From: a virus
Length of the DNA: 64,000 nt
Virus record (IMG/VR): IMGVR_UViG_3300009705_003007
Coordinates: 15,432-79,431 of that record
Reading direction: 5' to 3' (one strand)
The notes below the pieces were generated by a model, which saw only the letters and a list, made by a program, of their open reading frames with translations, was not told the DNA's origin and ran no database searches. A program made the position numbers and the translations under genes. Of this stretch, positions 1 to 64,000 are shown in pieces. Positions within the stretch are counted from its first letter, which is position 1, and each line of letters begins with the position of its first letter.

Positions 1-2406
1 GGGCAATATAACAGAACCTTTATAGACAATTTTGACAAAGCTTGGATGCCGTTAGAAGGTAGCGGTATAAGCGGAGGTTATCCTTCAGTCACAGTAACCA
101 CAAACACTTCCGCTCAGGGTGTAGAAGACGGTGGCTATGCAGCCAACTGTAGCGATAATGATTGTGTCTGGCAATGGGACGGAGCTGCATGGGGCTTATA
201 TGCTGACATGTGTATTTCAGGATGTGGGTGTGACGATCCCCCTAGCGGAACTGGCACGATGGGAGAAATTCAGTCTAAACCTTGCATAGGAGGAGGAGGA
301 AGCGCATCATCTTCTAGTTCTCAAGGAGTGGGAGACAACGTAGGTTTTGCAAGGTGGGAAAAAGCCGGATCGCTAATAAACCAAGTAGGAAGAGAAGCCA
401 TACAGCAAAGAAGCTTATTCCTGTCTGACCGATCCTTTGTCAATGCCGGAAGTGGTGTTGATTTATCTGACAGTACAGGATATTCAATATACGCTAAGGT
501 TCTACCTAGTGGTAACGTTACCGGAACAGTAATAATTGGTCAACATAAAGAAAATCCAGCACAATTTGTTCTTGGGTGTGATTACGACGGATCGTATTAT
601 ATTAGATCAGACCATGATGTTTCTGGGGTAAACACTCCTGTATACGCAAAGACAACAAAAAGTTTTGAGGATTACCCATACCCAGCTCACGTAATTGGAG
701 TGTACGCCTCTGGAGATGCAAAACTTAAAATATATGTTAATGGAAACCAAGAAGGAGAATCGGTTCCATTTATTAGGAATAAACAAAGAGCCGCAAACAC
801 AAATGTAACTATAGGCAAAAGAGAATTTGCTATTGCAGAAAGAGGGTTTACCGGATGGATTGACGAAGCGGGAGTTTCTTCAAAAAGTCTAGACAAACCA
901 GATATCAAAGCTTTCCACGACGGAACCTTTAATATAACAGACCTTATTTTTAATGCAAAAGTTACCCCAACCGGCGACAGTGGCTTGTCTGGAACTTCTT
1001 TTGGTGACACCGGCATAGACGCTCTAAATAATAACTATGTGGAATTTGTTGTAGATTCCGGAGTGGTTGGAAGATTAAATCCTGATGGAACAAAGGGTGG
1101 AGCATTTGATACAGAACTGTGGGGTCAAGCTGACCATGCAATATCTTCTGTCTTAACTTTTGATTTAACAGAAATGCCCACGAGATTTCACCAGTTAACA
1201 GGCATGTCTGTTGATTTATGGGTAGAGCATTCAACTAATCACCCAAGTGGTGCAGACCTTTCAGTAAGAGTCGCCCATAAAGATAAAACAATAACCGGCA
1301 AAAATCTCCATTGGTATCCTTCTGGTGTATCTGTTCCGTCTGGTTCTAAAAGACTTGTATCAATTACACATCCGTTAGAACATGAGGCTTATTACAGAGA
1401 TGGAGAACCATCTTTTCGAAATGATTTTGATGATCATCAATTAGAACTTATTGTTAAATATCCAAAATCTACTTTGCCGTATGATGCCGAATTTAAGATT
1501 TATTCAAGTAAGCTAAGTTTTAGCGGCTTTGATACTTTGGCTAAATACAACACCATGACCGGGTTAACGGAAGCTTCAATAATAAAAGGTCATTCGATAA
1601 CAGACATTGATGGAAACGTGGTTTCTCAAGTTACTGGCGACAGAAGCTTGACAATGTATTCTTTTGGTGATTCACCAACCTTATCAAGCGGCATAATGAA
1701 TATGTTTGTTGGTGTTGGAACTGTTGACCAAGCCCTTAATCTTACATTAAACCATGATCCTCAGACAGACATGGGGGATACAGCTAGTGGATACTTGTTC
1801 GCTAATGGGGCTGTAGCAATGAGCGGTCAGCGAATGAATCTTTATACAACCGCTGGTGTGTTTAGTTCTACAATGCCTTTATTTGTAAAACAAAGAAGCT
1901 TTAAGCGGTTCACTTCACCATCGCTTCGTTTAGAGATTGAGGGTACAGAATTATCATTCCCAAGGTCGCAGAAGAAGATACCATTATATTTATTGGGTAG
2001 TCCGGGTTTTGGTGTTCCTTCAGGGGATATGGTATTGGTTATGCCTAACACACACGCACCATTGCAATTTGCAAATAGGCTTTTGTATATTGGCGGTAAA
2101 CAACCTCTTGGTGATATACCTTTATATTTGGAAGTTGCTGAACCTAAAATTAATACAACAAGATTATTTACAAGAGGGCCGTTAGCTTATACCCCAAGTG
2201 GAATAATGGGTATGTTTGTGAAGCAAAAAGACTTTTATGGCGTATCATATATAAAGGCTCTACCAACTATCGTTGGCACAGGCAATATGCCATTGTTTAT
2301 GAAGGGGCTTGCTGCTCCAACTGGAGCAATGAACTTTGCGATGCCGAATGTTATAGGATCTGGAACTAAAACATTTAATTTATCAACGAGAGGCTTTGAA
2401 GTATAA
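1..2406 (+). CDS. Putative virion protein (5'-truncated): Cys-rich module, LamG/concanavalin A-like domain, C-terminal short beta repeats
   Basis: Frame is open from base 1 (GQYNRTF...WMP), so the gene starts upstream of the window. LamG-like motifs: YSIYAKV...HVIGVY...LKIYVNG...VTIGK...FTGWIDE. C-terminal h-x-L-[FY]-h-x-G repeats. Confidence 0.65.
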   Translation, partial: GQYNRTFIDNFDKAWMPLEGSGISGGYPSVTVTTNTSAQGVEDGGYAANCSDNDCVWQWDGAAWGLYADMCISGCGCDDPPSGTGTMGEIQSKPCIGGGGSASSSSSQGVGDNVGFARWEKAGSLINQVGREAIQQRSLFLSDRSFVNAGSGVDLSDSTGYSIYAKVLPSGNVTGTVIIGQHKENPAQFVLGCDYDGSYYIRSDHDVSGVNTPVYAKTTKSFEDYPYPAHVIGVYASGDAKLKIYVNGNQEGESVPFIRNKQRAANTNVTIGKREFAIAERGFTGWIDEAGVSSKSLDKPDIKAFHDGTFNITDLIFNAKVTPTGDSGLSGTSFGDTGIDALNNNYVEFVVDSGVVGRLNPDGTKGGAFDTELWGQADHAISSVLTFDLTEMPTRFHQLTGMSVDLWVEHSTNHPSGADLSVRVAHKDKTITGKNLHWYPSGVSVPSGSKRLVSITHPLEHEAYYRDGEPSFRNDFDDHQLELIVKYPKSTLPYDAEFKIYSSKLSFSGFDTLAKYNTMTGLTEASIIKGHSITDIDGNVVSQVTGDRSLTMYSFGDSPTLSSGIMNMFVGVGTVDQALNLTLNHDPQTDMGDTASGYLFANGAVAMSGQRMNLYTTAGVFSSTMPLFVKQRSFKRFTSPSLRLEIEGTELSFPRSQKKIPLYLLGSPGFGVPSGDMVLVMPNTHAPLQFANRLLYIGGKQPLGDIPLYLEVAEPKINTTRLFTRGPLAYTPSGIMGMFVKQKDFYGVSYIKALPTIVGTGNMPLFMKGLAAPTGAMNFAMPNVIGSGTKTFNLSTRGFEV

Positions 2407-4775
2407 TGCCAGTATATCTAAGCGGAAAAGTAGCAGGCGAAAGAAACCATTTGATTCCAGCCCCATTCGTAAGTATTTCAAAAAATTACGATAAGGACGG
2501 AACTGGTGAAATACTTGGAGTTTCATATAGTATACAGCTTACCGGCACGTTGGTTGCCGATAGGGGTTCTCCTAAAGCTAACGGTGGGCTTATTCAGGGT
2601 GCTGGTGTTGATGTTTATTATGCCTTTACTGGGGATGATTTCCATCAGGCTTTATTAAACAAGGGCAAAGCCCTAATGAACATGTTTAGTAAACAATACG
2701 ATGGTCAGGTTCTGACAATTGATTCTCCTATGTTTGGGAATCCTCAAGGTATATCTTGCTATATAACTGTAGAGAGTGTTGATTTGCCGGGACACAACCC
2801 CGGAGACCCGTACAAAATGCCGTATACAGTTAATCTTTCAACAAACGCCCTACTTGGCCCTAATAATGTTCCACTTGATGCTGACGACTATGAGCGGGTT
2901 GATAATTGGACGATCAAGTCTGCTACTGAGACATGGAATATAGAAGAGGTTGATAAACAAATCTATACTAGACATTCTATAGATGGTGGAGAAGCAGTAA
3001 ATGATGCAGGAATTGTAAAAGGCCCGGGGAATAAAGGTGAATTAGTAAATAGCAGAAAACTATTTCAAATAACAAGAAGCATGTCAGCTACCGGAAAAAA
3101 CAAATTTCAAAGAACTGGAAAAAGTGAAGGAGTTAGCGCTAACGATAACTGGAGTACAGTCTATGCTCCAAATGGTAGAGCTTGGCAACAAGCCAGAGGG
3201 TATCTATATGACAAAATAGAATATGGTAACAAATACCTATTTGGAAAAGATGATAACGAATTTGTCGGCGCTGTGCCAGATGCTGGCTTGCCAGCACCGG
3301 GAGAGGTCGATGCTGATGATATTCATTTGTTCTCAATGAATATGCCCGTTCCAAATAATGAAGCAGACGCTAACAAGCAATACAAAGCTTTTAATTATAA
3401 AAGATTATCAAACGTAGATATAAATGCTGGTAGTTTTAATGTAACGGAAACTTGGTATTTAGCTCCATCTTCCGCCAAAGCTATGGAAACCATGGACTTT
3501 AGCATCAACGAAGAGTCAGAGGGGGATGGTAGTGTAACCATTAGTGTAAACGGCACCATAGAAGGATTGGGTGACAACGCTGATAATCTAGGTGTAGGCA
3601 ACGCCAACAATGATGATAGGGATGTACGGAGAAATGCCGCTCGTGGAGATAGGGTATTTGATTACGAAGGAAACGGCCTTGGCGTGTTCGGCGTTAGTAA
3701 TAGTAAGTGGCAAAATGCAGTTGAGCATTATGAAAAAGTAATGCCAACTTTGTTTAAGACCGTTACCGAAATGTTAAATGACCTTCCAGAATACACTACT
3801 TTTAAGGTCAATCCAGTTCCAGAGTCAAAAAGTGTCACTGAACAACCCGGAACTGGAACCATTACGTATAACATATCCTTTACAACTAAGGATGGAGCTA
3901 ATGGTAAGTATATACCTTATTGTCGAACTGAAGACTGGACTGTAAACGACACTTATCCCGGTATGGTTATAGCTCAACACACTGTTCTAGGTAGAAGAGT
4001 TGGCCCCGTATTACAATCTATTAATACACAAACGCAATGGCAGAGAGATTTTTCTATCACCGCTAACTTTGATGTTAATAGAGCGCAGCTATGTGTAGAT
4101 GCTTCTAATCAAATAAGAGATGTTGGGAATCAAGCAACATGTGAAGCAACGTTGGATAGTTTTGGACTGCTTATGAAATGGATACAAAATCCCAATTATG
4201 TAAACACCAGAACGTCTTTGACGATTGATGATTATTCAATAGATTTTATTAGCGCAAAACCGGGGGCTGCTAGAATAGGAACTAATTTGGGTGTTTGTAC
4301 TCCTGAAACTGATCCAGTCACCGCTGCAACTATAACATCGCAAGCTGAATGTCAAGCATTGACTCCTGCGGGAAGTTGGAATCCAAATGGTAACCCAGTT
4401 GGAGCCGCCACGGGGACGGGACTTATACAAGCGCAAGCAATTAAGAAACTAATTGATTCGTTTGATCCAAAAACTTATCTCATAACTGGGGCAAACAACC
4501 CAAAAAGAGTACATAAAAGGTTTGTAAATCCACCGCAAGAAAGCTGGAATCCAAAAACTGGAGACTGGAGCTTTAGCGTAAGTTGGATTTACGAAATAAA
4601 CGACCCTTACGCGTTTCCATCCGGCGATTATGTATTCGCTGATGTTGATGGAACTTATGGAACATGTAGTGATGCATCTATTGCAACCAAGGCGGAGTGT
4701 GTAGCAGCAGGTGGATCTTGGGAAAGCAAGCAAGATGACGGACAAGGCGAACCATATCCGGGGCAGGAATTCTAA
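2406..4775 (+). CDS. Putative tail/baseplate structural protein, 789 aa
   Basis: Stop/start overlaps with both neighbours. Beta-rich with repeated E-x-W/F strand patterns. Two C-x-C-x-GxW modules near the C-terminus. Function inferred from context only. Confidence 0.5.
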   Translation: MPVYLSGKVAGERNHLIPAPFVSISKNYDKDGTGEILGVSYSIQLTGTLVADRGSPKANGGLIQGAGVDVYYAFTGDDFHQALLNKGKALMNMFSKQYDGQVLTIDSPMFGNPQGISCYITVESVDLPGHNPGDPYKMPYTVNLSTNALLGPNNVPLDADDYERVDNWTIKSATETWNIEEVDKQIYTRHSIDGGEAVNDAGIVKGPGNKGELVNSRKLFQITRSMSATGKNKFQRTGKSEGVSANDNWSTVYAPNGRAWQQARGYLYDKIEYGNKYLFGKDDNEFVGAVPDAGLPAPGEVDADDIHLFSMNMPVPNNEADANKQYKAFNYKRLSNVDINAGSFNVTETWYLAPSSAKAMETMDFSINEESEGDGSVTISVNGTIEGLGDNADNLGVGNANNDDRDVRRNAARGDRVFDYEGNGLGVFGVSNSKWQNAVEHYEKVMPTLFKTVTEMLNDLPEYTTFKVNPVPESKSVTEQPGTGTITYNISFTTKDGANGKYIPYCRTEDWTVNDTYPGMVIAQHTVLGRRVGPVLQSINTQTQWQRDFSITANFDVNRAQLCVDASNQIRDVGNQATCEATLDSFGLLMKWIQNPNYVNTRTSLTIDDYSIDFISAKPGAARIGTNLGVCTPETDPVTAATITSQAECQALTPAGSWNPNGNPVGAATGTGLIQAQAIKKLIDSFDPKTYLITGANNPKRVHKRFVNPPQESWNPKTGDWSFSVSWIYEINDPYAFPSGDYVFADVDGTYGTCSDASIATKAECVAAGGSWESKQDDGQGEPYPGQEF

Positions 4776-7700
4776 TGAGCAGTCATGACACAGCATTTAA
4801 ATGTAGTAAAGACCCAAAAACGAATGACACTAAATCAAAGTGTACAGACGCTGGAGGTAATTGGGATTCGTATAACTCAACATCAAGCGATTATACCACA
4901 TTAGAATTGGGTATTTTTCAGCAAAGCTTTTTAGGCCTGTCCATTATGGACTGGAGTTCAAATCTAGGGTTTAACGGAAATGGATCAAGTTTAACCGTAA
5001 ACTTAGTTAGAGATGAATTTAATACACGGTCGTTCTTAACACCCTCTGGAACTAGAGATGCTATAACGGAAGGTTATCATAGCTGGAACCCAGACGCTTT
5101 CCCAAAAGACATGTTAACTAAATACGGCATTGACACCTCGCCTGATGCTGAGCCGGGGAATTCCGAAGACGGAATGGGGCTTATATATTCGCAGTTTGGA
5201 GATATAGCTCACATGCCAGATCCGGGAGAGCCTGTTTTCTTCCATTATTATAACGGCGCGGATTTGAATTCAACTTGTGTTCTTGAGAGAAATTGTAACA
5301 AAGCGTTTTCATTTCCGGGAATATTAACCAAATACGAAAAGAGGTTTTCTACATCTGGATTAACCTATTCCGTAAACATAGCAGACCCCCGAACCATCTT
5401 GGAAAACACCATAGTTATCTTAAATGGGTATGCGTCTAGGGTTTCACCCAGTGATTACTATACGGTAGCAGATAGTCTACGAACATACGAAGATGGATGG
5501 AATGGATATTACAACATATTAAATGTCTATGGGTATTACGAACATCACGGCTTTAATAAATCCGATAGAACAGAAGCTGGAATGATTTGGCTTAGTCCAG
5601 ACAAAATATTTAATACAGATTGGGAATCCGAAAAATGTATGAAAAATGGCGCAGAACACGTAGTCACTGGAGCTGACTGCGCTGCGGATGGTGGCACCAT
5701 TGAGAGCAATGGAGGTCAGCATATGTTTGGTATACTTCCGGCCTTGATGGAAATGACAGGCGGCACAATTACAAGCTACCAAAATGATCAAGAGCCTTTT
5801 GGTGGCCCAATGACCTATTCTGTAGATAGTAGACACTTAGCTGAAAAAGCGCCTTTTGCAGAGATATACGGAGAGGATGGATATGGTAGTAACCCTTACC
5901 GTTCTACACACAGGTATCTATTAGATCTAGGAGACTTCCTTAGTCTAAGTCCTTATGATCCAGAATGGGGAGTAGTAGAAGACTTAAATGGAACAGAAGG
6001 GTTTATACCAACGGATTATCGAGTTGCCGGAGACTCAATGTCTCTCCTTCAATTAATACAACAGGTTTGTGAAGTTGCGGCTTCTGATTTTTACGTAACT
6101 CTAGAACCAATAACGAAAAAACTAATTGAAAGAAATTATGTTTTACCGCAAGACTACGAAGCAATAAAAAATTATTCGGGCGTTATTAGAGTTGTTGTAG
6201 TTGCTAGAAACTCAACCATAACCAAAGATGCTTTGAGCGACGCTGTAGACCTGTCTCAAAAATTACCACCAGAAGGCCCATTTGTAGACGTGGAAAATAA
6301 TCCCACACTTGTTAGTTCAACTCTTGGGTATGAGTTTACTGATCCAGTAGAAGGTAAGATTTTATTGGGTGGGCCAAGAACAAGGGTTGTGGGCGTCACA
6401 CCTATTGGAGATAGAAGACTTAGAAAAGAGCTATTCTATAACGACACATCACGCAAGTATTTAGATATGTCATCAAGAGCCTACAAATGTATGGATGATA
6501 ATGACGTAGAAGTGCCGGGGATGGTAGATGATACGGCGTGTTTGAACGAAGATGCAACAAACACATGGGAAGAAGTTGACACAACAGAACAAAGTCCAGC
6601 ACCAGTAGAGGGAACAGACTCTATATTAACAGAGTATTTACCGAATGTAGAATTGGATGGAGTTACCCTTACTCGTCAAGACATACCAGAAGACACTTTT
6701 TTAGATGGAACGACTTTTGGTTGGAACCCTTATGGAAAAGTTGGAGTAACTGACAAAGACCTTTTTCCAGATTTTGCACAAAACCTTCCTCCTGTTAGTA
6801 ACGATAATTACATTCCTTGGTATTGGCCTCAAGACTATTCTGGCGACAAAAACGAAGAAGCAGACCCTTTCCAGTTTAATAGAGTTAATTCTTTGGAGCA
6901 ATCAAATGCTGGGGATTGCGTTTTTTCTGGCAATACTCCAGAAAATTTTTATTGCAAAGCGGTGGATGACGCTAACCAAGGCAGTCCAACAGAAGCGGAA
7001 TGTGTAGCAGCTTCGTCAGATAACGTCTGGACAACAGCTCCCAGTAGCGAAGACGGTTGTGACGGAGCTGAAGGAGGCTGGACTGCTAAACAAGAATCGC
7101 TCAGTTCTGGTTATTTAGACATATTCCCATGCTGGGGATATATTGAATATGAACACACAGAAGGTGGCGCGTATAAGAATTTGCATGGAAGCTGTATAAA
7201 AACAGGAGAAGCTGGAGATGTTGGGGTTGAGGCAGCAGACAAGGAGGCTTGTGAAGCATTAGGTTTTGATCATAAATGGGTTCCTGATCCTCCATCAGCC
7301 ATTCAAGCAACCGATCCGCTTCTTGACATAGTAGATAATACTGTTCAGGGTAAACCAATTAAAGGTTTTACTTGGGATGATGATCCCTACAGAGACTTTA
7401 ATCCAGTAGAAGGTATTTTCAGTGGAATAGAATGGTGGAATCCGAGTATTGGAAACTGCGAAGACAAGTCTGGTGCTTTAGTGACAAAATGGGAGAATAT
7501 GCCCAACATATGTGAATGTAATCCAGATAAGTCGGAGGCAGACTCAGACTGTGTGACAATAAGGGGTGGTGATAAAGGATTATATATATTCAGACCTCAT
7601 TGCGTACCTTGGAGCGCCTGTCGTGGTAAAACAGGAGAGGATATATTAGACACCACCGGTGGTCTTGCTGGGTCAGGAAACAGTGTAGCTTCAACGTCTT

Positions 7701-10700
7701 ATGGGTGTGAGTTTGGATGTTTTGATCTTAAAGTGGACAGCAACGGTGATCCATTGGATCCAGAAGAACCAGCATCTTCTAATTCTAGATTAGTAGCCTA
7801 TTATACAAAAGAGTTTACAGGAACAGGATCCACGCCTCGTACTTATAAAAAAGGAGAGAGCGCTAACAAAGATCATGATAAGTGGGCGTCAAACCTAAAA
7901 AACGGAACTGTTCAACTAGTGGCAAGCGCAGACGACTGTGTGAAAAGTGGAACATTCTTAGATCCTCCAGTAAACAGGGGTTCTTTTAGAACTTCTTCGA
8001 GTGGCGGAATCGCGGAGTCTGCTACGTGTGACATTAATGCTGCGGATAACCCCAGTCAAACGAAATGTGAACAATCACAATGTGAAGGAGATAGAGGTAA
8101 AACAAACGCTGAATGTACCGCAGCAGGCAAAACTTGGAAAAAGGGAAAATGGAAAGAAGGAGATGAAAATGATTATGAGAGTGGTGGCGGTCTTTATTCA
8201 CAGGAATGTACAGCTCTTAGTTTTAGAGAAGACTGGATGCATGGTTGTTATTCTACGACAGAGATTACGGGAGATATCCCGTATCCTGCTAACAGTCTAA
8301 CTGATGCAGTATCACCCAAAGACTGTAGAATCAAATACCCTACAGCAAAATGGAGAAACATAAAAGAAAACGAATACCCACCTCAAGGGCTTACAGACCC
8401 ATTCACGGGTTTAGTATTAGAAAAAGAAGATATTCCAGTGCCGGGATATGTAAAGACAAGACAAAGACTAAAAGGTGAATGTCACATGTTCTCAGAAACC
8501 GAGAACGAGGAGACTGGCTCAATAGACTCGGAAGACGAAGGCTTACCAGAGAATCCAACCAATGACCCAAGAGAATGTATGGCACAAAGTACCGCAGCCA
8601 CTGAGGATAACCTCGAAGCAAATGGCAAAATGGTCTATGGGCCTATAGACCTTAATACTGGAATAGGTCTACCTCTAAAATGTAGAACCTCAACCATTCC
8701 TATAGATTTAGGACAAGTTGATTATTATGGTGGCCCCAAGCCAGAACATAATGATCCCGGTGGTCAATTCCAAGATTTTCATTACGCGACAGTAACAGAA
8801 TTGAGACATGCCGCAACTAGTAAAGAATCTTGGCTGATCTTTATGAAAGAACTTCAGCCATATTTACCCTGTCATATGTATCATCAAGACCCACAGCAGT
8901 CAAACGCTTGGGGTGATCATTGTCCAGCCAAAGATAATATTGTTATGAAAGGTGGTATGAGCGGATCTTATGTAGACGCAGCAAATGCTTTAACTGGGTT
9001 TGAATCAAGAGGTGTTTCTGTACCTGAAACTAATCCTTCTCCCGCGAAAGCAAAAACGGTAACGGGTGAACCATGTGGAGATGAAGCCCAAAGCGCCCTG
9101 ATGACAAACTACGAAAAAACAAGCATGATGATAGATCTCGCTTTTAAAAAGGTTGCACATGTAGCCACGCAGTTCTACGGAAGGAAGTATTTGGTTCCGC
9201 TTCCTTATAATCCACCATCAACCATAACGTGTACAAACCCAAGCCATAAAGACAAAGAAGCGTGTGAAAATCTAGGATTTGATTGGGGCGCACATGGCTT
9301 ACAAAGCGAATGGTTCCACAAAATGGGCGTTGGGAGATGTGCAAACGGAACAAGTCCCGATAAATATCATTGCCAAATAGTTTCAGGGGATATATGGATT
9401 GAACCCATTCAAGAAATTAACAGATGGGAAATTGCAACTTCCGCATGGCCCGGAGGAGATATAGAATTTAACTTTGGTAGCGCAGAAGGAAAAGCTATTA
9501 ATACTGGCTATCCACAAAATATGAACTTTTGGACTGATGACGGGAATTTAAAATCCTTTGTTATATTCCCAGAAAAAGAATGGCAAAGATTCTCTGGAAA
9601 TTCTGTGCCTGTAAGTTTTGCCTCTTTTGATGCAGAAACTTTTTACAAAACTCCATTTAACGCTGGCCCTCATGATAATTGGGGTGGCAAGGTGTATGTT
9701 CCTACGCAAGTAGACCCAAAAACACACTGGTTAACAGATAGACCTGACTGGGAGGTTCATCATGAACTTCAGTATAAAAAATATTTAGCTGGTAGCCCAA
9801 TGGAGCTTCCTAAAGGTGGTGAAACCGCCGCCCAGCTGAAAAGTTTAGCAACGTTAGCCGTAGTTGGATGCGAACCAACAGAGGAGATTTGTTCTAAGAC
9901 TAAACCAGATGGTACTGCCTGTACAGACCAATCGTCATGCGAAGATGACACTAATGGGTGTGGTGGTAGTTGGCACCTTCCCACAGACACATCAAGAATA
10001 TTAAAAGAAAGACCAGTTATAACAAAGGGAACAACTGGAGTATTTCCTCAAGAAAACATTACTGATTACGCTGCATATAAACCATACGCAATGGTAACAC
10101 TTCCGGCAACCGCTATTTATTCACACACGGATGAGTCTAAAAAATTACACGACTCTGTAGGTGGAGAGAAGAATCACATGTGTGTGCCTTTATTAAAAGC
10201 TAAAAATTCAAATAGCTTATTACAGGCATGGTTAATGGGTTGGGATCCTTTAAGTATAGCAAGACAAAATGTTGTAGCTTGGGGTGCTAGAATAATGGCT
10301 AATAGTAGTGTTGGGCCTGACATGAAGAAGGGGTCTTTTGCGGGAGCCGCCTATAAACCTTGGCATGCAGCAGTTCCTCAACAAAGCAGACATTATAGAT
10401 GGGGAGCTTGGGCCGCAGGTTGGGATTTTGGAAAACCCGACTTCCAAATAGATGAAGCATTACACCCAGCCGCTTTTGGAGGGGAAAAAGGAATGAATAA
10501 AGCTGCTATGGCGAGAATAAAATCTACAATTGGTAAAGCTCAAAATAGAACTCAAGAAACCGGTAGTATTCAATTAACTGGAATACCAGCATACGCTTTT
10601 GGTACACAGTTAGTATACGACAACGCTGCTGGCGAAACAGTAAAAGGGCCATTTATTACAGATGTTAGTGTCCAGATAGGATCCGGAGGTTTAACAACAA

Positions 10701-10855
10701 CCTACAACTTTACTACAAACAGAAAATTTGGAGATTTAACAAAAACATACGAAGATAGAATCAGAAAGAGTCAACGAGACCTTCTTGCTAATCTTGCGAG
10801 AACAGAAGAATCAATCAGAAGAACAAAACGAGGAATAGACCAATATCAAAAATAG
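4775..10855 (+). CDS. Giant Cys-rich putative tail hub/tip protein, 2026 aa
   Basis: N-terminal (FLGLSIMDWSSNLG...LTVNLV) and C-terminal (ETGSIQLTG...ITDVSVQIGSGGLTTTYNF) beta segments resemble phage tail-hub proteins. Many Cys/Trp inserts. No signal peptide. Confidence 0.5.
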   Translation: MSSHDTAFKCSKDPKTNDTKSKCTDAGGNWDSYNSTSSDYTTLELGIFQQSFLGLSIMDWSSNLGFNGNGSSLTVNLVRDEFNTRSFLTPSGTRDAITEGYHSWNPDAFPKDMLTKYGIDTSPDAEPGNSEDGMGLIYSQFGDIAHMPDPGEPVFFHYYNGADLNSTCVLERNCNKAFSFPGILTKYEKRFSTSGLTYSVNIADPRTILENTIVILNGYASRVSPSDYYTVADSLRTYEDGWNGYYNILNVYGYYEHHGFNKSDRTEAGMIWLSPDKIFNTDWESEKCMKNGAEHVVTGADCAADGGTIESNGGQHMFGILPALMEMTGGTITSYQNDQEPFGGPMTYSVDSRHLAEKAPFAEIYGEDGYGSNPYRSTHRYLLDLGDFLSLSPYDPEWGVVEDLNGTEGFIPTDYRVAGDSMSLLQLIQQVCEVAASDFYVTLEPITKKLIERNYVLPQDYEAIKNYSGVIRVVVVARNSTITKDALSDAVDLSQKLPPEGPFVDVENNPTLVSSTLGYEFTDPVEGKILLGGPRTRVVGVTPIGDRRLRKELFYNDTSRKYLDMSSRAYKCMDDNDVEVPGMVDDTACLNEDATNTWEEVDTTEQSPAPVEGTDSILTEYLPNVELDGVTLTRQDIPEDTFLDGTTFGWNPYGKVGVTDKDLFPDFAQNLPPVSNDNYIPWYWPQDYSGDKNEEADPFQFNRVNSLEQSNAGDCVFSGNTPENFYCKAVDDANQGSPTEAECVAASSDNVWTTAPSSEDGCDGAEGGWTAKQESLSSGYLDIFPCWGYIEYEHTEGGAYKNLHGSCIKTGEAGDVGVEAADKEACEALGFDHKWVPDPPSAIQATDPLLDIVDNTVQGKPIKGFTWDDDPYRDFNPVEGIFSGIEWWNPSIGNCEDKSGALVTKWENMPNICECNPDKSEADSDCVTIRGGDKGLYIFRPHCVPWSACRGKTGEDILDTTGGLAGSGNSVASTSYGCEFGCFDLKVDSNGDPLDPEEPASSNSRLVAYYTKEFTGTGSTPRTYKKGESANKDHDKWASNLKNGTVQLVASADDCVKSGTFLDPPVNRGSFRTSSSGGIAESATCDINAADNPSQTKCEQSQCEGDRGKTNAECTAAGKTWKKGKWKEGDENDYESGGGLYSQECTALSFREDWMHGCYSTTEITGDIPYPANSLTDAVSPKDCRIKYPTAKWRNIKENEYPPQGLTDPFTGLVLEKEDIPVPGYVKTRQRLKGECHMFSETENEETGSIDSEDEGLPENPTNDPRECMAQSTAATEDNLEANGKMVYGPIDLNTGIGLPLKCRTSTIPIDLGQVDYYGGPKPEHNDPGGQFQDFHYATVTELRHAATSKESWLIFMKELQPYLPCHMYHQDPQQSNAWGDHCPAKDNIVMKGGMSGSYVDAANALTGFESRGVSVPETNPSPAKAKTVTGEPCGDEAQSALMTNYEKTSMMIDLAFKKVAHVATQFYGRKYLVPLPYNPPSTITCTNPSHKDKEACENLGFDWGAHGLQSEWFHKMGVGRCANGTSPDKYHCQIVSGDIWIEPIQEINRWEIATSAWPGGDIEFNFGSAEGKAINTGYPQNMNFWTDDGNLKSFVIFPEKEWQRFSGNSVPVSFASFDAETFYKTPFNAGPHDNWGGKVYVPTQVDPKTHWLTDRPDWEVHHELQYKKYLAGSPMELPKGGETAAQLKSLATLAVVGCEPTEEICSKTKPDGTACTDQSSCEDDTNGCGGSWHLPTDTSRILKERPVITKGTTGVFPQENITDYAAYKPYAMVTLPATAIYSHTDESKKLHDSVGGEKNHMCVPLLKAKNSNSLLQAWLMGWDPLSIARQNVVAWGARIMANSSVGPDMKKGSFAGAAYKPWHAAVPQQSRHYRWGAWAAGWDFGKPDFQIDEALHPAAFGGEKGMNKAAMARIKSTIGKAQNRTQETGSIQLTGIPAYAFGTQLVYDNAAGETVKGPFITDVSVQIGSGGLTTTYNFTTNRKFGDLTKTYEDRIRKSQRDLLANLARTEESIRRTKRGIDQYQK

Positions 10856-10865
10856 GTAAACAATA

Positions 10866-12680
10866 ATGGCTGGAAACGCAATACCATACGCAGGCCAAGG
10901 TGGCTCAGAAGATAGAGAAAAAACCGATCTGGCTGATTATAGCCACTTGATGTTATCGAGCGTGTATAACATTACTGAAAATCTTGTTGCTAGAGATGGC
11001 TCAAATAAGGTTATGTTCTGGGATAATCACCCAGATTACGAAGGTGGGGAAATAAAAATAAGAGACTCAACTGCAACAACCATGACAAGTCCAGCAGTTA
11101 CTTACATGTCTCAATTTCCCGGAGATAGCTCTTGGGAGAAAGCTGCGGGTATGTCTTTGGATGGTTTGTTTGTGCCTTATGCAACAAACTTCAAAGTAAA
11201 AAATGATGGTGGTAAAGACGCAGATCTAAACAGACCATTAGATGACACCGGAATGCCAACTTTTGAAAGACCTTATAGTTCAGCCCAATTAGACGTAGCC
11301 GAAGATAGAGTTCCTTTTAATGAAGTTGTAGGACATCCAGATTTAGGTATTAATGCCCCATCACCATCTTTTATTACGTCTGTGTCTTTAAACCCATTTG
11401 CTTCTGGTCATTACGTCGCTCGTCTTAATAAAAATGAAACTATCACTAACCCAAGTCAGGATGCTATTGGTGGTGGTTACGCAACAGATGTTCCAACATT
11501 AGCCGACGCACCAACAGATCAAACACATGTAGCAAGACCAGTAGGTCTTAGAGGGCCAATGGTAATGGCTGGTTGGGGTTATGACATATATGAATTGCCA
11601 GTCCCTAACCTTAGATTTGATGCTGAGTTTAGACATAATGATCCGGGATCTGCAAATTATGGAAGACAACGATACGTGCCTACACCAATGCAGGCAAAAA
11701 CAGCATCAGGTATGCAGAAAGACCACAAGCACTTTATACCAGTTCATATGAGAAGACCCGACCAGTGGAAGGTTGGCCCTATTGACTTAAGATGGGATCA
11801 CCAAAGAAAAGTTTGGGCTGGTGGTAAACACAATGGAATATACTTATCAAAAGCTACTAAATGTATATTACCACAAGCTGGTCTAGATGGGAATAATTCA
11901 TTCAACTTTGGCGTTGGTGGAAACGTAAATGCACCGGGAAGGCTTTACAGAAACCCGTGTCCAACACACGAATGCACACACACGTCCTATTTTCCAACAA
12001 GCATATACTATCCAGATATTGAAATATATGATCCAGAAGATCATAACTGGTGCGGTAGATGTAGAACTTTAGGACATCTAACAGCTTGTGCAGATTTTAA
12101 AGATGGCTGCTCTCCATTTTATGATGCACTTATACTAAGACCAATTGATGAAGTGGTTGGACAACCAAACACTCTTACGGAATGTACTGATAAGTTTAGA
12201 AAAGTACAGGGTGGATCACCCGGACAAAGAAGGGCTGGAAACCCATGTCATGGATGGGGTTCTAGTTATTTCGGAGAAAAAGAATTCATTAATAGGAAAA
12301 TTGGTGAAGAGAAAACTTGGACACAACATGCAAAAGCTATGATGTACGAAAAGATATTTATAGAAAACCCTCTAGGCCAAGGTTTAATGGTAGGAGACGC
12401 GTTTTTCAGTTATGATACTGGTAAGAGAATAGTTTATGAATATGAGAGAATGGTTGATGCTAGCTGTGGGCAAACTGCCGGAACTACAGTAAAAGTAAAA
12501 GAAGCAATACCTGTTCATATTATATTACAAGGTGAGTTTTACGGAATGGAAATTATTTCGCACGCAGGTTGTGATAGAGGCGAAATGGCTGCTTGTTCTA
12601 AAAAATTCTTTGCTCAAGGCTTTGCCACAGCGGAAGACTGCGGGCCTGATGATGATTATCCACAAACAGCAGGACTATAA
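10866..12680 (+). CDS. Putative virion structural protein, 604 aa, Cys-rich C-terminal half
   Basis: Long ORF in the structural operon, overlapping the next gene's start. Gly/Trp-rich core (GLRGPMVMAGWGYD, WKVGPIDLRWD) followed by a Cys-rich domain. Confidence 0.5.
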   Translation: MAGNAIPYAGQGGSEDREKTDLADYSHLMLSSVYNITENLVARDGSNKVMFWDNHPDYEGGEIKIRDSTATTMTSPAVTYMSQFPGDSSWEKAAGMSLDGLFVPYATNFKVKNDGGKDADLNRPLDDTGMPTFERPYSSAQLDVAEDRVPFNEVVGHPDLGINAPSPSFITSVSLNPFASGHYVARLNKNETITNPSQDAIGGGYATDVPTLADAPTDQTHVARPVGLRGPMVMAGWGYDIYELPVPNLRFDAEFRHNDPGSANYGRQRYVPTPMQAKTASGMQKDHKHFIPVHMRRPDQWKVGPIDLRWDHQRKVWAGGKHNGIYLSKATKCILPQAGLDGNNSFNFGVGGNVNAPGRLYRNPCPTHECTHTSYFPTSIYYPDIEIYDPEDHNWCGRCRTLGHLTACADFKDGCSPFYDALILRPIDEVVGQPNTLTECTDKFRKVQGGSPGQRRAGNPCHGWGSSYFGEKEFINRKIGEEKTWTQHAKAMMYEKIFIENPLGQGLMVGDAFFSYDTGKRIVYEYERMVDASCGQTAGTTVKVKEAIPVHIILQGEFYGMEIISHAGCDRGEMAACSKKFFAQGFATAEDCGPDDDYPQTAGL

Positions 12681-15600
12681 TGGCAATAGGCGATCCTTGG
12701 GACACAAGTTATAACCCTCGTTATAACTACCCTCTTAAAAATCAACACACTGGTAAACCCGCATGGATGCCAGACGCTTCCGATGAAGTACCTCAAGATA
12801 ACCCTCTTGCCCTAAAAGATAGAAGAAAGGGTAGATTCTGTACTGAGGGATGTGGCTGCATAGATACGTATTGTAGTAATTTAGCAGGGGCTAGATGTAC
12901 TCTTCCTCCTGAATTAGCTATTACCATAATGAGAACACCGGATGGTAGATACCAAGCTAGAAATGGTATTGAAAATGGTGAAGGTGAAACCTATCATCTT
13001 AAATATTCTAACGGGTCTTGGAGAGGCAGTAGGTGCTGCTCTCATAACGCAGATGGATCTCTTAATTATGCCTGCGACCCATGTAAAGTAAGCACACTTC
13101 CAAATGGAAAACCGTCCGAGTGTCACCACGCCAATAATAAATATAAAGAATTAGATAGCAATAAGCAGGTAGGAGATAATTTCACCCCAAGGGGTAAATA
13201 TCACTATGACGCAGCTATGCATGGTGAGGCATGGCCAAGAAGGGGTGTAGACACTTGGTTAGTACCAGATGGGTATAACGAAACCCTTCCTACCGATGGT
13301 ACTGAAATGCTAAAGTCCTCGGAGAGAGTGGGAAGATATTCGGGTTGTTTTAATATAGACGGCTCATTACAAGAGGTTGACGCAGCAGTTACCGATGATG
13401 CGTCATGTAAAGATTTACATGGGCCGAAGGCTTATTGGAATGAGTTTATACCTAGTTGGACAAACAATGACGTAAAAGACAGGCAGTCTGTTGAAGATTT
13501 AATTGGTACTGAATTACAACAAACTCAATTTTCTAAGAATTCGACCTCTGCTCGCTTAAACATAAAAGCAGTAGAAAAAAGAATACGCATAGATAAAGAA
13601 AATTATCTTGTTGGTTATAGCATCCAAAATGGATCAGACGAAGATGTCGCTGAAAACATTGCAGATCCACGTATTGCTTATTCAACTGTTGACTCTAGAG
13701 AAGGTGGATGTATAGAAGACGGGGCAGCACCAATAAAGAAGCGCCCTTGGTGTAGAAATGCAGGAACGGGAACAAGAATACGACAACAGTGTACCGACAC
13801 ACAGCATAAAAACAAAATAGACTGCGAAGATGCGGTTATTCCCGGTACTAGCGAAACGACTACATCAGAAATTTGGCTTTATGATGATAAGAGCGAGTGT
13901 CAAGGTTCTGGTTTTTGTTACCCACCTGAAGAAACAGGCGGTACTGGCGTAGCAGATTTATCCGTAGAAGCACTTAAGCCTCACTGTGTAACAAAAGCTT
14001 ATTGTGAAGGAACGTCGGATAATTGTAGCCAATCAGTCGTTGATCCCGACACTGGGATAGGTAGAACCTGCGACACTAAAGACGATTGTGAAGCTCCGGT
14101 CTATGGAAATACTGGATGTGGTGGTTCGTGGCTTAACAATCCAGTACTTAATAAAGCAGATTGTATCGACCTTGGGGAAAAATGGGTAGGAGAACAAGAA
14201 TATACTCAGGGTTATTGTATTGATGAAATAGGACAAAGAGTTCCTTTAGATGTTCCGGCGGGAATGACAGAACAAGAATGTAGAGATTCCGATAAGGAAA
14301 CATGGGTAGATCCCTCTAAAAGCAAAAAAGGTTGTGAGGAAGTTTTTCCAGAAGACGCTCCTAACGGAACAGAATGGTCGCTTGGAAGTGAAAACAGTTG
14401 TGAGTCCCACAACAAAGGTAAAGATGCGCTTTGTAGAGACTCTGATGGTAATGTTATAGATGGTAGTTGTAGCTTAAGCTCCGACGAAAACAAAACACAG
14501 GAAGACTGCGTAGAATTATCTTGTTACGAAACTAGTAGCGGCGCAAAAGTTAGCAAATCAGAAGGCGAGTGTCTTGGCCCGATTTATTCTTGGAAAAAGG
14601 GGGTTTGGACTCCTTTTTCTAAAAAGAGTGTTTGTGAGGCAGCGGATGGAACGTGGTATAGTAATGTTTGGATGCCAAACGACTGGGTTGATTGGGAATA
14701 TGAAAAAAGGTCTTGTTGCGGGGGAACCATTTTAGACGAAGCTCACCCATTTCACACTCCCCAGATTTCAGGAGGCGCTCGCAACACAAGAAAAAATACC
14801 GTGTGTTTCACTCCTTATTCAGAAGTGATTCTACATACGGATGCGATATCCGGCTTCATTGGAGATAGCCGAGGAGAAGGCTGTACCTCTATCGGAAATC
14901 AATTTGATAGGCAGTTATTCTTCCCAGATATTGAGAGCTATTGGACTGTCATAATTAGACCATGCAACTTCTGGGGTTCTTGCACAGAAGAAGGAAAAAC
15001 AAGACCAGACCCTAGTGAATTAACAGGACAGCCTGATAATTACTTTGACACGACATGCGGAGAAGAAGTAGTTCTGTACCTTCCAGTAGATCAAATGTTA
15101 AATTGCTCTAACTTTAATCTAACACTGCAAAGTGAAGAACAATTGAGATCTGGATGGAAAGAGTCAGAACCAATGTGGGATGAAAGAATGGGATCGTTTG
15201 AGTACGGAAACCCCGCAACCAACATTGCCGCAAAGGTTGGAATGAGTTCAGCTGTAACGGGAGCTGGAAATATATCAGGAGGTTTCCCCGGAACGCCTTT
15301 TGGAACTCAGTACCCTGCGTGGTGTATGAATCCAGATGCAAATTTTGATGGAATAGCTGACGGACAAGCGTTTCAGGGATCAGCGAGTGGTCGGAATTTT
15401 TGTGATCAGTATGTTTATTATTCATCTGGTGCAGAAAAGAACCGACTTGCTAACGCTAAAGGGGCAGAAGTCCTTCACGGTTTTAATATACAACCACAAC
15501 CCTTCAAAGCTACCGAAGAAAAGCAAAACAGAGCTAAGTCTTTCGAACAAGCCCTTAATGATAAAGCGTATTGGCAAAAGTGCGTGGGTCATATAATGGG

Positions 15601-18600
15601 AGACTATGGCGGTGGTGGTCATTGGTTTTGGAATTATGGCGTAGATTATTTCATGTATTATGATTTTGTTGCATGGGGTGAAGTTTACCCAACCATGAAA
15701 GCGGGAGGTCATTGTGCGGATATAGCTCAAAAAGTATGGGATTATGTTGAGACTCATGATGGTTTCTTGAGACGTGGCGATTGTGGCTATGGAAACGGAG
15801 CCTTGTGGGTGGGGTGGGTTGAAGACGATGGCGTGGACAACGACTTTATGTGTCCAAAGTGTTTAACAATCAACGATGAAGGACAATGCAATAGTGCAAC
15901 TACATGCATGTTGCCAGATGGAACATCTGAACAGGGCGACTGCGCAAGTGGTCAAGGTCAATGTATGGACATTGGAGGAGATGCCGTAGAGGGAATAACT
16001 GAAGAAGGAGATTGTAATGGAGAAGGACAAAATTGGAGAGACGGAGTAACTGAAGATTGTTGCGAATGGTTCAAATTTTGTTCGTTCGACATATGCACCA
16101 ATTTCGATGACGTTCAAGAGAGTCAGGGCTTAGTCGATTGTGTATGGAGAAAAGCAGACACAAAAGAAGAGTGTGAGAGGAAGATGAGCAACACGGGCGC
16201 TGGCGGTATTTGGCAAGACGGATGTGTTCCAACTGAAGCAAGATTACTACTGGATGAATGCTCTCCTGTTCACGATATACCAGAAGAACTTATAAACATT
16301 GTTTTGGGAGAAAAGGTAGGTGAATGTACTTGTTTTAATGAAGCAGGTGACGACCTTAGCGCGAACCTACCTGAAAATGAATGTCAAGAATTGGTAAATT
16401 CTGGGGTTTGTGATGGAAGTATTCCTCCTGCATTTAACCCAGATATGGTTGGAGGTCAAGGAAGCACTTATCCAGTAAGAGAAAACAACGTAGTTAAACT
16501 AAGGGTTGATGGGCCTTTAACCACAGAATTGACCGACCTGAGCGAAATAGAAGACGGTTTTCTAAAGTCTAAATGTTGGCTTAATGACGAAGTGTTTACG
16601 GTTAGTTTTGGTGAAATAGACAAGGCGCTTTGTCTTGCTATGAATAATAATCCACTTACACCGGGAGTATTTAGATGGGGGCCAGACTATTACACAACTG
16701 AGTTTGGGTTAAAACGTCGTAGTCCCTTATCTGGAGGAGAGGGAGTAGGCAATGCCATGACTTACTGGCATCACACTGGGCTTTTCCCCAAAGGTGAGAT
16801 GGCTAGTTATGTTAACGATCACTGCATGGGAACTATGCAGCATAGAAGAATCCAGTACGCCAGCAACGAAAGACCAATCAAAATAACTTCCAGAAACCAC
16901 CTATTAAAAGACGGTGATCTTGTTTCTACTTGGGATGTCCAAGGCAATTTTGGTGCTAACGTCATGACTAATCGTGATTGGCAAGAAACCCAATGGGAAG
17001 ACAAGATATATAGCCCATGTGTTGGAGAGACTTGCGACGAAGTAATGTGGCCAAATAGCGTTTGTGCCGAGTCCACAATATGCTTAGACGAACAGGGTAA
17101 TGAAATAAAGGGAGCAGGTAGAGAATCTTGTACAGGAGGAGAATGTGAAGCAACAAGAAAGGATGGTTCCAAATGTAATAGTCAAAATGCTTGTGAAGCA
17201 GAAGCGGAAGAATGTATCCCTCTGCAATCAGATGGCACTTGTAAAGAAGGTTTTGTAAAAGATAAAGATTATAAGTTTGATAACGCAACCCAAAGCCAAC
17301 CCACATGTGATGAGAAGAAATTTTCATGCTGTTATAATAAAGAAGACGGTGCTGGGATGTGTTTAAACACCCTGTGGGAAAACCCAGACAGCCTGATGGG
17401 ATGTGGTTCAAAGTGGGACGGAAAACAAGGAAACACCTTTAAAACATATTGCGATACCGATAAGTATTACGCTTGTAACGGAGCGCCTATATTGGGAGAA
17501 GATCCTCCTCCAATGGATTCTTTTGTAGCCAAGAACGTGACACTTGACACTTTTGATTTATTTACATGTGACAAACACCCGGTCGATGGAAGAATAAAAA
17601 ACAAAACAAATTTAGATACTGAAGAATGTGAAGACGAAAGTAAGCAAGTATGTGTAACAAATGCTGGCATGCCCTATGAGACGATTGTTGCGGAGCCTGA
17701 ATGGTCTGTTAAACTTTCGCCCTTCGAAGATGAGAAATATTTTGGACTAGTGGGCCACGAAGCTTTCGAAAAGCAAGAATGGTGCGCTGCTGGAGATCAG
17801 CTAAGACCAGAACACACTAGTAATGCTGCGTGTACCCATGCAGGTTTTACTTGGACTAATAATTATTCGCTTGAAACAGGTTCTTGTGACATAGACTCAA
17901 ATAACAACATAAAATACAACGACTGTATAGAATTAGCCTGCTACATAGAGGACAGGAGAACAAGAAAGTCAGAAACAGAATGTGTTGGGTCTGACGTTAA
18001 CGGAGTGGCTTTACTCTGGAAAAAGGGAAACTGGTCAGGTGGGGTTGATGCAGACGTTAGATGTATTACTTTTGGGAAATGCCTAATTGTAGACAATGCT
18101 ATTGGCGTGTCTGAAGGCATGATGACAAGAGATGAATGCACCCTTCTTGGAAAAACCTTCAGAACTCTTCATACGAACAAACCTTACACAGATGGAACAC
18201 AACAATATCTGCATCAATGCTATGATGGATCTGCTAATGCAGATAATCATGAAGACATTATACGAAAGGCTATGGACGTTGATGAATTAGAAAAAGTATG
18301 TCTAGCAAAACATAGTAAATGTATAGATTATGATGGCAATGACTTAGGCATAGGTAATGAAAGCAATTGCTTATCAATGGGTGGAACGTGGCAAACTGGT
18401 AAAGTCCAAACCCAATATAACGAGTGTGTTAAAACAATAGAGGGTGAGTTGGGGGTTTTAGACTACTCGTTCGGAGATCCTTTTAAAAACTGTTTTATTG
18501 AAAACGCATGGAAGTCCGAAATGATGCTGGACGACACGAGTTCCATGGTCTCAAGCTTTGGAGTACCCAGCGTGGGCGTTTGGAAGACATGTCCATTCAC

Positions 18601-21600
18601 TGGTCAATGGGACTATTGGGGAAATGCCAACGATGATGTTGGTGTAGAAGCTGGTTATGTAAGCCATCTTAATGCTGATGAACTGGATTCCAAATTCAAA
18701 CTTGGATGGGGAGGGCCGGGATATAAATGGGAAGAAAGAGCAAACGATTACTATGTACAAATTGAACAAAAAGGTATATGTCCAGTATGCTGTGATCACT
18801 TTATGCCTAGAAGTCTTATTGCAACAATTTCAGACCAACCAACTGAAATATTGAATCATATACAATGTAGAATGGATCCTTGTGATGCACCAACAGCGAA
18901 TGATTCGTTTGGTATTAACGACGTGGGATCCGCTAATCATGATGGCTATTGTTGTGCAGACGCGCATCATCCTTGTGTTTTAGGTGATGATGTTCCGAAT
19001 TGTGAAAGTGAATTCATTCCTCTTCCTAACGGTAGCTTAAAGCCTGTAACTTTTGGTCAGTGTTATAAAGACGGCGAATTGCTTGTTTCTTTCAGACGAG
19101 ATGATTGCGTTAGGAAGAGAGGTGGCACGTTTGTGCCGGTAACAGCGCCGGAGATGTGTGATCCATTCATAAGAACACGTCTCAGTAATGCTGGAACTAC
19201 GAATTGTAGGAAGTGTTCAGAGGTGTATAGCTCCAGACATAAAGTTAAAACTTATGCGGAAACCGGAAATGTAAAATCGAGAGAAAGAGGGCTCTTGAGT
19301 TATTCAGGAAGTAATTGCTGCGAAGATGGAACGTTATGTGAAAGAACTACAAACGCACAAGACAAAAACCTTCTGGACGAAGATTATCCTTATCCAACAT
19401 GTGAACAAGTAAGATTTTTATGCCCGCCTTGTACGGTAGAGGGACAAACATGTAACAAGGGACAAGTATCAGCATTATGCAAGGTGACGCTTGATCCTTA
19501 TGGAAATGAAGTTGGGATTGATTGGCAGTTTGAGCCTTGTATTTGTTTCCCAAACAATGTTTCGTATGAGTATGAGCCTGAATTTGTAGTCACGGGTGAC
19601 GCAGGAAACTCGGCAGCCGGAAGTTGTGATTTCAATGGGGTTAAGAATAGCGCTGGGGATATGGGGGTAGATAATGCTGGAGGATGTTATGACGTTAACG
19701 GAAACATAGTAGTAGGAAAAGAGAGAAAAAACGGCGCCTTAGAATCAGACTGTGCTAGTAACGAAAAATGGAAAAGCGGATCTGGTGGTTGTATGCCAAT
19801 GCATATAGAAGCATACGCTGATGAATCTTGCTACGATCTAGGAAATTCTATTGAGTCATACGATTCGACATGTCCCGGATTCGACGCGATTGACGTACCA
19901 ATGGAATACGATGGGGTTGTATGGAGATCAGAATGGGAGTTGATGAATGAAGTTGGCTTAAAGACATGTGAATTTGGCATGCATAGATTCCACTGGCCTG
20001 TAAATTGTAGAGCAACTGGCCCATCAGGAAGTGATTATACTGCTCCATCAGAAATTGTTGCTGTCGGTGGTGACTGTGACGGATGCGACATGCCTCAAAT
20101 GGGCTTGCATGGAATATTGGTTGACGGAAGAAAAAGCTGGCTAACACATAGAAATGCAAAACTACCAAACGCAACTAATGACGGGCATTTTATTAGATTA
20201 GTAATGGGCTGTGGAAACTCTATACCATCAATAGACGCTTATAGAAGTGGTGATATAGTTGATGGCGGCTTTGGGCCAATATTAGGAGCCACTTATAGAG
20301 ATAACGGTATTAAAATATGGTCAGAAATAACCAACTGTACCTTTACAGACGCTATGGGTTCTGATGGTCTAAGAATAGACAGGGTTGATACTGGTGTTTC
20401 TGGTAGTCCTCCTATCTTTCCCCTCAAACCATGCATATCAAAAAATCAACTAGTTAAGGCGATGCACGGAAAACTTCCTACACCGGGAGATCCAACTGAA
20501 ACAGAAAGAGTCTATACGTTTGCTGGAAGATGTATAAGGAAAAAAGACTGTGGGCCAAAGGGGCCATGTCACGGTACAGACTGCTGTACTTACAAGGGAA
20601 GAGATAAAAGGTACTTCAGCGCCCCGCTTTGGAGTGGAGGTATTGCTTGTTCGACAGGCGGAGACCTTGCACATAGATGTCAGGCAACTGGTTTCGATCC
20701 CCTTCCTTCAAAACCGGCAGAACAATTTACTGTTCATTATATAAAAGATGTTAATCCTGTAACGGGTGAAGGAACGCTCGTTGTTCCAGCTTACGCCCCA
20801 ACATTTGGTGGTAGAAGGTGTCATTATGAAAACGGAACTCCCGTTGGTATTGGTGTAGCCGAATTACAAGATGCTGAACTAGACACTTTTGGCGATTTTT
20901 CAAGAAATAACAAATCTAGAAATCCATATCTACCAGCCGGTGGCACAGTCATAACGGGGTCTAAAACGTCATCTACAAAATCTTCTGTTACTACTTATAA
21001 GCGACACGACGGTATTCCAAGCGGAGATGCCATACCTGACGAACATGGTGATAAAGGTCGTGGTAATGGTCAGTTTATGGAAATAAAGGTCGCAAATGTT
21101 GCACCGCTTATAACCAAAAACCCAAGGAAGAACAGACATTTAAGAATCTATGATAGGTCGAGAGGAAGCGCAGCATCTGGTTTTCATAACGCCACCACTC
21201 TTTCTGGCATGAATATGCTACAAAGGTATGACTTACCGCAGCCTTACGGTTTAAATCCTTGGCCTGTCGATCACCAAACGCACTCAACCTCCTATAGTCC
21301 ATGGCCTAAAGGTGGCCCACATTCACCTAATGCTTTATTGGGGGGTATACCTACGGAGAGTCTAAGAAAAGATCCTGCTCTTTCTCTTAATCAACCCGGA
21401 AGAGTTGGGCCTATGCCAACAATGGATAATCTAAATAGAATGTTTAGGTATAATGAAGTAAACATGGGAGATGGAGCGACCACGCCCATTCCAGAAATAT
21501 TTCCTTTTGAGCCTGTTCAGATTGATGGGTTTGATAATGTCTATTCAGACTCATTAGGAGCTTGTACTAATTCTTATTACAAAACCAAGGGTGCTTGTAA

Positions 21601-23752
21601 AACAGCAGACCATCTATGGATTCCTCAGTTCATATATACAAAAGTTACAACAAAATACGATCATGATTTAGCTGATGCTGAAAAGCTTGTAATTAGTGGA
21701 AGCGTAGCCTATCCAGCAACCTGTAAAGGTGTAAGATTGGGCTATTGTTCAGGAAAGAAAGGTGCGTCTATAAATGATTGTATAAGGGGCGAATGTGTTG
21801 ATACCCATATGATAAATTCTCCATATGTTCATATAGATGGAGACATAACTAAAGGTATTATAGATAATAAGACAGATTGTGATGCCGCCAGCGCACAAAA
21901 ACAAAATGATGCTTTTTTGAATGGCTTTGATGCGCCGTCTTTGGCATTTAAGACTAACGGTCAATGGGTTCAAGTGTTTAAAGAGACGACGAGTTCAGAC
22001 GGTCGTGAACCTGAAATAGGAGATGCGGATAAGCACATTTGTGAAGTAGTGTTTAATGGTGAATGGGTAGTTGGGACGACAAACAACGAGAAAGACAAAA
22101 AGGGCTTTTATAAGGACGAAAACAATGATTTTCCTATTAAGTTAACCCTTGGGCATGAAGGCTTTGTTGAAGGCTGTCCTGTTGGTTGTAGGTTAAACGG
22201 ATTCTATTTATCAGATCCATGCACACCGCCAAGTGACAGCAGTCCAGAAGGACAATGTTTCGAATGCGTGGAAACTGTTGTTATTGTAGATGAACAAGAA
22301 ATAAGAGAGATGAAATGTCCTCTTGGCCCAGTTGATGGAAATTACGTCGCTAGAAAACGAGGCTGTCAACACGCTGAATATGAAAACGAAAAAGACTGTG
22401 AAGAAAAGGGTTGGGCTTGGTTCGGTAAAATTACAGCTAAAAACGAATTTGCTATTCATCAAGAAATGGAATTAACAATTCATGATGCAAGTCAATTAAG
22501 ATCAAACCTAGATGCCTATAAACCACTACCAGTAAATATTGACTCCGGTCTTTATGGTACGGACTGGGAATATGATTTATCGAATACTCCTAAAAGAATA
22601 AGCACAGACGCCGCTGTAGGCACGTCTGAACCATTGAGTAGTTTAAGTCACGATCAATGCAAAGCAACAAGAGGGGCAGAGTGGACGATAACCAACAACA
22701 CCACAACACCTCCGGAAGGTCGATGTGTAGATCTTTCAAGACTGGACGCTGAATTCCCAGCCTTGTTTGGTGACGATCCCGAAAGTGCAGAAACAGAAGA
22801 ACAACAAGCAATTTATGATCTTTGTAACAAAAGTGACAATTGTCAATTCATAAGGAAATATAAACAATGTTTAGGTAATCACTGGTCTGATATAGGGACG
22901 TGTTGGCAAGTTAAAACAGACGATAGCGAAGGACGAATCATTACAGATGAAGAAACCACGCATAGAGAGTGTGATGCTTTAAATGGTGTGTTTGTTGGAA
23001 AACCAATATCATCCATAGAAACTGTCGATGAATGTGCTGAGTATTCTTTACAAAGCTCAAGGTGTAGCATAAGCGGTGATAATGAAATCTACTCAAGCGA
23101 AGGAAGTTGCCTATTCGCGGGTGGTGATTGGATAGAAGCAAGAGACGCAAGTGGAGAAGCAGTTTATGAATTTGAATGTATAGACGCTTCTATTCCGGGA
23201 TCATACTCCACGCCTAAAGAATGTACTGTAATTGGACTTGGAAAAGTTTCCTATAAAGGTACACCAAGCAGTATTTCTCTGGACGAACGCAAGATGAACG
23301 TCGTCACAATGATGAAAAAGTTATCAAATCTATCTTCTCCAGAAGCTATTGCTATGGGTCATGATGTTGGCATTGGTCTTTCTCCAAGAAACCATAAAGG
23401 TGTTATATACGCAGCACAGGTAGACGTTTCTGTAGCAGAGAATAAAGGTTATGACAAGTACGCAGATCCAAACTGGAGAGCAGTATGGAGTAGACACGGT
23501 GGGGCATTTGATATTCTAATAGGGTATCCCCCACCGGAAAATAATTGTAGACAAGGAAATAGTGACAAACCTACAAACATGGACTTCTACCTACAATTTG
23601 ATCAGATATGCTGTAACGACAAAGGGGCGTTAAACTTCCATAAATGTGAAGACAAGTGCTGGCATCATTACTATGGGCCAGTCTTAAACGATATGGAATT
23701 CCAACATGGAATACCCGGAGATTCAATACTTCACGTAAATGTTCACGAATAA
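12680..23752 (+). CDS. Giant Cys-rich putative virion fibre/surface protein, 3690 aa
   Basis: Uninterrupted 11-kb ORF with about 180 Cys by hand count (~5%). Dozens of C...C...W modules and two split FCCH-like beta domains. No signal peptide or TM segment seen. Confidence 0.6.
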   Translation: MAIGDPWDTSYNPRYNYPLKNQHTGKPAWMPDASDEVPQDNPLALKDRRKGRFCTEGCGCIDTYCSNLAGARCTLPPELAITIMRTPDGRYQARNGIENGEGETYHLKYSNGSWRGSRCCSHNADGSLNYACDPCKVSTLPNGKPSECHHANNKYKELDSNKQVGDNFTPRGKYHYDAAMHGEAWPRRGVDTWLVPDGYNETLPTDGTEMLKSSERVGRYSGCFNIDGSLQEVDAAVTDDASCKDLHGPKAYWNEFIPSWTNNDVKDRQSVEDLIGTELQQTQFSKNSTSARLNIKAVEKRIRIDKENYLVGYSIQNGSDEDVAENIADPRIAYSTVDSREGGCIEDGAAPIKKRPWCRNAGTGTRIRQQCTDTQHKNKIDCEDAVIPGTSETTTSEIWLYDDKSECQGSGFCYPPEETGGTGVADLSVEALKPHCVTKAYCEGTSDNCSQSVVDPDTGIGRTCDTKDDCEAPVYGNTGCGGSWLNNPVLNKADCIDLGEKWVGEQEYTQGYCIDEIGQRVPLDVPAGMTEQECRDSDKETWVDPSKSKKGCEEVFPEDAPNGTEWSLGSENSCESHNKGKDALCRDSDGNVIDGSCSLSSDENKTQEDCVELSCYETSSGAKVSKSEGECLGPIYSWKKGVWTPFSKKSVCEAADGTWYSNVWMPNDWVDWEYEKRSCCGGTILDEAHPFHTPQISGGARNTRKNTVCFTPYSEVILHTDAISGFIGDSRGEGCTSIGNQFDRQLFFPDIESYWTVIIRPCNFWGSCTEEGKTRPDPSELTGQPDNYFDTTCGEEVVLYLPVDQMLNCSNFNLTLQSEEQLRSGWKESEPMWDERMGSFEYGNPATNIAAKVGMSSAVTGAGNISGGFPGTPFGTQYPAWCMNPDANFDGIADGQAFQGSASGRNFCDQYVYYSSGAEKNRLANAKGAEVLHGFNIQPQPFKATEEKQNRAKSFEQALNDKAYWQKCVGHIMGDYGGGGHWFWNYGVDYFMYYDFVAWGEVYPTMKAGGHCADIAQKVWDYVETHDGFLRRGDCGYGNGALWVGWVEDDGVDNDFMCPKCLTINDEGQCNSATTCMLPDGTSEQGDCASGQGQCMDIGGDAVEGITEEGDCNGEGQNWRDGVTEDCCEWFKFCSFDICTNFDDVQESQGLVDCVWRKADTKEECERKMSNTGAGGIWQDGCVPTEARLLLDECSPVHDIPEELINIVLGEKVGECTCFNEAGDDLSANLPENECQELVNSGVCDGSIPPAFNPDMVGGQGSTYPVRENNVVKLRVDGPLTTELTDLSEIEDGFLKSKCWLNDEVFTVSFGEIDKALCLAMNNNPLTPGVFRWGPDYYTTEFGLKRRSPLSGGEGVGNAMTYWHHTGLFPKGEMASYVNDHCMGTMQHRRIQYASNERPIKITSRNHLLKDGDLVSTWDVQGNFGANVMTNRDWQETQWEDKIYSPCVGETCDEVMWPNSVCAESTICLDEQGNEIKGAGRESCTGGECEATRKDGSKCNSQNACEAEAEECIPLQSDGTCKEGFVKDKDYKFDNATQSQPTCDEKKFSCCYNKEDGAGMCLNTLWENPDSLMGCGSKWDGKQGNTFKTYCDTDKYYACNGAPILGEDPPPMDSFVAKNVTLDTFDLFTCDKHPVDGRIKNKTNLDTEECEDESKQVCVTNAGMPYETIVAEPEWSVKLSPFEDEKYFGLVGHEAFEKQEWCAAGDQLRPEHTSNAACTHAGFTWTNNYSLETGSCDIDSNNNIKYNDCIELACYIEDRRTRKSETECVGSDVNGVALLWKKGNWSGGVDADVRCITFGKCLIVDNAIGVSEGMMTRDECTLLGKTFRTLHTNKPYTDGTQQYLHQCYDGSANADNHEDIIRKAMDVDELEKVCLAKHSKCIDYDGNDLGIGNESNCLSMGGTWQTGKVQTQYNECVKTIEGELGVLDYSFGDPFKNCFIENAWKSEMMLDDTSSMVSSFGVPSVGVWKTCPFTGQWDYWGNANDDVGVEAGYVSHLNADELDSKFKLGWGGPGYKWEERANDYYVQIEQKGICPVCCDHFMPRSLIATISDQPTEILNHIQCRMDPCDAPTANDSFGINDVGSANHDGYCCADAHHPCVLGDDVPNCESEFIPLPNGSLKPVTFGQCYKDGELLVSFRRDDCVRKRGGTFVPVTAPEMCDPFIRTRLSNAGTTNCRKCSEVYSSRHKVKTYAETGNVKSRERGLLSYSGSNCCEDGTLCERTTNAQDKNLLDEDYPYPTCEQVRFLCPPCTVEGQTCNKGQVSALCKVTLDPYGNEVGIDWQFEPCICFPNNVSYEYEPEFVVTGDAGNSAAGSCDFNGVKNSAGDMGVDNAGGCYDVNGNIVVGKERKNGALESDCASNEKWKSGSGGCMPMHIEAYADESCYDLGNSIESYDSTCPGFDAIDVPMEYDGVVWRSEWELMNEVGLKTCEFGMHRFHWPVNCRATGPSGSDYTAPSEIVAVGGDCDGCDMPQMGLHGILVDGRKSWLTHRNAKLPNATNDGHFIRLVMGCGNSIPSIDAYRSGDIVDGGFGPILGATYRDNGIKIWSEITNCTFTDAMGSDGLRIDRVDTGVSGSPPIFPLKPCISKNQLVKAMHGKLPTPGDPTETERVYTFAGRCIRKKDCGPKGPCHGTDCCTYKGRDKRYFSAPLWSGGIACSTGGDLAHRCQATGFDPLPSKPAEQFTVHYIKDVNPVTGEGTLVVPAYAPTFGGRRCHYENGTPVGIGVAELQDAELDTFGDFSRNNKSRNPYLPAGGTVITGSKTSSTKSSVTTYKRHDGIPSGDAIPDEHGDKGRGNGQFMEIKVANVAPLITKNPRKNRHLRIYDRSRGSAASGFHNATTLSGMNMLQRYDLPQPYGLNPWPVDHQTHSTSYSPWPKGGPHSPNALLGGIPTESLRKDPALSLNQPGRVGPMPTMDNLNRMFRYNEVNMGDGATTPIPEIFPFEPVQIDGFDNVYSDSLGACTNSYYKTKGACKTADHLWIPQFIYTKVTTKYDHDLADAEKLVISGSVAYPATCKGVRLGYCSGKKGASINDCIRGECVDTHMINSPYVHIDGDITKGIIDNKTDCDAASAQKQNDAFLNGFDAPSLAFKTNGQWVQVFKETTSSDGREPEIGDADKHICEVVFNGEWVVGTTNNEKDKKGFYKDENNDFPIKLTLGHEGFVEGCPVGCRLNGFYLSDPCTPPSDSSPEGQCFECVETVVIVDEQEIREMKCPLGPVDGNYVARKRGCQHAEYENEKDCEEKGWAWFGKITAKNEFAIHQEMELTIHDASQLRSNLDAYKPLPVNIDSGLYGTDWEYDLSNTPKRISTDAAVGTSEPLSSLSHDQCKATRGAEWTITNNTTTPPEGRCVDLSRLDAEFPALFGDDPESAETEEQQAIYDLCNKSDNCQFIRKYKQCLGNHWSDIGTCWQVKTDDSEGRIITDEETTHRECDALNGVFVGKPISSIETVDECAEYSLQSSRCSISGDNEIYSSEGSCLFAGGDWIEARDASGEAVYEFECIDASIPGSYSTPKECTVIGLGKVSYKGTPSSISLDERKMNVVTMMKKLSNLSSPEAIAMGHDVGIGLSPRNHKGVIYAAQVDVSVAENKGYDKYADPNWRAVWSRHGGAFDILIGYPPPENNCRQGNSDKPTNMDFYLQFDQICCNDKGALNFHKCEDKCWHHYYGPVLNDMEFQHGIPGDSILHVNVHE

Positions 23753-23762
23753 GAGGAATATA

Positions 23763-24389
23763 ATGAAGGGTTTTTTTAATAACGAAGAAGAAGACGTTAA
23801 TGCTTTAGAGAAGAAGCATATAAAGAGGAATAAGCCTCAAGTCTTCGATAATATAATAAGTGGTGGTAAAAAGGTTAAGGATTATATCGAACCAGAGAGA
23901 CAAAGAGAAACGCCCTGTCAATGTCAAATGACAGAAGATACAGGAAGTATATTTTGCGATAGACATCAATGCATAAAAAGCAAGTCCTTGCATCATCTAT
24001 GTAAAAACAGAATGGCTTATTTTGAAATGTGGGAAGAAGGCAAAGGGCCAATGCAAGACCCGTTAAGTCAAACGATGGTGTCAAGAGGTCACAGAGGAAC
24101 AGAAAATAAGGAAGAACAGAAAACTAAACAACAAATAGGATTTTTTAAAGTGGAAGAAGATAATGGATTCTTTATGGGCGATTTAGACATACCGTCTGAA
24201 TCAAGAGGTTTAGGAGACACTTTAGCAAAAATAACCAAGGTTACAGGAATTAAGAAGGCTGTAGACACAGTGTTTAGCGCCATAAAGAAGGATTGCGGAT
24301 GCAAGGAAAGACAAAGTAAGTTAAACAAAGTCTTTCCCTACAAAAGGGATGAAGCCAAGCAACATAAAACAAAAGGCTTTTTCCAATAA
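23763..24389 (+). CDS. Conserved phage hypothetical protein with Cys/His cluster and GLGD...CGC..RQ..LN motif
   Basis: GAGG RBS precedes the ATG at 23763. Motifs CQC...CDRHQC...HHLC and RGLGDTLAKITKVTGIK...CGCKERQSKLN. Confidence 0.6.
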   Translation: MKGFFNNEEEDVNALEKKHIKRNKPQVFDNIISGGKKVKDYIEPERQRETPCQCQMTEDTGSIFCDRHQCIKSKSLHHLCKNRMAYFEMWEEGKGPMQDPLSQTMVSRGHRGTENKEEQKTKQQIGFFKVEEDNGFFMGDLDIPSESRGLGDTLAKITKVTGIKKAVDTVFSAIKKDCGCKERQSKLNKVFPYKRDEAKQHKTKGFFQ

Positions 24390-24391
24390 TG

Positions 24392-24401
24392 GTGTATAAT
24401 A
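24392..24401 (+). promoter_or_regulatory. Candidate promoter motif GTGTATAATA
   Basis: Intergenic, with a TATAAT core and an AAGGAG RBS downstream. The identical 10-mer is on the - strand at 58848-58857. Confidence 0.5.
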
Positions 24402-24433
24402 CTATAGAATATAAGCTCTAAGGAGATTAAAAC

Positions 24434-25144
24434 ATGGCATCCATAAGTTTCTTTGCTGGAAGCACTTCCATAAATAACCTTTCAGGCTCTGGTCTGGGGT
24501 TTTTTGGCGGTTCTTTTGGGCAATCAGTTCAATTAAATAACTGGCAAGACACAACGTTTATTACCGACGGTAACGGCACCAGCAATGGTGGCGCTGGTAA
24601 TAATATGAAATATTCTACCGACACAAAGTCTTTTGCTGCGGGTGTTGTACCTGCCACTGGACTTCTGTTTATCCCTAACTCAAAAGCTACGTTAAATGTT
24701 AGATTTAGCAACGATAGTGCTGTAAGAACACAGAATACGAAGTTAAGAGTTTTTGACAGAAACAACAAGAATTTCCCCGCAAGTGGTGTTATCACTAGGG
24801 TTGTAGAAATGCTACATCCTTCAGTGTCATACTCTGTAGAAGGATCTGGCGATTCAACTTGGTGGGGAAGCGCGTCACATACTGGATCAGACGCACAGGG
24901 AACGTTTATCGGGTCTAAAAACCCAACTGCTAGATTGCCAGCCGGTACAAACACGGTTGGCGGTAGTGGAATTTACGTTCCTTTGGCTCAGTCTCCGGGG
25001 CCAAGCGGTTTTTACGCTGGCAACGGGTCTGCTAATACAGGCCAATACTATCAGCATGATTGGTATGTCGGAATATCGGCATCACCAGATAGCATTGGAA
25101 GCAAGACCCAGTATGGGTTATACGTAGAGTTAGAATATTTATAA
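24434..25144 (+). CDS. Putative virion structural protein, Gly/Ser-rich, 236 aa
   Basis: Strong RBS (AAGGAG), its own candidate promoter and a downstream terminator. Beta-rich composition. Function inferred. Confidence 0.5.
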   Translation: MASISFFAGSTSINNLSGSGLGFFGGSFGQSVQLNNWQDTTFITDGNGTSNGGAGNNMKYSTDTKSFAAGVVPATGLLFIPNSKATLNVRFSNDSAVRTQNTKLRVFDRNNKNFPASGVITRVVEMLHPSVSYSVEGSGDSTWWGSASHTGSDAQGTFIGSKNPTARLPAGTNTVGGSGIYVPLAQSPGPSGFYAGNGSANTGQYYQHDWYVGISASPDSIGSKTQYGLYVELEYL

Positions 25145-25161
25145 TACTTTATATCTCTACC

Positions 25162-25199
25162 ACCCCGTCAGTTTGTCACCGAACTGTCGGGGTTTTTTT
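25162..25199 (+). terminator. Rho-independent terminator at the convergence of the two arms
   Basis: Stem ACCCCGTCAGTT / AACTGTCGGGGT (one mismatch) followed by a T run. Overlaps the 3' end of the opposing ORF. Confidence 0.75.
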
Positions 25200-25826
25200 G
25201 TTCCACATTAGAGCGCACCCGCAATAGACATCCCATTCCTTGGAGAAGTCGTAGACGTTATATTTTTCCTCAGCTACAATCTCTTCATAAATTTTTACGG
25301 AGTCGTGACCGCCACCATCGTCTTCCGTGTCATCAAAAAGAATGTATTGAGGTTCCGTTAAAAGATTTCTTGAGATAGCGAAGTCTTTCATAACAGACTC
25401 TCTTTGGTGGTCGCCGTCTAGAAAGCAAAAATCAAACTGGTTCTCGGAAAGATTTCTTATTGACTCCCTGATTAACTCAGTGTTTTTTACAACTGAGTCT
25501 ACATTATGATCAAGCAGTTCTTCGTTGTTGACATAGTGCCAATCCGATGAATTGTTTACATGAGGGTGAACAATTAGCTGTTTAACATTCTTTGATTCAA
25601 CGTCTTTATACTTGTGTATATCAACAGTGACAACAATGCCATCAGGTTGGTATTCATCGAAATATTTTTGAAAAACTTCGGTTGATTGACCGATATGAGT
25701 TCCTATTTCCAAGCAGTACTTTGGCTTTAGATGCACCAAAGAGGAAAATAAGGCTTTTCTAAATTGACGATTTTCATTTTTAAATAGACTAGCTTGTTCA
25801 GCTTGAATCTTAATTATGTCAACCAT
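25176..25826 (-). CDS. Class I SAM-dependent methyltransferase (Methyltransf_24-like)
   Basis: LEIGTHIGQST motif I and DFCFLDGDH motif. Confidence 0.8.
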   Translation of the reverse strand: MVDIIKIQAEQASLFKNENRQFRKALFSSLVHLKPKYCLEIGTHIGQSTEVFQKYFDEYQPDGIVVTVDIHKYKDVESKNVKQLIVHPHVNNSSDWHYVNNEELLDHNVDSVVKNTELIRESIRNLSENQFDFCFLDGDHQRESVMKDFAISRNLLTEPQYILFDDTEDDGGGHDSVKIYEEIVAEEKYNVYDFSKEWDVYCGCALMWNKKTPTVR

Positions 25827-26155
25827 TATTCTTCTTTTTGTGTATCAGGATTCCATTTAACCCAGCCGCCATCGGGAAGCCAGCCACCTTCTTTGTCCTT
25901 ACGTTTGGGAAAGAGTCTTCCACCCTTTTTCATAACGCCAAAGGCAAGCTTGGAATTACATCCAGTACACCTTGCCTCATGATATAGATTGTCATCTACG
26001 TTTCGCACTTGAAAGCGAACATCTTCGCTGCCGCATTTTCCGCATATGTTCTCTGCGAAAATTTCTTGAAAATTGGCCAACCGTTGAAAAACTTCAACCT
26101 GTGTGTCGCCTTCAATTTCTACGGTAGTTCTTCCAGAAGTATAAGTAACTTTCAT
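25826..26155 (-). CDS. Zn-ribbon hypothetical protein
   Basis: CGKC...CTGC pairs; overlaps both neighbours. Confidence 0.65.
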   Translation of the reverse strand: MKVTYTSGRTTVEIEGDTQVEVFQRLANFQEIFAENICGKCGSEDVRFQVRNVDDNLYHEARCTGCNSKLAFGVMKKGGRLFPKRKDKEGGWLPDGGWVKWNPDTQKEE

Positions 26156-27111
26156 TATGATCTCCAGTCTATTTTGTAGCCTTTAATTTTGTTGGGAATT
26201 TCGCCACCATTTTGATAATTATTTAGAACTTTAATCATCTTCTTGGCGCTGTCTTTATTAACATTATTGATGTTTGGGTAATCGCCCTCGCCTATATTAA
26301 TAAAAGCGATAACATCTATGTCTAATTGGTTGCATCTATTGTCTATAAAATGAACCTGTTGACTGCTAATTTTTTTGCTTGATTCATATTCGCCAGACGT
26401 AGGCTCTTGTTTAACGGCCTTTTGAACAATACCAACGATATCTTTCTTAGCAAGCTCTTCTGCTGCAAGACATCTAAGCTTTAAAGCCTTTCTTAAGGCT
26501 CTGCCTTCTGCCCTAGTTGACGCTGTAGCAACGGGATGTGCGCAAAACAGATCATCAGTATTGCCATGCCAAACATCCGCTACTTCTTTAAAGGTTCTGA
26601 AATTGCCTTCATTCATCCAATCAAAGACAACTTTAAATAATACAGTTGCTCTTCCGGGGCCGTTATTGTCTGTTGCTGGAAAAACCTGTTCTGGCCCAGA
26701 CTCAATAATGTCACCAAGTAATAACTCAGCAACTCTACGTAACCCAGCACATATAGGATTTCCATCAATCATTTCATTAGATTTGAAATGAGCCATCACA
26801 TACCCAGTCCAGTCATCGCTAAACATAGATGGTCGTTCTTCTTCGTTAGCAAGGTTTTCTTCTTTAATAACAACCTCTTTTTTAACGGCGACCTCTTCTT
26901 CTTCTTGTTGCTGTTGCTGTTCTGGTTGTTCAAACACCTCTTCAAATAAATCCATAACGCTGGTGTCCTGCATCGTCACAAAATCTTCATCCTTAGCCAT
27001 AATAGCCTCCACTAAATCAACTAAATTTTTTTTCTTTGCACCATTTGGAATGGCGCAATTATGTTCTTCCAAAATTTGCTTAAGCTCTTTTATTGTTTTG
27101 TCGTTATACAC
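26155..27111 (-). CDS. Putative single-strand annealing protein (Rad52/ERF-like) with N-terminal HeH/SAP-like domain
   Basis: ATASTRAEGRALRKAL motif typical of Rad52/ERF-type SSAPs. N-terminal KTIKELKQILEEH...KKKNLVDLV followed by an acidic linker. Confidence 0.55.
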   Translation of the reverse strand: MYNDKTIKELKQILEEHNCAIPNGAKKKNLVDLVEAIMAKDEDFVTMQDTSVMDLFEEVFEQPEQQQQQEEEEVAVKKEVVIKEENLANEEERPSMFSDDWTGYVMAHFKSNEMIDGNPICAGLRRVAELLLGDIIESGPEQVFPATDNNGPGRATVLFKVVFDWMNEGNFRTFKEVADVWHGNTDDLFCAHPVATASTRAEGRALRKALKLRCLAAEELAKKDIVGIVQKAVKQEPTSGEYESSKKISSQQVHFIDNRCNQLDIDVIAFINIGEGDYPNINNVNKDSAKKMIKVLNNYQNGGEIPNKIKGYKIDWRS

Positions 27112-27899
27112 TATGCTTCAATTTCAATAAGTCGTTTTGTGATAGGTGGAAAATCTTTGTCGATTTTCTCTAATTGTTCGATGATTGCGCTGAGCGTGTC
27201 TCTCATGTTTTTCTGAGAAAGGTTACGGACAATATTCTTAACACGAAGTATAACAAATCCGCGATTTATAAGCAACCCTGCTTTTTGCGCATCTGAGCGA
27301 ATATGTCTATCTAAGCTTTGTTGACCCCAAATTGGTAAAAAGTGAGCTGGCCCGTCGATTTCAATAGCTGTTTTTAAGGAAGGGATGAATAAATCAACTT
27401 CCAGTTTGTCGTTTGAAACCAAACCTCTCTTATGAAAGATAACCCCGTACCCAGCCTTTGTCAACCCTTCATTTATAAATTTCTCAATCTTAGATCCTTC
27501 TTTACTTGCTCTACGAACAGCTTCAGCCGCTAATTTGCGAAGATTGGCCTTCTCTTCCTCGGACATTTCTTCCCATTGTTTTCTTGATAACTCTGAACGC
27601 CTTTCTCGTTCGTCTTCTTCCATGTTGTCCCAATACGTAGCCATGCCATTGCTAATTGCAACCTTTTCGGCTTCCGTTCGTTTCTTCCCCTTTGTAGGAT
27701 GTTCATGCCTACCGCTTTTAATAGCAACCGTTTGTGCCACGCTTTTGTCTCTAAGAGGAACCCCAAGAGTGTTTAAAGTTCTACGAATTTTATTAGGATA
27801 GGTTTTAAGCTCCTGAGCTATTTCATAGGTACTCTTCTGTTCTTCGGTGTATTGTTCTATAATGTATTCTTTATACTTGTTGATAAAAGCACTACTCAT
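27111..27899 (-). CDS. Putative homing endonuclease, NUMOD3-like plus Vsr/EDxHD nuclease domain
   Basis: N-terminal HTH-like segment; KGKKRTEAEKVAIS (NUMOD3-like); EVDLF...AIEIDGPAH...D..K. Confidence 0.65.
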   Translation of the reverse strand: MSSAFINKYKEYIIEQYTEEQKSTYEIAQELKTYPNKIRRTLNTLGVPLRDKSVAQTVAIKSGRHEHPTKGKKRTEAEKVAISNGMATYWDNMEEDERERRSELSRKQWEEMSEEEKANLRKLAAEAVRRASKEGSKIEKFINEGLTKAGYGVIFHKRGLVSNDKLEVDLFIPSLKTAIEIDGPAHFLPIWGQQSLDRHIRSDAQKAGLLINRGFVILRVKNIVRNLSQKNMRDTLSAIIEQLEKIDKDFPPITKRLIEIEA

Positions 27900-28374
27900 T
27901 GATAATCCTCACTAATTTTTCTATGTTAAAATCGTTTACTACATCGGTAACTTTTCTATTGCAATAGTTTTCTATTGCTTTAGAATGGTCTTCACTTCTT
28001 GCTATAAGTTTCATGTTTGGATCTGAAAAAGCCTGAATGGTCGTTTCATAAGGGGCGACAGATTTTACTCTTTCTCTAGTCCACTCAAGATCCCAAACGT
28101 AAAAAAACTTTTTCTTAGTCGCGAAGCATTTACTAAGTGATTTCGCCGTAGCAACACTTGTTGCAATTAACGCACCACTAAAACTCCACACTTCATTAAT
28201 AGACATTAAAGCAAAGTTGGGATTTAATACGCTCGCTGAAGAATTTTCAAAGAACACTGTAAAATCACAGCTTTCGTCTTCCAAGTAAGTGTTTATGTTT
28301 TTTATAAGGTTAAATGATAACTGACTAGAAGACGTTTCTTCTATCAAGAATCCTATTTGGTTATTTCTTTGCAT
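27892..28374 (-). CDS. Glycosyltransferase-like (GT-B N-terminal lobe-like) hypothetical protein
   Basis: LIATSVATA...KKFFYVWDLEW pattern and cluster context. Start chosen at MQRNN. Confidence 0.45.
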   Translation of the reverse strand: MQRNNQIGFLIEETSSSQLSFNLIKNINTYLEDESCDFTVFFENSSASVLNPNFALMSINEVWSFSGALIATSVATAKSLSKCFATKKKFFYVWDLEWTRERVKSVAPYETTIQAFSDPNMKLIARSEDHSKAIENYCNRKVTDVVNDFNIEKLVRIINE

Positions 28375-29314
28375 CGGCTTTTTCTTTATTTGTCTCGTAC
28401 CATTGTACTGTATGTTTAATGCCTTCTTCAATATTTACTGGATTGATTGTCACAAAGTCTTTCATTCTAGTTGTATCTAAAAGCTTCTTCATTTGGCCGT
28501 CTGGTTTATCTGTATTCCAAAGCACCTCACCCTTATAGTCCACCGCTTTAGAAATATAGTTAACAAGTTGTTTTATACTGATCTCTCTTCCTGTTCCAAT
28601 ATTTAACGGTTGAGAACAATCATTATAACTTTGAAAAGCTTGAACGATTGCTTCGGCGGCATCGTCAACATACATGAATTCTCTCATGGGGTTTCCAGTT
28701 CCCCAGCATTCAACCTCGTCTGTTTCTTCTATGACTGCTTCTACAAATTTTCTAATAAGCGCACCAACGACCTTAGTTCTTACTAAATCAAAAGTATCAT
28801 TTGGCCCATACAGATTGGTTACACAGACAGTAGATGCGTTTAGTTCATATTGATCATTATACGCCTCTGATGCTATTTGCAGTACTCTTTTTGCAATGCC
28901 GTGCGCTCTAATTGTTTTGTTAGGAAGACCATCCCAAAAGGTCTCTTCCTTTAACACATCCATTCCCGTGTCTGGATAAGCACATGATGTCATAATTGAT
29001 AGGATCTTTTTAACACCAGTGTATTCACATGCGTGATGAAGATTTAGTCCCATAACAGTATTTGAGTATAGAATATCTGCTGGGTACATTCGGTTAAATT
29101 CTATACCTCCATTATAGCCAGCCGCATGTATACAAAAGTCTGGCTTGTGGGAAGTTAAGAAGTGTATTGTTGTCTGAAGATCATTAAGGTTTACTTCTTT
29201 ATGCTTCAAGACAAGCGGAGTCGCTCCCTTTTCTGCAATCTTCTGACATATTGCTGTACCAAGAAAGCCTTCGCCTCCTGTAACCAGAATTGTTGAACCT
29301 GTGATGTCTATCAT
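28361..29314 (-). CDS. fcl: GDP-L-fucose synthase-like epimerase/reductase
   Basis: TGGEGFLG, HAAGYNGGIEFN...PAD, TSCAYP, NLYGPND, WGTGNPMREFMYVDD, KPDGQMKK. Confidence 0.8.
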   Translation of the reverse strand: MIDITGSTILVTGGEGFLGTAICQKIAEKGATPLVLKHKEVNLNDLQTTIHFLTSHKPDFCIHAAGYNGGIEFNRMYPADILYSNTVMGLNLHHACEYTGVKKILSIMTSCAYPDTGMDVLKEETFWDGLPNKTIRAHGIAKRVLQIASEAYNDQYELNASTVCVTNLYGPNDTFDLVRTKVVGALIRKFVEAVIEETDEVECWGTGNPMREFMYVDDAAEAIVQAFQSYNDCSQPLNIGTGREISIKQLVNYISKAVDYKGEVLWNTDKPDGQMKKLLDTTRMKDFVTINPVNIEEGIKHTVQWYETNKEKADAKK

Positions 29315-30246
29315 GAATACTGATGCCTTATTTGTAAAATTGGCGCTACTTTAATTAATTCTTGTATACCAGTCATTATATCTACATCACAAGAGAAGCC
29401 CTCATTTTCTAGCTTGTTATAGCTAACTTCATAATCTCTTTGGTCAGCATCCGTCCCAATTTCTTCATAATGAACAAAACAGCCAGTATGATCTTTGACA
29501 TACTCTGCTAATTCTCTTTTTGTCCAATTAAGATGATTTGCTCCAGCATTATAAACTTTATGTTTCCAGCTACCCATATTCTCAAAACCCATAGTAAAGG
29601 CTTTAGACATGTCACGAACGTGAATAAAAGTTCGTCTAAAATCAGCTTGAAAAATAGTTAAGATACCATTTGTTAAAGCTTGATAAACAAAGTCATTTAC
29701 GAGCAAGTTCACCCGCATGCATGGGCTAACACCAAAACCCGTCGCAAAACGAAAAGAAACAGTGTTATCTTCTTCAGACATCATTTCTTCTGCAACTCGT
29801 TTATTTACGCCATATTGTGACACGGCGTTTAGTGGAGATTCTTCTGTGCATATACCCTGCACTTTACCATAGACGCTACCCGTAGAGGCATAAACAAGCG
29901 GAATGCTTTTAGAATGAAGATTTCTAGCATTAATAACATTCATTGCTCCTTCAACATTAACAGCGCTCGCTAGAGAAGGTTGGGCTTTACAGGCTGGAAA
30001 TCCTACAATAGCTGCTAAATGGATGATTGCATCACACCCCTTAACGGCTTCGTTTATTTGTGCAGGAACAGTGACATCCCCATACACGAATTCAAAATTT
30101 GGATTTATTGCTAAAGGGATAATGGCATCACATTGCCCTTTATGAAAGTTATCTAAACATTTAACTTTATATCCACTATCAAGAAGCTGTCGGCAAAGAA
30201 CATTTCCAACATAACCTCCACCACCTGTAACTAATATTTTTGTCAT
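29311..30246 (-). CDS. NAD-dependent sugar epimerase/dehydratase
   Basis: TGGGGYVG, HLAAIVG, ASTGSVYG, YGVNK. Confidence 0.85.
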   Translation of the reverse strand: MTKILVTGGGGYVGNVLCRQLLDSGYKVKCLDNFHKGQCDAIIPLAINPNFEFVYGDVTVPAQINEAVKGCDAIIHLAAIVGFPACKAQPSLASAVNVEGAMNVINARNLHSKSIPLVYASTGSVYGKVQGICTEESPLNAVSQYGVNKRVAEEMMSEEDNTVSFRFATGFGVSPCMRVNLLVNDFVYQALTNGILTIFQADFRRTFIHVRDMSKAFTMGFENMGSWKHKVYNAGANHLNWTKRELAEYVKDHTGCFVHYEEIGTDADQRDYEVSYNKLENEGFSCDVDIMTGIQELIKVAPILQIRHQYS

Positions 30247-30318
30247 GTATGCACCTGTTTGTCGTGATCCAACCTGCTTATATATATAATAACGATTTTT
30301 TCTTTATTGAACCCAATA

Positions 30319-31032
30319 TTATAGTTTTGATCTGGTTGTTGTGCTTTGTTCACACTCGCTGAAGATGCCTTTGTCGTGAATTATCTTAGGCGCAAGAAAG
30401 AATGATTCTATTTTATCATGAAAGAATCTAGATAGTTGCGAGTCTATGGGATTAATTGGTTCTAGCCTAGTTATGATGTCTAAAATCTTTCTAGAAATTA
30501 TAACACCATGCAGTCCACCGATTCTATTTACTGTTCCCACCCCTATAGATTCTGATTCTTTCCATATCCTTTCTATGTCGTTATTAAATTCATCACCTTC
30601 GTCTCCAATCCACCATCCTAAATAAAGCATGTCATAGTTTATCTTTTCAATTTCAGATTCCGTTTCTTTAACTACTTTATCAAACCTCTCGGTAAAATAA
30701 GAATCGTCTTCTAAGAATAAGACCTTTTCATCACCATCCTCTAAAGCTTTTTTTGCCATGGCTTGATGTGACAAAAAAGCGTTACAGTGTTTTATTTTTT
30801 TTGTCCGTATCTCTTCTTCTGTGTTTGTTTCATGGCCACCGTATCCCCAGTTATCAATAGGTGCATCTTCTATGTCTACCCTATCGTATTCTTGCGAATC
30901 AAGTAGTTTACCATCACCAGCTAAAAAACGATTAAACTCCAAGCCTTTGGATTCGCATTGATTCTTTAGGTCAAGCCAGTGTTCTTTTCTTTTGTCTAAA
31001 CATAGACAATAAGCTTTTTTTATTCCAAACAT
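30319..31032 (-). CDS. Glycosyltransferase family 25
   Basis: CLCLDKRKEH, FLSH, LFLEDD, PIDSQL motifs. Confidence 0.75.
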   Translation of the reverse strand: MFGIKKAYCLCLDKRKEHWLDLKNQCESKGLEFNRFLAGDGKLLDSQEYDRVDIEDAPIDNWGYGGHETNTEEEIRTKKIKHCNAFLSHQAMAKKALEDGDEKVLFLEDDSYFTERFDKVVKETESEIEKINYDMLYLGWWIGDEGDEFNNDIERIWKESESIGVGTVNRIGGLHGVIISRKILDIITRLEPINPIDSQLSRFFHDKIESFFLAPKIIHDKGIFSECEQSTTTRSKL

Positions 31033-32042
31033 TATATATTTCCTAATACGCGTTGTGCTAAAGCTTCGGTTGTTGCTTCTCTATTCAACCAATCGTAGAA
31101 CTCTTGTCTAAAATGTTTCCATAGCTCAGGTCTAAAGTCAACCAAATAGCCCGGATTTTCTTTATCTATTGTTCCGCAATTAGGAAGAGACTTTCTTTGC
31201 CATTGGCCCTCTGTAAGATTTGGTACGCCACCCAGAAGATATTTAGCTTGAATTAATTTATCCTTGGGGAGATTCCAAAGAGTGTGTTTTGGACATTCCT
31301 CCATGTCAACAAAAAAGGGAATGGATCCATTAGCTATAATTTCATAATGACGAAGAGTGTCCCAGCCACCCTTTTTTGATGTGTATGAAAAATGAGCTGT
31401 TTGATACATATCGTAATAACTCTCTTCTGTGTCGTATATATACGTAGACATGTATGAAGGATCAACAGATTGGTTAACCGGTATTAACGGGGCAAAAGCA
31501 ACGTTTCTTTTTGAGTCATCTAGTTTTCTTATTTTCTCTTTAGGTATAGCAAAAGAAATTGGAAGAGCGTACTCTTTGTGATGATCTTTCATCTCTCTTT
31601 TGTAATACGTGCAGGACTTAGCTATATCTTTATTTATGTATTCTTGATCCCAACCATCTATTACGATTAATTGATTCTTTTCATATCCACGTTTTATAAA
31701 GAAACTCAGCAATGATTTTAGGGACTGGTCTTGCTTGTTCATGGTGTGATGTATTGGAATAACGACAGCGTCGTATTCGTCCACGTCGTTACTAAAGTGA
31801 CGTGTGTATTCTTCTTCATCAAGAAGGCCATACATAGTAAACCCATTGCCCCAAATGTCACTAAAGAGTTCTGGATTTTTATCTTTTGTGTCTTTATCAT
31901 GCCACCATAAATCAAAATGGGTATGAGTATTTTTCCCAAGACTTTTAACCAAGCCGTGAAACATCATGTCGGATTGATAATCTGATACAGCATTGGAAGC
32001 TTTGAGATCTATAGGCATGAGGGGATGAAAAAGTATTTTCAT
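31032..32042 (-). CDS. Putative glycosyltransferase (GT-B/exostosin-like)
   Basis: VIDGWD, YYKRE, KKGGWDTLRHYEIIANGSIP; cluster context. Confidence 0.6.
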   Translation of the reverse strand: MKILFHPLMPIDLKASNAVSDYQSDMMFHGLVKSLGKNTHTHFDLWWHDKDTKDKNPELFSDIWGNGFTMYGLLDEEEYTRHFSNDVDEYDAVVIPIHHTMNKQDQSLKSLLSFFIKRGYEKNQLIVIDGWDQEYINKDIAKSCTYYKREMKDHHKEYALPISFAIPKEKIRKLDDSKRNVAFAPLIPVNQSVDPSYMSTYIYDTEESYYDMYQTAHFSYTSKKGGWDTLRHYEIIANGSIPFFVDMEECPKHTLWNLPKDKLIQAKYLLGGVPNLTEGQWQRKSLPNCGTIDKENPGYLVDFRPELWKHFRQEFYDWLNREATTEALAQRVLGNI

Positions 32043-32992
32043 TTTTTTATTCTTGAATCCTTAACGGCTTGCACAATTGCTTCCCTAGAACTGTATTCTG
32101 GAACCCATCCAGTACTTTTTATCTTGTCGTTATTAATTGAAATTAATTTATTGTCACCCTTCCAATTGGCAGCATCTCCAAGCCAGTCTATATCTTTATG
32201 AACATCTAAGCCTATCATTACTGACTTAGCAACTTCTTCGATGCTAATTTCGTCATCGGGAACTATGTTGTATTCTGAATCAACATCTTTCTTCATTGAT
32301 AATATCATAAGAGCATTAACTAAATCGTTTATATAACAATACGGCTTGGTAGATCCCGGCTTGCTTCCCAAAGCTTCTAACGTAGGGTTATTTAGAATCT
32401 TCTCAATAAAATCATAAACAACACCATGTGTTAACCCGCGACCAACAGTCGCGCACATGCGAGCTGACACTCCGCTTATTTTTCCCGTGTTGGTGTAATA
32501 CCTGAGTATTCCTTCGGAGGCTTGTTTTGTCATTCCGTAAATAGAAGTTGGTTCTGTTTTATAGGATTCTTCATATCTAGGAGTTCCAGAGGGTGCAGGA
32601 TTGAATAACCAATCACCATAAACGATTACGGAAGAAGCTAGAACAATCCTAGCGCCTTTAGGCGACCATTGACATATCTTTTGTGTACTGAGGATATTAT
32701 CCTGAATGATATCAAAGGGTTCGCTTCCTTCCATTTTGACGGTAGCTTTGCCAGCAAGATGAAATATATATTCTGGTTTATGCTTGTTCATTACGAATTT
32801 GAGACATTCAAACTGAGCATCAAAATCGTCAGTAAATCCTAAATCGCACATGTACGAATGGCTTACAAAAGGAGAAACAAAGTTCTTTCTACTTATGTTG
32901 ATTATTTTTCCAAAGACAAGGTTATTTTTATATAGCTCCTTGATTAGATTTCTTCCAACAAACCCATTTCCACCTGTAACTAGAACTGTCAT
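32039..32992 (-). CDS. NAD-dependent sugar epimerase
   Basis: TGGNGFVG, FHLAG, ASS, YGMTK. Confidence 0.85.
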   Translation of the reverse strand: MTVLVTGGNGFVGRNLIKELYKNNLVFGKIINISRKNFVSPFVSHSYMCDLGFTDDFDAQFECLKFVMNKHKPEYIFHLAGKATVKMEGSEPFDIIQDNILSTQKICQWSPKGARIVLASSVIVYGDWLFNPAPSGTPRYEESYKTEPTSIYGMTKQASEGILRYYTNTGKISGVSARMCATVGRGLTHGVVYDFIEKILNNPTLEALGSKPGSTKPYCYINDLVNALMILSMKKDVDSEYNIVPDDEISIEEVAKSVMIGLDVHKDIDWLGDAANWKGDNKLISINNDKIKSTGWVPEYSSREAIVQAVKDSRIKK

Positions 32993-32993
32993 G

Positions 32994-34040
32994 TTAATCC
33001 TCAAAGTGTTTCATAAGTGTTTCTTCGCACAGGGCTGCATCCTGCTTTAAACCCAATTCTGAAAATATTTTAGCGACCCTATGAAAATAGGTGTGATTTT
33101 GTGCAACCAGCTCATAACCAGCTTTTATATGCTTCATTCTTTTTTCAGGATACTTAATATAGAAATCAATCAATTGTTTAAACTCTTCAGGAGTTTTTGC
33201 AAAGACAATTTCGTCGTTAGTAAATACATCATTAACCATAGACTCAACATAATCAGATACACAAAAACCGCCACTCATTAATATTTTAAACGGTCGTTCA
33301 ATTATATCGTATCCAAAATCTTGAGAGTGCGGTTCACTTATGTTTGGACAAACCGTAGCCGACGAAAACAAAGCTCCGACATTGTTGTTATCAATTTTCC
33401 CAAGATGCTGACACACCGGCCAGCTAGAGCTGCCAAATATTTTTATATTGTATTTACCAACTGGAGTGCATAGATTAACCAAGTACTTATCAAGGTTAAT
33501 AGCTTTGTATGGCCAATACCCACCAATAAACCCTATGTCACACTTAAGGAGACTTACTGCTTGTTGAGGATAGAAGTCAAATATGTCAGCGGCATGCATC
33601 AAGGAAACAGGTCTAATACCGATATCGTTCCATTTGCCATGCGTTTGGCTAATCCAATTGTCATGGTAATGATTGTGAACAAAGTCTGGTTTTCCAGTTT
33701 GTTTCTTTAGTTTTTCAAGCAGTCTCTTCTCTTCTTCTTGCGCTACAAGTATTGGGTATTTATTAAGATCTATATTGTCTTGCATATCTCCCCAGTCTGA
33801 GGCCCGCAAAACGACCTTCATATGAGGTCTTTCTTTAATACACTTAAAGACGGCATCGTTTAAGTTGTATGTTTGACCCATAAAGATGTCTGGTTCAAAC
33901 TCATCAAATGCATCAAAAGCCGACTCTTGACTTATCTCCCACATTCTTACTTGATGACCTAAATTTGCAAAGACTTTACCCCAAGACGTTCTTATATAAG
34001 AATGCGCGTGAGGGCCATCGCTACTTATTAGAATTTTCAT
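32994..34040 (-). CDS. CgeB/Glyco_trans_1_2-type glycosyltransferase
   Basis: DIGFIGG, ERPFKILMSGGFCVSD, NHTYFHRV. Confidence 0.75.
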   Translation of the reverse strand: MKILISSDGPHAHSYIRTSWGKVFANLGHQVRMWEISQESAFDAFDEFEPDIFMGQTYNLNDAVFKCIKERPHMKVVLRASDWGDMQDNIDLNKYPILVAQEEEKRLLEKLKKQTGKPDFVHNHYHDNWISQTHGKWNDIGIRPVSLMHAADIFDFYPQQAVSLLKCDIGFIGGYWPYKAINLDKYLVNLCTPVGKYNIKIFGSSSWPVCQHLGKIDNNNVGALFSSATVCPNISEPHSQDFGYDIIERPFKILMSGGFCVSDYVESMVNDVFTNDEIVFAKTPEEFKQLIDFYIKYPEKRMKHIKAGYELVAQNHTYFHRVAKIFSELGLKQDAALCEETLMKHFED

Positions 34041-34170
34041 ATTTTTTTACTGCCTCTTTGGCTTCTTCTTGTGTGTTAAACGACCCTAGTTTTACTTCAA
34101 CTTTTTGGTCTAGATAATACCAAGCGTGCCATTTGTAATTATTGTTTATATACGCCCAATAAGCAGTCAT
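34021..34170 (-). CDS. Stand-alone AP2-like DNA-binding mini-protein, 49 aa (not in the ORF track)
   Basis: Manual translation: MTAYWAYINNNYKWHAWYYLDQKVEVKLGSFNTQEEAKEAVKKYENSNK*. ATGA overlap with the upstream stop; fills the gap between neighbours. Confidence 0.7.
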   Translation of the reverse strand: MTAYWAYINNNYKWHAWYYLDQKVEVKLGSFNTQEEAKEAVKKYENSNK

Positions 34171-34877
34171 TGTAAATCCTTTAAAGAGTCTATTTCTTTT
34201 ATCAACATTCCTTTAGGTTCTTTTGCCTTCATTGGAATACCGCTATTGATCATCATGTTAAACAGTTCAAAGGGGTATAGTTTATTACGTCTCTTGTCTG
34301 CGCATAGATTTTTTAATTCGTCAAAAATGTAGTCTTCAAAATATGCTATTTGACACCATTTGTTTGTAAGACCGTAGGCAAAATTTGTAACATTGCCATC
34401 AACAACAGTAACTCCAATTTCTTCTTCTCTAAATCTAGACTTGGAATCTACCACCACACACGACCCATCAGATGTTATACCTCTTATTGAATAAACATTA
34501 AAAACTAAATCACCATATACTATCAATAGTTTTTTATTGGACGACGCGTTTATTCCAATCCTTATGCTTTCTACTATATTTGCTTCTTCGTATTTGGTAT
34601 TTTCTATGACTCTTATGTTATGCGGAAGGGTTTTAATAACCTTATCAGACTCAAACCCAACTATTACAATAATATCAGAATATGGATACTCTTTTTTTAT
34701 ATTAGATATTGTCTTCTCTAATATTGTTTCTTTTTGGTTAGCCTTTAGTAAACACTTTGGGCCATACGACTTCATCCTGTGACCGATTCCAGCCACGGGT
34801 ATTATCACTGTTAAGGGGTCGTTAGGATTTGTTCCAGCTCCCTGTTTTTTAATCGTTGACGTAAACCTACTAGACAT
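34167..34877 (-). CDS. Sugar/choline-phosphate nucleotidyltransferase (LicC-like)
   Basis: IIPVAGIGHRMKSYGPKCLL, VYGDL, EIDSLKDL. Confidence 0.75.
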   Translation of the reverse strand: MSSRFTSTIKKQGAGTNPNDPLTVIIPVAGIGHRMKSYGPKCLLKANQKETILEKTISNIKKEYPYSDIIVIVGFESDKVIKTLPHNIRVIENTKYEEANIVESIRIGINASSNKKLLIVYGDLVFNVYSIRGITSDGSCVVVDSKSRFREEEIGVTVVDGNVTNFAYGLTNKWCQIAYFEDYIFDELKNLCADKRRNKLYPFELFNMMINSGIPMKAKEPKGMLIKEIDSLKDLQ

Positions 34878-35655
34878 ATCTATCCTGCGCTTTTTGCATA
34901 ACTCTTCTCCAGTTTTTTTGCCACACTTCTTGGTTAACAATAAAAGAGGAGTTATCTCCTGTAACCCTAACCATTGTTAAAGATTTTGGAACATGAGCTA
35001 TGATGAATTTTTCACTTATTCTCATCCAAAGGTCATAATCTTCGCATGTGCGCATTGTCTTGTCGTAATATCCCGTGTCTTCACAAACGACCTCTAAAGC
35101 TTCTTTAGATATCAAAGATCCGCTGTGAACAATACACTCACGAACCAGTCTTTTTTTATTGAACGGCTCTTTGTATTCTCTAATGCTTTTTTTAGTACTT
35201 GTGTGAAAGGTATCATAATCAGCATAAACCACACCAATCATCCCATCACCCTTTTCAAAAACCGGAATACATTCCGATATTTTATTCTCATACATTTCGT
35301 CATCAGAATCTAAGATGGCATAAATATCAGTCTCATTTAATGTGTATTCTATACCAATATTTCTCGCTTGGCTTGGGCCGCTATTTTCATTCTTTATTGC
35401 TATTATCTTGGTGTTTCCAAACCTGCCACCAAGAACTCTGGAAAACGTTACATCTAAAAGTGAATGAGAGTCCTTAGCTGCGTGTTTTATGTAAGGGGTG
35501 ATAATATCCCAAGATCCGTCGGTAGACCCGTCGTCAACGATGCAAATCTGTAATGGGCCAGAATAGTCTTGGTTTATAGCGCTTTCTATTGCTTTGTCCA
35601 AGTACTCTTCATCATTATAGTTTGCTATTAATATAGTAACCAAAGGAAGTGTCAT
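34870..35655 (-). CDS. Glycosyltransferase family 2
   Basis: VDDGSTD, GPSQARN, LDSDD, EDYDLW. Confidence 0.9.
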   Translation of the reverse strand: MTLPLVTILIANYNDEEYLDKAIESAINQDYSGPLQICIVDDGSTDGSWDIITPYIKHAAKDSHSLLDVTFSRVLGGRFGNTKIIAIKNENSGPSQARNIGIEYTLNETDIYAILDSDDEMYENKISECIPVFEKGDGMIGVVYADYDTFHTSTKKSIREYKEPFNKKRLVRECIVHSGSLISKEALEVVCEDTGYYDKTMRTCEDYDLWMRISEKFIIAHVPKSLTMVRVTGDNSSFIVNQEVWQKNWRRVMQKAQDRYV

Positions 35656-36467
35656 CTTAATTCATCCCATGTTCTTACAAGAGAATATTCTATTCCTGTT
35701 TTATCCATGTCTTCGCCGTCTAGAAGTTTTTCTTCTAGAGAGACTCCTCTGTTTCCGTATAAAAATTTATGCAAAACACACTGAGCCGTCATTCCATTAA
35801 TTCCATCGTGGGGTTTTACATAACCAACCTTTTCAACGTTGGTGTTTATGGCTGAATGCAATACGGAAATTAAGTCTTTTGGTACTTCTTTACCACATTC
35901 AAAAATACTATAAAATCCATTATGAAAATTCGCAAAAACTTCATCTACAATAGCAAGGTTAGATACGTCGCCTCTTACTGCTTGAACCTTAAAGAGTACG
36001 TCAGAATCTTCCAAGAGAGATCTTGATTTCTGTATACATTCAATTAAAAGATCGTCATTAGAGGTGACTATTATAATTTGCGCAGCCTTAAATCTTTCTT
36101 GATTCAAAATTGAATTAATCGTCATTTCAATTTCATTTAGATTATCCTTGACCAATACCACAAAATTAATTTTCGGGTATATTTCATTATCTAAGGCCTC
36201 TTCTAAATCCTCTTCTTTGTGTGCTGTTTTCCAAATATCGTTTCTATAAGCAGAACACCAACCCTTTAAAACAGCAAATTCGTTATCTTCTTCGTCTTTT
36301 GCGTATATGATTTCAACATTTTGCTCTTCGAATTTCTCAAGCCTACCAAGCGAACAGCCGGTTTGGGTTTTTTTATGCTTTGTTGAAAAAACGCAGTCTC
36401 TACAGGAGGTTGTCAGTTCTCTTTGATCGGGTAATGATGACAATCCCGCTTCTTTAAAGTCGCTCAT
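35652..36467 (-). CDS. Hypothetical protein: N-terminal Cys motif plus degenerate GT2-like region
   Basis: CRDCVF...GC...WC; IEMTINSILNQ resembles the GT2 N-terminus, but no DxD is evident. Confidence 0.45.
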   Translation of the reverse strand: MSDFKEAGLSSLPDQRELTTSCRDCVFSTKHKKTQTGCSLGRLEKFEEQNVEIIYAKDEEDNEFAVLKGWCSAYRNDIWKTAHKEEDLEEALDNEIYPKINFVVLVKDNLNEIEMTINSILNQERFKAAQIIIVTSNDDLLIECIQKSRSLLEDSDVLFKVQAVRGDVSNLAIVDEVFANFHNGFYSIFECGKEVPKDLISVLHSAINTNVEKVGYVKPHDGINGMTAQCVLHKFLYGNRGVSLEEKLLDGEDMDKTGIEYSLVRTWDELR

Positions 36468-36931
36468 TAGGATCTCTCAGCCTCTACTATTAGTTTAATT
36501 CCGTTAATTCGTTTTTTGGTAATTCTCAGTCCTTTACTTTCAAGCAATTGACACAATTCTTCTATGGTTGTGTGACTAAGACGAACATCCCACGGAAACA
36601 AAAAATTTCCATGCATAATTTTATTGAAAGTTTTTATGTCTATTTCTTTTCTGTAAAAAGACTTTGCAGCTCCGTAAGCATCTACTGATGTTACAATAAT
36701 TTTGCCACCACGCCTTATCTTTTTAATCCACCCAAACAACGCTTGAATAGACTGTTCTTTTTCAAGGTAGTCTAGTACGTCTTCAGATATAAGTTCGACA
36801 CATTCTGAATCTGAAACCACCTCGCTTATATCTCTAATGTCTACAGATATGTCATCAAACTTTGTAATTGGATCTATATTGACATAACCATTAAGCTTGT
36901 CTTTTTCTCCAACGGTAATTCTAATCTTCAT
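36467..36931 (-). CDS. Methyltransferase type 11-like protein (degenerate motif I)
   Basis: GYVNID...DVLDYL...IKKIRRGGKIIV; lacks the usual GCG of motif I. Confidence 0.55.
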   Translation of the reverse strand: MKIRITVGEKDKLNGYVNIDPITKFDDISVDIRDISEVVSDSECVELISEDVLDYLEKEQSIQALFGWIKKIRRGGKIIVTSVDAYGAAKSFYRKEIDIKTFNKIMHGNFLFPWDVRLSHTTIEELCQLLESKGLRITKKRINGIKLIVEAERS

Positions 36932-36932
36932 G

Positions 36933-37952
36933 CTAACCCTTAAAAACTATATTTGACGCCGTATAAAGTATGTGTTGCCACTTATCCACAAATTTTTCCG
37001 CTGAGTATCTATTTACTATTGTCTTCCTTGCGTTATCCCCGATTTCTTTTGCCATGTCCTCATCGTTTAATAGATCAACAAGATACTGCTTCATTTTATT
37101 TTCGTCGTTTGTTATGAATCCGTTAACGCCGTTCTCTATAACTTCTGGAATCATGCAAGTTTCTGTTGAAACCACAGCGCATCCACAAGACATAGCTTCC
37201 ATTAGGGCTGTTGGAACAGGGGATATTGTTGATGTATTAAGAAATATCCTACTATTTTGGTAATCTGACACAAGCTTTTCCGTTGAGATTGCCGGTTTTG
37301 ATAAACCCGGAGTATCTCCTACAACCTTATGTGGCAGCCCGTTAATCGTTCTTTGCCAAATGCTAAAACCACAACACCAATCTCTGTTTATCCAGTCGTT
37401 CACAACGGATAAAATTTCGTCACTTCTTTCTTCTTCTTTGGGGCAAAATAAATCGGTGTCGATTCCGTGAGTGATTACCTTAGTGTCTTTTTCGTCTTTC
37501 CATCCCCAAGCATCAATACTGTATTGGGATATAAAAAGGTTTACGTGTCCTCTCATGTTTCTTAGTTGATCAAGAGTATCTTCACCCCATTGAGGCATTG
37601 GTAAAGTGTGTTCTAAACTAACCAACGGCAAGTGTAAAACACTCGCTAACTCTGCGGCCTTCTGGAATTGACCAAATTTGTTTTGAGAAAGAACTAAATC
37701 AAAATCTATGTATTCCGGAATTTGATTGATGTCAAGTTCTGGGTCAAGAAGATGATAGTTGTCTGGAAGCCTAGCGTAGGTTTCATTCCAGTCTTTAATA
37801 CCTTCGGCTCTATACGCATAGAAATTATGACCAGTCTTAGATAGCATACTTTCGTAACGTTCATGCGTTGGAAAAGTAAGGATGTTTAACTTTTCAGTTG
37901 GCTTCCTAGTGGCGGCTCTAATGATATAAGGTAAGGGACTAACTATTGGCAT
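36933..37952 (-). CDS. Glycosyltransferase family 4
   Basis: HGIDTDLF, PTALMEAMSCG, EVIENGVNG. Confidence 0.85.
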   Translation of the reverse strand: MPIVSPLPYIIRAATRKPTEKLNILTFPTHERYESMLSKTGHNFYAYRAEGIKDWNETYARLPDNYHLLDPELDINQIPEYIDFDLVLSQNKFGQFQKAAELASVLHLPLVSLEHTLPMPQWGEDTLDQLRNMRGHVNLFISQYSIDAWGWKDEKDTKVITHGIDTDLFCPKEEERSDEILSVVNDWINRDWCCGFSIWQRTINGLPHKVVGDTPGLSKPAISTEKLVSDYQNSRIFLNTSTISPVPTALMEAMSCGCAVVSTETCMIPEVIENGVNGFITNDENKMKQYLVDLLNDEDMAKEIGDNARKTIVNRYSAEKFVDKWQHILYTASNIVFKG

Positions 37953-39057
37953 TTAACAGATCCTTTATTAAGTTACCAATGTTTTTGTGCGAATATTTCT
38001 GAGCCTGCTTGAGTCCCTCTTCTCGCATTTTATTTAATGCGTCTCGTTGTTCGTAAACGTGTCTCATGCAGCGCATCAATTCTTTTATACTGATGGAAGA
38101 CCAAAACTCATTTCCGGTAAAGAGATTATTAAACGTTTCCAACATGCCGGTCACGGGTTCATCTACTCCTTCTATTAAGAATCCCCCGTGACCAATAAAA
38201 TCTGACATTCCTCCAACATTGGTACAAATCGGAGTTTTGCCAAATCCCATAGCGTCAAAAGCCGGTATACACCAAGCCTCTCCATAACTCGGCATAACAA
38301 AACAGTCACAGCTAGTATGGATCTTGTATATATCTTCTTCACTAATAAAGCTTGTTACGATAAGGTCTTCTTTGTAGTCATCTATACTGGGGAATCTCTT
38401 TAGCCCAATTTTAATTTCATTGCAGATATCCCTAACCTTTAATGCCGCCTCTTCTTCTGATAGTCCATACTTAGATGATTTAATCAGTATAGATACTGGT
38501 TCAGATGGGTCAAACTCAGCATGAAATGCCGTTATAAAGGCTTCTAGGTTTTTTCTTTTGTTCAGGTCTGCAATGGTGTAGAAAATAAAATTGTCTGACG
38601 CGCTTGGAAAATTTGTTTTGCCATAGCTTTGTCCGAATTTTGAAAAGTTGGAAGCATGTGGAACAACCTTGATTGGAATTTCTACACCGCTTGCTTGTGA
38701 TGATTTAAACATTTGGTTATTAATAACCCAAGCTTCATCCATCATGTTGATCTTTCTAGACCAACCAGAGTCGATAAAATTACTGGTTTCTGTGGCGTAA
38801 AGACCTATGTTCTTTTTAAATTTAGGCGTGTACTCCATCAAGTGTGGGAGAATATGCTGTATACAAACTTCGGCTCCAGAACTATCTTTTCTTTCTAGCT
38901 CGGTGATTCTGTTTGGAATTGGAATATTGTTTTTGTTTAGCTTGACGGGGCGAGGAACAACATCAATACCAACCGAATCCATAGCTAGTATGTAATCCGT
39001 GGCAGCTTGTCCCCATCCTGTACCGTCTCTGTAACAACCGACGTAAAGGACTTTCAT
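37939..39057 (-). CDS. Glycosyltransferase family 4
   Basis: RKNL, DCFVMPSYGEAWCIPAFDAMGFG. Confidence 0.85.
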   Translation of the reverse strand: MKVLYVGCYRDGTGWGQAATDYILAMDSVGIDVVPRPVKLNKNNIPIPNRITELERKDSSGAEVCIQHILPHLMEYTPKFKKNIGLYATETSNFIDSGWSRKINMMDEAWVINNQMFKSSQASGVEIPIKVVPHASNFSKFGQSYGKTNFPSASDNFIFYTIADLNKRKNLEAFITAFHAEFDPSEPVSILIKSSKYGLSEEEAALKVRDICNEIKIGLKRFPSIDDYKEDLIVTSFISEEDIYKIHTSCDCFVMPSYGEAWCIPAFDAMGFGKTPICTNVGGMSDFIGHGGFLIEGVDEPVTGMLETFNNLFTGNEFWSSISIKELMRCMRHVYEQRDALNKMREEGLKQAQKYSHKNIGNLIKDLLNANS

Positions 39058-40682
39058 GTTCTGTCCCTTCTAATTGATTCCCATGTGTTTCTTCTATTGC
39101 ATAGATTCAACATCATATTATACGATTCATTTTCACCAAACGGCTCAAACGTAGGTTTAACGAACTTGTAAGAGTCTTCGTTTAGATACATTTCGCCAGT
39201 ACCCTCCACGTACATTCCATAATTTAAGTCTCTAATAAGTCTTGACTCAAAATAAGTATTTAGTTTTTCTGGCTCTCCAAGAACTTCTGTTATTAACCAT
39301 CTAGCATACTCTGAAGAAGATAAACCAGCAGAAGCTTTTTTCGCCGGTTGATGAATTCTTGGAGGAGATTTCCAAGTTTCCTCAACTGGTTTTAATTTTA
39401 TTGAATCAAAGTATTCTCCCCACTTCTTCGCCGTGTCATCCCACTGATAATGTTTCTCAAAATTTTTCCTAGTTTTCTCTCCAACGCTTCTTTGTTCTTC
39501 TTTTGTTAAATTAAAGAAGTCCTGCATTATTGCAGCTGTTGATTCATTGTCTGGGACGGCTCTATTACACCCTGTTTCAACTTCGTTGTATAAGCCTTTT
39601 ACTTTTATGGGATATCCTTCTAGCTTTCTGATAACGCTACTCATTGCGGAATAGTCCACACTGGCAACAGGAACCCCACAGGCGGCAGCTTCTACTTGCG
39701 GTAGACCAAAACCCTCACTGTTTGCGTACTGTACATACAAGTCAAACAGGTTCATTATTTTTGATAGGTATTCATACGATGCGCCCTTTTGAACGCTCGC
39801 TAGCCCAGCGGAAAATCTGCCACATTCTGGGCATTTTCTTCTTGCGTCAGAAAAGAAAGAAGGAAAGGCGTTTTTACACTCGTTGCACACATACGTGAAC
39901 ACAACCTTGCTTGAAAGTTTGTAACGATTAAGGAGCTTGGGTATATCCCACCCTAAGTCAGGATAGCTAGTGTGGCAATATAATAAGACATCGTTTCTTT
40001 TGCTTTTATCCAAAAACATCCTGAAGGACTCAAACAAGTCTGGAAAGAGTTTTCTTCTTTGGTTTCTCATCACAGTCCCAATAAATTTTACATCAGGATC
40101 AAAACCCATACTCTTCTTATGTTCTTCTTTATCTGCAACTGGTTGATAAGCAGCATCGGCTGATGGAGGTGCGCTACCTAAGCATTTTATAGCGTTGTTA
40201 GATTCGTTAATTAAAACCTCATGACCCCAATCTGAATAGTTAAATACTCCATCGGCGTTTGCAAACGTGCTTAACCATTGTTCGTTTTGCGGAGCTGCAT
40301 CAACGGTTGGCATAATAACCCAATGGAAATATGGCCTAAAAGGAGATCGTTCCTGATATTCAAACATCCAAAAATCACGTATGTCACAAACTATGTCTGG
40401 TAGAAAATTTAGTAATACAGATTCAAATTTATATTCACCAAATTGGTTTGTCGGCAAAGATTCATACTTTGCTTTCTCTTCTTCTGTTGAGGGCATGTTT
40501 CCATAGAAAGTCCAAGGAACAGAGGACATTCTTTGGTCTTTGTCGTCTCCGTAACTAGCAAATTCTGCTAACTCGTATTTATTAGTAGCGTGTAAACGAC
40601 TCATCACTTCACGCATGTACGTAGCGTAACCAGTGTTCAAATAGGTGGCTTCACCGCAGAAGAGTATTCTTTTTTTTCTCAT
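39054..40682 (-). CDS. Glycosyltransferase family 4 with Zn-ribbon insertion
   Basis: RNQRRK, SEGFGLPQVEAAACG; CNEC...CPEC insert. Confidence 0.85.
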   Translation of the reverse strand: MRKKRILFCGEATYLNTGYATYMREVMSRLHATNKYELAEFASYGDDKDQRMSSVPWTFYGNMPSTEEEKAKYESLPTNQFGEYKFESVLLNFLPDIVCDIRDFWMFEYQERSPFRPYFHWVIMPTVDAAPQNEQWLSTFANADGVFNYSDWGHEVLINESNNAIKCLGSAPPSADAAYQPVADKEEHKKSMGFDPDVKFIGTVMRNQRRKLFPDLFESFRMFLDKSKRNDVLLYCHTSYPDLGWDIPKLLNRYKLSSKVVFTYVCNECKNAFPSFFSDARRKCPECGRFSAGLASVQKGASYEYLSKIMNLFDLYVQYANSEGFGLPQVEAAACGVPVASVDYSAMSSVIRKLEGYPIKVKGLYNEVETGCNRAVPDNESTAAIMQDFFNLTKEEQRSVGEKTRKNFEKHYQWDDTAKKWGEYFDSIKLKPVEETWKSPPRIHQPAKKASAGLSSSEYARWLITEVLGEPEKLNTYFESRLIRDLNYGMYVEGTGEMYLNEDSYKFVKPTFEPFGENESYNMMLNLCNRRNTWESIRRDRT

Positions 40683-41242
40683 GTGTTATATTCTTGTAGC
40701 AATTTAATAATTAATTCTATTTTACATTTTATGTCTTCTTTTGAACACGAAGTAAAGCTTCCTATTTCACTATTTGTATATCCCTGAATTCTAAGCTTTA
40801 CTATAAACTTATTCTCTTCCGATAGCAAATCCGGAAGATAGTCTTCTATATCTTCTTTGTTGTCGGAGGTCTTGTCTTGTTCTAATACACATCTAAATTC
40901 TGAATTTCCAATCTTGTTTACTTTTTTGTTCATTGTAGAGATTGCGTTTTTTATACAAATGCTTGCAAACGTGCTAAATATAGCTTTATTTTTATCATGA
41001 GTTCTAATAGCCTTAAGGAGGCCAATCAAACCAGCTTGAATATAATCTTCAAAATTATTGTCATTCAAAAAGCAAAGAGCTTGAGAAACAACCAATCCGT
41101 AGTTTTGATGGATCAGTTTTTCCTCAAGCTCTTTTTGTTCTTCTAGTATATTATCAGCTAGATTCTTGCTTTTGGTTTTCTTGGCTGTTAAAGAGTTTGA
41201 ATTCTTTAACCCTGAATTTTGTTGAGAATCTTTTGTTACCAT
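40679..41242 (-). CDS. Small sigma-70 family RNA polymerase sigma factor (regions 2 and 4)
   Basis: NYGLVVSQA...EDYIQAGLIGLLKAI...FSTFASICIKNAI; region 4-like LSEENKFIVKLRIQGYTNSEIG. Start codon uncertain. Confidence 0.75.
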   Translation of the reverse strand: MVTKDSQQNSGLKNSNSLTAKKTKSKNLADNILEEQKELEEKLIHQNYGLVVSQALCFLNDNNFEDYIQAGLIGLLKAIRTHDKNKAIFSTFASICIKNAISTMNKKVNKIGNSEFRCVLEQDKTSDNKEDIEDYLPDLLSEENKFIVKLRIQGYTNSEIGSFTSCSKEDIKCKIELIIKLLQEYNT

Positions 41243-41513
41243 TTTTATCAGTCCAAGAGTTGTTTCTTGCGGAGGCGACTAAATCAATAACGTCACCCTT
41301 GTCGCAATATCTTTCTATCGTGATTCCACCTGAGTCCCACGCTTCAAAATCGAAAAAATTGACACTCTTTTTCTTTTCTCCGTTTTTTTCTTTTCTATAC
41401 TCACTAATCGCTAAAGTAAAAGTGCATAGACTTGTATGCTCGAACTCTACAATTTCTGGAGCGTTTGTTAACTTTCCAATAAACCGACAATAGTTTGAAA
41501 TAGTGTTAGCCAT
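41154..41513 (-). CDS. ssb: Single-stranded DNA-binding protein
   Basis: IGKLTNAPE, FTLAISE, FFDFEAW, KGD, WTDKNG; AAGGA RBS before MANT. Confidence 0.85.
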   Translation of the reverse strand: MANTISNYCRFIGKLTNAPEIVEFEHTSLCTFTLAISEYRKEKNGEKKKSVNFFDFEAWDSGGITIERYCDKGDVIDLVASARNNSWTDKNGNKRFSTKFRVKEFKLFNSQENQKQESS

Positions 41514-41553
41514 TTTCTTTCCTTTTTTCAATAAGACCAAAAACTAATAATGA

Positions 41554-41582
41554 ATGGTATGCAAGTCTGAGGTTTTTGTCAA
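41554..41582 (-). promoter_or_regulatory. Sigma70-type promoter TTGACA-N17-TACCAT upstream of ssb
   Basis: Perfect -35 (overlapping the dnaE-C stop), exact 17-nt spacer, and a -10 retaining the conserved T, A and final T. Confidence 0.6.
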
Positions 41583-43171
41583 CTTAGTTCTATCACGTCG
41601 TCTACAATTAAGCCATCGTCTATTTGGTATCGTTTATTTTTAGAACTCTGACCTACTAGTATTACATTGTTTCCTTCGTATAAAACGTTTTTGTATTCCT
41701 TCCACTTGTCCGAAAAGATTGTGACTGTATCCAAAGCTCCTGTATGATCTTCGACACACAGAAATGCCATTTCAACACCCTTCATCTTTCCCTTTTTAGT
41801 TACGTATCTTTTAACTTCTGATATAGTAACGGCCATCTTGACACCGTTTTTCTTGCCGTCCAAGAACTCTTTAATCGTTGTGTTGGCGAGCTTTGTATCG
41901 TAGGTTTCCACCCTTGAGTACGTCAACGCAACCCCAAGATAATTTTCTTCTGTCCTTATAATCCATTCTGGGTCATCTTTCATTGAGTGAGATGGTTTTT
42001 CACAATAAATTACTAAATCAGATATTATTCCTGATCTTCTACTATTAAAAGCAGCACCACCTTCTTTCTTGGTGGGTGACATCTTTTTTAGCAAGTTCAT
42101 AAGGTCTTTATACTTATTATAATTGTTAATACCCCATTCTTGCTCTTTTTTTGTTAGGTTTCCCCAAGTATCAGTTTCATCTAGCATTTGTTTTCTTGAC
42201 TCTGGAAGATGAGCAAAAAAACCAATTGATATCAATGCCACAAGCATTCTTGAGTTAATCTTGGGTGAGACCAACACAAGAAACTCAAACCAAGACCAAT
42301 CAGGTAGTTTTTTGCCTATCTCTTCTTCTGCAATCCTAATTTCATCTTTAAATTTTTCTATCTGCTTCATGCCTATAGATTTCACATCGAGAAGACCAAA
42401 ATATATTTTGCGGTCAATAATGTCAGTTGAAACATTAACATCTTGTATTGAAGGAGGACTCATGTAGATTTCACTATTCTTAGCATCGTTAACAAGCTCT
42501 TTTACTTCTTGTTGTGGATCAGGTTTTCCAGAAGAGTGAATAAGATAGTTGCAGTAAAACTCAAGAGGATGGTGAGATTTAGCGTAAGCGCTCCAATAAG
42601 CACAGATGGCATAAGACACAGCGTGGGATTTGTTAAACGAATACCTACTTGAGGCTTCAATCCAGCTAAAGATTTCTTCAGCCTCTTCTTCGTTAACGAT
42701 CTTCTCTACAATGGCTCCTTTTAAAAACTTCTTTTTAACCTCAGCCATAAGGTCTGCCTTCTTCTTACCAATAGCTTTACGAAGATCGTCTGCTTCCTGA
42801 AGGTTAAACCCCGCAAGCTGCTGCACTATTTTCATAGCCTGTTCTTGATAAACAAGAACTCCTTGAGTTCCTTTTAAGATTGGCTCAAGAGAAGGATGAA
42901 GGTATGTTATTTCTTCTTTAAGGTTTTTTCGATCAACAAACCTTTGGGTCATTGACTTGCCATCTTGGATAGCCTTTAATGTTCCCGGTCTAATAATCGA
43001 AACTAAAGCAGCAAGCTCTTCTATGTTTCTAGGTCTAACACGTTTAGCCCAAGATTTTCCAAGATTGCTTTCTAATTGAAAAACCCCTTTTGTCTTCCCT
43101 GAGCATATTAAGTCCCAAGTTTTTTCATCGCAAAAATCAATACTGAGAACATCAAATGTGGAGGTTTCCAT
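41579..43171 (-). CDS. dnaE: DNA polymerase III alpha, C-terminal part (fingers, HhH, OB)
   Basis: GVFQLES, IRPG, VYQEQ, LRKAIGKK, YSFNKSHA; C-terminal OB (MAFLCVEDHTG). Confidence 0.9.
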   Translation of the reverse strand: METSTFDVLSIDFCDEKTWDLICSGKTKGVFQLESNLGKSWAKRVRPRNIEELAALVSIIRPGTLKAIQDGKSMTQRFVDRKNLKEEITYLHPSLEPILKGTQGVLVYQEQAMKIVQQLAGFNLQEADDLRKAIGKKKADLMAEVKKKFLKGAIVEKIVNEEEAEEIFSWIEASSRYSFNKSHAVSYAICAYWSAYAKSHHPLEFYCNYLIHSSGKPDPQQEVKELVNDAKNSEIYMSPPSIQDVNVSTDIIDRKIYFGLLDVKSIGMKQIEKFKDEIRIAEEEIGKKLPDWSWFEFLVLVSPKINSRMLVALISIGFFAHLPESRKQMLDETDTWGNLTKKEQEWGINNYNKYKDLMNLLKKMSPTKKEGGAAFNSRRSGIISDLVIYCEKPSHSMKDDPEWIIRTEENYLGVALTYSRVETYDTKLANTTIKEFLDGKKNGVKMAVTISEVKRYVTKKGKMKGVEMAFLCVEDHTGALDTVTIFSDKWKEYKNVLYEGNNVILVGQSSKNKRYQIDDGLIVDDVIELS

Positions 43172-43835
43172 CTGCAAAAGCCTTTTCAAATTTAATTTTT
43201 GGAGCAATTCGTCTGTGGAGCTTCATAAAGCCTATCATCAAATTTGCCGTATCTTTAACATCTTGCAATGCGTCGTGAGCATTTTCCTTACTTATACCAA
43301 ACAGGTCACGCATTGAATCCATGCTTAACGATTTTACATCGGCATTATTTTCCATCCACATCCAAACATTATCCATTACATCAATTCTATGGATTTTATT
43401 AAACAGTACTTGCTTTCCTGTTTTCTTGTCGGTTGGGCCGTATTGCTCACACATGCGCTGAACAATAGGCATGTCGAATCCTACTATGTTGTAACCGGCG
43501 GCTACTGGAGCGTAGTAGGGAGTGCCTTTGAAGTTGTACCTGTTAACAAAATTGGCGAACTTTTTCCAAACCGTTCTAGCAGCAGGAGCTTTAGCTAGCT
43601 CTTCTCTTGTCTTGCCGTTCACGGCTAGGGCTTCGTCTTCTATTGGGTCTAGCCCTTTCTCGATAGCTTCCTCGTCGTCTAGAATAGGACGAATTAAACT
43701 TTCAAAGTACCCCTCTGGCTGAACGGTTAACTTTCTTCCGTGTATGGCGACTGCCGCAATTTGAACTGGTTGCGTCTTGTCTGGGTTACGAGAACCTGTC
43801 TCAAAATCGAATACAATAATATCTCTATAGTTCAT
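43152..43835 (-). CDS. DEDDh 3'-5' exonuclease (DnaQ/epsilon-like)
   Basis: VFDFETG, GYNIVGFD, HDALQD. Confidence 0.9.
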   Translation of the reverse strand: MNYRDIIVFDFETGSRNPDKTQPVQIAAVAIHGRKLTVQPEGYFESLIRPILDDEEAIEKGLDPIEDEALAVNGKTREELAKAPAARTVWKKFANFVNRYNFKGTPYYAPVAAGYNIVGFDMPIVQRMCEQYGPTDKKTGKQVLFNKIHRIDVMDNVWMWMENNADVKSLSMDSMRDLFGISKENAHDALQDVKDTANLMIGFMKLHRRIAPKIKFEKAFADGNLHI

Positions 43836-44056
43836 TTGATCTTCCTTCTTATTTCAAAAAATTTATCTAAAGCTTCGTCAACGTCTTCATATAGTTCGCT
43901 AAAAAAATATGAATGTACTTGGTATTTAGTCCGTTTAATAACTGATTGATAAAAATCGTTTATTTTACAAATAGACAGACTCTTGTACTCTGTGTATTTT
44001 CCATTTTGGATTCTGCTCTTTATGTTTTGTCGGTAGCTTTTGTTTTGTTTAGACAT
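43832..44056 (-). CDS. Small basic hypothetical protein between the dnaE halves
   Basis: Overlaps both neighbours, indicating translational coupling. Confidence 0.6.
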   Translation of the reverse strand: MSKQNKSYRQNIKSRIQNGKYTEYKSLSICKINDFYQSVIKRTKYQVHSYFFSELYEDVDEALDKFFEIRRKIK

Positions 44057-45965
44057 TTTCGCTTTCAAGTTGATCTCTTACGCCCATGATTTTATCTAAT
44101 AATGAAATTCCAAGTATGTCAAATTTTACATGACCCATAGACTCAAGGTCATTCATTTCCATACCTGCTATTTTTTCAGAACCTTTTTTATCTCTAACCA
44201 TTGGACAAACCTTATCTAGCTTGTGCGAAGATATGACAACGCCCGCTGCGTGTTTACCTTGAGATTTAAAAGTTCCCTCTATTCTCATTGCTTGCTCAAA
44301 GAGTTTAGCATAATCGCCTTCCAGTTGCCCATCATCATTTAATCTACAATATTCTCTTAGCGTATCTGGTTGGTTCATTAGAGTCCATCTGATTACTGAC
44401 GGGTTATCCATCTCTGCTAACTGATCAGACACTTCGTGTTCATGAGGTAGACTTTTTGTGATTGCGTTCATTTCATCAAAACCGCAGGCCTCGTTCATGC
44501 GTAAAACTTCTTTGAGGGCGCTACGTCCTTGTAGTCTACCAAACGTGACCATTTGACCGACTCTTTCTGAGCCATATTTATTTCTTATGTAATCTATAGT
44601 ATCGTCGCGTTTTGAAGCTGGTACGTCAATGTCAATATCTGGAAGAGAAACATGACCAGCGGTATTACGGCCAGCGTTATAAAATCTTTCAAAAATTAAA
44701 CCATATTCAATTGGGTCTACTTGAGTGATTCCTACTAAGTACGAGATTAAACATCCAGCAGCAGAACCTCTTCCCGGCCCCGGAATATAACCCTTATTAT
44801 GAACACTATTGACTATATCTCTAACAATAAGAAAATACCCAGACAGGTTGGCTTGGCTTATAACCTCAAGTTCTTTTTTCACTCTTTCTGTGTACAACGT
44901 CTTTGTTTCTATAGTATTAACTTTTCCAGTTGGGGCAAGTCTACTTACCCACCCTTCTCTACAGAGATTACGAAGATGGTCTTCTTCTGACTTGTCTTCA
45001 GGGCAGGAAAATTCTGGAAGCATGGGCTGACCAAGAATATCGTAATCTTCACACATGTCAGCTATTTGCATAGTGGCTGCTATTTCATGTGGTTGATTAA
45101 CTGCTTGTATTTCTTCAGGCGAAGGGATATGAAAATTGTTTGATTTCATAAAACCGCCAAAGGCTACATCTTTGTTTTCTTCTAGCTTTTTCTTAATTCC
45201 ACGCAAAGTGGTTTTCATAGCAGAGCAAAGCAGTAACAGTTGGTCGCCAGAGTCTTGTTTTTCTGGGTAGTGAGAGTCTGCCGTAGCGACGCTTTGAAAA
45301 TTGTATTTTTTTGCTATGTATCTTAACCCTTGAACAACCAAGCTAGCGGCAGGAGAGTTTTCTTGATCTATTGCTTGTATTTCAATAAAGAAGTTTTCCT
45401 TACCAAAAATGTCCCGATATTGATTTGCCAGCAAAAGAACCTGATCCACCCATTCGGGATGGATATACCTTTTAGCTTCCTCTTCTGTTGAGGCAGAGTA
45501 GGCTAATTTTACATCAACAAAGATGGCGTTCGCTAGATCGCTTCCAAGATGACCGCTAAAGGCAACCAAGTCGCCACCTGCGAATTGACCAAGAGTTTTC
45601 AAATCAAAGCGAGGTCTGTAGTAAAAGTTTTCTTCATCATTACTTTTTGAAACAGCTTGGATTAAGTTGTTCCAACCATTTTTGTTTTTAGCTAACACAC
45701 AAAGATGACTGAGCTTCCTATTTTCTTCGTTCTTGATTGTGCAATCGGAGGGGCTTAGGTAGAACTCACAACCAAGTATTGGCTTAATGTTCTTAGAACG
45801 ACAAGCTTGAGTAAAGGCCACAGCGCCTGATATGGTGCCGTGGTCAGTTAAGGCACAAGACTCAAAGCCTAGTTCTGAACAGCGTGAGGCAACCTGTGAA
45901 GGCTTTGAGAGGCCGTCTAGGAGACTATAGTGCGTATGCAGGTGTAAGGGCGTCCAGTTTGTCAT
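44049..45965 (-). CDS. dnaE: DNA polymerase III alpha, N-terminal part (PHP, palm, thumb)
   Basis: HLHTHYSLLDG, TDHG, TADSH, GRGSAAG, PDIDID, HAAGVVI, KFDILG. Confidence 0.9.
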   Translation of the reverse strand: MTNWTPLHLHTHYSLLDGLSKPSQVASRCSELGFESCALTDHGTISGAVAFTQACRSKNIKPILGCEFYLSPSDCTIKNEENRKLSHLCVLAKNKNGWNNLIQAVSKSNDEENFYYRPRFDLKTLGQFAGGDLVAFSGHLGSDLANAIFVDVKLAYSASTEEEAKRYIHPEWVDQVLLLANQYRDIFGKENFFIEIQAIDQENSPAASLVVQGLRYIAKKYNFQSVATADSHYPEKQDSGDQLLLLCSAMKTTLRGIKKKLEENKDVAFGGFMKSNNFHIPSPEEIQAVNQPHEIAATMQIADMCEDYDILGQPMLPEFSCPEDKSEEDHLRNLCREGWVSRLAPTGKVNTIETKTLYTERVKKELEVISQANLSGYFLIVRDIVNSVHNKGYIPGPGRGSAAGCLISYLVGITQVDPIEYGLIFERFYNAGRNTAGHVSLPDIDIDVPASKRDDTIDYIRNKYGSERVGQMVTFGRLQGRSALKEVLRMNEACGFDEMNAITKSLPHEHEVSDQLAEMDNPSVIRWTLMNQPDTLREYCRLNDDGQLEGDYAKLFEQAMRIEGTFKSQGKHAAGVVISSHKLDKVCPMVRDKKGSEKIAGMEMNDLESMGHVKFDILGISLLDKIMGVRDQLESENV

Positions 45966-46987
45966 TTTTCATCTTTCTTATCGTTGTCAACCAACCTACC
46001 ACCACCGTCTCCGTAGGTAGTAATTTTATCAATAACTCCATACTCTTCAACAACTGCATTTACGCCTTTTAACACGAGTTCGTCTCGTATGTGCTGACAA
46101 AGGCTTTTTCCAGAGTCTTCGTATTCTTCGCTAAACTTACAAAGCCTTTGACACTTCCAATGTTTATGCTCATTAGAAAGAAGTCTGGGGTTTTGAATAT
46201 CTCTGATTTGCTCAAATTTCTTACGTAGTATGTCTTCTGCTTTTTGGTAGTCGTCTTCGTCAAACACAAAAGAAAACAATCCACCTGCATTAATGTAATA
46301 TATGCTTACTGAAAATTCACGTTCAGGATACATATTTTTAAGGGCGTAGTAATACAATAATAACTGAGTGTCGTTTTGTAGTTTACTGTATGTTTTTTCT
46401 TCGCCGGTTGCCCAGTCTAACCTCTTCCCTGTTTTGTAATCTAGTATTTCATAATACTCTTCGTTTTGTTTAAGTATTAAGTCAACCGTTCCCTTGATTG
46501 ACAAATACCCTTCAATGGTTTTTCCACCAAGGTCGTATGAATATTTAGCCCACGGCTTCTTAATCTCAAAGTCAAAAAATAATTCCGTAGCAACCACCTC
46601 TTGGTTTCTAGGGTCTAACACTCCACCTTCATACGCTACCGCTTTTTCAGCCCACGATAGACATTTTCTTTTGTCTGCTTGGGTTATGTTAACTTCTGGA
46701 AAAGCAGAACTGTAATATTCAAAAGCAATATCGTTGAGCAATTCAAGATTATCACATTCTTCTAAGGTGAGAGTTTTTCCTGTCTCCTCGTCCTTCACCA
46801 CATCAAGCCCATTAAGAATAGCGACCTTCTTGTCTCCAAGGGTTTGCATTACCTTGTGGGTTATTGTCCCCATTAAGGCTTTTTTGTTAGTCTTGTCTTT
46901 GAAAGATAAGTTGTACTGCAAAAAATACTTTTGCTGACAAAATTCTAACGTTCCTAAACTACTGCTTCTGTGGTAACAAACTATCAT
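45962..46987 (-). CDS. PD-(D/E)XK exonuclease, Cas4/RecB-like
   Basis: GTITH, GTVDL, DYKTG, QLLLY; one N-terminal Cys and a C-terminal CxxxC...C arrangement. Confidence 0.8.
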   Translation of the reverse strand: MIVCYHRSSSLGTLEFCQQKYFLQYNLSFKDKTNKKALMGTITHKVMQTLGDKKVAILNGLDVVKDEETGKTLTLEECDNLELLNDIAFEYYSSAFPEVNITQADKRKCLSWAEKAVAYEGGVLDPRNQEVVATELFFDFEIKKPWAKYSYDLGGKTIEGYLSIKGTVDLILKQNEEYYEILDYKTGKRLDWATGEEKTYSKLQNDTQLLLYYYALKNMYPEREFSVSIYYINAGGLFSFVFDEDDYQKAEDILRKKFEQIRDIQNPRLLSNEHKHWKCQRLCKFSEEYEDSGKSLCQHIRDELVLKGVNAVVEEYGVIDKITTYGDGGGRLVDNDKKDEK

Positions 46988-47531
46988 CTAATGGCTCTAT
47001 TTCCGATATGGGTAAATTGTACATATCTACATGGGTTTTAAATCCGTTGCTAACGTCAATGTCTCCAGCCTTCCAAATTTTTGCTTTCGTAAAATAATCT
47101 TCAGGCTCTGCCTGCCCGACTATCCAGATCTTTTTAATACCACGATAGACGCGCCTTGTTTTTTCATACGTCATGTTTTTAAATTCAATACTTACAAAAA
47201 TATACAAGTCCGGTGCCTGATGTCTACTTGTTTTAGCAACAGAAACATCAAAAAAATCTGCTGGAGCAGCCGTTCTTCTTTTTGTTTTGACCTCTATTTT
47301 TCGATCATTTTTCCAAATGTCGTAGTCGTATTTATTATTACCTTTATCGCAGCTAATAATCTCAGCTTCGATATAAGAAGCAACTGCTTCTTCTCCCAGA
47401 TAACCTGCGGCGTTGCCACCACCTTTTAATATTGAATTATTTAGACTTCCTAACTTTTTAGCTTTTGTTTGTGCGCGTTCCACCATTAAAGCATCCCAAG
47501 GGATACTTATGATCCTTTTGTTTGTAGCCAT
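46959..47531 (-). CDS. Restriction endonuclease-like PD-(D/E)XK protein
   Basis: GYLGEE...YDYDI...IEVKTK. Confidence 0.55.
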   Translation of the reverse strand: MATNKRIISIPWDALMVERAQTKAKKLGSLNNSILKGGGNAAGYLGEEAVASYIEAEIISCDKGNNKYDYDIWKNDRKIEVKTKRRTAAPADFFDVSVAKTSRHQAPDLYIFVSIEFKNMTYEKTRRVYRGIKKIWIVGQAEPEDYFTKAKIWKAGDIDVSNGFKTHVDMYNLPISEIEPLDDSLLPQKQ

Positions 47532-48265
47532 CCCCATCCTCTCAAAAGTTCCATTAATGCCCTGTTGGTTTCATCTACTGTTAGAGATTCATTATCCATT
47601 ACGTGATCAAACCCCTCGTAGTCATTTAACGCTGTTTCACTCGCGTGTTGATCTTCGTGTGGAGATCTAGTTAGTCTTATAACTTTACCACCAGCCTTTT
47701 GTATTGCTTCTACTTCGTTTGGAAAACGAATGTCTGGTGCTATCGCTAGTTCTGTACGACTATCTAACATTCTATTGATACAACTATCAACCCAGATAGT
47801 ATCCTTGATTTTTCTACACACGTCAGTCCCAAAGTACTGGAGAAATTCCCTAGCTGTCATCGCCCCTTTATTAGATGACAGTGGTAGATCTTCCCAGTTA
47901 ATACCAATCGTTGTGTTTTTTTCTTTGTCAGTACCATAGCACTGAGATTCTGTTAGGCCAAACAGTTGCATTGAAATAATCTTTAAAGGATCCGCAAAAC
48001 TAAAAGCCCTCACGTAAGGCCAGATTGATCTAGATGCGTATTCCATAAAGTCTTCGTCTTTTCTATCAATATCTAATACACCAAGTCCCTCAACTTCTTT
48101 TCCGTTTTCGTCAAGCTGAACCGCATTTACTATAAGATTGCTTTCTTCGTCCATCAGAAACTTTTCAACCACATCATTTAACCTTAATTGGTATCCATGT
48201 AAAAATCTACAACAGGTAGTTTTTCCACTTTGTTTAACTCCAGAGAAGCCTAAGATATTTGTCAT
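47507..48265 (-). CDS. Deoxynucleoside monophosphate kinase
   Basis: GVKQSGKTT, SFADPLK, REFLQYFGTDVCR, DIRFPNE, HASE. Confidence 0.85.
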   Translation of the reverse strand: MTNILGFSGVKQSGKTTCCRFLHGYQLRLNDVVEKFLMDEESNLIVNAVQLDENGKEVEGLGVLDIDRKDEDFMEYASRSIWPYVRAFSFADPLKIISMQLFGLTESQCYGTDKEKNTTIGINWEDLPLSSNKGAMTAREFLQYFGTDVCRKIKDTIWVDSCINRMLDSRTELAIAPDIRFPNEVEAIQKAGGKVIRLTRSPHEDQHASETALNDYEGFDHVMDNESLTVDETNRALMELLRGWGWLQTKGS

Positions 48266-49320
48266 TATATGTATTCCTTTAATTGCGGTTTGATTTCTTG
48301 GTTTATTTGTTCAATAGACATTTCACCTACATCTTTTGCGGAGAGTTCTATTTCGACGATGTTAAATGTTCTTTCGCATTTTTTACGTATGGAGCCTCTA
48401 GCTTTTTCTCCCGCTTCGTCGCTGTCTGTTAAAAGTACCAACGTGAAAGCTCCAGAGGTTTCTAAAATTCTTATTTGTGTGTCTGTGAGACTAGACCCAA
48501 ACATCCCAACTACATTCTTTACGCCAGCCTCCCAAAGCCTCCAGACATCACCCTGTCCTTCAACTAGAACTGCGGTTCTTTTTTCACGGATCTTATCTTG
48601 AGATAACCAATATCCATAAAGCCAAGCTCCAGCATAAAAGTTCTTTGAATTAACCCACTTCCTTCCATTGTAGTTCTCGTGCATTACTCTGCCTACACAA
48701 CCCACCATGCGTTCAAAGTCGTCATCATAAACAGGAGCAACAACTCTATTTCGCATTTGCTTAGTTGGGTCTAAACATACCCCTACGTCAAATTCATCTA
48801 AAACCTCTTTTGAATATCCCCTGTCTATGTAGTATTCGGCTGGCCTTTTTAGGGAGGTTCTAACTTTGTTTCTTTCAACGCCGTTGGCTTTGTTTTTTTC
48901 TCGTTTTTGTAAAGCTTTTTCAAACTTAGAAAATGTATCAAAATTCACGTTTTCGGATTCTTTGTTTAAATCTTCAGAATTAGTTTCAACTAGACTCATG
49001 CAATATTCAATCGTTTCATCAAATGTGATTTCTCTGTCCTCTATATCTGACAGTAAAAGTCTAATCAGTCCAACTGGAGTATTGACATTATCTTCTTCAC
49101 ACCCCTGTGTCCAACATTTCCATAAACCGAAGTAGGAATGTTCTGAATCTATATTCATAGTAAAAGCGTTTGGGTTGTCGCCTTTGTGTACTGGACAGGT
49201 GCAAGAAATGTAATCTTCAAAATTATTTACTTCAACACCGAACTGCTCAAGTATAGGTATTATATTTTGAGCAATCTTGTCTGATAGTTTCTTTATCTCT
49301 TTTGTTGAAAGTTTGTTCAA
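48265..49320 (-). CDS. dnaG: DNA primase (Zn finger plus Toprim)
   Basis: CPVH...CWTQGC; LVEGQGD; DSDEAG. Confidence 0.85.
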   Translation of the reverse strand: MNKLSTKEIKKLSDKIAQNIIPILEQFGVEVNNFEDYISCTCPVHKGDNPNAFTMNIDSEHSYFGLWKCWTQGCEEDNVNTPVGLIRLLLSDIEDREITFDETIEYCMSLVETNSEDLNKESENVNFDTFSKFEKALQKREKNKANGVERNKVRTSLKRPAEYYIDRGYSKEVLDEFDVGVCLDPTKQMRNRVVAPVYDDDFERMVGCVGRVMHENYNGRKWVNSKNFYAGAWLYGYWLSQDKIREKRTAVLVEGQGDVWRLWEAGVKNVVGMFGSSLTDTQIRILETSGAFTLVLLTDSDEAGEKARGSIRKKCERTFNIVEIELSAKDVGEMSIEQINQEIKPQLKEYI

Positions 49321-50810
49321 AACGGTTTCTCCGGATCTATCTCTTCTTCTACAGTAAAGCCTTCTTCGTTGTTGTTTACGTCATTATCAAAGCCTTCTTT
49401 TTTTTGCTTGCTGGCCAAAACGTATTCAGATTTAGTAAAGCCTTCGTCTATACGTCCGTACTCACCCTTCATATTCATGTTGATATAATCAAACTCATTG
49501 GCTAGCCCACCACCATGACGGGACAAAATAGGTACTAATTTTCTGTTTCCGCTTTCCCCTTTGTCTTCCGCTATTTCTTCGTCCGATTTTAATTTAAAGA
49601 TGGTAAAACTACTACAAAGCCAAATCAAGCGATCAGAACCACTAACGGCATCACTCGATTCTTTTGTGATACCATCTCTATTTAATTGAACAAAGCTAAG
49701 ACAGGGTACATCATACTGAACAACAAAGTTGTGTAATTCAGTAATCTGAAAACCAAGAACCTGATATTCTTGCATTGATGAACTAATGCCCTCTGATCCC
49801 ATTAGCTTGAGGTAGTCGTAAATTATCATACAGGGATTAGTTCTACCGTTCTCATCAAAACCAACCGTCTTAACAATCCACCTTCTCATAATTGAAAGGG
49901 TTTCTTCAAATGATTTTCCTGCAATGGTAATATACTCATACGGAATACTTTTAAGTTGTTCCGCTGCTTGCGTAACACGTTCCGTTCCACCTGTAGATTT
50001 CGAGAAACCTCCAGTAGAGATTTCATTAATTTCAATATCGCTTAAGTTTGCCAAAAGGCGATTGACATGATCTTCCTTGGACATTTCTGTATCAAGAACG
50101 AGAACTGGTATTTTGAGCTTACTTGCAATATGCAAGGCTACATTGTCAGCAAACATACTTTTGCCAACTTTGGGTCTAGCCGCAATAAGGTCTACACATT
50201 TTCTTCTAAAGCCGCCACCGATTGACTTGTCGAATCTAGGAAAACCACTGCTTATGCCAAGCATTTCTGATGGGTTCTCTATTAGATCCTTTATGTATTC
50301 TTCTATATCTTCACTAATGACTACTGGCTTATCTTCAATCTTGTTATTTAATGAAGAGGACAAATCAAAGAATGGTTTTTCTCCAATGCTAATGATCTGA
50401 TCAACGGTTTCGTCTCCGGTGATTTCTCCAATGTCGGATATAACACGCTTGGCTGTTCGTTTAACTTCTCTGCCTATCTCTAGCTTCTTAAGCTTGATTG
50501 CATGATGTCTCACGTTTCCAATAGCGATATCCAGATTCATTACTGCCCTAATACGTTCAGGCGGTATTCTGTTTTCAAAAGCTACGTCTAGACCGAGATC
50601 TTTAGCAGCGCTCAGTATTGATGGAAAATCTACTTCATCGTTGTTCTCAAATATCTTAACGAGACAAGAATAAAGTATCTGATTTTCTTCTAAGGTAAAA
50701 ACGTTAACATTTATGATATCGTCAACATCAATGAACGCTTCTGATCCATGTCTCATCAAACCCGCTATTACAGCACGTTCGGAAGCTATATTGTCAATTT
50801 GATTTTCCAT
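49317..50810 (-). CDS. dnaB: Replicative DNA helicase DnaB-like
   Basis: AARPKVGKS, DTEM, DYLKL, QLNR, SRHG. Confidence 0.9.
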   Translation of the reverse strand: MENQIDNIASERAVIAGLMRHGSEAFIDVDDIINVNVFTLEENQILYSCLVKIFENNDEVDFPSILSAAKDLGLDVAFENRIPPERIRAVMNLDIAIGNVRHHAIKLKKLEIGREVKRTAKRVISDIGEITGDETVDQIISIGEKPFFDLSSSLNNKIEDKPVVISEDIEEYIKDLIENPSEMLGISSGFPRFDKSIGGGFRRKCVDLIAARPKVGKSMFADNVALHIASKLKIPVLVLDTEMSKEDHVNRLLANLSDIEINEISTGGFSKSTGGTERVTQAAEQLKSIPYEYITIAGKSFEETLSIMRRWIVKTVGFDENGRTNPCMIIYDYLKLMGSEGISSSMQEYQVLGFQITELHNFVVQYDVPCLSFVQLNRDGITKESSDAVSGSDRLIWLCSSFTIFKLKSDEEIAEDKGESGNRKLVPILSRHGGGLANEFDYINMNMKGEYGRIDEGFTKSEYVLASKQKKEGFDNDVNNNEEGFTVEEEIDPEKPF

Positions 50811-51241
50811 CAACCAACACACTTCCCACAGCGATGAAACTGTCCAACTTTGTATTTTTTATTAATCTGTTCGGTAGTACCGCAAACATGACAGACTACT
50901 TCAACTAGGTTTGCCGGAGGTCTTCTTTCTGTTAAAGTAACCTCTGGTGTTTTAAGTTCTGGGTCTTCTGAAACCAACGCTTCTGTACCATCGTCAACAA
51001 ATTGATTCTTTTTAGCTTTGACTGGTTCTCGTTTGCTTTCGTCAGGCTCTTCCGTTGTCGAAAAATCTAAGTCTTTCGACCGCATCTGCATTGGTGACTG
51101 CACGGCTTTTTCTGTGCTTGGCTCTTCTGGCTTTCCTTCTTCTGGTCTGATTTCTTCTCCCGTGAGAAGCTTAAAGCCTTGAGTAACTTGCTCCATATCA
51201 TTGCTAAGAATTCCTTTTCTAATTTTATCTATAGGACTCAT
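50810..51241 (-). CDS. Hypothetical protein with C-terminal Zn ribbon
   Basis: CHVC...CGKC. Confidence 0.6.
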   Translation of the reverse strand: MSPIDKIRKGILSNDMEQVTQGFKLLTGEEIRPEEGKPEEPSTEKAVQSPMQMRSKDLDFSTTEEPDESKREPVKAKKNQFVDDGTEALVSEDPELKTPEVTLTERRPPANLVEVVCHVCGTTEQINKKYKVGQFHRCGKCVG

Positions 51242-51716
51242 TCTTCTTTCTCCTGCTAAGTTCTAATAATGTGTCAGCTTGTCTTCTAATATCCCGCACT
51301 GTATCGAAAAGCAAAGTTGATCGACCTTCTGCAATTCTTTTAACTCTCCAAACCTTTTGAACAAAGTCATCTTCTCTTATCACAGAGTTTACTTTGACTT
51401 CCCATTTTGTATACTTGTCAAAATTATCAGCCTGTTTAGCCACTGCGTAATTAATGAGTTCTTCACACCATTTTGTGCGAACTAGATGCTTGTTGTATAT
51501 TTTTTGTAGAAAGTTACAATACCCCTGCAAACAAAAAGCCTTTTCGCAGCATTCTTCGCCGGTCAGGGATTTTAATTCAAACCCAGTGAGGTTAATTGTT
51601 TTTTCAATATCGGGGTTAGATTTTACATCTATAACGCCCTCGTTAGAAATATAATTTTCTAAGTCTTGGATGAAATTATCCAATTTATCGATTGATAATT
51701 CTTTGTCTCCACTCAT
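51225..51716 (-). CDS. Helical hypothetical protein (possible UvsY-like recombination mediator)
   Basis: All-helical, ~160 aa, located between recA and the helicase. The function is a guess from size and context. Confidence 0.35.
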   Translation of the reverse strand: MSGDKELSIDKLDNFIQDLENYISNEGVIDVKSNPDIEKTINLTGFELKSLTGEECCEKAFCLQGYCNFLQKIYNKHLVRTKWCEELINYAVAKQADNFDKYTKWEVKVNSVIREDDFVQKVWRVKRIAEGRSTLLFDTVRDIRRQADTLLELSRRKKNESYR

Positions 51717-52107
51717 CTTCTGTTTCCGAATAGCTTAATGTGATAAGGTCGATAGAGTTTATTTCAAGCCAGCGAGCTTTATCCCTGTCTCTCGCTTTGG
51801 ATTTTCTAAAACCTCTAGTGTCACCATGAAAATGAGCGACAAACTCGAAGTGTTGCCGCCCGTGAACTTCAACCGCCAAAGAGCTTGACGGTATCAAGAA
51901 GTCAACAAACAAAGTCGATTTTCTTGATGGCTTGTGTGAACCGGGAAGAGGAACTTCCTCAAGAATTGTATCATATTGAAATTCTTCATGCAAGAGTTTT
52001 CTTGCAAGAATATGTAATTTACTTCGAGGTCTTTGCTGGTCGCCAGAAACTATACATTTTGACAGTTTCCATGATCGTTCTCGGCCATCAAAACCAAAGG
52101 CTTTCAA
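51685..52107 (-). CDS. Vsr/DUF559-like endonuclease
   Basis: FVDFLIP...AVEVHGRQH...RDRDK. Probable TTG start overlapping the recA stop. Confidence 0.7.
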   Translation of the reverse strand: MKAFGFDGRERSWKLSKCIVSGDQQRPRSKLHILARKLLHEEFQYDTILEEVPLPGSHKPSRKSTLFVDFLIPSSSLAVEVHGRQHFEFVAHFHGDTRGFRKSKARDRDKARWLEINSIDLITLSYSETEDEWRQRIINR

Positions 52108-53171
52108 GATAGCAGTACCTTTAATGAATTTTGCAAAGCCGGCCAAAGGTCATTGTTGGTTAAGAAATCTCTGAGCTTTTGCTGCCCTTGAAATTTAACA
52201 AATTTGATAATTTTTTCTTCATCTTCTATATCTATTTTGGCTTCCTCAAGAATCTTCTTTATCAGTTTTGGTTCGTCCACAAGAAAATCGCAAGTGTACC
52301 AAGCTCCAGCGGCAGAGATTAAATCGAAATCATTCGCTTGATCAAACAGCTCTTGTTTAAAATCAATCCCCGTTCCATAACGAAGCCAACCAGTAGCTTC
52401 CCCACCAGTGAAACCTCCTAACGCCGAAGTAACAATTTTCCAATGAAGGACTTGTCCAATTTGACGACCTTCGTTTTTTTCTTTCCACGGTTGAATCCAA
52501 GCTATTTCGAGAATGGTGTCTGCTTGATAACGAACTTTAACACCTCCATCAGCAACCTTCTTTTTCCCCATTCCTCCAGTGTTAGCAATGAAGTGCGTAA
52601 TCATGATGATGATAGCTTTTTGTTTAGGAACTACGCTACTCATCTTCTTACAAAAGTTAGATAGGATTCGTGGAACGCCGGGTCTATAATCCCCTCGGAC
52701 TTCTTCGTCTAAATCTCGTTGTGCTATTAAGCTAGATATTGAGTCAATAATAACTACACAATTAGGATGAGATTTTACTAACTTTTCCACTGCCCCAAGA
52801 TATTGTTCAGCACTTAGTGTTTCGTTTTCAGATTGAACAACGGTGATTTTGTCTGCTTGTAATCCTTCAACACCCTCAAAATTTTTGGTGCTTAATCTAC
52901 CCTCTACATTAATATAGAAAATAGGACGACTTCCATATTCTTTTTTTTGACAGGTTGCGGCAAACTGCAAGGCTAATGTAGTCTTTCCACTTTTGGGATC
53001 TCCAATCATTTGAATCCAAGTTCCTTCTCTAAATCCTCCACCAAGAGAGTAATCTAAAGCAGGACTTACAGGAATGCTTTGCATGTCTTTTAAGTCTTGA
53101 AATACCTCTGCTCCGTTTACAAGTATGTTTCCATATTTTTTTGTTACGGTTTTTAATGCTGCGTCATTCAT
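52104..53171 (-). CDS. recA: RecA/UvsX-like recombinase
   Basis: SPALDYSLGGG, GDPKSGKTT, IIDSISSL, GTGID, GAWY. Confidence 0.9.
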   Translation of the reverse strand: MNDAALKTVTKKYGNILVNGAEVFQDLKDMQSIPVSPALDYSLGGGFREGTWIQMIGDPKSGKTTLALQFAATCQKKEYGSRPIFYINVEGRLSTKNFEGVEGLQADKITVVQSENETLSAEQYLGAVEKLVKSHPNCVVIIDSISSLIAQRDLDEEVRGDYRPGVPRILSNFCKKMSSVVPKQKAIIIMITHFIANTGGMGKKKVADGGVKVRYQADTILEIAWIQPWKEKNEGRQIGQVLHWKIVTSALGGFTGGEATGWLRYGTGIDFKQELFDQANDFDLISAAGAWYTCDFLVDEPKLIKKILEEAKIDIEDEEKIIKFVKFQGQQKLRDFLTNNDLWPALQNSLKVLLS

Positions 53172-53589
53172 TGTCTAGATTCCTTAATTCAGATAACCTG
53201 CTCTGTTTTCCATACGGTTTGTTTGGAATAGCGAGACTATTGTCTTTATATTCTATTTCCTTGATTTCTTTTTCTTCTATTCTTTCTAACTTTGTTTGTT
53301 CTTTTTTTATCAGGTCTTCTAGAAATGTTACCCTGAGAGAATAGATTGTTTTACCTTTATAAGAAGTCAATGCATTTATGATTGCTTTCTCGTGGTATTT
53401 TTTTAAGAGTACGTACGCCTTAGTGACTTGGCTTTGAAATTTCTTTTTCCATTTGTCCGTATTCCACAGGGCGTAAGCTGGTCTACCAACGTTTTCTTTT
53501 TCAGCCTCTCTTAAACAAACCATTTCGGCAATGTACTGGGCTGCGTTACAGGGTTGCCCCGTCGTTTTGTGGGTGTAGCCTTTGTTCAT
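53164..53589 (-). CDS. Hypothetical protein
   Basis: ORF tiling within the operon; start chosen at MNKGY. Confidence 0.6.
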   Translation of the reverse strand: MNKGYTHKTTGQPCNAAQYIAEMVCLREAEKENVGRPAYALWNTDKWKKKFQSQVTKAYVLLKKYHEKAIINALTSYKGKTIYSLRVTFLEDLIKKEQTKLERIEEKEIKEIEYKDNSLAIPNKPYGKQSRLSELRNLDNE

Positions 53590-54028
53590 CCAATATTCCT
53601 TTTTTAGCAATAATACATTCTGGAAGTTCGTAAGGGTCTCTTTCCTCAACTTCTTCCGCAATCAATTCGGGAAGTCTCCATCTTCTTACAGATAGTTTCT
53701 CTCCTTCTAAAAAACCCAACATAAATGAATGCTGAGTCATGTCTCCAAACATTAAAGCTCCAGCGCTTTTGCAAAAGAAGTAGCCGTCATAATCAGACCC
53801 TATATCTTCTACGTGTGATTTGTTTCTTACTTTCATATTTACAATGTGTAAACTATTAACTTCACAATATTTTTTAAGTCTAATCCACGCGCTTGGAGGT
53901 TCTACGTTTGGTCTACCATCATCTTGATAGATAGTCTCTCCATTAGAAAGCGTCGCTATCCACAAGGGGTTAGTGTCTGCATACACGTTTATGTATGTGT
54001 CAAATTCTTTAGATAGAAAGATGTTCAT
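53546..54028 (-). CDS. Hypothetical protein
   Basis: ORF tiling; ATGA overlap with the upstream gene. Confidence 0.6.
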   Translation of the reverse strand: MNIFLSKEFDTYINVYADTNPLWIATLSNGETIYQDDGRPNVEPPSAWIRLKKYCEVNSLHIVNMKVRNKSHVEDIGSDYDGYFFCKSAGALMFGDMTQHSFMLGFLEGEKLSVRRWRLPELIAEEVEERDPYELPECIIAKKGILDEQRLHPQNDGATL

Positions 54029-54354
54029 TTTTTCTTGATTATATGAATGGCATTCTTATGTCTTTGGTTGATTTTGACTCTACTAGGTCTAGTTGCGTCA
54101 GCAACTTCTGACGCTGCGGATGTCATAATTGTTACACCTCGACCTTCTTTGTGACCCATTAAATCTCCAATATCAGACCCTTCGTCTTGAGCCGCATCTT
54201 CTTCTTTGTTGGTGTCTGCTACAGTATGCTTTTTAACAAAAGCTACAGACCTGTTAAGATCTTTTGCAACATCTTCTAAGCTGTCGTTTGAATTGTTTTC
54301 GATATAAAACTTTTCCACCTTGGTTATTTTTCCTGTTTTTTTAGACATCGACAT
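54025..54354 (-). CDS. Hypothetical protein with possible N-terminal HTH
   Basis: SLEDVAKDLNRSVAFVKK. Confidence 0.5.
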   Translation of the reverse strand: MSMSKKTGKITKVEKFYIENNSNDSLEDVAKDLNRSVAFVKKHTVADTNKEEDAAQDEGSDIGDLMGHKEGRGVTIMTSAASEVADATRPSRVKINQRHKNAIHIIKKK

Positions 54355-54661
54355 TACTCCTTTCAGCCCACGTAAGACTGTTTCTTTGTTTGGTTTTTAG
54401 ATAGTCTACATAGAAATCAAATGTTTCTTTTTCGACTTTGGAAAATTTAATAAGTACGGTGTTTATTTTTTGGGAATCCATTCCTTCTGGATCAAATAAA
54501 GAACCCCTTAACGTCTTTATGTAGTATGTTTTCTTATCATTAACTATTGCGATATAAGCGCAAGAAACTTCTACATTTTCTGTAATGATATTGGCGTCTT
54601 TGTCGTAATAAGTATATTCTACCTTTTCGTAATCGACAAACTCAGAAATGTCTTCAGGCAT
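54341..54661 (-). CDS. Hypothetical protein
   Basis: ORF tiling within the operon. Confidence 0.6.
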   Translation of the reverse strand: MPEDISEFVDYEKVEYTYYDKDANIITENVEVSCAYIAIVNDKKTYYIKTLRGSLFDPEGMDSQKINTVLIKFSKVEKETFDFYVDYLKTKQRNSLTWAERSNVDV

Positions 54662-54965
54662 CTTTAATCTCCATTGTTAATCTAAAGAAGTTTTCTTCCT
54701 CTTCTTCTTCTTCCATTTCACCAATCATTAATCCTTCTGGAGGAGACTGAAAGTATTTACCGGCAAGTTCAGTAATCCAACTTTCTCCATCACAGAATGG
54801 ACATTCTACAATTAGCTTTTGTTGTTCTTCTGATTGACGAACACGAACAAGCTTTAAAAGAACACTGTCGCAGTCGGCACAATTTACGCTTACATCTTTT
54901 ATGTCTGCGACCTTGATTACTTCCTTCTTAGATTCTGATGTATTAAAATTAGGCTCTTCCATCAC
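54654..54965 (-). CDS. Zn-ribbon hypothetical protein
   Basis: CADC...CPFC. Confidence 0.6.
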   Translation of the reverse strand: MMEEPNFNTSESKKEVIKVADIKDVSVNCADCDSVLLKLVRVRQSEEQQKLIVECPFCDGESWITELAGKYFQSPPEGLMIGEMEEEEEEENFFRLTMEIKDA

Positions 54966-55318
54966 TTCTGTCCCTTTTTTATGTAATTTGCTTTTTGGGT
55001 CTTTGTCATCTTGCTGATTTCAACTTTAGTTGCGTCTCCAGATTTTTGCCACCATTCCTTTTTTTGTTTTACTTTTCCTTCTTCTTGATGGCGACGCTTA
55101 TCTTCAGTCTCGTAAGTTCCCATGTTTTTTGTATTGCTTTCGGCTAACTGACCTAAAGTAGTCGGTTCGCCTTTAACAAAGGCGCAGGGAGCTTGATTAA
55201 CTATAATCTCTACGTTGCCACCACTGCACTTTTCGCAAGGAGATGGCATGTCATTGAACCCATGAGATTGTTCAAATTCATGGCTACAGTCTTGGCATTG
55301 GTAATCGTAAGCTGGCAT
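54962..55318 (-). CDS. FmdB-family Zn-ribbon protein
   Basis: MPAYDYQCQDCSHEFE...CEKC. Confidence 0.8.
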   Translation of the reverse strand: MPAYDYQCQDCSHEFEQSHGFNDMPSPCEKCSGGNVEIIVNQAPCAFVKGEPTTLGQLAESNTKNMGTYETEDKRRHQEEGKVKQKKEWWQKSGDATKVEISKMTKTQKANYIKKGQK

Positions 55319-56001
55319 TAGTTATCGTGAAGCGCCTTTAAAATTCTAGAGATGATTTTATTTCTAATTATATCATCTTCTGTCAGTTCTGCAATACCAA
55401 CTCCATCGACTTCATCTAATCGGTATAGCAACTTATCAAGCCCTCCTTGTTCAACATGCGTCAAGTCTGTTTGATCCATATCTCCATTTATGACAGCTTT
55501 AGAATCCCAACCAATTCTGGTTATAAACATCTTTAGCTGTTCAAATGTAGCATTTTGAGCTTCATCTAATATCATAAAGCAATTATGGAAGTTTCGCCCT
55601 CTCATATATTCCAAAGGACATACTTCAATTTTTCCTTCATCTCTATACGCTTGAACCCTACTAGAGTTCAGTCTATATTCCATCTCTTCTAATACTGGAA
55701 TAAGGTAGGGATGTATCTTTTCTTCAAAGGTTCCGGGCAAAAAACCAAGACCTCTTCCTGATTCAATAACTGGTCTGGTAACTATGATTTTATCAACTCT
55801 TCCATCAAGCAAGTAGTCACAAGCAATACCTACTGAAACTGCTGTTTTTCCTGTGCCAGCAGGGCCAGTACAAAGAGTAACATCGTTGTCTTCTATTTCT
55901 CTTATGTATTCTTCTTGATTTTGAGTTTTAGCCTTTAATGACTGCCTTCTTTTTGGTGTTTGTTTTTGTGCTGATGTTGGTTTCGCTTTTCTTTTTGCCA
56001 T
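55318..56001 (-). CDS. phoH: PhoH family ATPase
   Basis: GPAGTGKT, LGFLPG, YMRGR, DEAQN, GDMDQTDL. Confidence 0.92.
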   Translation of the reverse strand: MAKRKAKPTSAQKQTPKRRQSLKAKTQNQEEYIREIEDNDVTLCTGPAGTGKTAVSVGIACDYLLDGRVDKIIVTRPVIESGRGLGFLPGTFEEKIHPYLIPVLEEMEYRLNSSRVQAYRDEGKIEVCPLEYMRGRNFHNCFMILDEAQNATFEQLKMFITRIGWDSKAVINGDMDQTDLTHVEQGGLDKLLYRLDEVDGVGIAELTEDDIIRNKIISRILKALHDN

Positions 56002-56003
56002 TT

Positions 56004-56462
56004 TTATTTACCTGTAGAACCAAAACCGCCAGAACCCCGTTCTGTTGAATCAAGCTCTTTTACTTCGTGAAGTCTAAAAATTGGGGTTTCCTGAATTAGC
56101 AACTGCGCAATCCTATCTCCGTTCTTAATTTTATAAACTCGTTCAGTTCCGTTATGCAGACAAACTTTAACCTCTCCTCTATAGCTAGAGTCAATAACGC
56201 CTGCGTGTCTATGTATACCCTTTACGCCCAGAGAAGACCTATCCCATATCAAGCCAACAAAATTCTTTGGAATAGACATCGCTATCCCTGTTGAGATTAA
56301 CTTTGTTTCTTCTGGCCAAACATCAATATCTTCATCGGCATATAAATCCCACCCAGCGTCGCTAGGATGCCCTTTGGTTGGAACTTGTGATGAATCAGTT
56401 AGCTTCTTAACTTCAAAATATTTGTACCCGACAATGCTTGCTTCTGCATTATGTACTGTCAT
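56004..56462 (-). CDS. dut: Trimeric dUTPase
   Basis: AGWDL, RSSLG, GVIDSSYRGE, RIAQL, RGSGGFGSTG. Confidence 0.93.
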   Translation of the reverse strand: MTVHNAEASIVGYKYFEVKKLTDSSQVPTKGHPSDAGWDLYADEDIDVWPEETKLISTGIAMSIPKNFVGLIWDRSSLGVKGIHRHAGVIDSSYRGEVKVCLHNGTERVYKIKNGDRIAQLLIQETPIFRLHEVKELDSTERGSGGFGSTGK

Positions 56463-56476
56463 CTTAAACTCCTTAG

Positions 56477-58678
56477 TTAAAGAACTTCACATTTACCACC
56501 AGCGCAAGCCCATTCCTGTTCAGGCTTAACGTTATTTTCTTCTTCTGTAACTTCTGTATAATCAACTGGATTGTATTCTCTGTTAAGATCAACCCACTCT
56601 TTCCAGTTGTACACGTCTTTCATACAATAGGTAAGGTTTTTCAAGTCTCCCTCAAAATACTTGTTAGCAAACTTTACACATCTATCGGCCCATTCTTTTT
56701 TGCCGTTACCTTTAACTTTAGCTCCAACACCAAGAATAGAATCGCAAGCAGCCCATAGGTTATCTTCCCATAAATTAAGTGCCACTTCTATTAAACCACT
56801 AACGAACAGCGCAGCGTCTCCGTAGTGACGAACCTGTTCGCTGGGTAAATAGACAGCCGTAAACGGAGCTTGTGGATAGTCTTTGTCTCCAGTAATTGGC
56901 AGTAAAGAAATACCGCAAAAGAATTTTCTGTTTTTAAAGATAAAGCTTTCTACTTCATCCCATTCGTTTGGCTTTACATTTATTGTGTTAGATACATTAT
57001 GTACAAGCCAAGGTTGCGTACATAGAGACTTGTTCGTTCCGGGTATTACCCAGTTTTGTTGTGTGCTTTTTACATGATTTAAAAGAGCTATTGCTTCAAC
57101 TTGGTTTTTTGTTTTTGCTCCAGCTGGAACCTCTACACAAAAAGCTACAACATCATCACTGTCGTTATTAGACCAAACAGATTCTTCACAAGCTCTTGGG
57201 TTTATTTCTTTGAAGTAGTTGTAGATAGGCTCAAGTTTATTAGCTTGAACACGTCTAATATAACGCTTGGCGTGATGAGGATGAATACCAGAGCTAGTCC
57301 CAAGAACGCAACTGCTAGTGCCTTCAGGTTTGATGCAAGTAGTCCTAGCAGCTTGATTGATTCCAATGATTTTAGCGATTCTTTTATTTTCATTTTTAAC
57401 TACCTTTGAGCCTCTCTTTTGTATATCTGGATCTAGACATATCTCATACTGTTCCATCATCCCAGTCATGGATACCCCAAGCAAGGCTTCTCTTTTTACT
57501 ATAGCCTCGCTAACCTCTCCAAGGTATGGAAAGCTGGAAAAGCCAGCCTGTAACGTGCCAATAATCGAAGCTGCCTTGCAAGCGTCTAAGAAATCTTCCT
57601 CTGTCTTAATTTTCGCGCAGTTGATCGTGCTTAAATTACAAGCCTGCCAACCACTTTTTCCCGTTTTTTCATCGACTGGCCACATTCCGATTTCTACACA
57701 TGGATTAACAATCAATTCCGTAGAGTCCGACCAAACAAATCCCGGTTCTCCAAACTCTTTAACAGAGGTCATTAATTCTGAAAACTGTTCTGGTGTTGTC
57801 TTGTCTCTTAATAGAATTGCTGAATTGTTGGATCGTCCACGTTGTGGGTTTTCTACAAACCAAGAGCCTGTTTTGGCTTTAGCCATCTCTTCGTCGTCAG
57901 GACTAAACAAGCAAATTGTTGCGCTACGTCTAACTCCTCCAGATATAACAGCATCAGCACTATACATAACAATATCATACGCTTCGATTGGTTCTAGTCT
58001 TCTTCCTTCGCCGTGACAAAATTCTAGGTTTCTAAGAGTCTTGTCTAAAACCTTCTTGATGTTAGTCAGGGCGTTCTTGAGTGGTTCTGGGCCGGGAGCT
58101 TTTCCACCGCTGGAGTTTAGGAAAGACCCTGCTGGTCTAATTTCTGAGTAATCAAAGGTTACGTTTTTACCTCGGTATTCAGGAAACAACTCGTCTTGTT
58201 CAAAATAGCTAGAGACAAGAACACCAACGGCATCAGACCATCCTTCAATACTATCGGGAATGGTAAACTTCTTTGTTCCGTTTTTTTGTTTGATTAGGTG
58301 AGGGAGTTTTTCAATGTGGTGTTTTTGGACAGAAAATCCAGTACCACAACCACACAATAGTAGATACATACACTCTTGAAAGAACTTTAACCGATCAGTA
58401 TAGGAAGTGATGCAGTTATAAATTCGAGCATTGTGTTTAAAGATTGGCTTACCACCAAACTGCAAAGCTCGTTGAGAACCAAGAACTCGCTTAGTGCGCA
58501 TCATTTCGTATGCCCACTCTATGTCTTCGTGAATTTCTGGGATGTCGAAATATTTATTCAACATCATTTCTTTTACACGCTTAGTCGCCTCGTTCCATGT
58601 TTCTCTTCTTTTCTTTTCTGGTATCCAGCGGGCGTATTTTGCAACAAACGTGTAATCCTGAAGTTCCCTAACTGACAT
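56477..58678 (-). CDS. nrdJ: Class II (adenosylcobalamin-dependent, RTPR-type) ribonucleotide reductase
   Basis: IYNC, GGVRRSA, RSNNS, NPCVEI, ACNL, CIKPEGT; C-terminal CAGGKC; no nrdB adjacent. Confidence 0.85.
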   Translation of the reverse strand: MSVRELQDYTFVAKYARWIPEKKRRETWNEATKRVKEMMLNKYFDIPEIHEDIEWAYEMMRTKRVLGSQRALQFGGKPIFKHNARIYNCITSYTDRLKFFQECMYLLLCGCGTGFSVQKHHIEKLPHLIKQKNGTKKFTIPDSIEGWSDAVGVLVSSYFEQDELFPEYRGKNVTFDYSEIRPAGSFLNSSGGKAPGPEPLKNALTNIKKVLDKTLRNLEFCHGEGRRLEPIEAYDIVMYSADAVISGGVRRSATICLFSPDDEEMAKAKTGSWFVENPQRGRSNNSAILLRDKTTPEQFSELMTSVKEFGEPGFVWSDSTELIVNPCVEIGMWPVDEKTGKSGWQACNLSTINCAKIKTEEDFLDACKAASIIGTLQAGFSSFPYLGEVSEAIVKREALLGVSMTGMMEQYEICLDPDIQKRGSKVVKNENKRIAKIIGINQAARTTCIKPEGTSSCVLGTSSGIHPHHAKRYIRRVQANKLEPIYNYFKEINPRACEESVWSNNDSDDVVAFCVEVPAGAKTKNQVEAIALLNHVKSTQQNWVIPGTNKSLCTQPWLVHNVSNTINVKPNEWDEVESFIFKNRKFFCGISLLPITGDKDYPQAPFTAVYLPSEQVRHYGDAALFVSGLIEVALNLWEDNLWAACDSILGVGAKVKGNGKKEWADRCVKFANKYFEGDLKNLTYCMKDVYNWKEWVDLNREYNPVDYTEVTEEENNVKPEQEWACAGGKCEVL

Positions 58679-58847
58679 CGCTGTTCCTTTTGTCCATCTG
58701 GTAAAAAAATGAGCGACACCGTTTTACCAAGAGATTTGTTAGATTGGTTATTTTTAATAAGTTTAAACTACTATCTTGGTGCAACAATGGCGTGTCGAAA
58801 AAGTGTCGCTCTAGCTCTTTAAAAAGCTTCTTTAAATTCCGACACCC
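58679..58847 (-). ncRNA. Candidate structured 5' leader (attenuator/riboswitch-like) of nrdJ
   Basis: Two GUGUCG and two CGACAC elements with alternative pairings, an ACCAAGA/UCUUGGU stem, and a U7 run before the RBS. Confidence 0.5.
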
Positions 58848-58857
58848 TATTATACAC
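58848..58857 (-). promoter_or_regulatory. Candidate promoter motif GTGTATAATA upstream of the nrdJ leader
   Basis: Identical to the motif at 24392-24401. Confidence 0.5.
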
Positions 58858-59351
58858 TAGAACAACAGAGGCTGCTTCTGATTTTCTTTAGCTTCTATTA
58901 GTTCGTTCAAGTAAGACTTCTTTGGGGTGATACGTTCAAGCTTCAAACCATTATCAACCAGATGATTGTAAACAATTTCATCTTCCTCTGAATGACTTTT
59001 AACGCTACGACCCTCTGGCACTTTCCACAATCTGATATTATTTTGCCATAATAATTTTGCACACCCACCACACGGCACATGCGTTACGTAAGCGATTATA
59101 CTTCCTTTCGGTTTAATAATCATGTTGCTGATGGCGTTTTCTTCAGCGTGAACCATATATGGGTATTTATACGGTCTAGAAACAGGCAAAGAGTCTTCTA
59201 TGACACCAGAGCAGAATCCATTATATCCGACACTAATGATTCTGTTTTCGTAAACAAGAACACAACCCACTTTTGTTTCTGAGTCGTGACTGCGGGTTGC
59301 TGCTAGAAAGGCAAACTGAGAAAAATATTCATCCCATGTCGGTCGTTCCAT
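58857..59351 (-). CDS. dCMP deaminase
   Basis: RPTWDEYF, KVGCVL, GYNG, HAEENAI, PCGGC. Confidence 0.88.
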   Translation of the reverse strand: MERPTWDEYFSQFAFLAATRSHDSETKVGCVLVYENRIISVGYNGFCSGVIEDSLPVSRPYKYPYMVHAEENAISNMIIKPKGSIIAYVTHVPCGGCAKLLWQNNIRLWKVPEGRSVKSHSEEDEIVYNHLVDNGLKLERITPKKSYLNELIEAKENQKQPLLF

Positions 59352-59364
59352 AATCTTGTCTCGT

Positions 59365-59553
59365 TTACTTTTTTTTCTTACTGTTTTGCTCATCTTTATA
59401 GTTTGGGTGAACCCAAACCATTTCAGATCCACGAACGTAGGCTATCATTTTACGACCGTTCTCAATTTCCGGCAATACCCAAGCCCTTCTATTGTCAGAA
59501 ATTTCTAATTTTTCAGCTCCGTTTTTTTGAGCCATCTCTTCGTTAAAACTCAT
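59365..59553 (-). CDS. Small hypothetical protein
   Basis: ATGA overlap with the upstream gene; fills the gap. Confidence 0.5.
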   Translation of the reverse strand: MSFNEEMAQKNGAEKLEISDNRRAWVLPEIENGRKMIAYVRGSEMVWVHPNYKDEQNSKKKK

Positions 59554-60476
59554 TCTAAGATCTCCAGTCCATGAATTGCGTGTCTTATATCTTTTTCCAA
59601 AACGATTTCTTTTTCAAACTTTTTTTGTTTCATATCATAAATCAGCAGTCTTGCTGGAGACGACCCAATAATCATTTTGTCTCCCCGTGTAGCAAGACCT
59701 CTATTCCAGTTATTGACGGCTATGTCGTCCACTTGGTAGGTAACGTTTTTGGAGCGAGGTATATCAATAACATCCCATCCAAAAGAACCTCCTTTGCGAA
59801 AAAACCCAACGCTACTGAAGGTCGTTAGGTTTGCCGTGAACGTGTCTTCGTGTTCGTAAAAATTATGAACAAAGCTGTTTTGATATCTTTTGTTTACTGG
59901 GATTGAGCAAATCTCATTCATTGTCTCAAAATCATAAAGAGGGGTAAGAAGCCCAGCAACCCTAAGCCTACCGTCGTGAACAGAAATAGAATTTATATGA
60001 TAATTGTCATTCTCTGTCTTGGTCTCTGGGGTAATTTCTTTCTTTCCCGTCAACTCTTTAGCCGATAAAACGTTTCTGCCTTCTAGTTCCCAAAAACCTT
60101 TTACGTTAAAATCTAAATCCATTTTAACAACAGCGTCATGGGCAGTAGATGTTACCCATATGTGATCATCATGAAACGCTATCTCGTGAATACTTTTAAA
60201 GTAATCTTTATTCTGATGCGTTCTTTTTATTTCATACGTGTCTTTATCTAACTCGATAAAGCCAGCAGAGTCAGCAACGATAATGCGGTCACTAAGAACA
60301 GCAACGCCACGAAGACCTCGCTCCCCACCTCTTTCATTATCGTTAATAAAATCTTTTTCATAGGGCTTATAGTAGACAGTCTCTTCGGTTTCTATATCTA
60401 TAACGTATAGACCACCGTGGATGCCTCCTTGTTTAGCCGCTCGCACGACTGTACTGCAAATGATCTTCACGTTCAA
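59550..60476 (-). CDS. Beta-propeller protein (DUF4915/TIGR03032-like)
   Basis: RGLRG, SIHEI, WVTST, HINS, VHN, NRGLA, IIGSS blade-like repeats. Confidence 0.55.
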   Translation of the reverse strand: MNVKIICSTVVRAAKQGGIHGGLYVIDIETEETVYYKPYEKDFINDNERGGERGLRGVAVLSDRIIVADSAGFIELDKDTYEIKRTHQNKDYFKSIHEIAFHDDHIWVTSTAHDAVVKMDLDFNVKGFWELEGRNVLSAKELTGKKEITPETKTENDNYHINSISVHDGRLRVAGLLTPLYDFETMNEICSIPVNKRYQNSFVHNFYEHEDTFTANLTTFSSVGFFRKGGSFGWDVIDIPRSKNVTYQVDDIAVNNWNRGLATRGDKMIIGSSPARLLIYDMKQKKFEKEIVLEKDIRHAIHGLEILE

Positions 60477-61320
60477 ATCTCGTTATAAATTCTTGATATG
60501 GTTTTGATATATGTCTAAAGTCAAAAAAATCATAACTAATAGTATATCCAGAAAGATACCTATCGTTTAGTGCAAAATCAGAAACCCCAAAATCAGAGTC
60601 TCCAGAAACCCGTTTTGCAGAATTAGTTATCGCAACACTATATTCTGGACAGGCCATGTTTGGCGGTATAAACCCTGAGAAAGCACCCATGTATAGATTG
60701 TCCTGAAGATTCTTTTCAAAATTTTCAATTGAATCTATAGAAGTTCTTTCTAGTATGAAATTTATCAGCTTTGTTGTGTAGATATGACCATTGTGAGAAA
60801 ATGGCATGGCGAAATTAGTAAAAGGTTTTACCAAAGAGGCATCCCATAACATAAAATCATCTAGTACAAACTCTCCAGACTCTGGTTTATGAATAAAGTA
60901 ATCATTTGCACTATATGCGTTTTGTATTACGGTATTGTTGCCAATCCTAAGAGACAGGGCAGATATATCATTTGTTCTGAATAGCTCCATTATCTTTGTG
61001 TACGAAGCTAGTCTATCGAACATGATATTTTCATCGTTAAACACGCATGTTAAATCTCTATATGGATTTAGATGCTCCATGATATCGAGACTTATGTTTT
61101 CGTGTTCTCTTCGGAACCATTTTATTGGGAAGTCAACACCGTATCTATCTTTATAGAAAAAGAACTCTCGTGTTTTCTCGTAGCCTTCTTCAAAAACAAC
61201 AGTGGAGGCTTCGTATATAACCCTTATGTCAAATAGATTTCCTCCGTTTTTTTGAAGGCTTTCTATAAGCAAGTGAAGCTGAGAAGCTTTATCTTTTGAT
61301 AGAATTATTGCTGTTATCAT
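60433..61320 (-). CDS. Glycosyltransferase-like (GT-A) protein
   Basis: IILSKDKASQLHLLIESL, FNDENIM, SLRIG, FSHNGHIY. Confidence 0.55.
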   Translation of the reverse strand: MITAIILSKDKASQLHLLIESLQKNGGNLFDIRVIYEASTVVFEEGYEKTREFFFYKDRYGVDFPIKWFRREHENISLDIMEHLNPYRDLTCVFNDENIMFDRLASYTKIMELFRTNDISALSLRIGNNTVIQNAYSANDYFIHKPESGEFVLDDFMLWDASLVKPFTNFAMPFSHNGHIYTTKLINFILERTSIDSIENFEKNLQDNLYMGAFSGFIPPNMACPEYSVAITNSAKRVSGDSDFGVSDFALNDRYLSGYTISYDFFDFRHISKPYQEFITRFEREDHLQYSRASG

Positions 61321-62288
61321 CTGACCAAAATGGAATCTTCGGATACATAATTAGGCATTAAGTTTTCGTTGTGCCATTGTATAGTTCTTTCAAGACCTTC
61401 TTGCATGTCTACCCTTGGAACCCAACCAAGCTCTTTTTTAATTAAAGAGATGTCTAGGAATGTTCTTTCTTTTGTGTCTAAGTCTGTTTCAATCCAATCC
61501 ACTTTTCCTTGGTATCCCATAATCTCGGCAACTTTTGCGTGTAGACTGCGAATAGATATGTCGCTACCTTGAGATGCGTTGTAGGTATTTGAAACTTCTG
61601 AATATTCAATAGCATGATATATAGCTTTTACTGCGTCGTCGATATAAATAAAATCTCTGGAGGATTTATTGGTAGCTTCTATTTTCAAACCCTCTCCTTC
61701 TTTATGCGCGAGCGCTATGTTGGATATAACATTTTCGATGATGAAATTTCTTCTTGGGTTAAACCTACTTCTTGGCCCGTATACTTCTGGGAAAATCAAG
61801 TTGATCCCAATGAAGTCTTCAAACTGTGTACTGAAAGCCATGTTTAATTCCATCATGACTTTTGCAGCGTTTCCGTAATATCGTTTATTCCAATAAGGCG
61901 AACCTTCCCACAGATCCTTTTCTTTATATGGAAGTATTTGACGCTCTGGATAACAAGAAGAATCCCAAGCCATTATGAATTTTTTACAACCACTCCTTCT
62001 TGCTTCTTCGAGAATCTTTGTGGTTACGAAAATATTTTCATACATCATGCCTGCTGGATAATCTAGGCAGTTTTCTTTACTGGGTAGTCTAGTGGCTAAA
62101 TGAACGACCACTTCTGGGTTAAGATCAAAAGCCCACGCGACTGTTGCGTCCTCACCTAAATCAATACCCTCTTTAGTTCCGGCAAGTGCGTGAACTTCGC
62201 TAAAGCCCTGTTCAGCTAGATAGGAGCCTAACTCTTTTCCAATTCGTCCTTGGCCGCCTGTTATAAGTATCTTGGTTTTTTTATCCAT
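61317..62288 (-). CDS. Second GDP-fucose-synthase-like NAD-dependent epimerase/reductase
   Basis: TGGQGRIG, HLA, SSCYP, VYGP, RDFIYIDD, YNASQG. Confidence 0.75.
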   Translation of the reverse strand: MDKKTKILITGGQGRIGKELGSYLAEQGFSEVHALAGTKEGIDLGEDATVAWAFDLNPEVVVHLATRLPSKENCLDYPAGMMYENIFVTTKILEEARRSGCKKFIMAWDSSCYPERQILPYKEKDLWEGSPYWNKRYYGNAAKVMMELNMAFSTQFEDFIGINLIFPEVYGPRSRFNPRRNFIIENVISNIALAHKEGEGLKIEATNKSSRDFIYIDDAVKAIYHAIEYSEVSNTYNASQGSDISIRSLHAKVAEIMGYQGKVDWIETDLDTKERTFLDISLIKKELGWVPRVDMQEGLERTIQWHNENLMPNYVSEDSILVR

Positions 62289-62580
62289 TAAACTCATCTA
62301 AAAATTGAACTAATTCTTCTGAAGACATATTGTTTGCGCGCTTTTGGATAGAGTGGTTCTCGTCCATAATAACGATAGTGGGGTATTTCTCTATATCAAA
62401 TTCTTCCACTAGGTGTCTATTCTGCGGCTTACTACAAACCACATAGGCTGGTTTCTTGCCGTGGTATTTTCCCACAGAAGTTACTACATGTTGATCTGTC
62501 CAAACATTATTTTTCATGTTCTTGCAATGAGGACACCACTCAGCCATGAACACTACTACTTGATATTTATTTTTATTCAT
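62281..62580 (-). CDS. Thioredoxin-fold protein, WCPHC active site
   Basis: FMAEWCPHCK...KYPT. Confidence 0.85.
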   Translation of the reverse strand: MNKNKYQVVVFMAEWCPHCKNMKNNVWTDQHVVTSVGKYHGKKPAYVVCSKPQNRHLVEEFDIEKYPTIVIMDENHSIQKRANNMSSEELVQFLDEFNG

Positions 62581-62581
62581 T

Positions 62582-62860
62582 TTAGCTTAAAAATTTAAGT
62601 GTTTGATTGACATCCATAGTACTGCCAGCTTTGACGGGAATACCTTTTTGGTCAACAATGTAAATCATTGGAACAGCATTAACTTTATAAGTCATTGCCA
62701 TTTGCCGACTGTCAGGATCGTCTATGTCTATAAAGCTAACAGAATCAAAATTATTTAGCTTTTCTTTTACGATTGACTCTTCCCAGACATTGGCTTTCAT
62801 CATCCTACAAGGGCCACACCATGTTGCAGAAAATACTAAAAGGTGTTTTTCTTTTTCCAT
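62582..62860 (-). CDS. Thioredoxin, WCGPC active site
   Basis: FSATWCGPC...AVP. Confidence 0.88.
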   Translation of the reverse strand: MEKEKHLLVFSATWCGPCRMMKANVWEESIVKEKLNNFDSVSFIDIDDPDSRQMAMTYKVNAVPMIYIVDQKGIPVKAGSTMDVNQTLKFLS

Positions 62861-62881
62861 AAATTATACCATCCAAATAAG

Positions 62882-62914
62882 ACAACGACCCACCTATAAA
62901 AGGTGAGTCGCTGT
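62882..62914 (-). terminator. Intergenic hairpin, probable terminator
   Basis: On the - strand, ACAGCGACUCACCU / AGGUGGGUCGUUGU forms 14 bp with two G-U pairs (these would be A-C mismatches on +), followed by CUUAUUU. Confidence 0.65.
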
Positions 62915-62935
62915 TATTATAAACTATTAAAGGTT

Positions 62936-63124
62936 TTATTCCGTGACTCGAAGACTGTCGCCAACGATCCACGCTCCAGCAAGTAGAGTAACCATTTGAA
63001 CTGTCTCTGGGTTTATTGTACCTTCACCAAAAAGGCCATCAGCACAAATAACAATCATTCCAGCTACACCAACCCAAAACCGACGACTATCAATAAGCGT
63101 CTTAAGTTTCGCTACTAACATCAC
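62936..63124 (-). CDS. Small two-TM holin-like protein
   Basis: SRRFW motif followed by two hydrophobic segments; GGAG RBS. Confidence 0.45.
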   Translation of the reverse strand: MMLVAKLKTLIDSRRFWVGVAGMIVICADGLFGEGTINPETVQMVTLLAGAWIVGDSLRVTE

Positions 63125-63144
63125 TTACTCCTATCCTAAAAAAT

Positions 63145-63429
63145 TTAAAAAAAACTCTTCACTTTTTCTACTACGTCACCAAGGCCACCAATGCCGCCAC
63201 TTGATATTACAAAATATGCAACTAGTGCAATTCCTATTAAGAACACTAGCCACTTTCTTTTGGCCGCAACAGCATAAGCCTTAGCTGTAACTTCTCTAAT
63301 TTTCTCAAGTTTGTAATTTCGTTTGCTTTCTTTTTTGTCTTCTTTGCCAGATGTTTTTTCATCTTTATTTTCAGATTTAAGCCGTCTCTTTTCTAAAATC
63401 TCACTTAATCTGTTACTGCTTTTAGCCAT
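63145..63429 (-). CDS. Small membrane protein (basic N-terminus, one TM)
   Basis: Hydrophobic segment WLVFLIGIALVAYFVIS. Confidence 0.6.
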   Translation of the reverse strand: MAKSSNRLSEILEKRRLKSENKDEKTSGKEDKKESKRNYKLEKIREVTAKAYAVAAKRKWLVFLIGIALVAYFVISSGGIGGLGDVVEKVKSFF

Positions 63430-63439
63430 GACTAACCTT

Positions 63440-64000
63440 TTATTTTTTCCAACCCTCTAGGATAAACCTAAGAGAGTTTCTACCTAATATATTACTTATT
63501 GTACCATGAGAGTACCTATCTGTGTCAATACCACTCTTTAAACACGAGAGATATCTAGTCAGTCTAGGAAGTTCTGATATATCCGTTATCTCGTCTGGAG
63601 GATCAGTAAACCCATCAAAGTCAGTTCCTATAGCTAATACTTCATCGCCAGCTATGTTTATTATATGGTCTATTGTTCTCTCTATGTGTTTTAAACCAAG
63701 TCCAGAGTCTATTGGGCTTAACCAGTAGTTCATAAAAATGATACCTATTAGACAGTTGTGGTCTGCTAACCATTTTATTTCCCAGTCTTGTAAGTTTAAC
63801 GGGTCTGGGTTTATGGCAAAAGCGCCAATATGACTAGCAACAACCCTTGATAAATCATTACCAACAATCTCGTAAACATCCTGTCTAGCTTTAGGTGTAC
63901 AGTGGGTTATGTCTATAAGCATACCCATATCCTTCATAGATTGCACAACGCTTTTTCCAATTGATGTCAATCCTTTGTTCATGTCCCATCCAGCCATTAG
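63440..64000 (-). CDS. Membrane dipeptidase family (peptidase M19), C-terminal part; gene runs off the window
   Basis: GLTSIG...LIDITH, VASH, NLQD, IGTDFDG, ILGRN. Frame is open to base 64000. Confidence 0.8.
   Translation of the reverse strand, partial: LMAGWDMNKGLTSIGKSVVQSMKDMGMLIDITHCTPKARQDVYEIVGNDLSRVVASHIGAFAINPDPLNLQDWEIKWLADHNCLIGIIFMNYWLSPIDSGLGLKHIERTIDHIINIAGDEVLAIGTDFDGFTDPPDEITDISELPRLTRYLSCLKSGIDTDRYSHGTISNILGRNSLRFILEGWKK

What the first reader, a model, noticed from the sequence alone, without database searches (positions are those of the whole stretch)
13745..14700. Recursive 'Russian-doll' nesting of Cys-Cys-Trp modules in the 3690-aa protein
Seen: the basic unit is C-x(5-20)-[T/S/N/D]-[K/E/Q]-x-x-C-x(3-8)-W. 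Complete units sit inside the loops of other units, so the closing Trp residues pile up like closing brackets. Example: SENSCESHNKG[KDALCRDSDGNVI[DGSC..KTQEDCVE[LSC..KSEGECLGPIYSWKK]GVWTPF]SKKSVCEAADGTWYS]NVW-MPNDW-VDW, at least 3 levels deep. The same logic appears at 6911-7081 in the 2026-aa gene: GDCVFSGNTPE[NFYC..TEAEC..NVW]TTAPSSEDGCDGAEGGW. Inference: these proteins grew by repeated insertion of a small Cys-stapled module into its own loops. That would give a branched, tree-like architecture rather than a linear repeat array. I do not recognise this as a described architecture.
Basis: partly seen in the sequence, partly recalled or inferred. Interest (0 to 1): 0.85.

Follow-up and report, generated by a model that had tools for sequence, protein, structure and literature searches.

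The report
Self-nested Cys-Cys-Trp fingers, phage tail
Two giant tail-tip proteins of an uncultured marine phage vary in length between relatives mainly by gaining or losing a 20-30-residue two-cysteine, one-tryptophan finger also found in the phage T4 baseplate proteins gp8 and gp10, and this finger is sometimes inserted into the loops of another copy, up to three deep.

Summary
Residues 585-659 of the 3690-aa protein (12680-23752) parse as three nested C..C..W units. The 2026-aa protein has a two-deep nest at 6917-7081. Related phages give the strongest evidence. The outer unit is compact in eight relatives, and the inner 51 residues occur only in this phage and its closest relative. Of 66 indels of 18-120 aa, 28 hold a whole unit, against 8.8 for random segments. 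Units also sit inside host units at three other orthologous sites.

Three corrections are needed.
- The trailing Trp residues (NVW, NDW, VDW) are not closing brackets.
- Only a minority of the 184 Cys lie in such units. The conserved 70% core is equally Cys-rich but is not visibly modular.
- The unit is not unknown. It is the C-x10-C-x6-W loop of T4 gp8 (C142/C153/W160, PDB 1N7Z) and of gp10 (C331/C342/W349).

Disulfide pairing could not be tested. Two AlphaFold runs gave pLDDT 44-47, and no coordinates were available. No DNA-level mobile element was found.

The scan reported the same architecture earlier in another genome (e1-5731340, e1-5731341).

Verdict: a real, self-recursive variant of domain insertion built from a known but uncatalogued module.

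The parts
12680..23752 (+). Gene for the 3690-aa Cys-rich distal-tail or baseplate protein (P0001)
   Evidence: ORF. Ten full-length or near full-length homologues in marine viral contigs. It lies downstream of a 2719-aa tape measure gene.
13745..14700 (+). Hypervariable Cys-module region named in the finding (residues 356-674)
   Evidence: Residues 340-720 span 381 aa here, 405 in L003, 249 in L006, 223 in L004, 194 in L007 and 193 in L002.
14432..14656 (+). Level-1 host unit C585 / C652 / W659
   Evidence: It is compact (C-x14/15-C-x6-W) in L002, L006, P0005, P0006 and P0037. Here and in L003 its C1-C2 loop carries a 51-52-aa insert.
14468..14608 (+). Level-2 unit C597 / C610 / W643. Together with level 3 it forms the recurring four-Cys 'double module'.
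   Evidence: Grammar parse. Present only in this phage and L003. Five paralogous copies are aligned in A5.
14522..14593 (+). Level-3 (innermost) unit C615 / C631 / W638, of the CLGPxYxW subtype
   Evidence: Profile hit of 27.4 bits. The same subtype sits at five non-orthologous sites in four lineages.
13790..13876 (+). Host unit C371 / C382 / W399 with an enlarged C2-W loop
   Evidence: It is compact (C-x9/10-C-x6-W) in P0006 and L004. L003 and L006 each carry a whole two-Cys, one-Trp unit between C2 and W.
14069..14185 (+). Depth-2 parse C464 / C495 / W502 (less certain)
   Evidence: Found by grammar and peeling. L003 has a clean double module at the orthologous place.
17885..18034 (+). Second double module, C1736 / C1749 / C1754 / C1768 / W1780 / W1785
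   Evidence: Aligned with its paralogues in A5.
18320..18391 (+). Simple unit C1881 / C1897 / W1904, which acts as a host unit in a relative
   Evidence: Best profile hit, 33.1 bits. P0006 carries a whole unit inside its C1-C2 loop.
4775..10855 (+). Gene for the 2026-aa protein (P0002), which carries the same units
   Evidence: (10 simple units against 2.1 in shuffles).
6917..7081 (+).
   Evidence: The whole block is missing in the L002 orthologue and is Cys-free in L007.
8027..8152 (+). Double module of P0002 (C1085 / C1098 / C1103 / C1114 / W1121 / W1126)
   Evidence: Present only in this phage and L003, and absent as one block in L002, L005 and L007. Weak match to Pfam Gp10_D3 positions 58-87.
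4802..4864 (+). N-terminal simple unit of P0002 (C10 / C23 / W30)
   Evidence: 23.2 bits. Absent in the L007 and L002 orthologues.
4662..4718 (+). C-terminal simple unit of the 789-aa protein (C753 / C765 / W771), the copy closest to T4 gp8
   Evidence: Aligns with gp8 residues 135-162 of PDB 1N7Z and with 9F4A. Pfam Phage-Gp8 positions 138-170, E = 0.003. A 30-aa tblastn query matches 1077 phage records; the 40 listed (an even sample of the ranking) are T4-like phages, mostly at genes annotated gp8 or baseplate wedge subunit.

Best explanation
The repeating unit is a 20-30-residue 'finger'. It consists of a short strand carrying Cys1, a variable loop, a short N-capped helix ([S/T]-[K/E]-x-x-Cys2), a Gly-rich turn and a strand carrying Trp. 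The same element sits as a loop in T4 baseplate wedge proteins gp8 and gp10.

Inferred: Cys1 and Cys2 form a disulfide once the virion is in oxidising seawater. The Trp packs on that disulfide, and the two ends of the finger lie close together. A unit built like this could be spliced in frame into any exposed loop without breaking the host fold, including its own two loops.

Shown: over evolutionary time whole units, and ready-made two-unit blocks, have been inserted and deleted in these giant distal-tail proteins. This happened at surface loops of conserved domains and inside other units. It produced nests up to three deep through two insertion points:
- In the Cys1-Cys2 loop, which would give enclosed (nested) disulfides.
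- In the Cys2-Trp loop, which would give sequential disulfides but nested Trp closures.

Inferred function: rigid, disulfide-braced surface decoration of the tail tip. Its number and arrangement differ between related phages. It most likely tunes the exposed surface or reach (adhesion or spacing) and has no catalytic role.
For: Unit defined and non-random: (41 profile hits against 0 in reversed or shuffled controls).

Nesting above chance: 6 against 0.8-1.6; 9 host units revealed by peeling, against 3.5 +/- 1.8 in controls.

Indels are units: 28 of 66 pairwise indels of 18-120 aa hold a whole unit, against 8.8 +/- 2.7 (maximum 16 in 200 trials) for random segments.

Clean lineage-specific inserts of 27-34 aa with 2 Cys and 1 Trp occur in P0006, L003 and this phage. 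Inserts of 78 and 92 aa with 6 Cys and 3 Trp are themselves three-deep nests.

Insertion inside an otherwise compact host unit is seen at four orthologous sites in the 3690-aa family (C371/382/399, C585/652/659, C1881/1897/1904 and the L003 double module). It is seen at one site in the 2026-aa family (L007, host C1486/C1497/W1504).

Cys co-loss fits Cys1-Cys2 pairing for C3229/C3240.

Link to T4: gp8 C142-x10-C153-x6-W160 and gp10 C331-x10-C342-x6-W349. HMMER alignment to PDB 1N7Z and 9F4A. Weak Pfam matches that fall exactly on those profile segments. 1077 phage records matched, almost all T4-like, with the listed matches mostly in genes annotated gp8 or baseplate wedge subunit.

Tail context: the tape measure gene lies directly upstream.

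Disulfide networks in phage tails have precedent (PMC10811340, by title and abstract).
Against: - No structural test succeeded. AlphaFold gave mean pLDDT 47 and 44 with shallow alignments, and no coordinates were returned. Disulfide connectivity, the role of Trp and the closeness of the unit's ends are therefore inferred.
- The loose grammar finds nearly as many single units in sequences with fixed Cys positions (20 against 16).
- Depth 3 alone occurs in 4-9% of shuffles.
- A profile-based peeling test found no junction-spanning hits.
- The compact host region holds an odd Cys (C574), so some pairings must leave the units.
- The direction of change (gain or loss) is not resolved. L004 has a one-Cys remnant at the insert site, which suggests partial deletion.
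- The function is pure inference.
Confidence: 0.65

Rival explanations
1. Ladder or hairpin reading. The nest is not a set of independently folded domains inside domains. It is one elongated finger: the 'opener' Cys run up one side, the helix-Trp 'closers' run down the other, and each level adds a disulfide and Trp rung. Gaining or losing a level then changes the finger's length.
For: In nests that use the Cys1-Cys2 loop, the openers are only 4-12 residues apart, while each closer is about 20 residues (P0006 92-aa insert; this phage 585/597). The low-confidence AlphaFold models place the Trp segments in consecutive short strands. Earlier notes from this scan on another genome read it this way. 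Those notes are unchecked.
Against: Half of the nests here use the other insertion point (Cys2-Trp loop), where the inner unit is complete and contiguous (double modules). Inner units also occur alone at other sites, so they can presumably fold alone. No confident model exists.
Confidence: 0.25
2. Pattern-matching artefact. The Cys-rich stretches are ordinary larger multi-Cys domains, for example a single four-Cys, two-Trp domain with other disulfide connectivity. The bracket parse is then a coincidence in a protein with 5% Cys.
For: The loose grammar has low specificity. Several relatives show no nesting above chance. The double module always moves as one block. The profile peeling test was negative.
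Against: Both halves of the double module fit the single-unit consensus in spacing and motif. L003 carries a further simple unit inside the inner half. Host units exist without their inserts at orthologous positions. Indels are strongly enriched for whole units.
Confidence: 0.12
3. The units are spread by a selfish DNA element that inserts in frame, like the Rickettsia palindromic elements. They would then not arise by ordinary duplication, recombination and selection on protein structure.
For: The same CLGPxYxW subtype lies at five non-orthologous sites in four lineages. Units occur in three different genes of the operon.
Against: There are no DNA repeats longer than about 30 nt among the units and no terminal inverted repeats. 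Copies of the same subtype share only 50-56% nucleotide identity, concentrated on the codons of conserved residues.
Confidence: 0.05
4. The paired Cys bind a metal, or stay reduced, and do not form disulfides, because virions assemble in a reducing cytoplasm.
For: T4 carries the same unit and assembles in the E. coli cytoplasm. No phage-encoded thiol oxidase was identified in the window.
Against: Each unit has only two Cys, 10-20 residues apart, with no His or a second Cys pair. This is unlike known Zn sites. The same half-motif is common in bacterial proteins with signal peptides, that is, in oxidising compartments. P0001 has 184 Cys and P0002 has 48, both even numbers.
Confidence: 0.08

Closest known systems
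Loop of T4 baseplate wedge protein gp8, about residues 135-162 (PDB 1N7Z, also 5IV5 and 9F4A), and the equivalent segment of gp10 domain 3, residues 331-349 (Pfam PF09215 and PF22670)
   Same: Same C-x10-C-x6-W spacing. Same [S/T/D]-K-x-E-C helix start and GG-x-W end. Also located in a peripheral baseplate or tail-tip protein.
   Different: T4 has one isolated copy per protein. Here there are dozens, they are polymorphic between relatives, and they are inserted into each other. No overall homology to any T4 baseplate protein was found. Pfam scores are below the gathering thresholds.
Russian-doll domain insertion in the T4 tail sheath protein gp18 (domain I inside II inside III inside IV; PMC3004832)
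   Same: Successive insertion of one folded unit into a loop of another in a phage tail protein, three to four levels deep.
   Different: In gp18 the nested domains are different folds of about 100 or more residues, and they are fixed across relatives. Here one 25-residue unit is nested in copies of itself, and the nesting differs between relatives.
Thrombospondin type 1 repeat and similar layered Cys/Trp mini-folds
   Same: Small extracellular units built from disulfides and stacked Trp.
   Different: No Pfam TSP_1 match, even at E = 10. The Cys and Trp spacing differs. This comparison comes from memory and from an earlier unchecked scan note.
Rickettsia palindromic elements (in-frame selfish insertions in protein genes)
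   Same: Short peptide-coding inserts scattered in frame through unrelated genes, tolerated at surface positions.
   Different: No conserved DNA sequence, no palindromic ends and no recent copies are seen here.
Uncatalogued bacterial and archaeal secreted proteins with TKxEC-xxx-GGxW, including tandem arrays (loci L043 and L128)
   Same: Same helix-turn-Trp half-motif with an upstream Cys.
   Different: They are arranged singly or in tandem. Nesting was not seen in the few examined. No Pfam family covers them. Homology as opposed to convergence was not established.

Membership tests
T4 gp8/gp10-type Cys-Cys-Trp finger | Spacing C-x(9-15)-C-x(4-8)-W with [S/T/D][K/E]xxC and G-G-x-W | tested here: met
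   26 strict copies aligned. gp8 C142/C153/W160 and gp10 C331/C342/W349 have the same pattern.
T4 gp8/gp10-type Cys-Cys-Trp finger | Significant sequence match to the gp8 or gp10 families | tested here: inconclusive
   PF09215 scores 17 bits against a cut-off of 25. PF22670 scores 19.2 bits against 27. PDB 1N7Z gives E = 0.26. However, a 30-aa query matches 1077 phage records, almost all T4-like, with the listed matches mostly in genes annotated gp8 or baseplate wedge subunit.
T4 gp8/gp10-type Cys-Cys-Trp finger | Same three-dimensional fold, with Cys1 and Cys2 adjacent | not testable with these tools
   AlphaFold pLDDT was 47 and 44. Foldseek found nothing. No coordinates of models or of PDB entries are accessible.
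T4 gp8/gp10-type Cys-Cys-Trp finger | Resides in distal-tail or baseplate structural proteins | tested here: met
   The genes follow a 2719-aa tape measure gene. T4 gp8 and gp10 are wedge proteins.
Nested domain insertion | The host unit is continuous and intact in relatives that lack the insert | tested here: met
   Seen at four sites in the 3690-aa family and one in the 2026-aa family.
Nested domain insertion | Discontinuous halves of the host unit come together in space | not testable with these tools
   No confident model and no coordinates.
In-frame selfish DNA element (RPE-like) | Copies share DNA sequence and have defined or palindromic ends | tested here: not met
Catalogued disulfide-rich repeats (EGF, TSP_1, LDL-A and others in Pfam) | Profile match | tested here: not met
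   No Pfam family at E up to 5-10 for the whole proteins or the nest fragments. No PHROG match.

The most novel reading that the evidence does not exclude
A 20-30-residue disulfide-stapled finger, shared with the T4 baseplate and with many bacterial secreted proteins, is a self-insertable protein cassette. It tolerates complete copies of itself in both of its loops. Phage tail proteins can therefore grow as branched, bracket-like trees with enclosed disulfides. Related phages remodel their tail tips by adding or removing branches.
Probability: 0.4. Interest if true: 0.75.

Novelty: new variant of a known kind. Interest (0 to 1): 0.6.

Why it matters
Domain insertion is common, but recursive insertion of one tiny unit into itself, polymorphic among close relatives, would be a distinct way for proteins to grow.
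- It could help explain how phage tail proteins reach 2000-4000 residues.
- It would name an uncatalogued element of the well-studied T4 baseplate.
- It points to a very small, loop-tolerant scaffold that could be tested for protein engineering.
- It would mark which parts of these giant proteins are the variable, probably surface-exposed ones.

Tried and rejected
- AlphaFold2 of residues 340-720 (alignment A2, 8 rows) gave mean pLDDT 47. A run on residues 556-690 with paralogues added (A4, 10 rows) gave 44. Neither model is usable, and no coordinates are returned, so Cys-Cys distances could not be read.
- ESM Atlas gave no usable hit.
- Pfam and PHROGs gave nothing for either giant protein.
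- A PDB profile search with the whole family found nothing.
- tblastn of the N-terminal 1773 aa against 50,697 phage records found no match.
- An HMMER scan of all cluster representatives with the finding's region returned only 2 hits, both fragments of the same family.
- A search for the double module (A5) in longer proteins found nothing. A search for the P0006 three-deep nest in shorter proteins also found nothing. Both are weak negatives.
- Peeling with the narrow profile gave 0 new hits. The regex version gave 9 against 3.5.
- A profile of the whole family against the T4 baseplate proteins showed no similarity apart from the unit itself.
- DNA repeat searches found no element.
Full report
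**Context.** The window is bases 15432-79431 of a 79.4-kb IMG/VR virus record that CheckV rates about 53% complete. The plus-strand genes at 46-25144 follow a 2719-aa tape measure gene, which matches Pfam PhageMin_Tail at E = 2e-25. The 786-, 789-, 2026-, 604- and 3690-aa proteins are therefore distal-tail or baseplate components. The rest of the window holds a glycosyltransferase island and replication genes: a split DnaE, DnaB and a class II RNR. Relatives come from marine metagenomes, including TARA samples. Neither giant protein matches any Pfam or PHROG family.

**The observation.** Coordinates 13745-14700 are residues 356-674 of the 3690-aa protein, which has 184 Cys (5.0%) and 79 Trp. 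The quoted strings are present. I wrote a bracket grammar for the unit: C, own loop of 5-22, C, own loop of 2-12, W, with loops allowed to contain complete units. It recovers three nested units: C585/C652/W659 holds C597/C610/W643, which holds C615/C631/W638. It also recovers five further two-deep parses.

- Parses of depth 2 or more number 6, against 0.8 in global shuffles and 1.6-2.2 with Cys positions fixed. This count was reached in 1 of 200, 1 of 200 and 3 of 60 shuffles.
- Depth 3 alone is not rare by chance (8-18 of 200 shuffles).
- Single units under the loose grammar are barely enriched once Cys positions are fixed (20 against 16).
- The unit itself is better supported by residue preferences. 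The distance from Trp back to the previous Cys peaks at 7 (9 against 2.8).
- 26 strict copies align to a consensus of x-x-C-x-D-x-x-G-x(5)-[S/T]-[E/K]-x-x-C-x-x-x-G-G-x-W.
- A profile built from those copies hits the real proteins 41 times and reversed or shuffled versions 0 times.

**Comparative test.** This is the decisive evidence. I assembled eleven members of the 3690-aa family at 32-95% pairwise identity: the window protein, seven viral-contig loci and three database proteins. Five members of the 2026-aa family were also aligned.

- The finding's region is hypervariable in length. Residues 340-720 span 381 aa here and 405, 249, 223, 194 and 193 aa in relatives.
- The level-1 host unit is compact in L002, L006, P0005, P0006 and P0037 (C-x14/15-C-x6-W). 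The 51-52-aa block that makes up levels 2 and 3 is present only here and in the closest relative, L003. L004 keeps a one-Cys, one-Trp remnant.
- The host unit C371/C382/W399 is compact in P0006 and L004. In L003 and in L006 it carries a whole two-Cys, one-Trp unit between Cys2 and Trp.
- The unit C1881/C1897/W1904 is compact here. In P0006 it carries a whole unit between Cys1 and Cys2.
- L003 has a 78-aa insert and P0006 a 92-aa insert, each with 6 Cys and 3 Trp. Each parses as a complete three-deep nest.
- In the 2026-aa family, the nest at 715-769 is missing as one block in L002. The double module at 1085-1126 exists only here and in L003. L007 has a 45-aa two-Cys insert between Cys2 and the GFDW of host unit C1486/C1497/W1504.
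- Across seven pairwise alignments, 28 of 66 indels of 18-120 aa contain a whole unit. Random segments of the same lengths give 8.8 +/- 2.7, with a maximum of 16 in 200 trials. Some indels recur across pairs that share a sequence, so this is not 66 independent events.
- Excising regex-defined inner units reveals 9 host units spanning the cut, against 3.5 +/- 1.8 for random excisions.

- The outermost bracket ('SENSC ... NVW') has a single Cys. W669 and W672 are conserved in relatives without the nest. W663 is Phe in those relatives. The run of Trp after W659 therefore belongs to the conserved downstream domain.
- Nesting is local and lineage-specific. 2574 alignment columns form a conserved core that is just as Cys-rich (5.4%) but shows no such grammar. 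P0005, P0037, L002 and L004 show no nesting above chance. The protein as a whole is not a tree of units.
- Two insertion points are used. An insert in the Cys2-Trp loop (the double module) would leave the disulfides sequential even if the nesting is real.

**What the unit is.** The C-terminal unit of the 789-aa protein (4662-4718) aligns with residues 135-162 of T4 gp8 (PDB 1N7Z) and with a second solved baseplate wedge subunit, 9F4A.

- Reading the T4 genome directly shows C142-x10-C153-x6-W160 in gp8 and C331-x10-C342-x6-W349 in gp10. Both have the same D/E-rich helix start and GG-x-W end.
- The weak Pfam matches fall exactly on those profile segments: Phage-Gp8 positions 138-170 at E = 0.003, and Gp10_D3 positions 58-87 at E = 0.0015.
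- A 30-aa tblastn query matches 1077 phage records, almost all T4-like. The listed matches lie mostly in genes annotated gp8 or baseplate wedge subunit. Individual E-values are poor (0.03-10), but the specificity of the target is not chance.
- There is no other similarity to the T4 baseplate proteins.
- From memory, not checked here: the gp8 crystal structure was described as a beta-sandwich with two loops that each contain an alpha-helix. That description would fit a finger of this kind.
- The half-motif TKxEC-xxx-GGxW with an upstream Cys also occurs in many bacterial and archaeal proteins with signal peptides, and in tandem arrays (L043, L128). None is covered by Pfam. That scan was truncated and about 140 chance matches are expected. 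Only the recurrent, conserved families among the hits carry weight.

**Mechanism.** Whole units and two-unit blocks come and go in frame, at loops of conserved domains and inside other units. This is shown.

The following points are inferred:
- The unit is a disulfide-stapled strand-helix-strand finger whose ends lie close together. That would make it insertable anywhere, including in its own loops.
- The low-confidence AlphaFold models show a strand, helix, strand pattern for each unit, which is only a hint.
- Co-loss of C3229 and C3240 in L006 fits Cys1-Cys2 pairing. C1088 and C1139 co-occur only in two lineages and enclose four other Cys, which fits enclosed bonds.

The units are old. There are no DNA repeats beyond about 30 nt. 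Copies of the CLGPxYxW subtype sit at five non-orthologous sites in four lineages but share only 50-56% nucleotide identity. Copy-and-paste probably happened, but no active DNA element is visible.

Function is inferred from position (tail tip), composition and hypervariability. The units are probably rigid surface decoration that differs between related phages. Disulfide networks in phage tails have precedent (PMC10811340).

**What could not be done.** Two AlphaFold jobs gave pLDDT 47 and 44, the tools return no coordinates, and Foldseek found nothing.

**Relation to earlier notes.**
- First-reader notes on this genome describe the same units.
- After I had found the gp8 match, a look-up showed that follow-up reports on another genome describe the same nested Cys-Cys-Trp architecture, name the gp8 loop 138-165, and claim spread in bacterial surface proteins.
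- I confirmed the gp8 link independently and added gp10. I only partly checked the bacterial claim.

**Novelty and score.**
- The unit exists in solved structures but is uncatalogued as a module.
- Nested domain insertion is known in phage tails, for example gp18 (PMC3004832).
- Self-recursive nesting of one 25-residue unit, polymorphic among relatives, was not found in the papers searched.
- I rate it a new variant of a known kind, with interest 0.6.

Noticed in passing
L012:7029-15188 (G000:C1, just upstream of the window): The tape measure protein is 2719 aa (Pfam PhageMin_Tail, E = 2e-25). This implies an unusually long tail. No sheath family was detected among the upstream ORFs.
   Followed up: partly
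window 41579-45965 (-): The DNA polymerase III alpha subunit is split into two ORFs (PHP + NTPase, and finger + HhH), with a 227-aa ORF (43152-43835) between them.
   Followed up: no
window 23739-24389 (+): A small Lys-rich protein lies directly after the 3690-aa gene. It has CxC, CxxHxC and CGC clusters and only a weak PHROG hit of unknown function. It could be a folding or redox helper for the Cys-rich tail proteins.
   Followed up: no
window 25176-40682 (-): A dense island of glycosyltransferases and NDP-sugar epimerase or dehydratase genes lies next to the tail genes.
   Followed up: no
3690-aa family: window residue 631, L003 residue 2167, L004/L005 residue 1238, P0006 residues 927 and 1774: One unit subtype, ending C-L-G-P-x-[Y/F]-x-W, sits at five non-orthologous positions in four lineages. 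This suggests copy-and-paste of a particular variant. Nucleotide identity between copies is only 50-56%.
   Followed up: partly
The repeat is related in motif to the phage unit. There is no Pfam match.
   Followed up: partly
L040, L072, L080, L089 (Alphaproteobacteria MAGs); L014, L021, L026, L063 (Methylococcales/Crenothrix); L042, L074, L118 (CPR bacteria): Families of small signal-peptide or membrane proteins are each built around a single TKxEC-xxx-GGxW motif. All are uncatalogued in Pfam.
   Followed up: partly
L061:4109-4144 (contig of 'bacterium isolate H07650-L1_cleanbin_000012'): A T4-like gp8 sequence, with the same VDVPDTGMCS...GGKWTP segment, sits in a record labelled as a bacterial bin. 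It is probably phage DNA binned with a bacterium.
   Followed up: no
window residues 1088 and 1139 of the 3690-aa protein (about 15941-16096): Two Cys are present only in this phage and L003 and are substituted in all other relatives. They bracket four conserved Cys, which makes them a candidate long-range enclosing disulfide outside the unit grammar.
   Followed up: no
L062:1-5346:+ and L131: Archaeal MAG proteins of 1782 and 2039 aa have about 7.5% Cys and 4.3% Trp in a different C..W-rich repeat pattern. They were picked up only through one shared half-motif.
   Followed up: no
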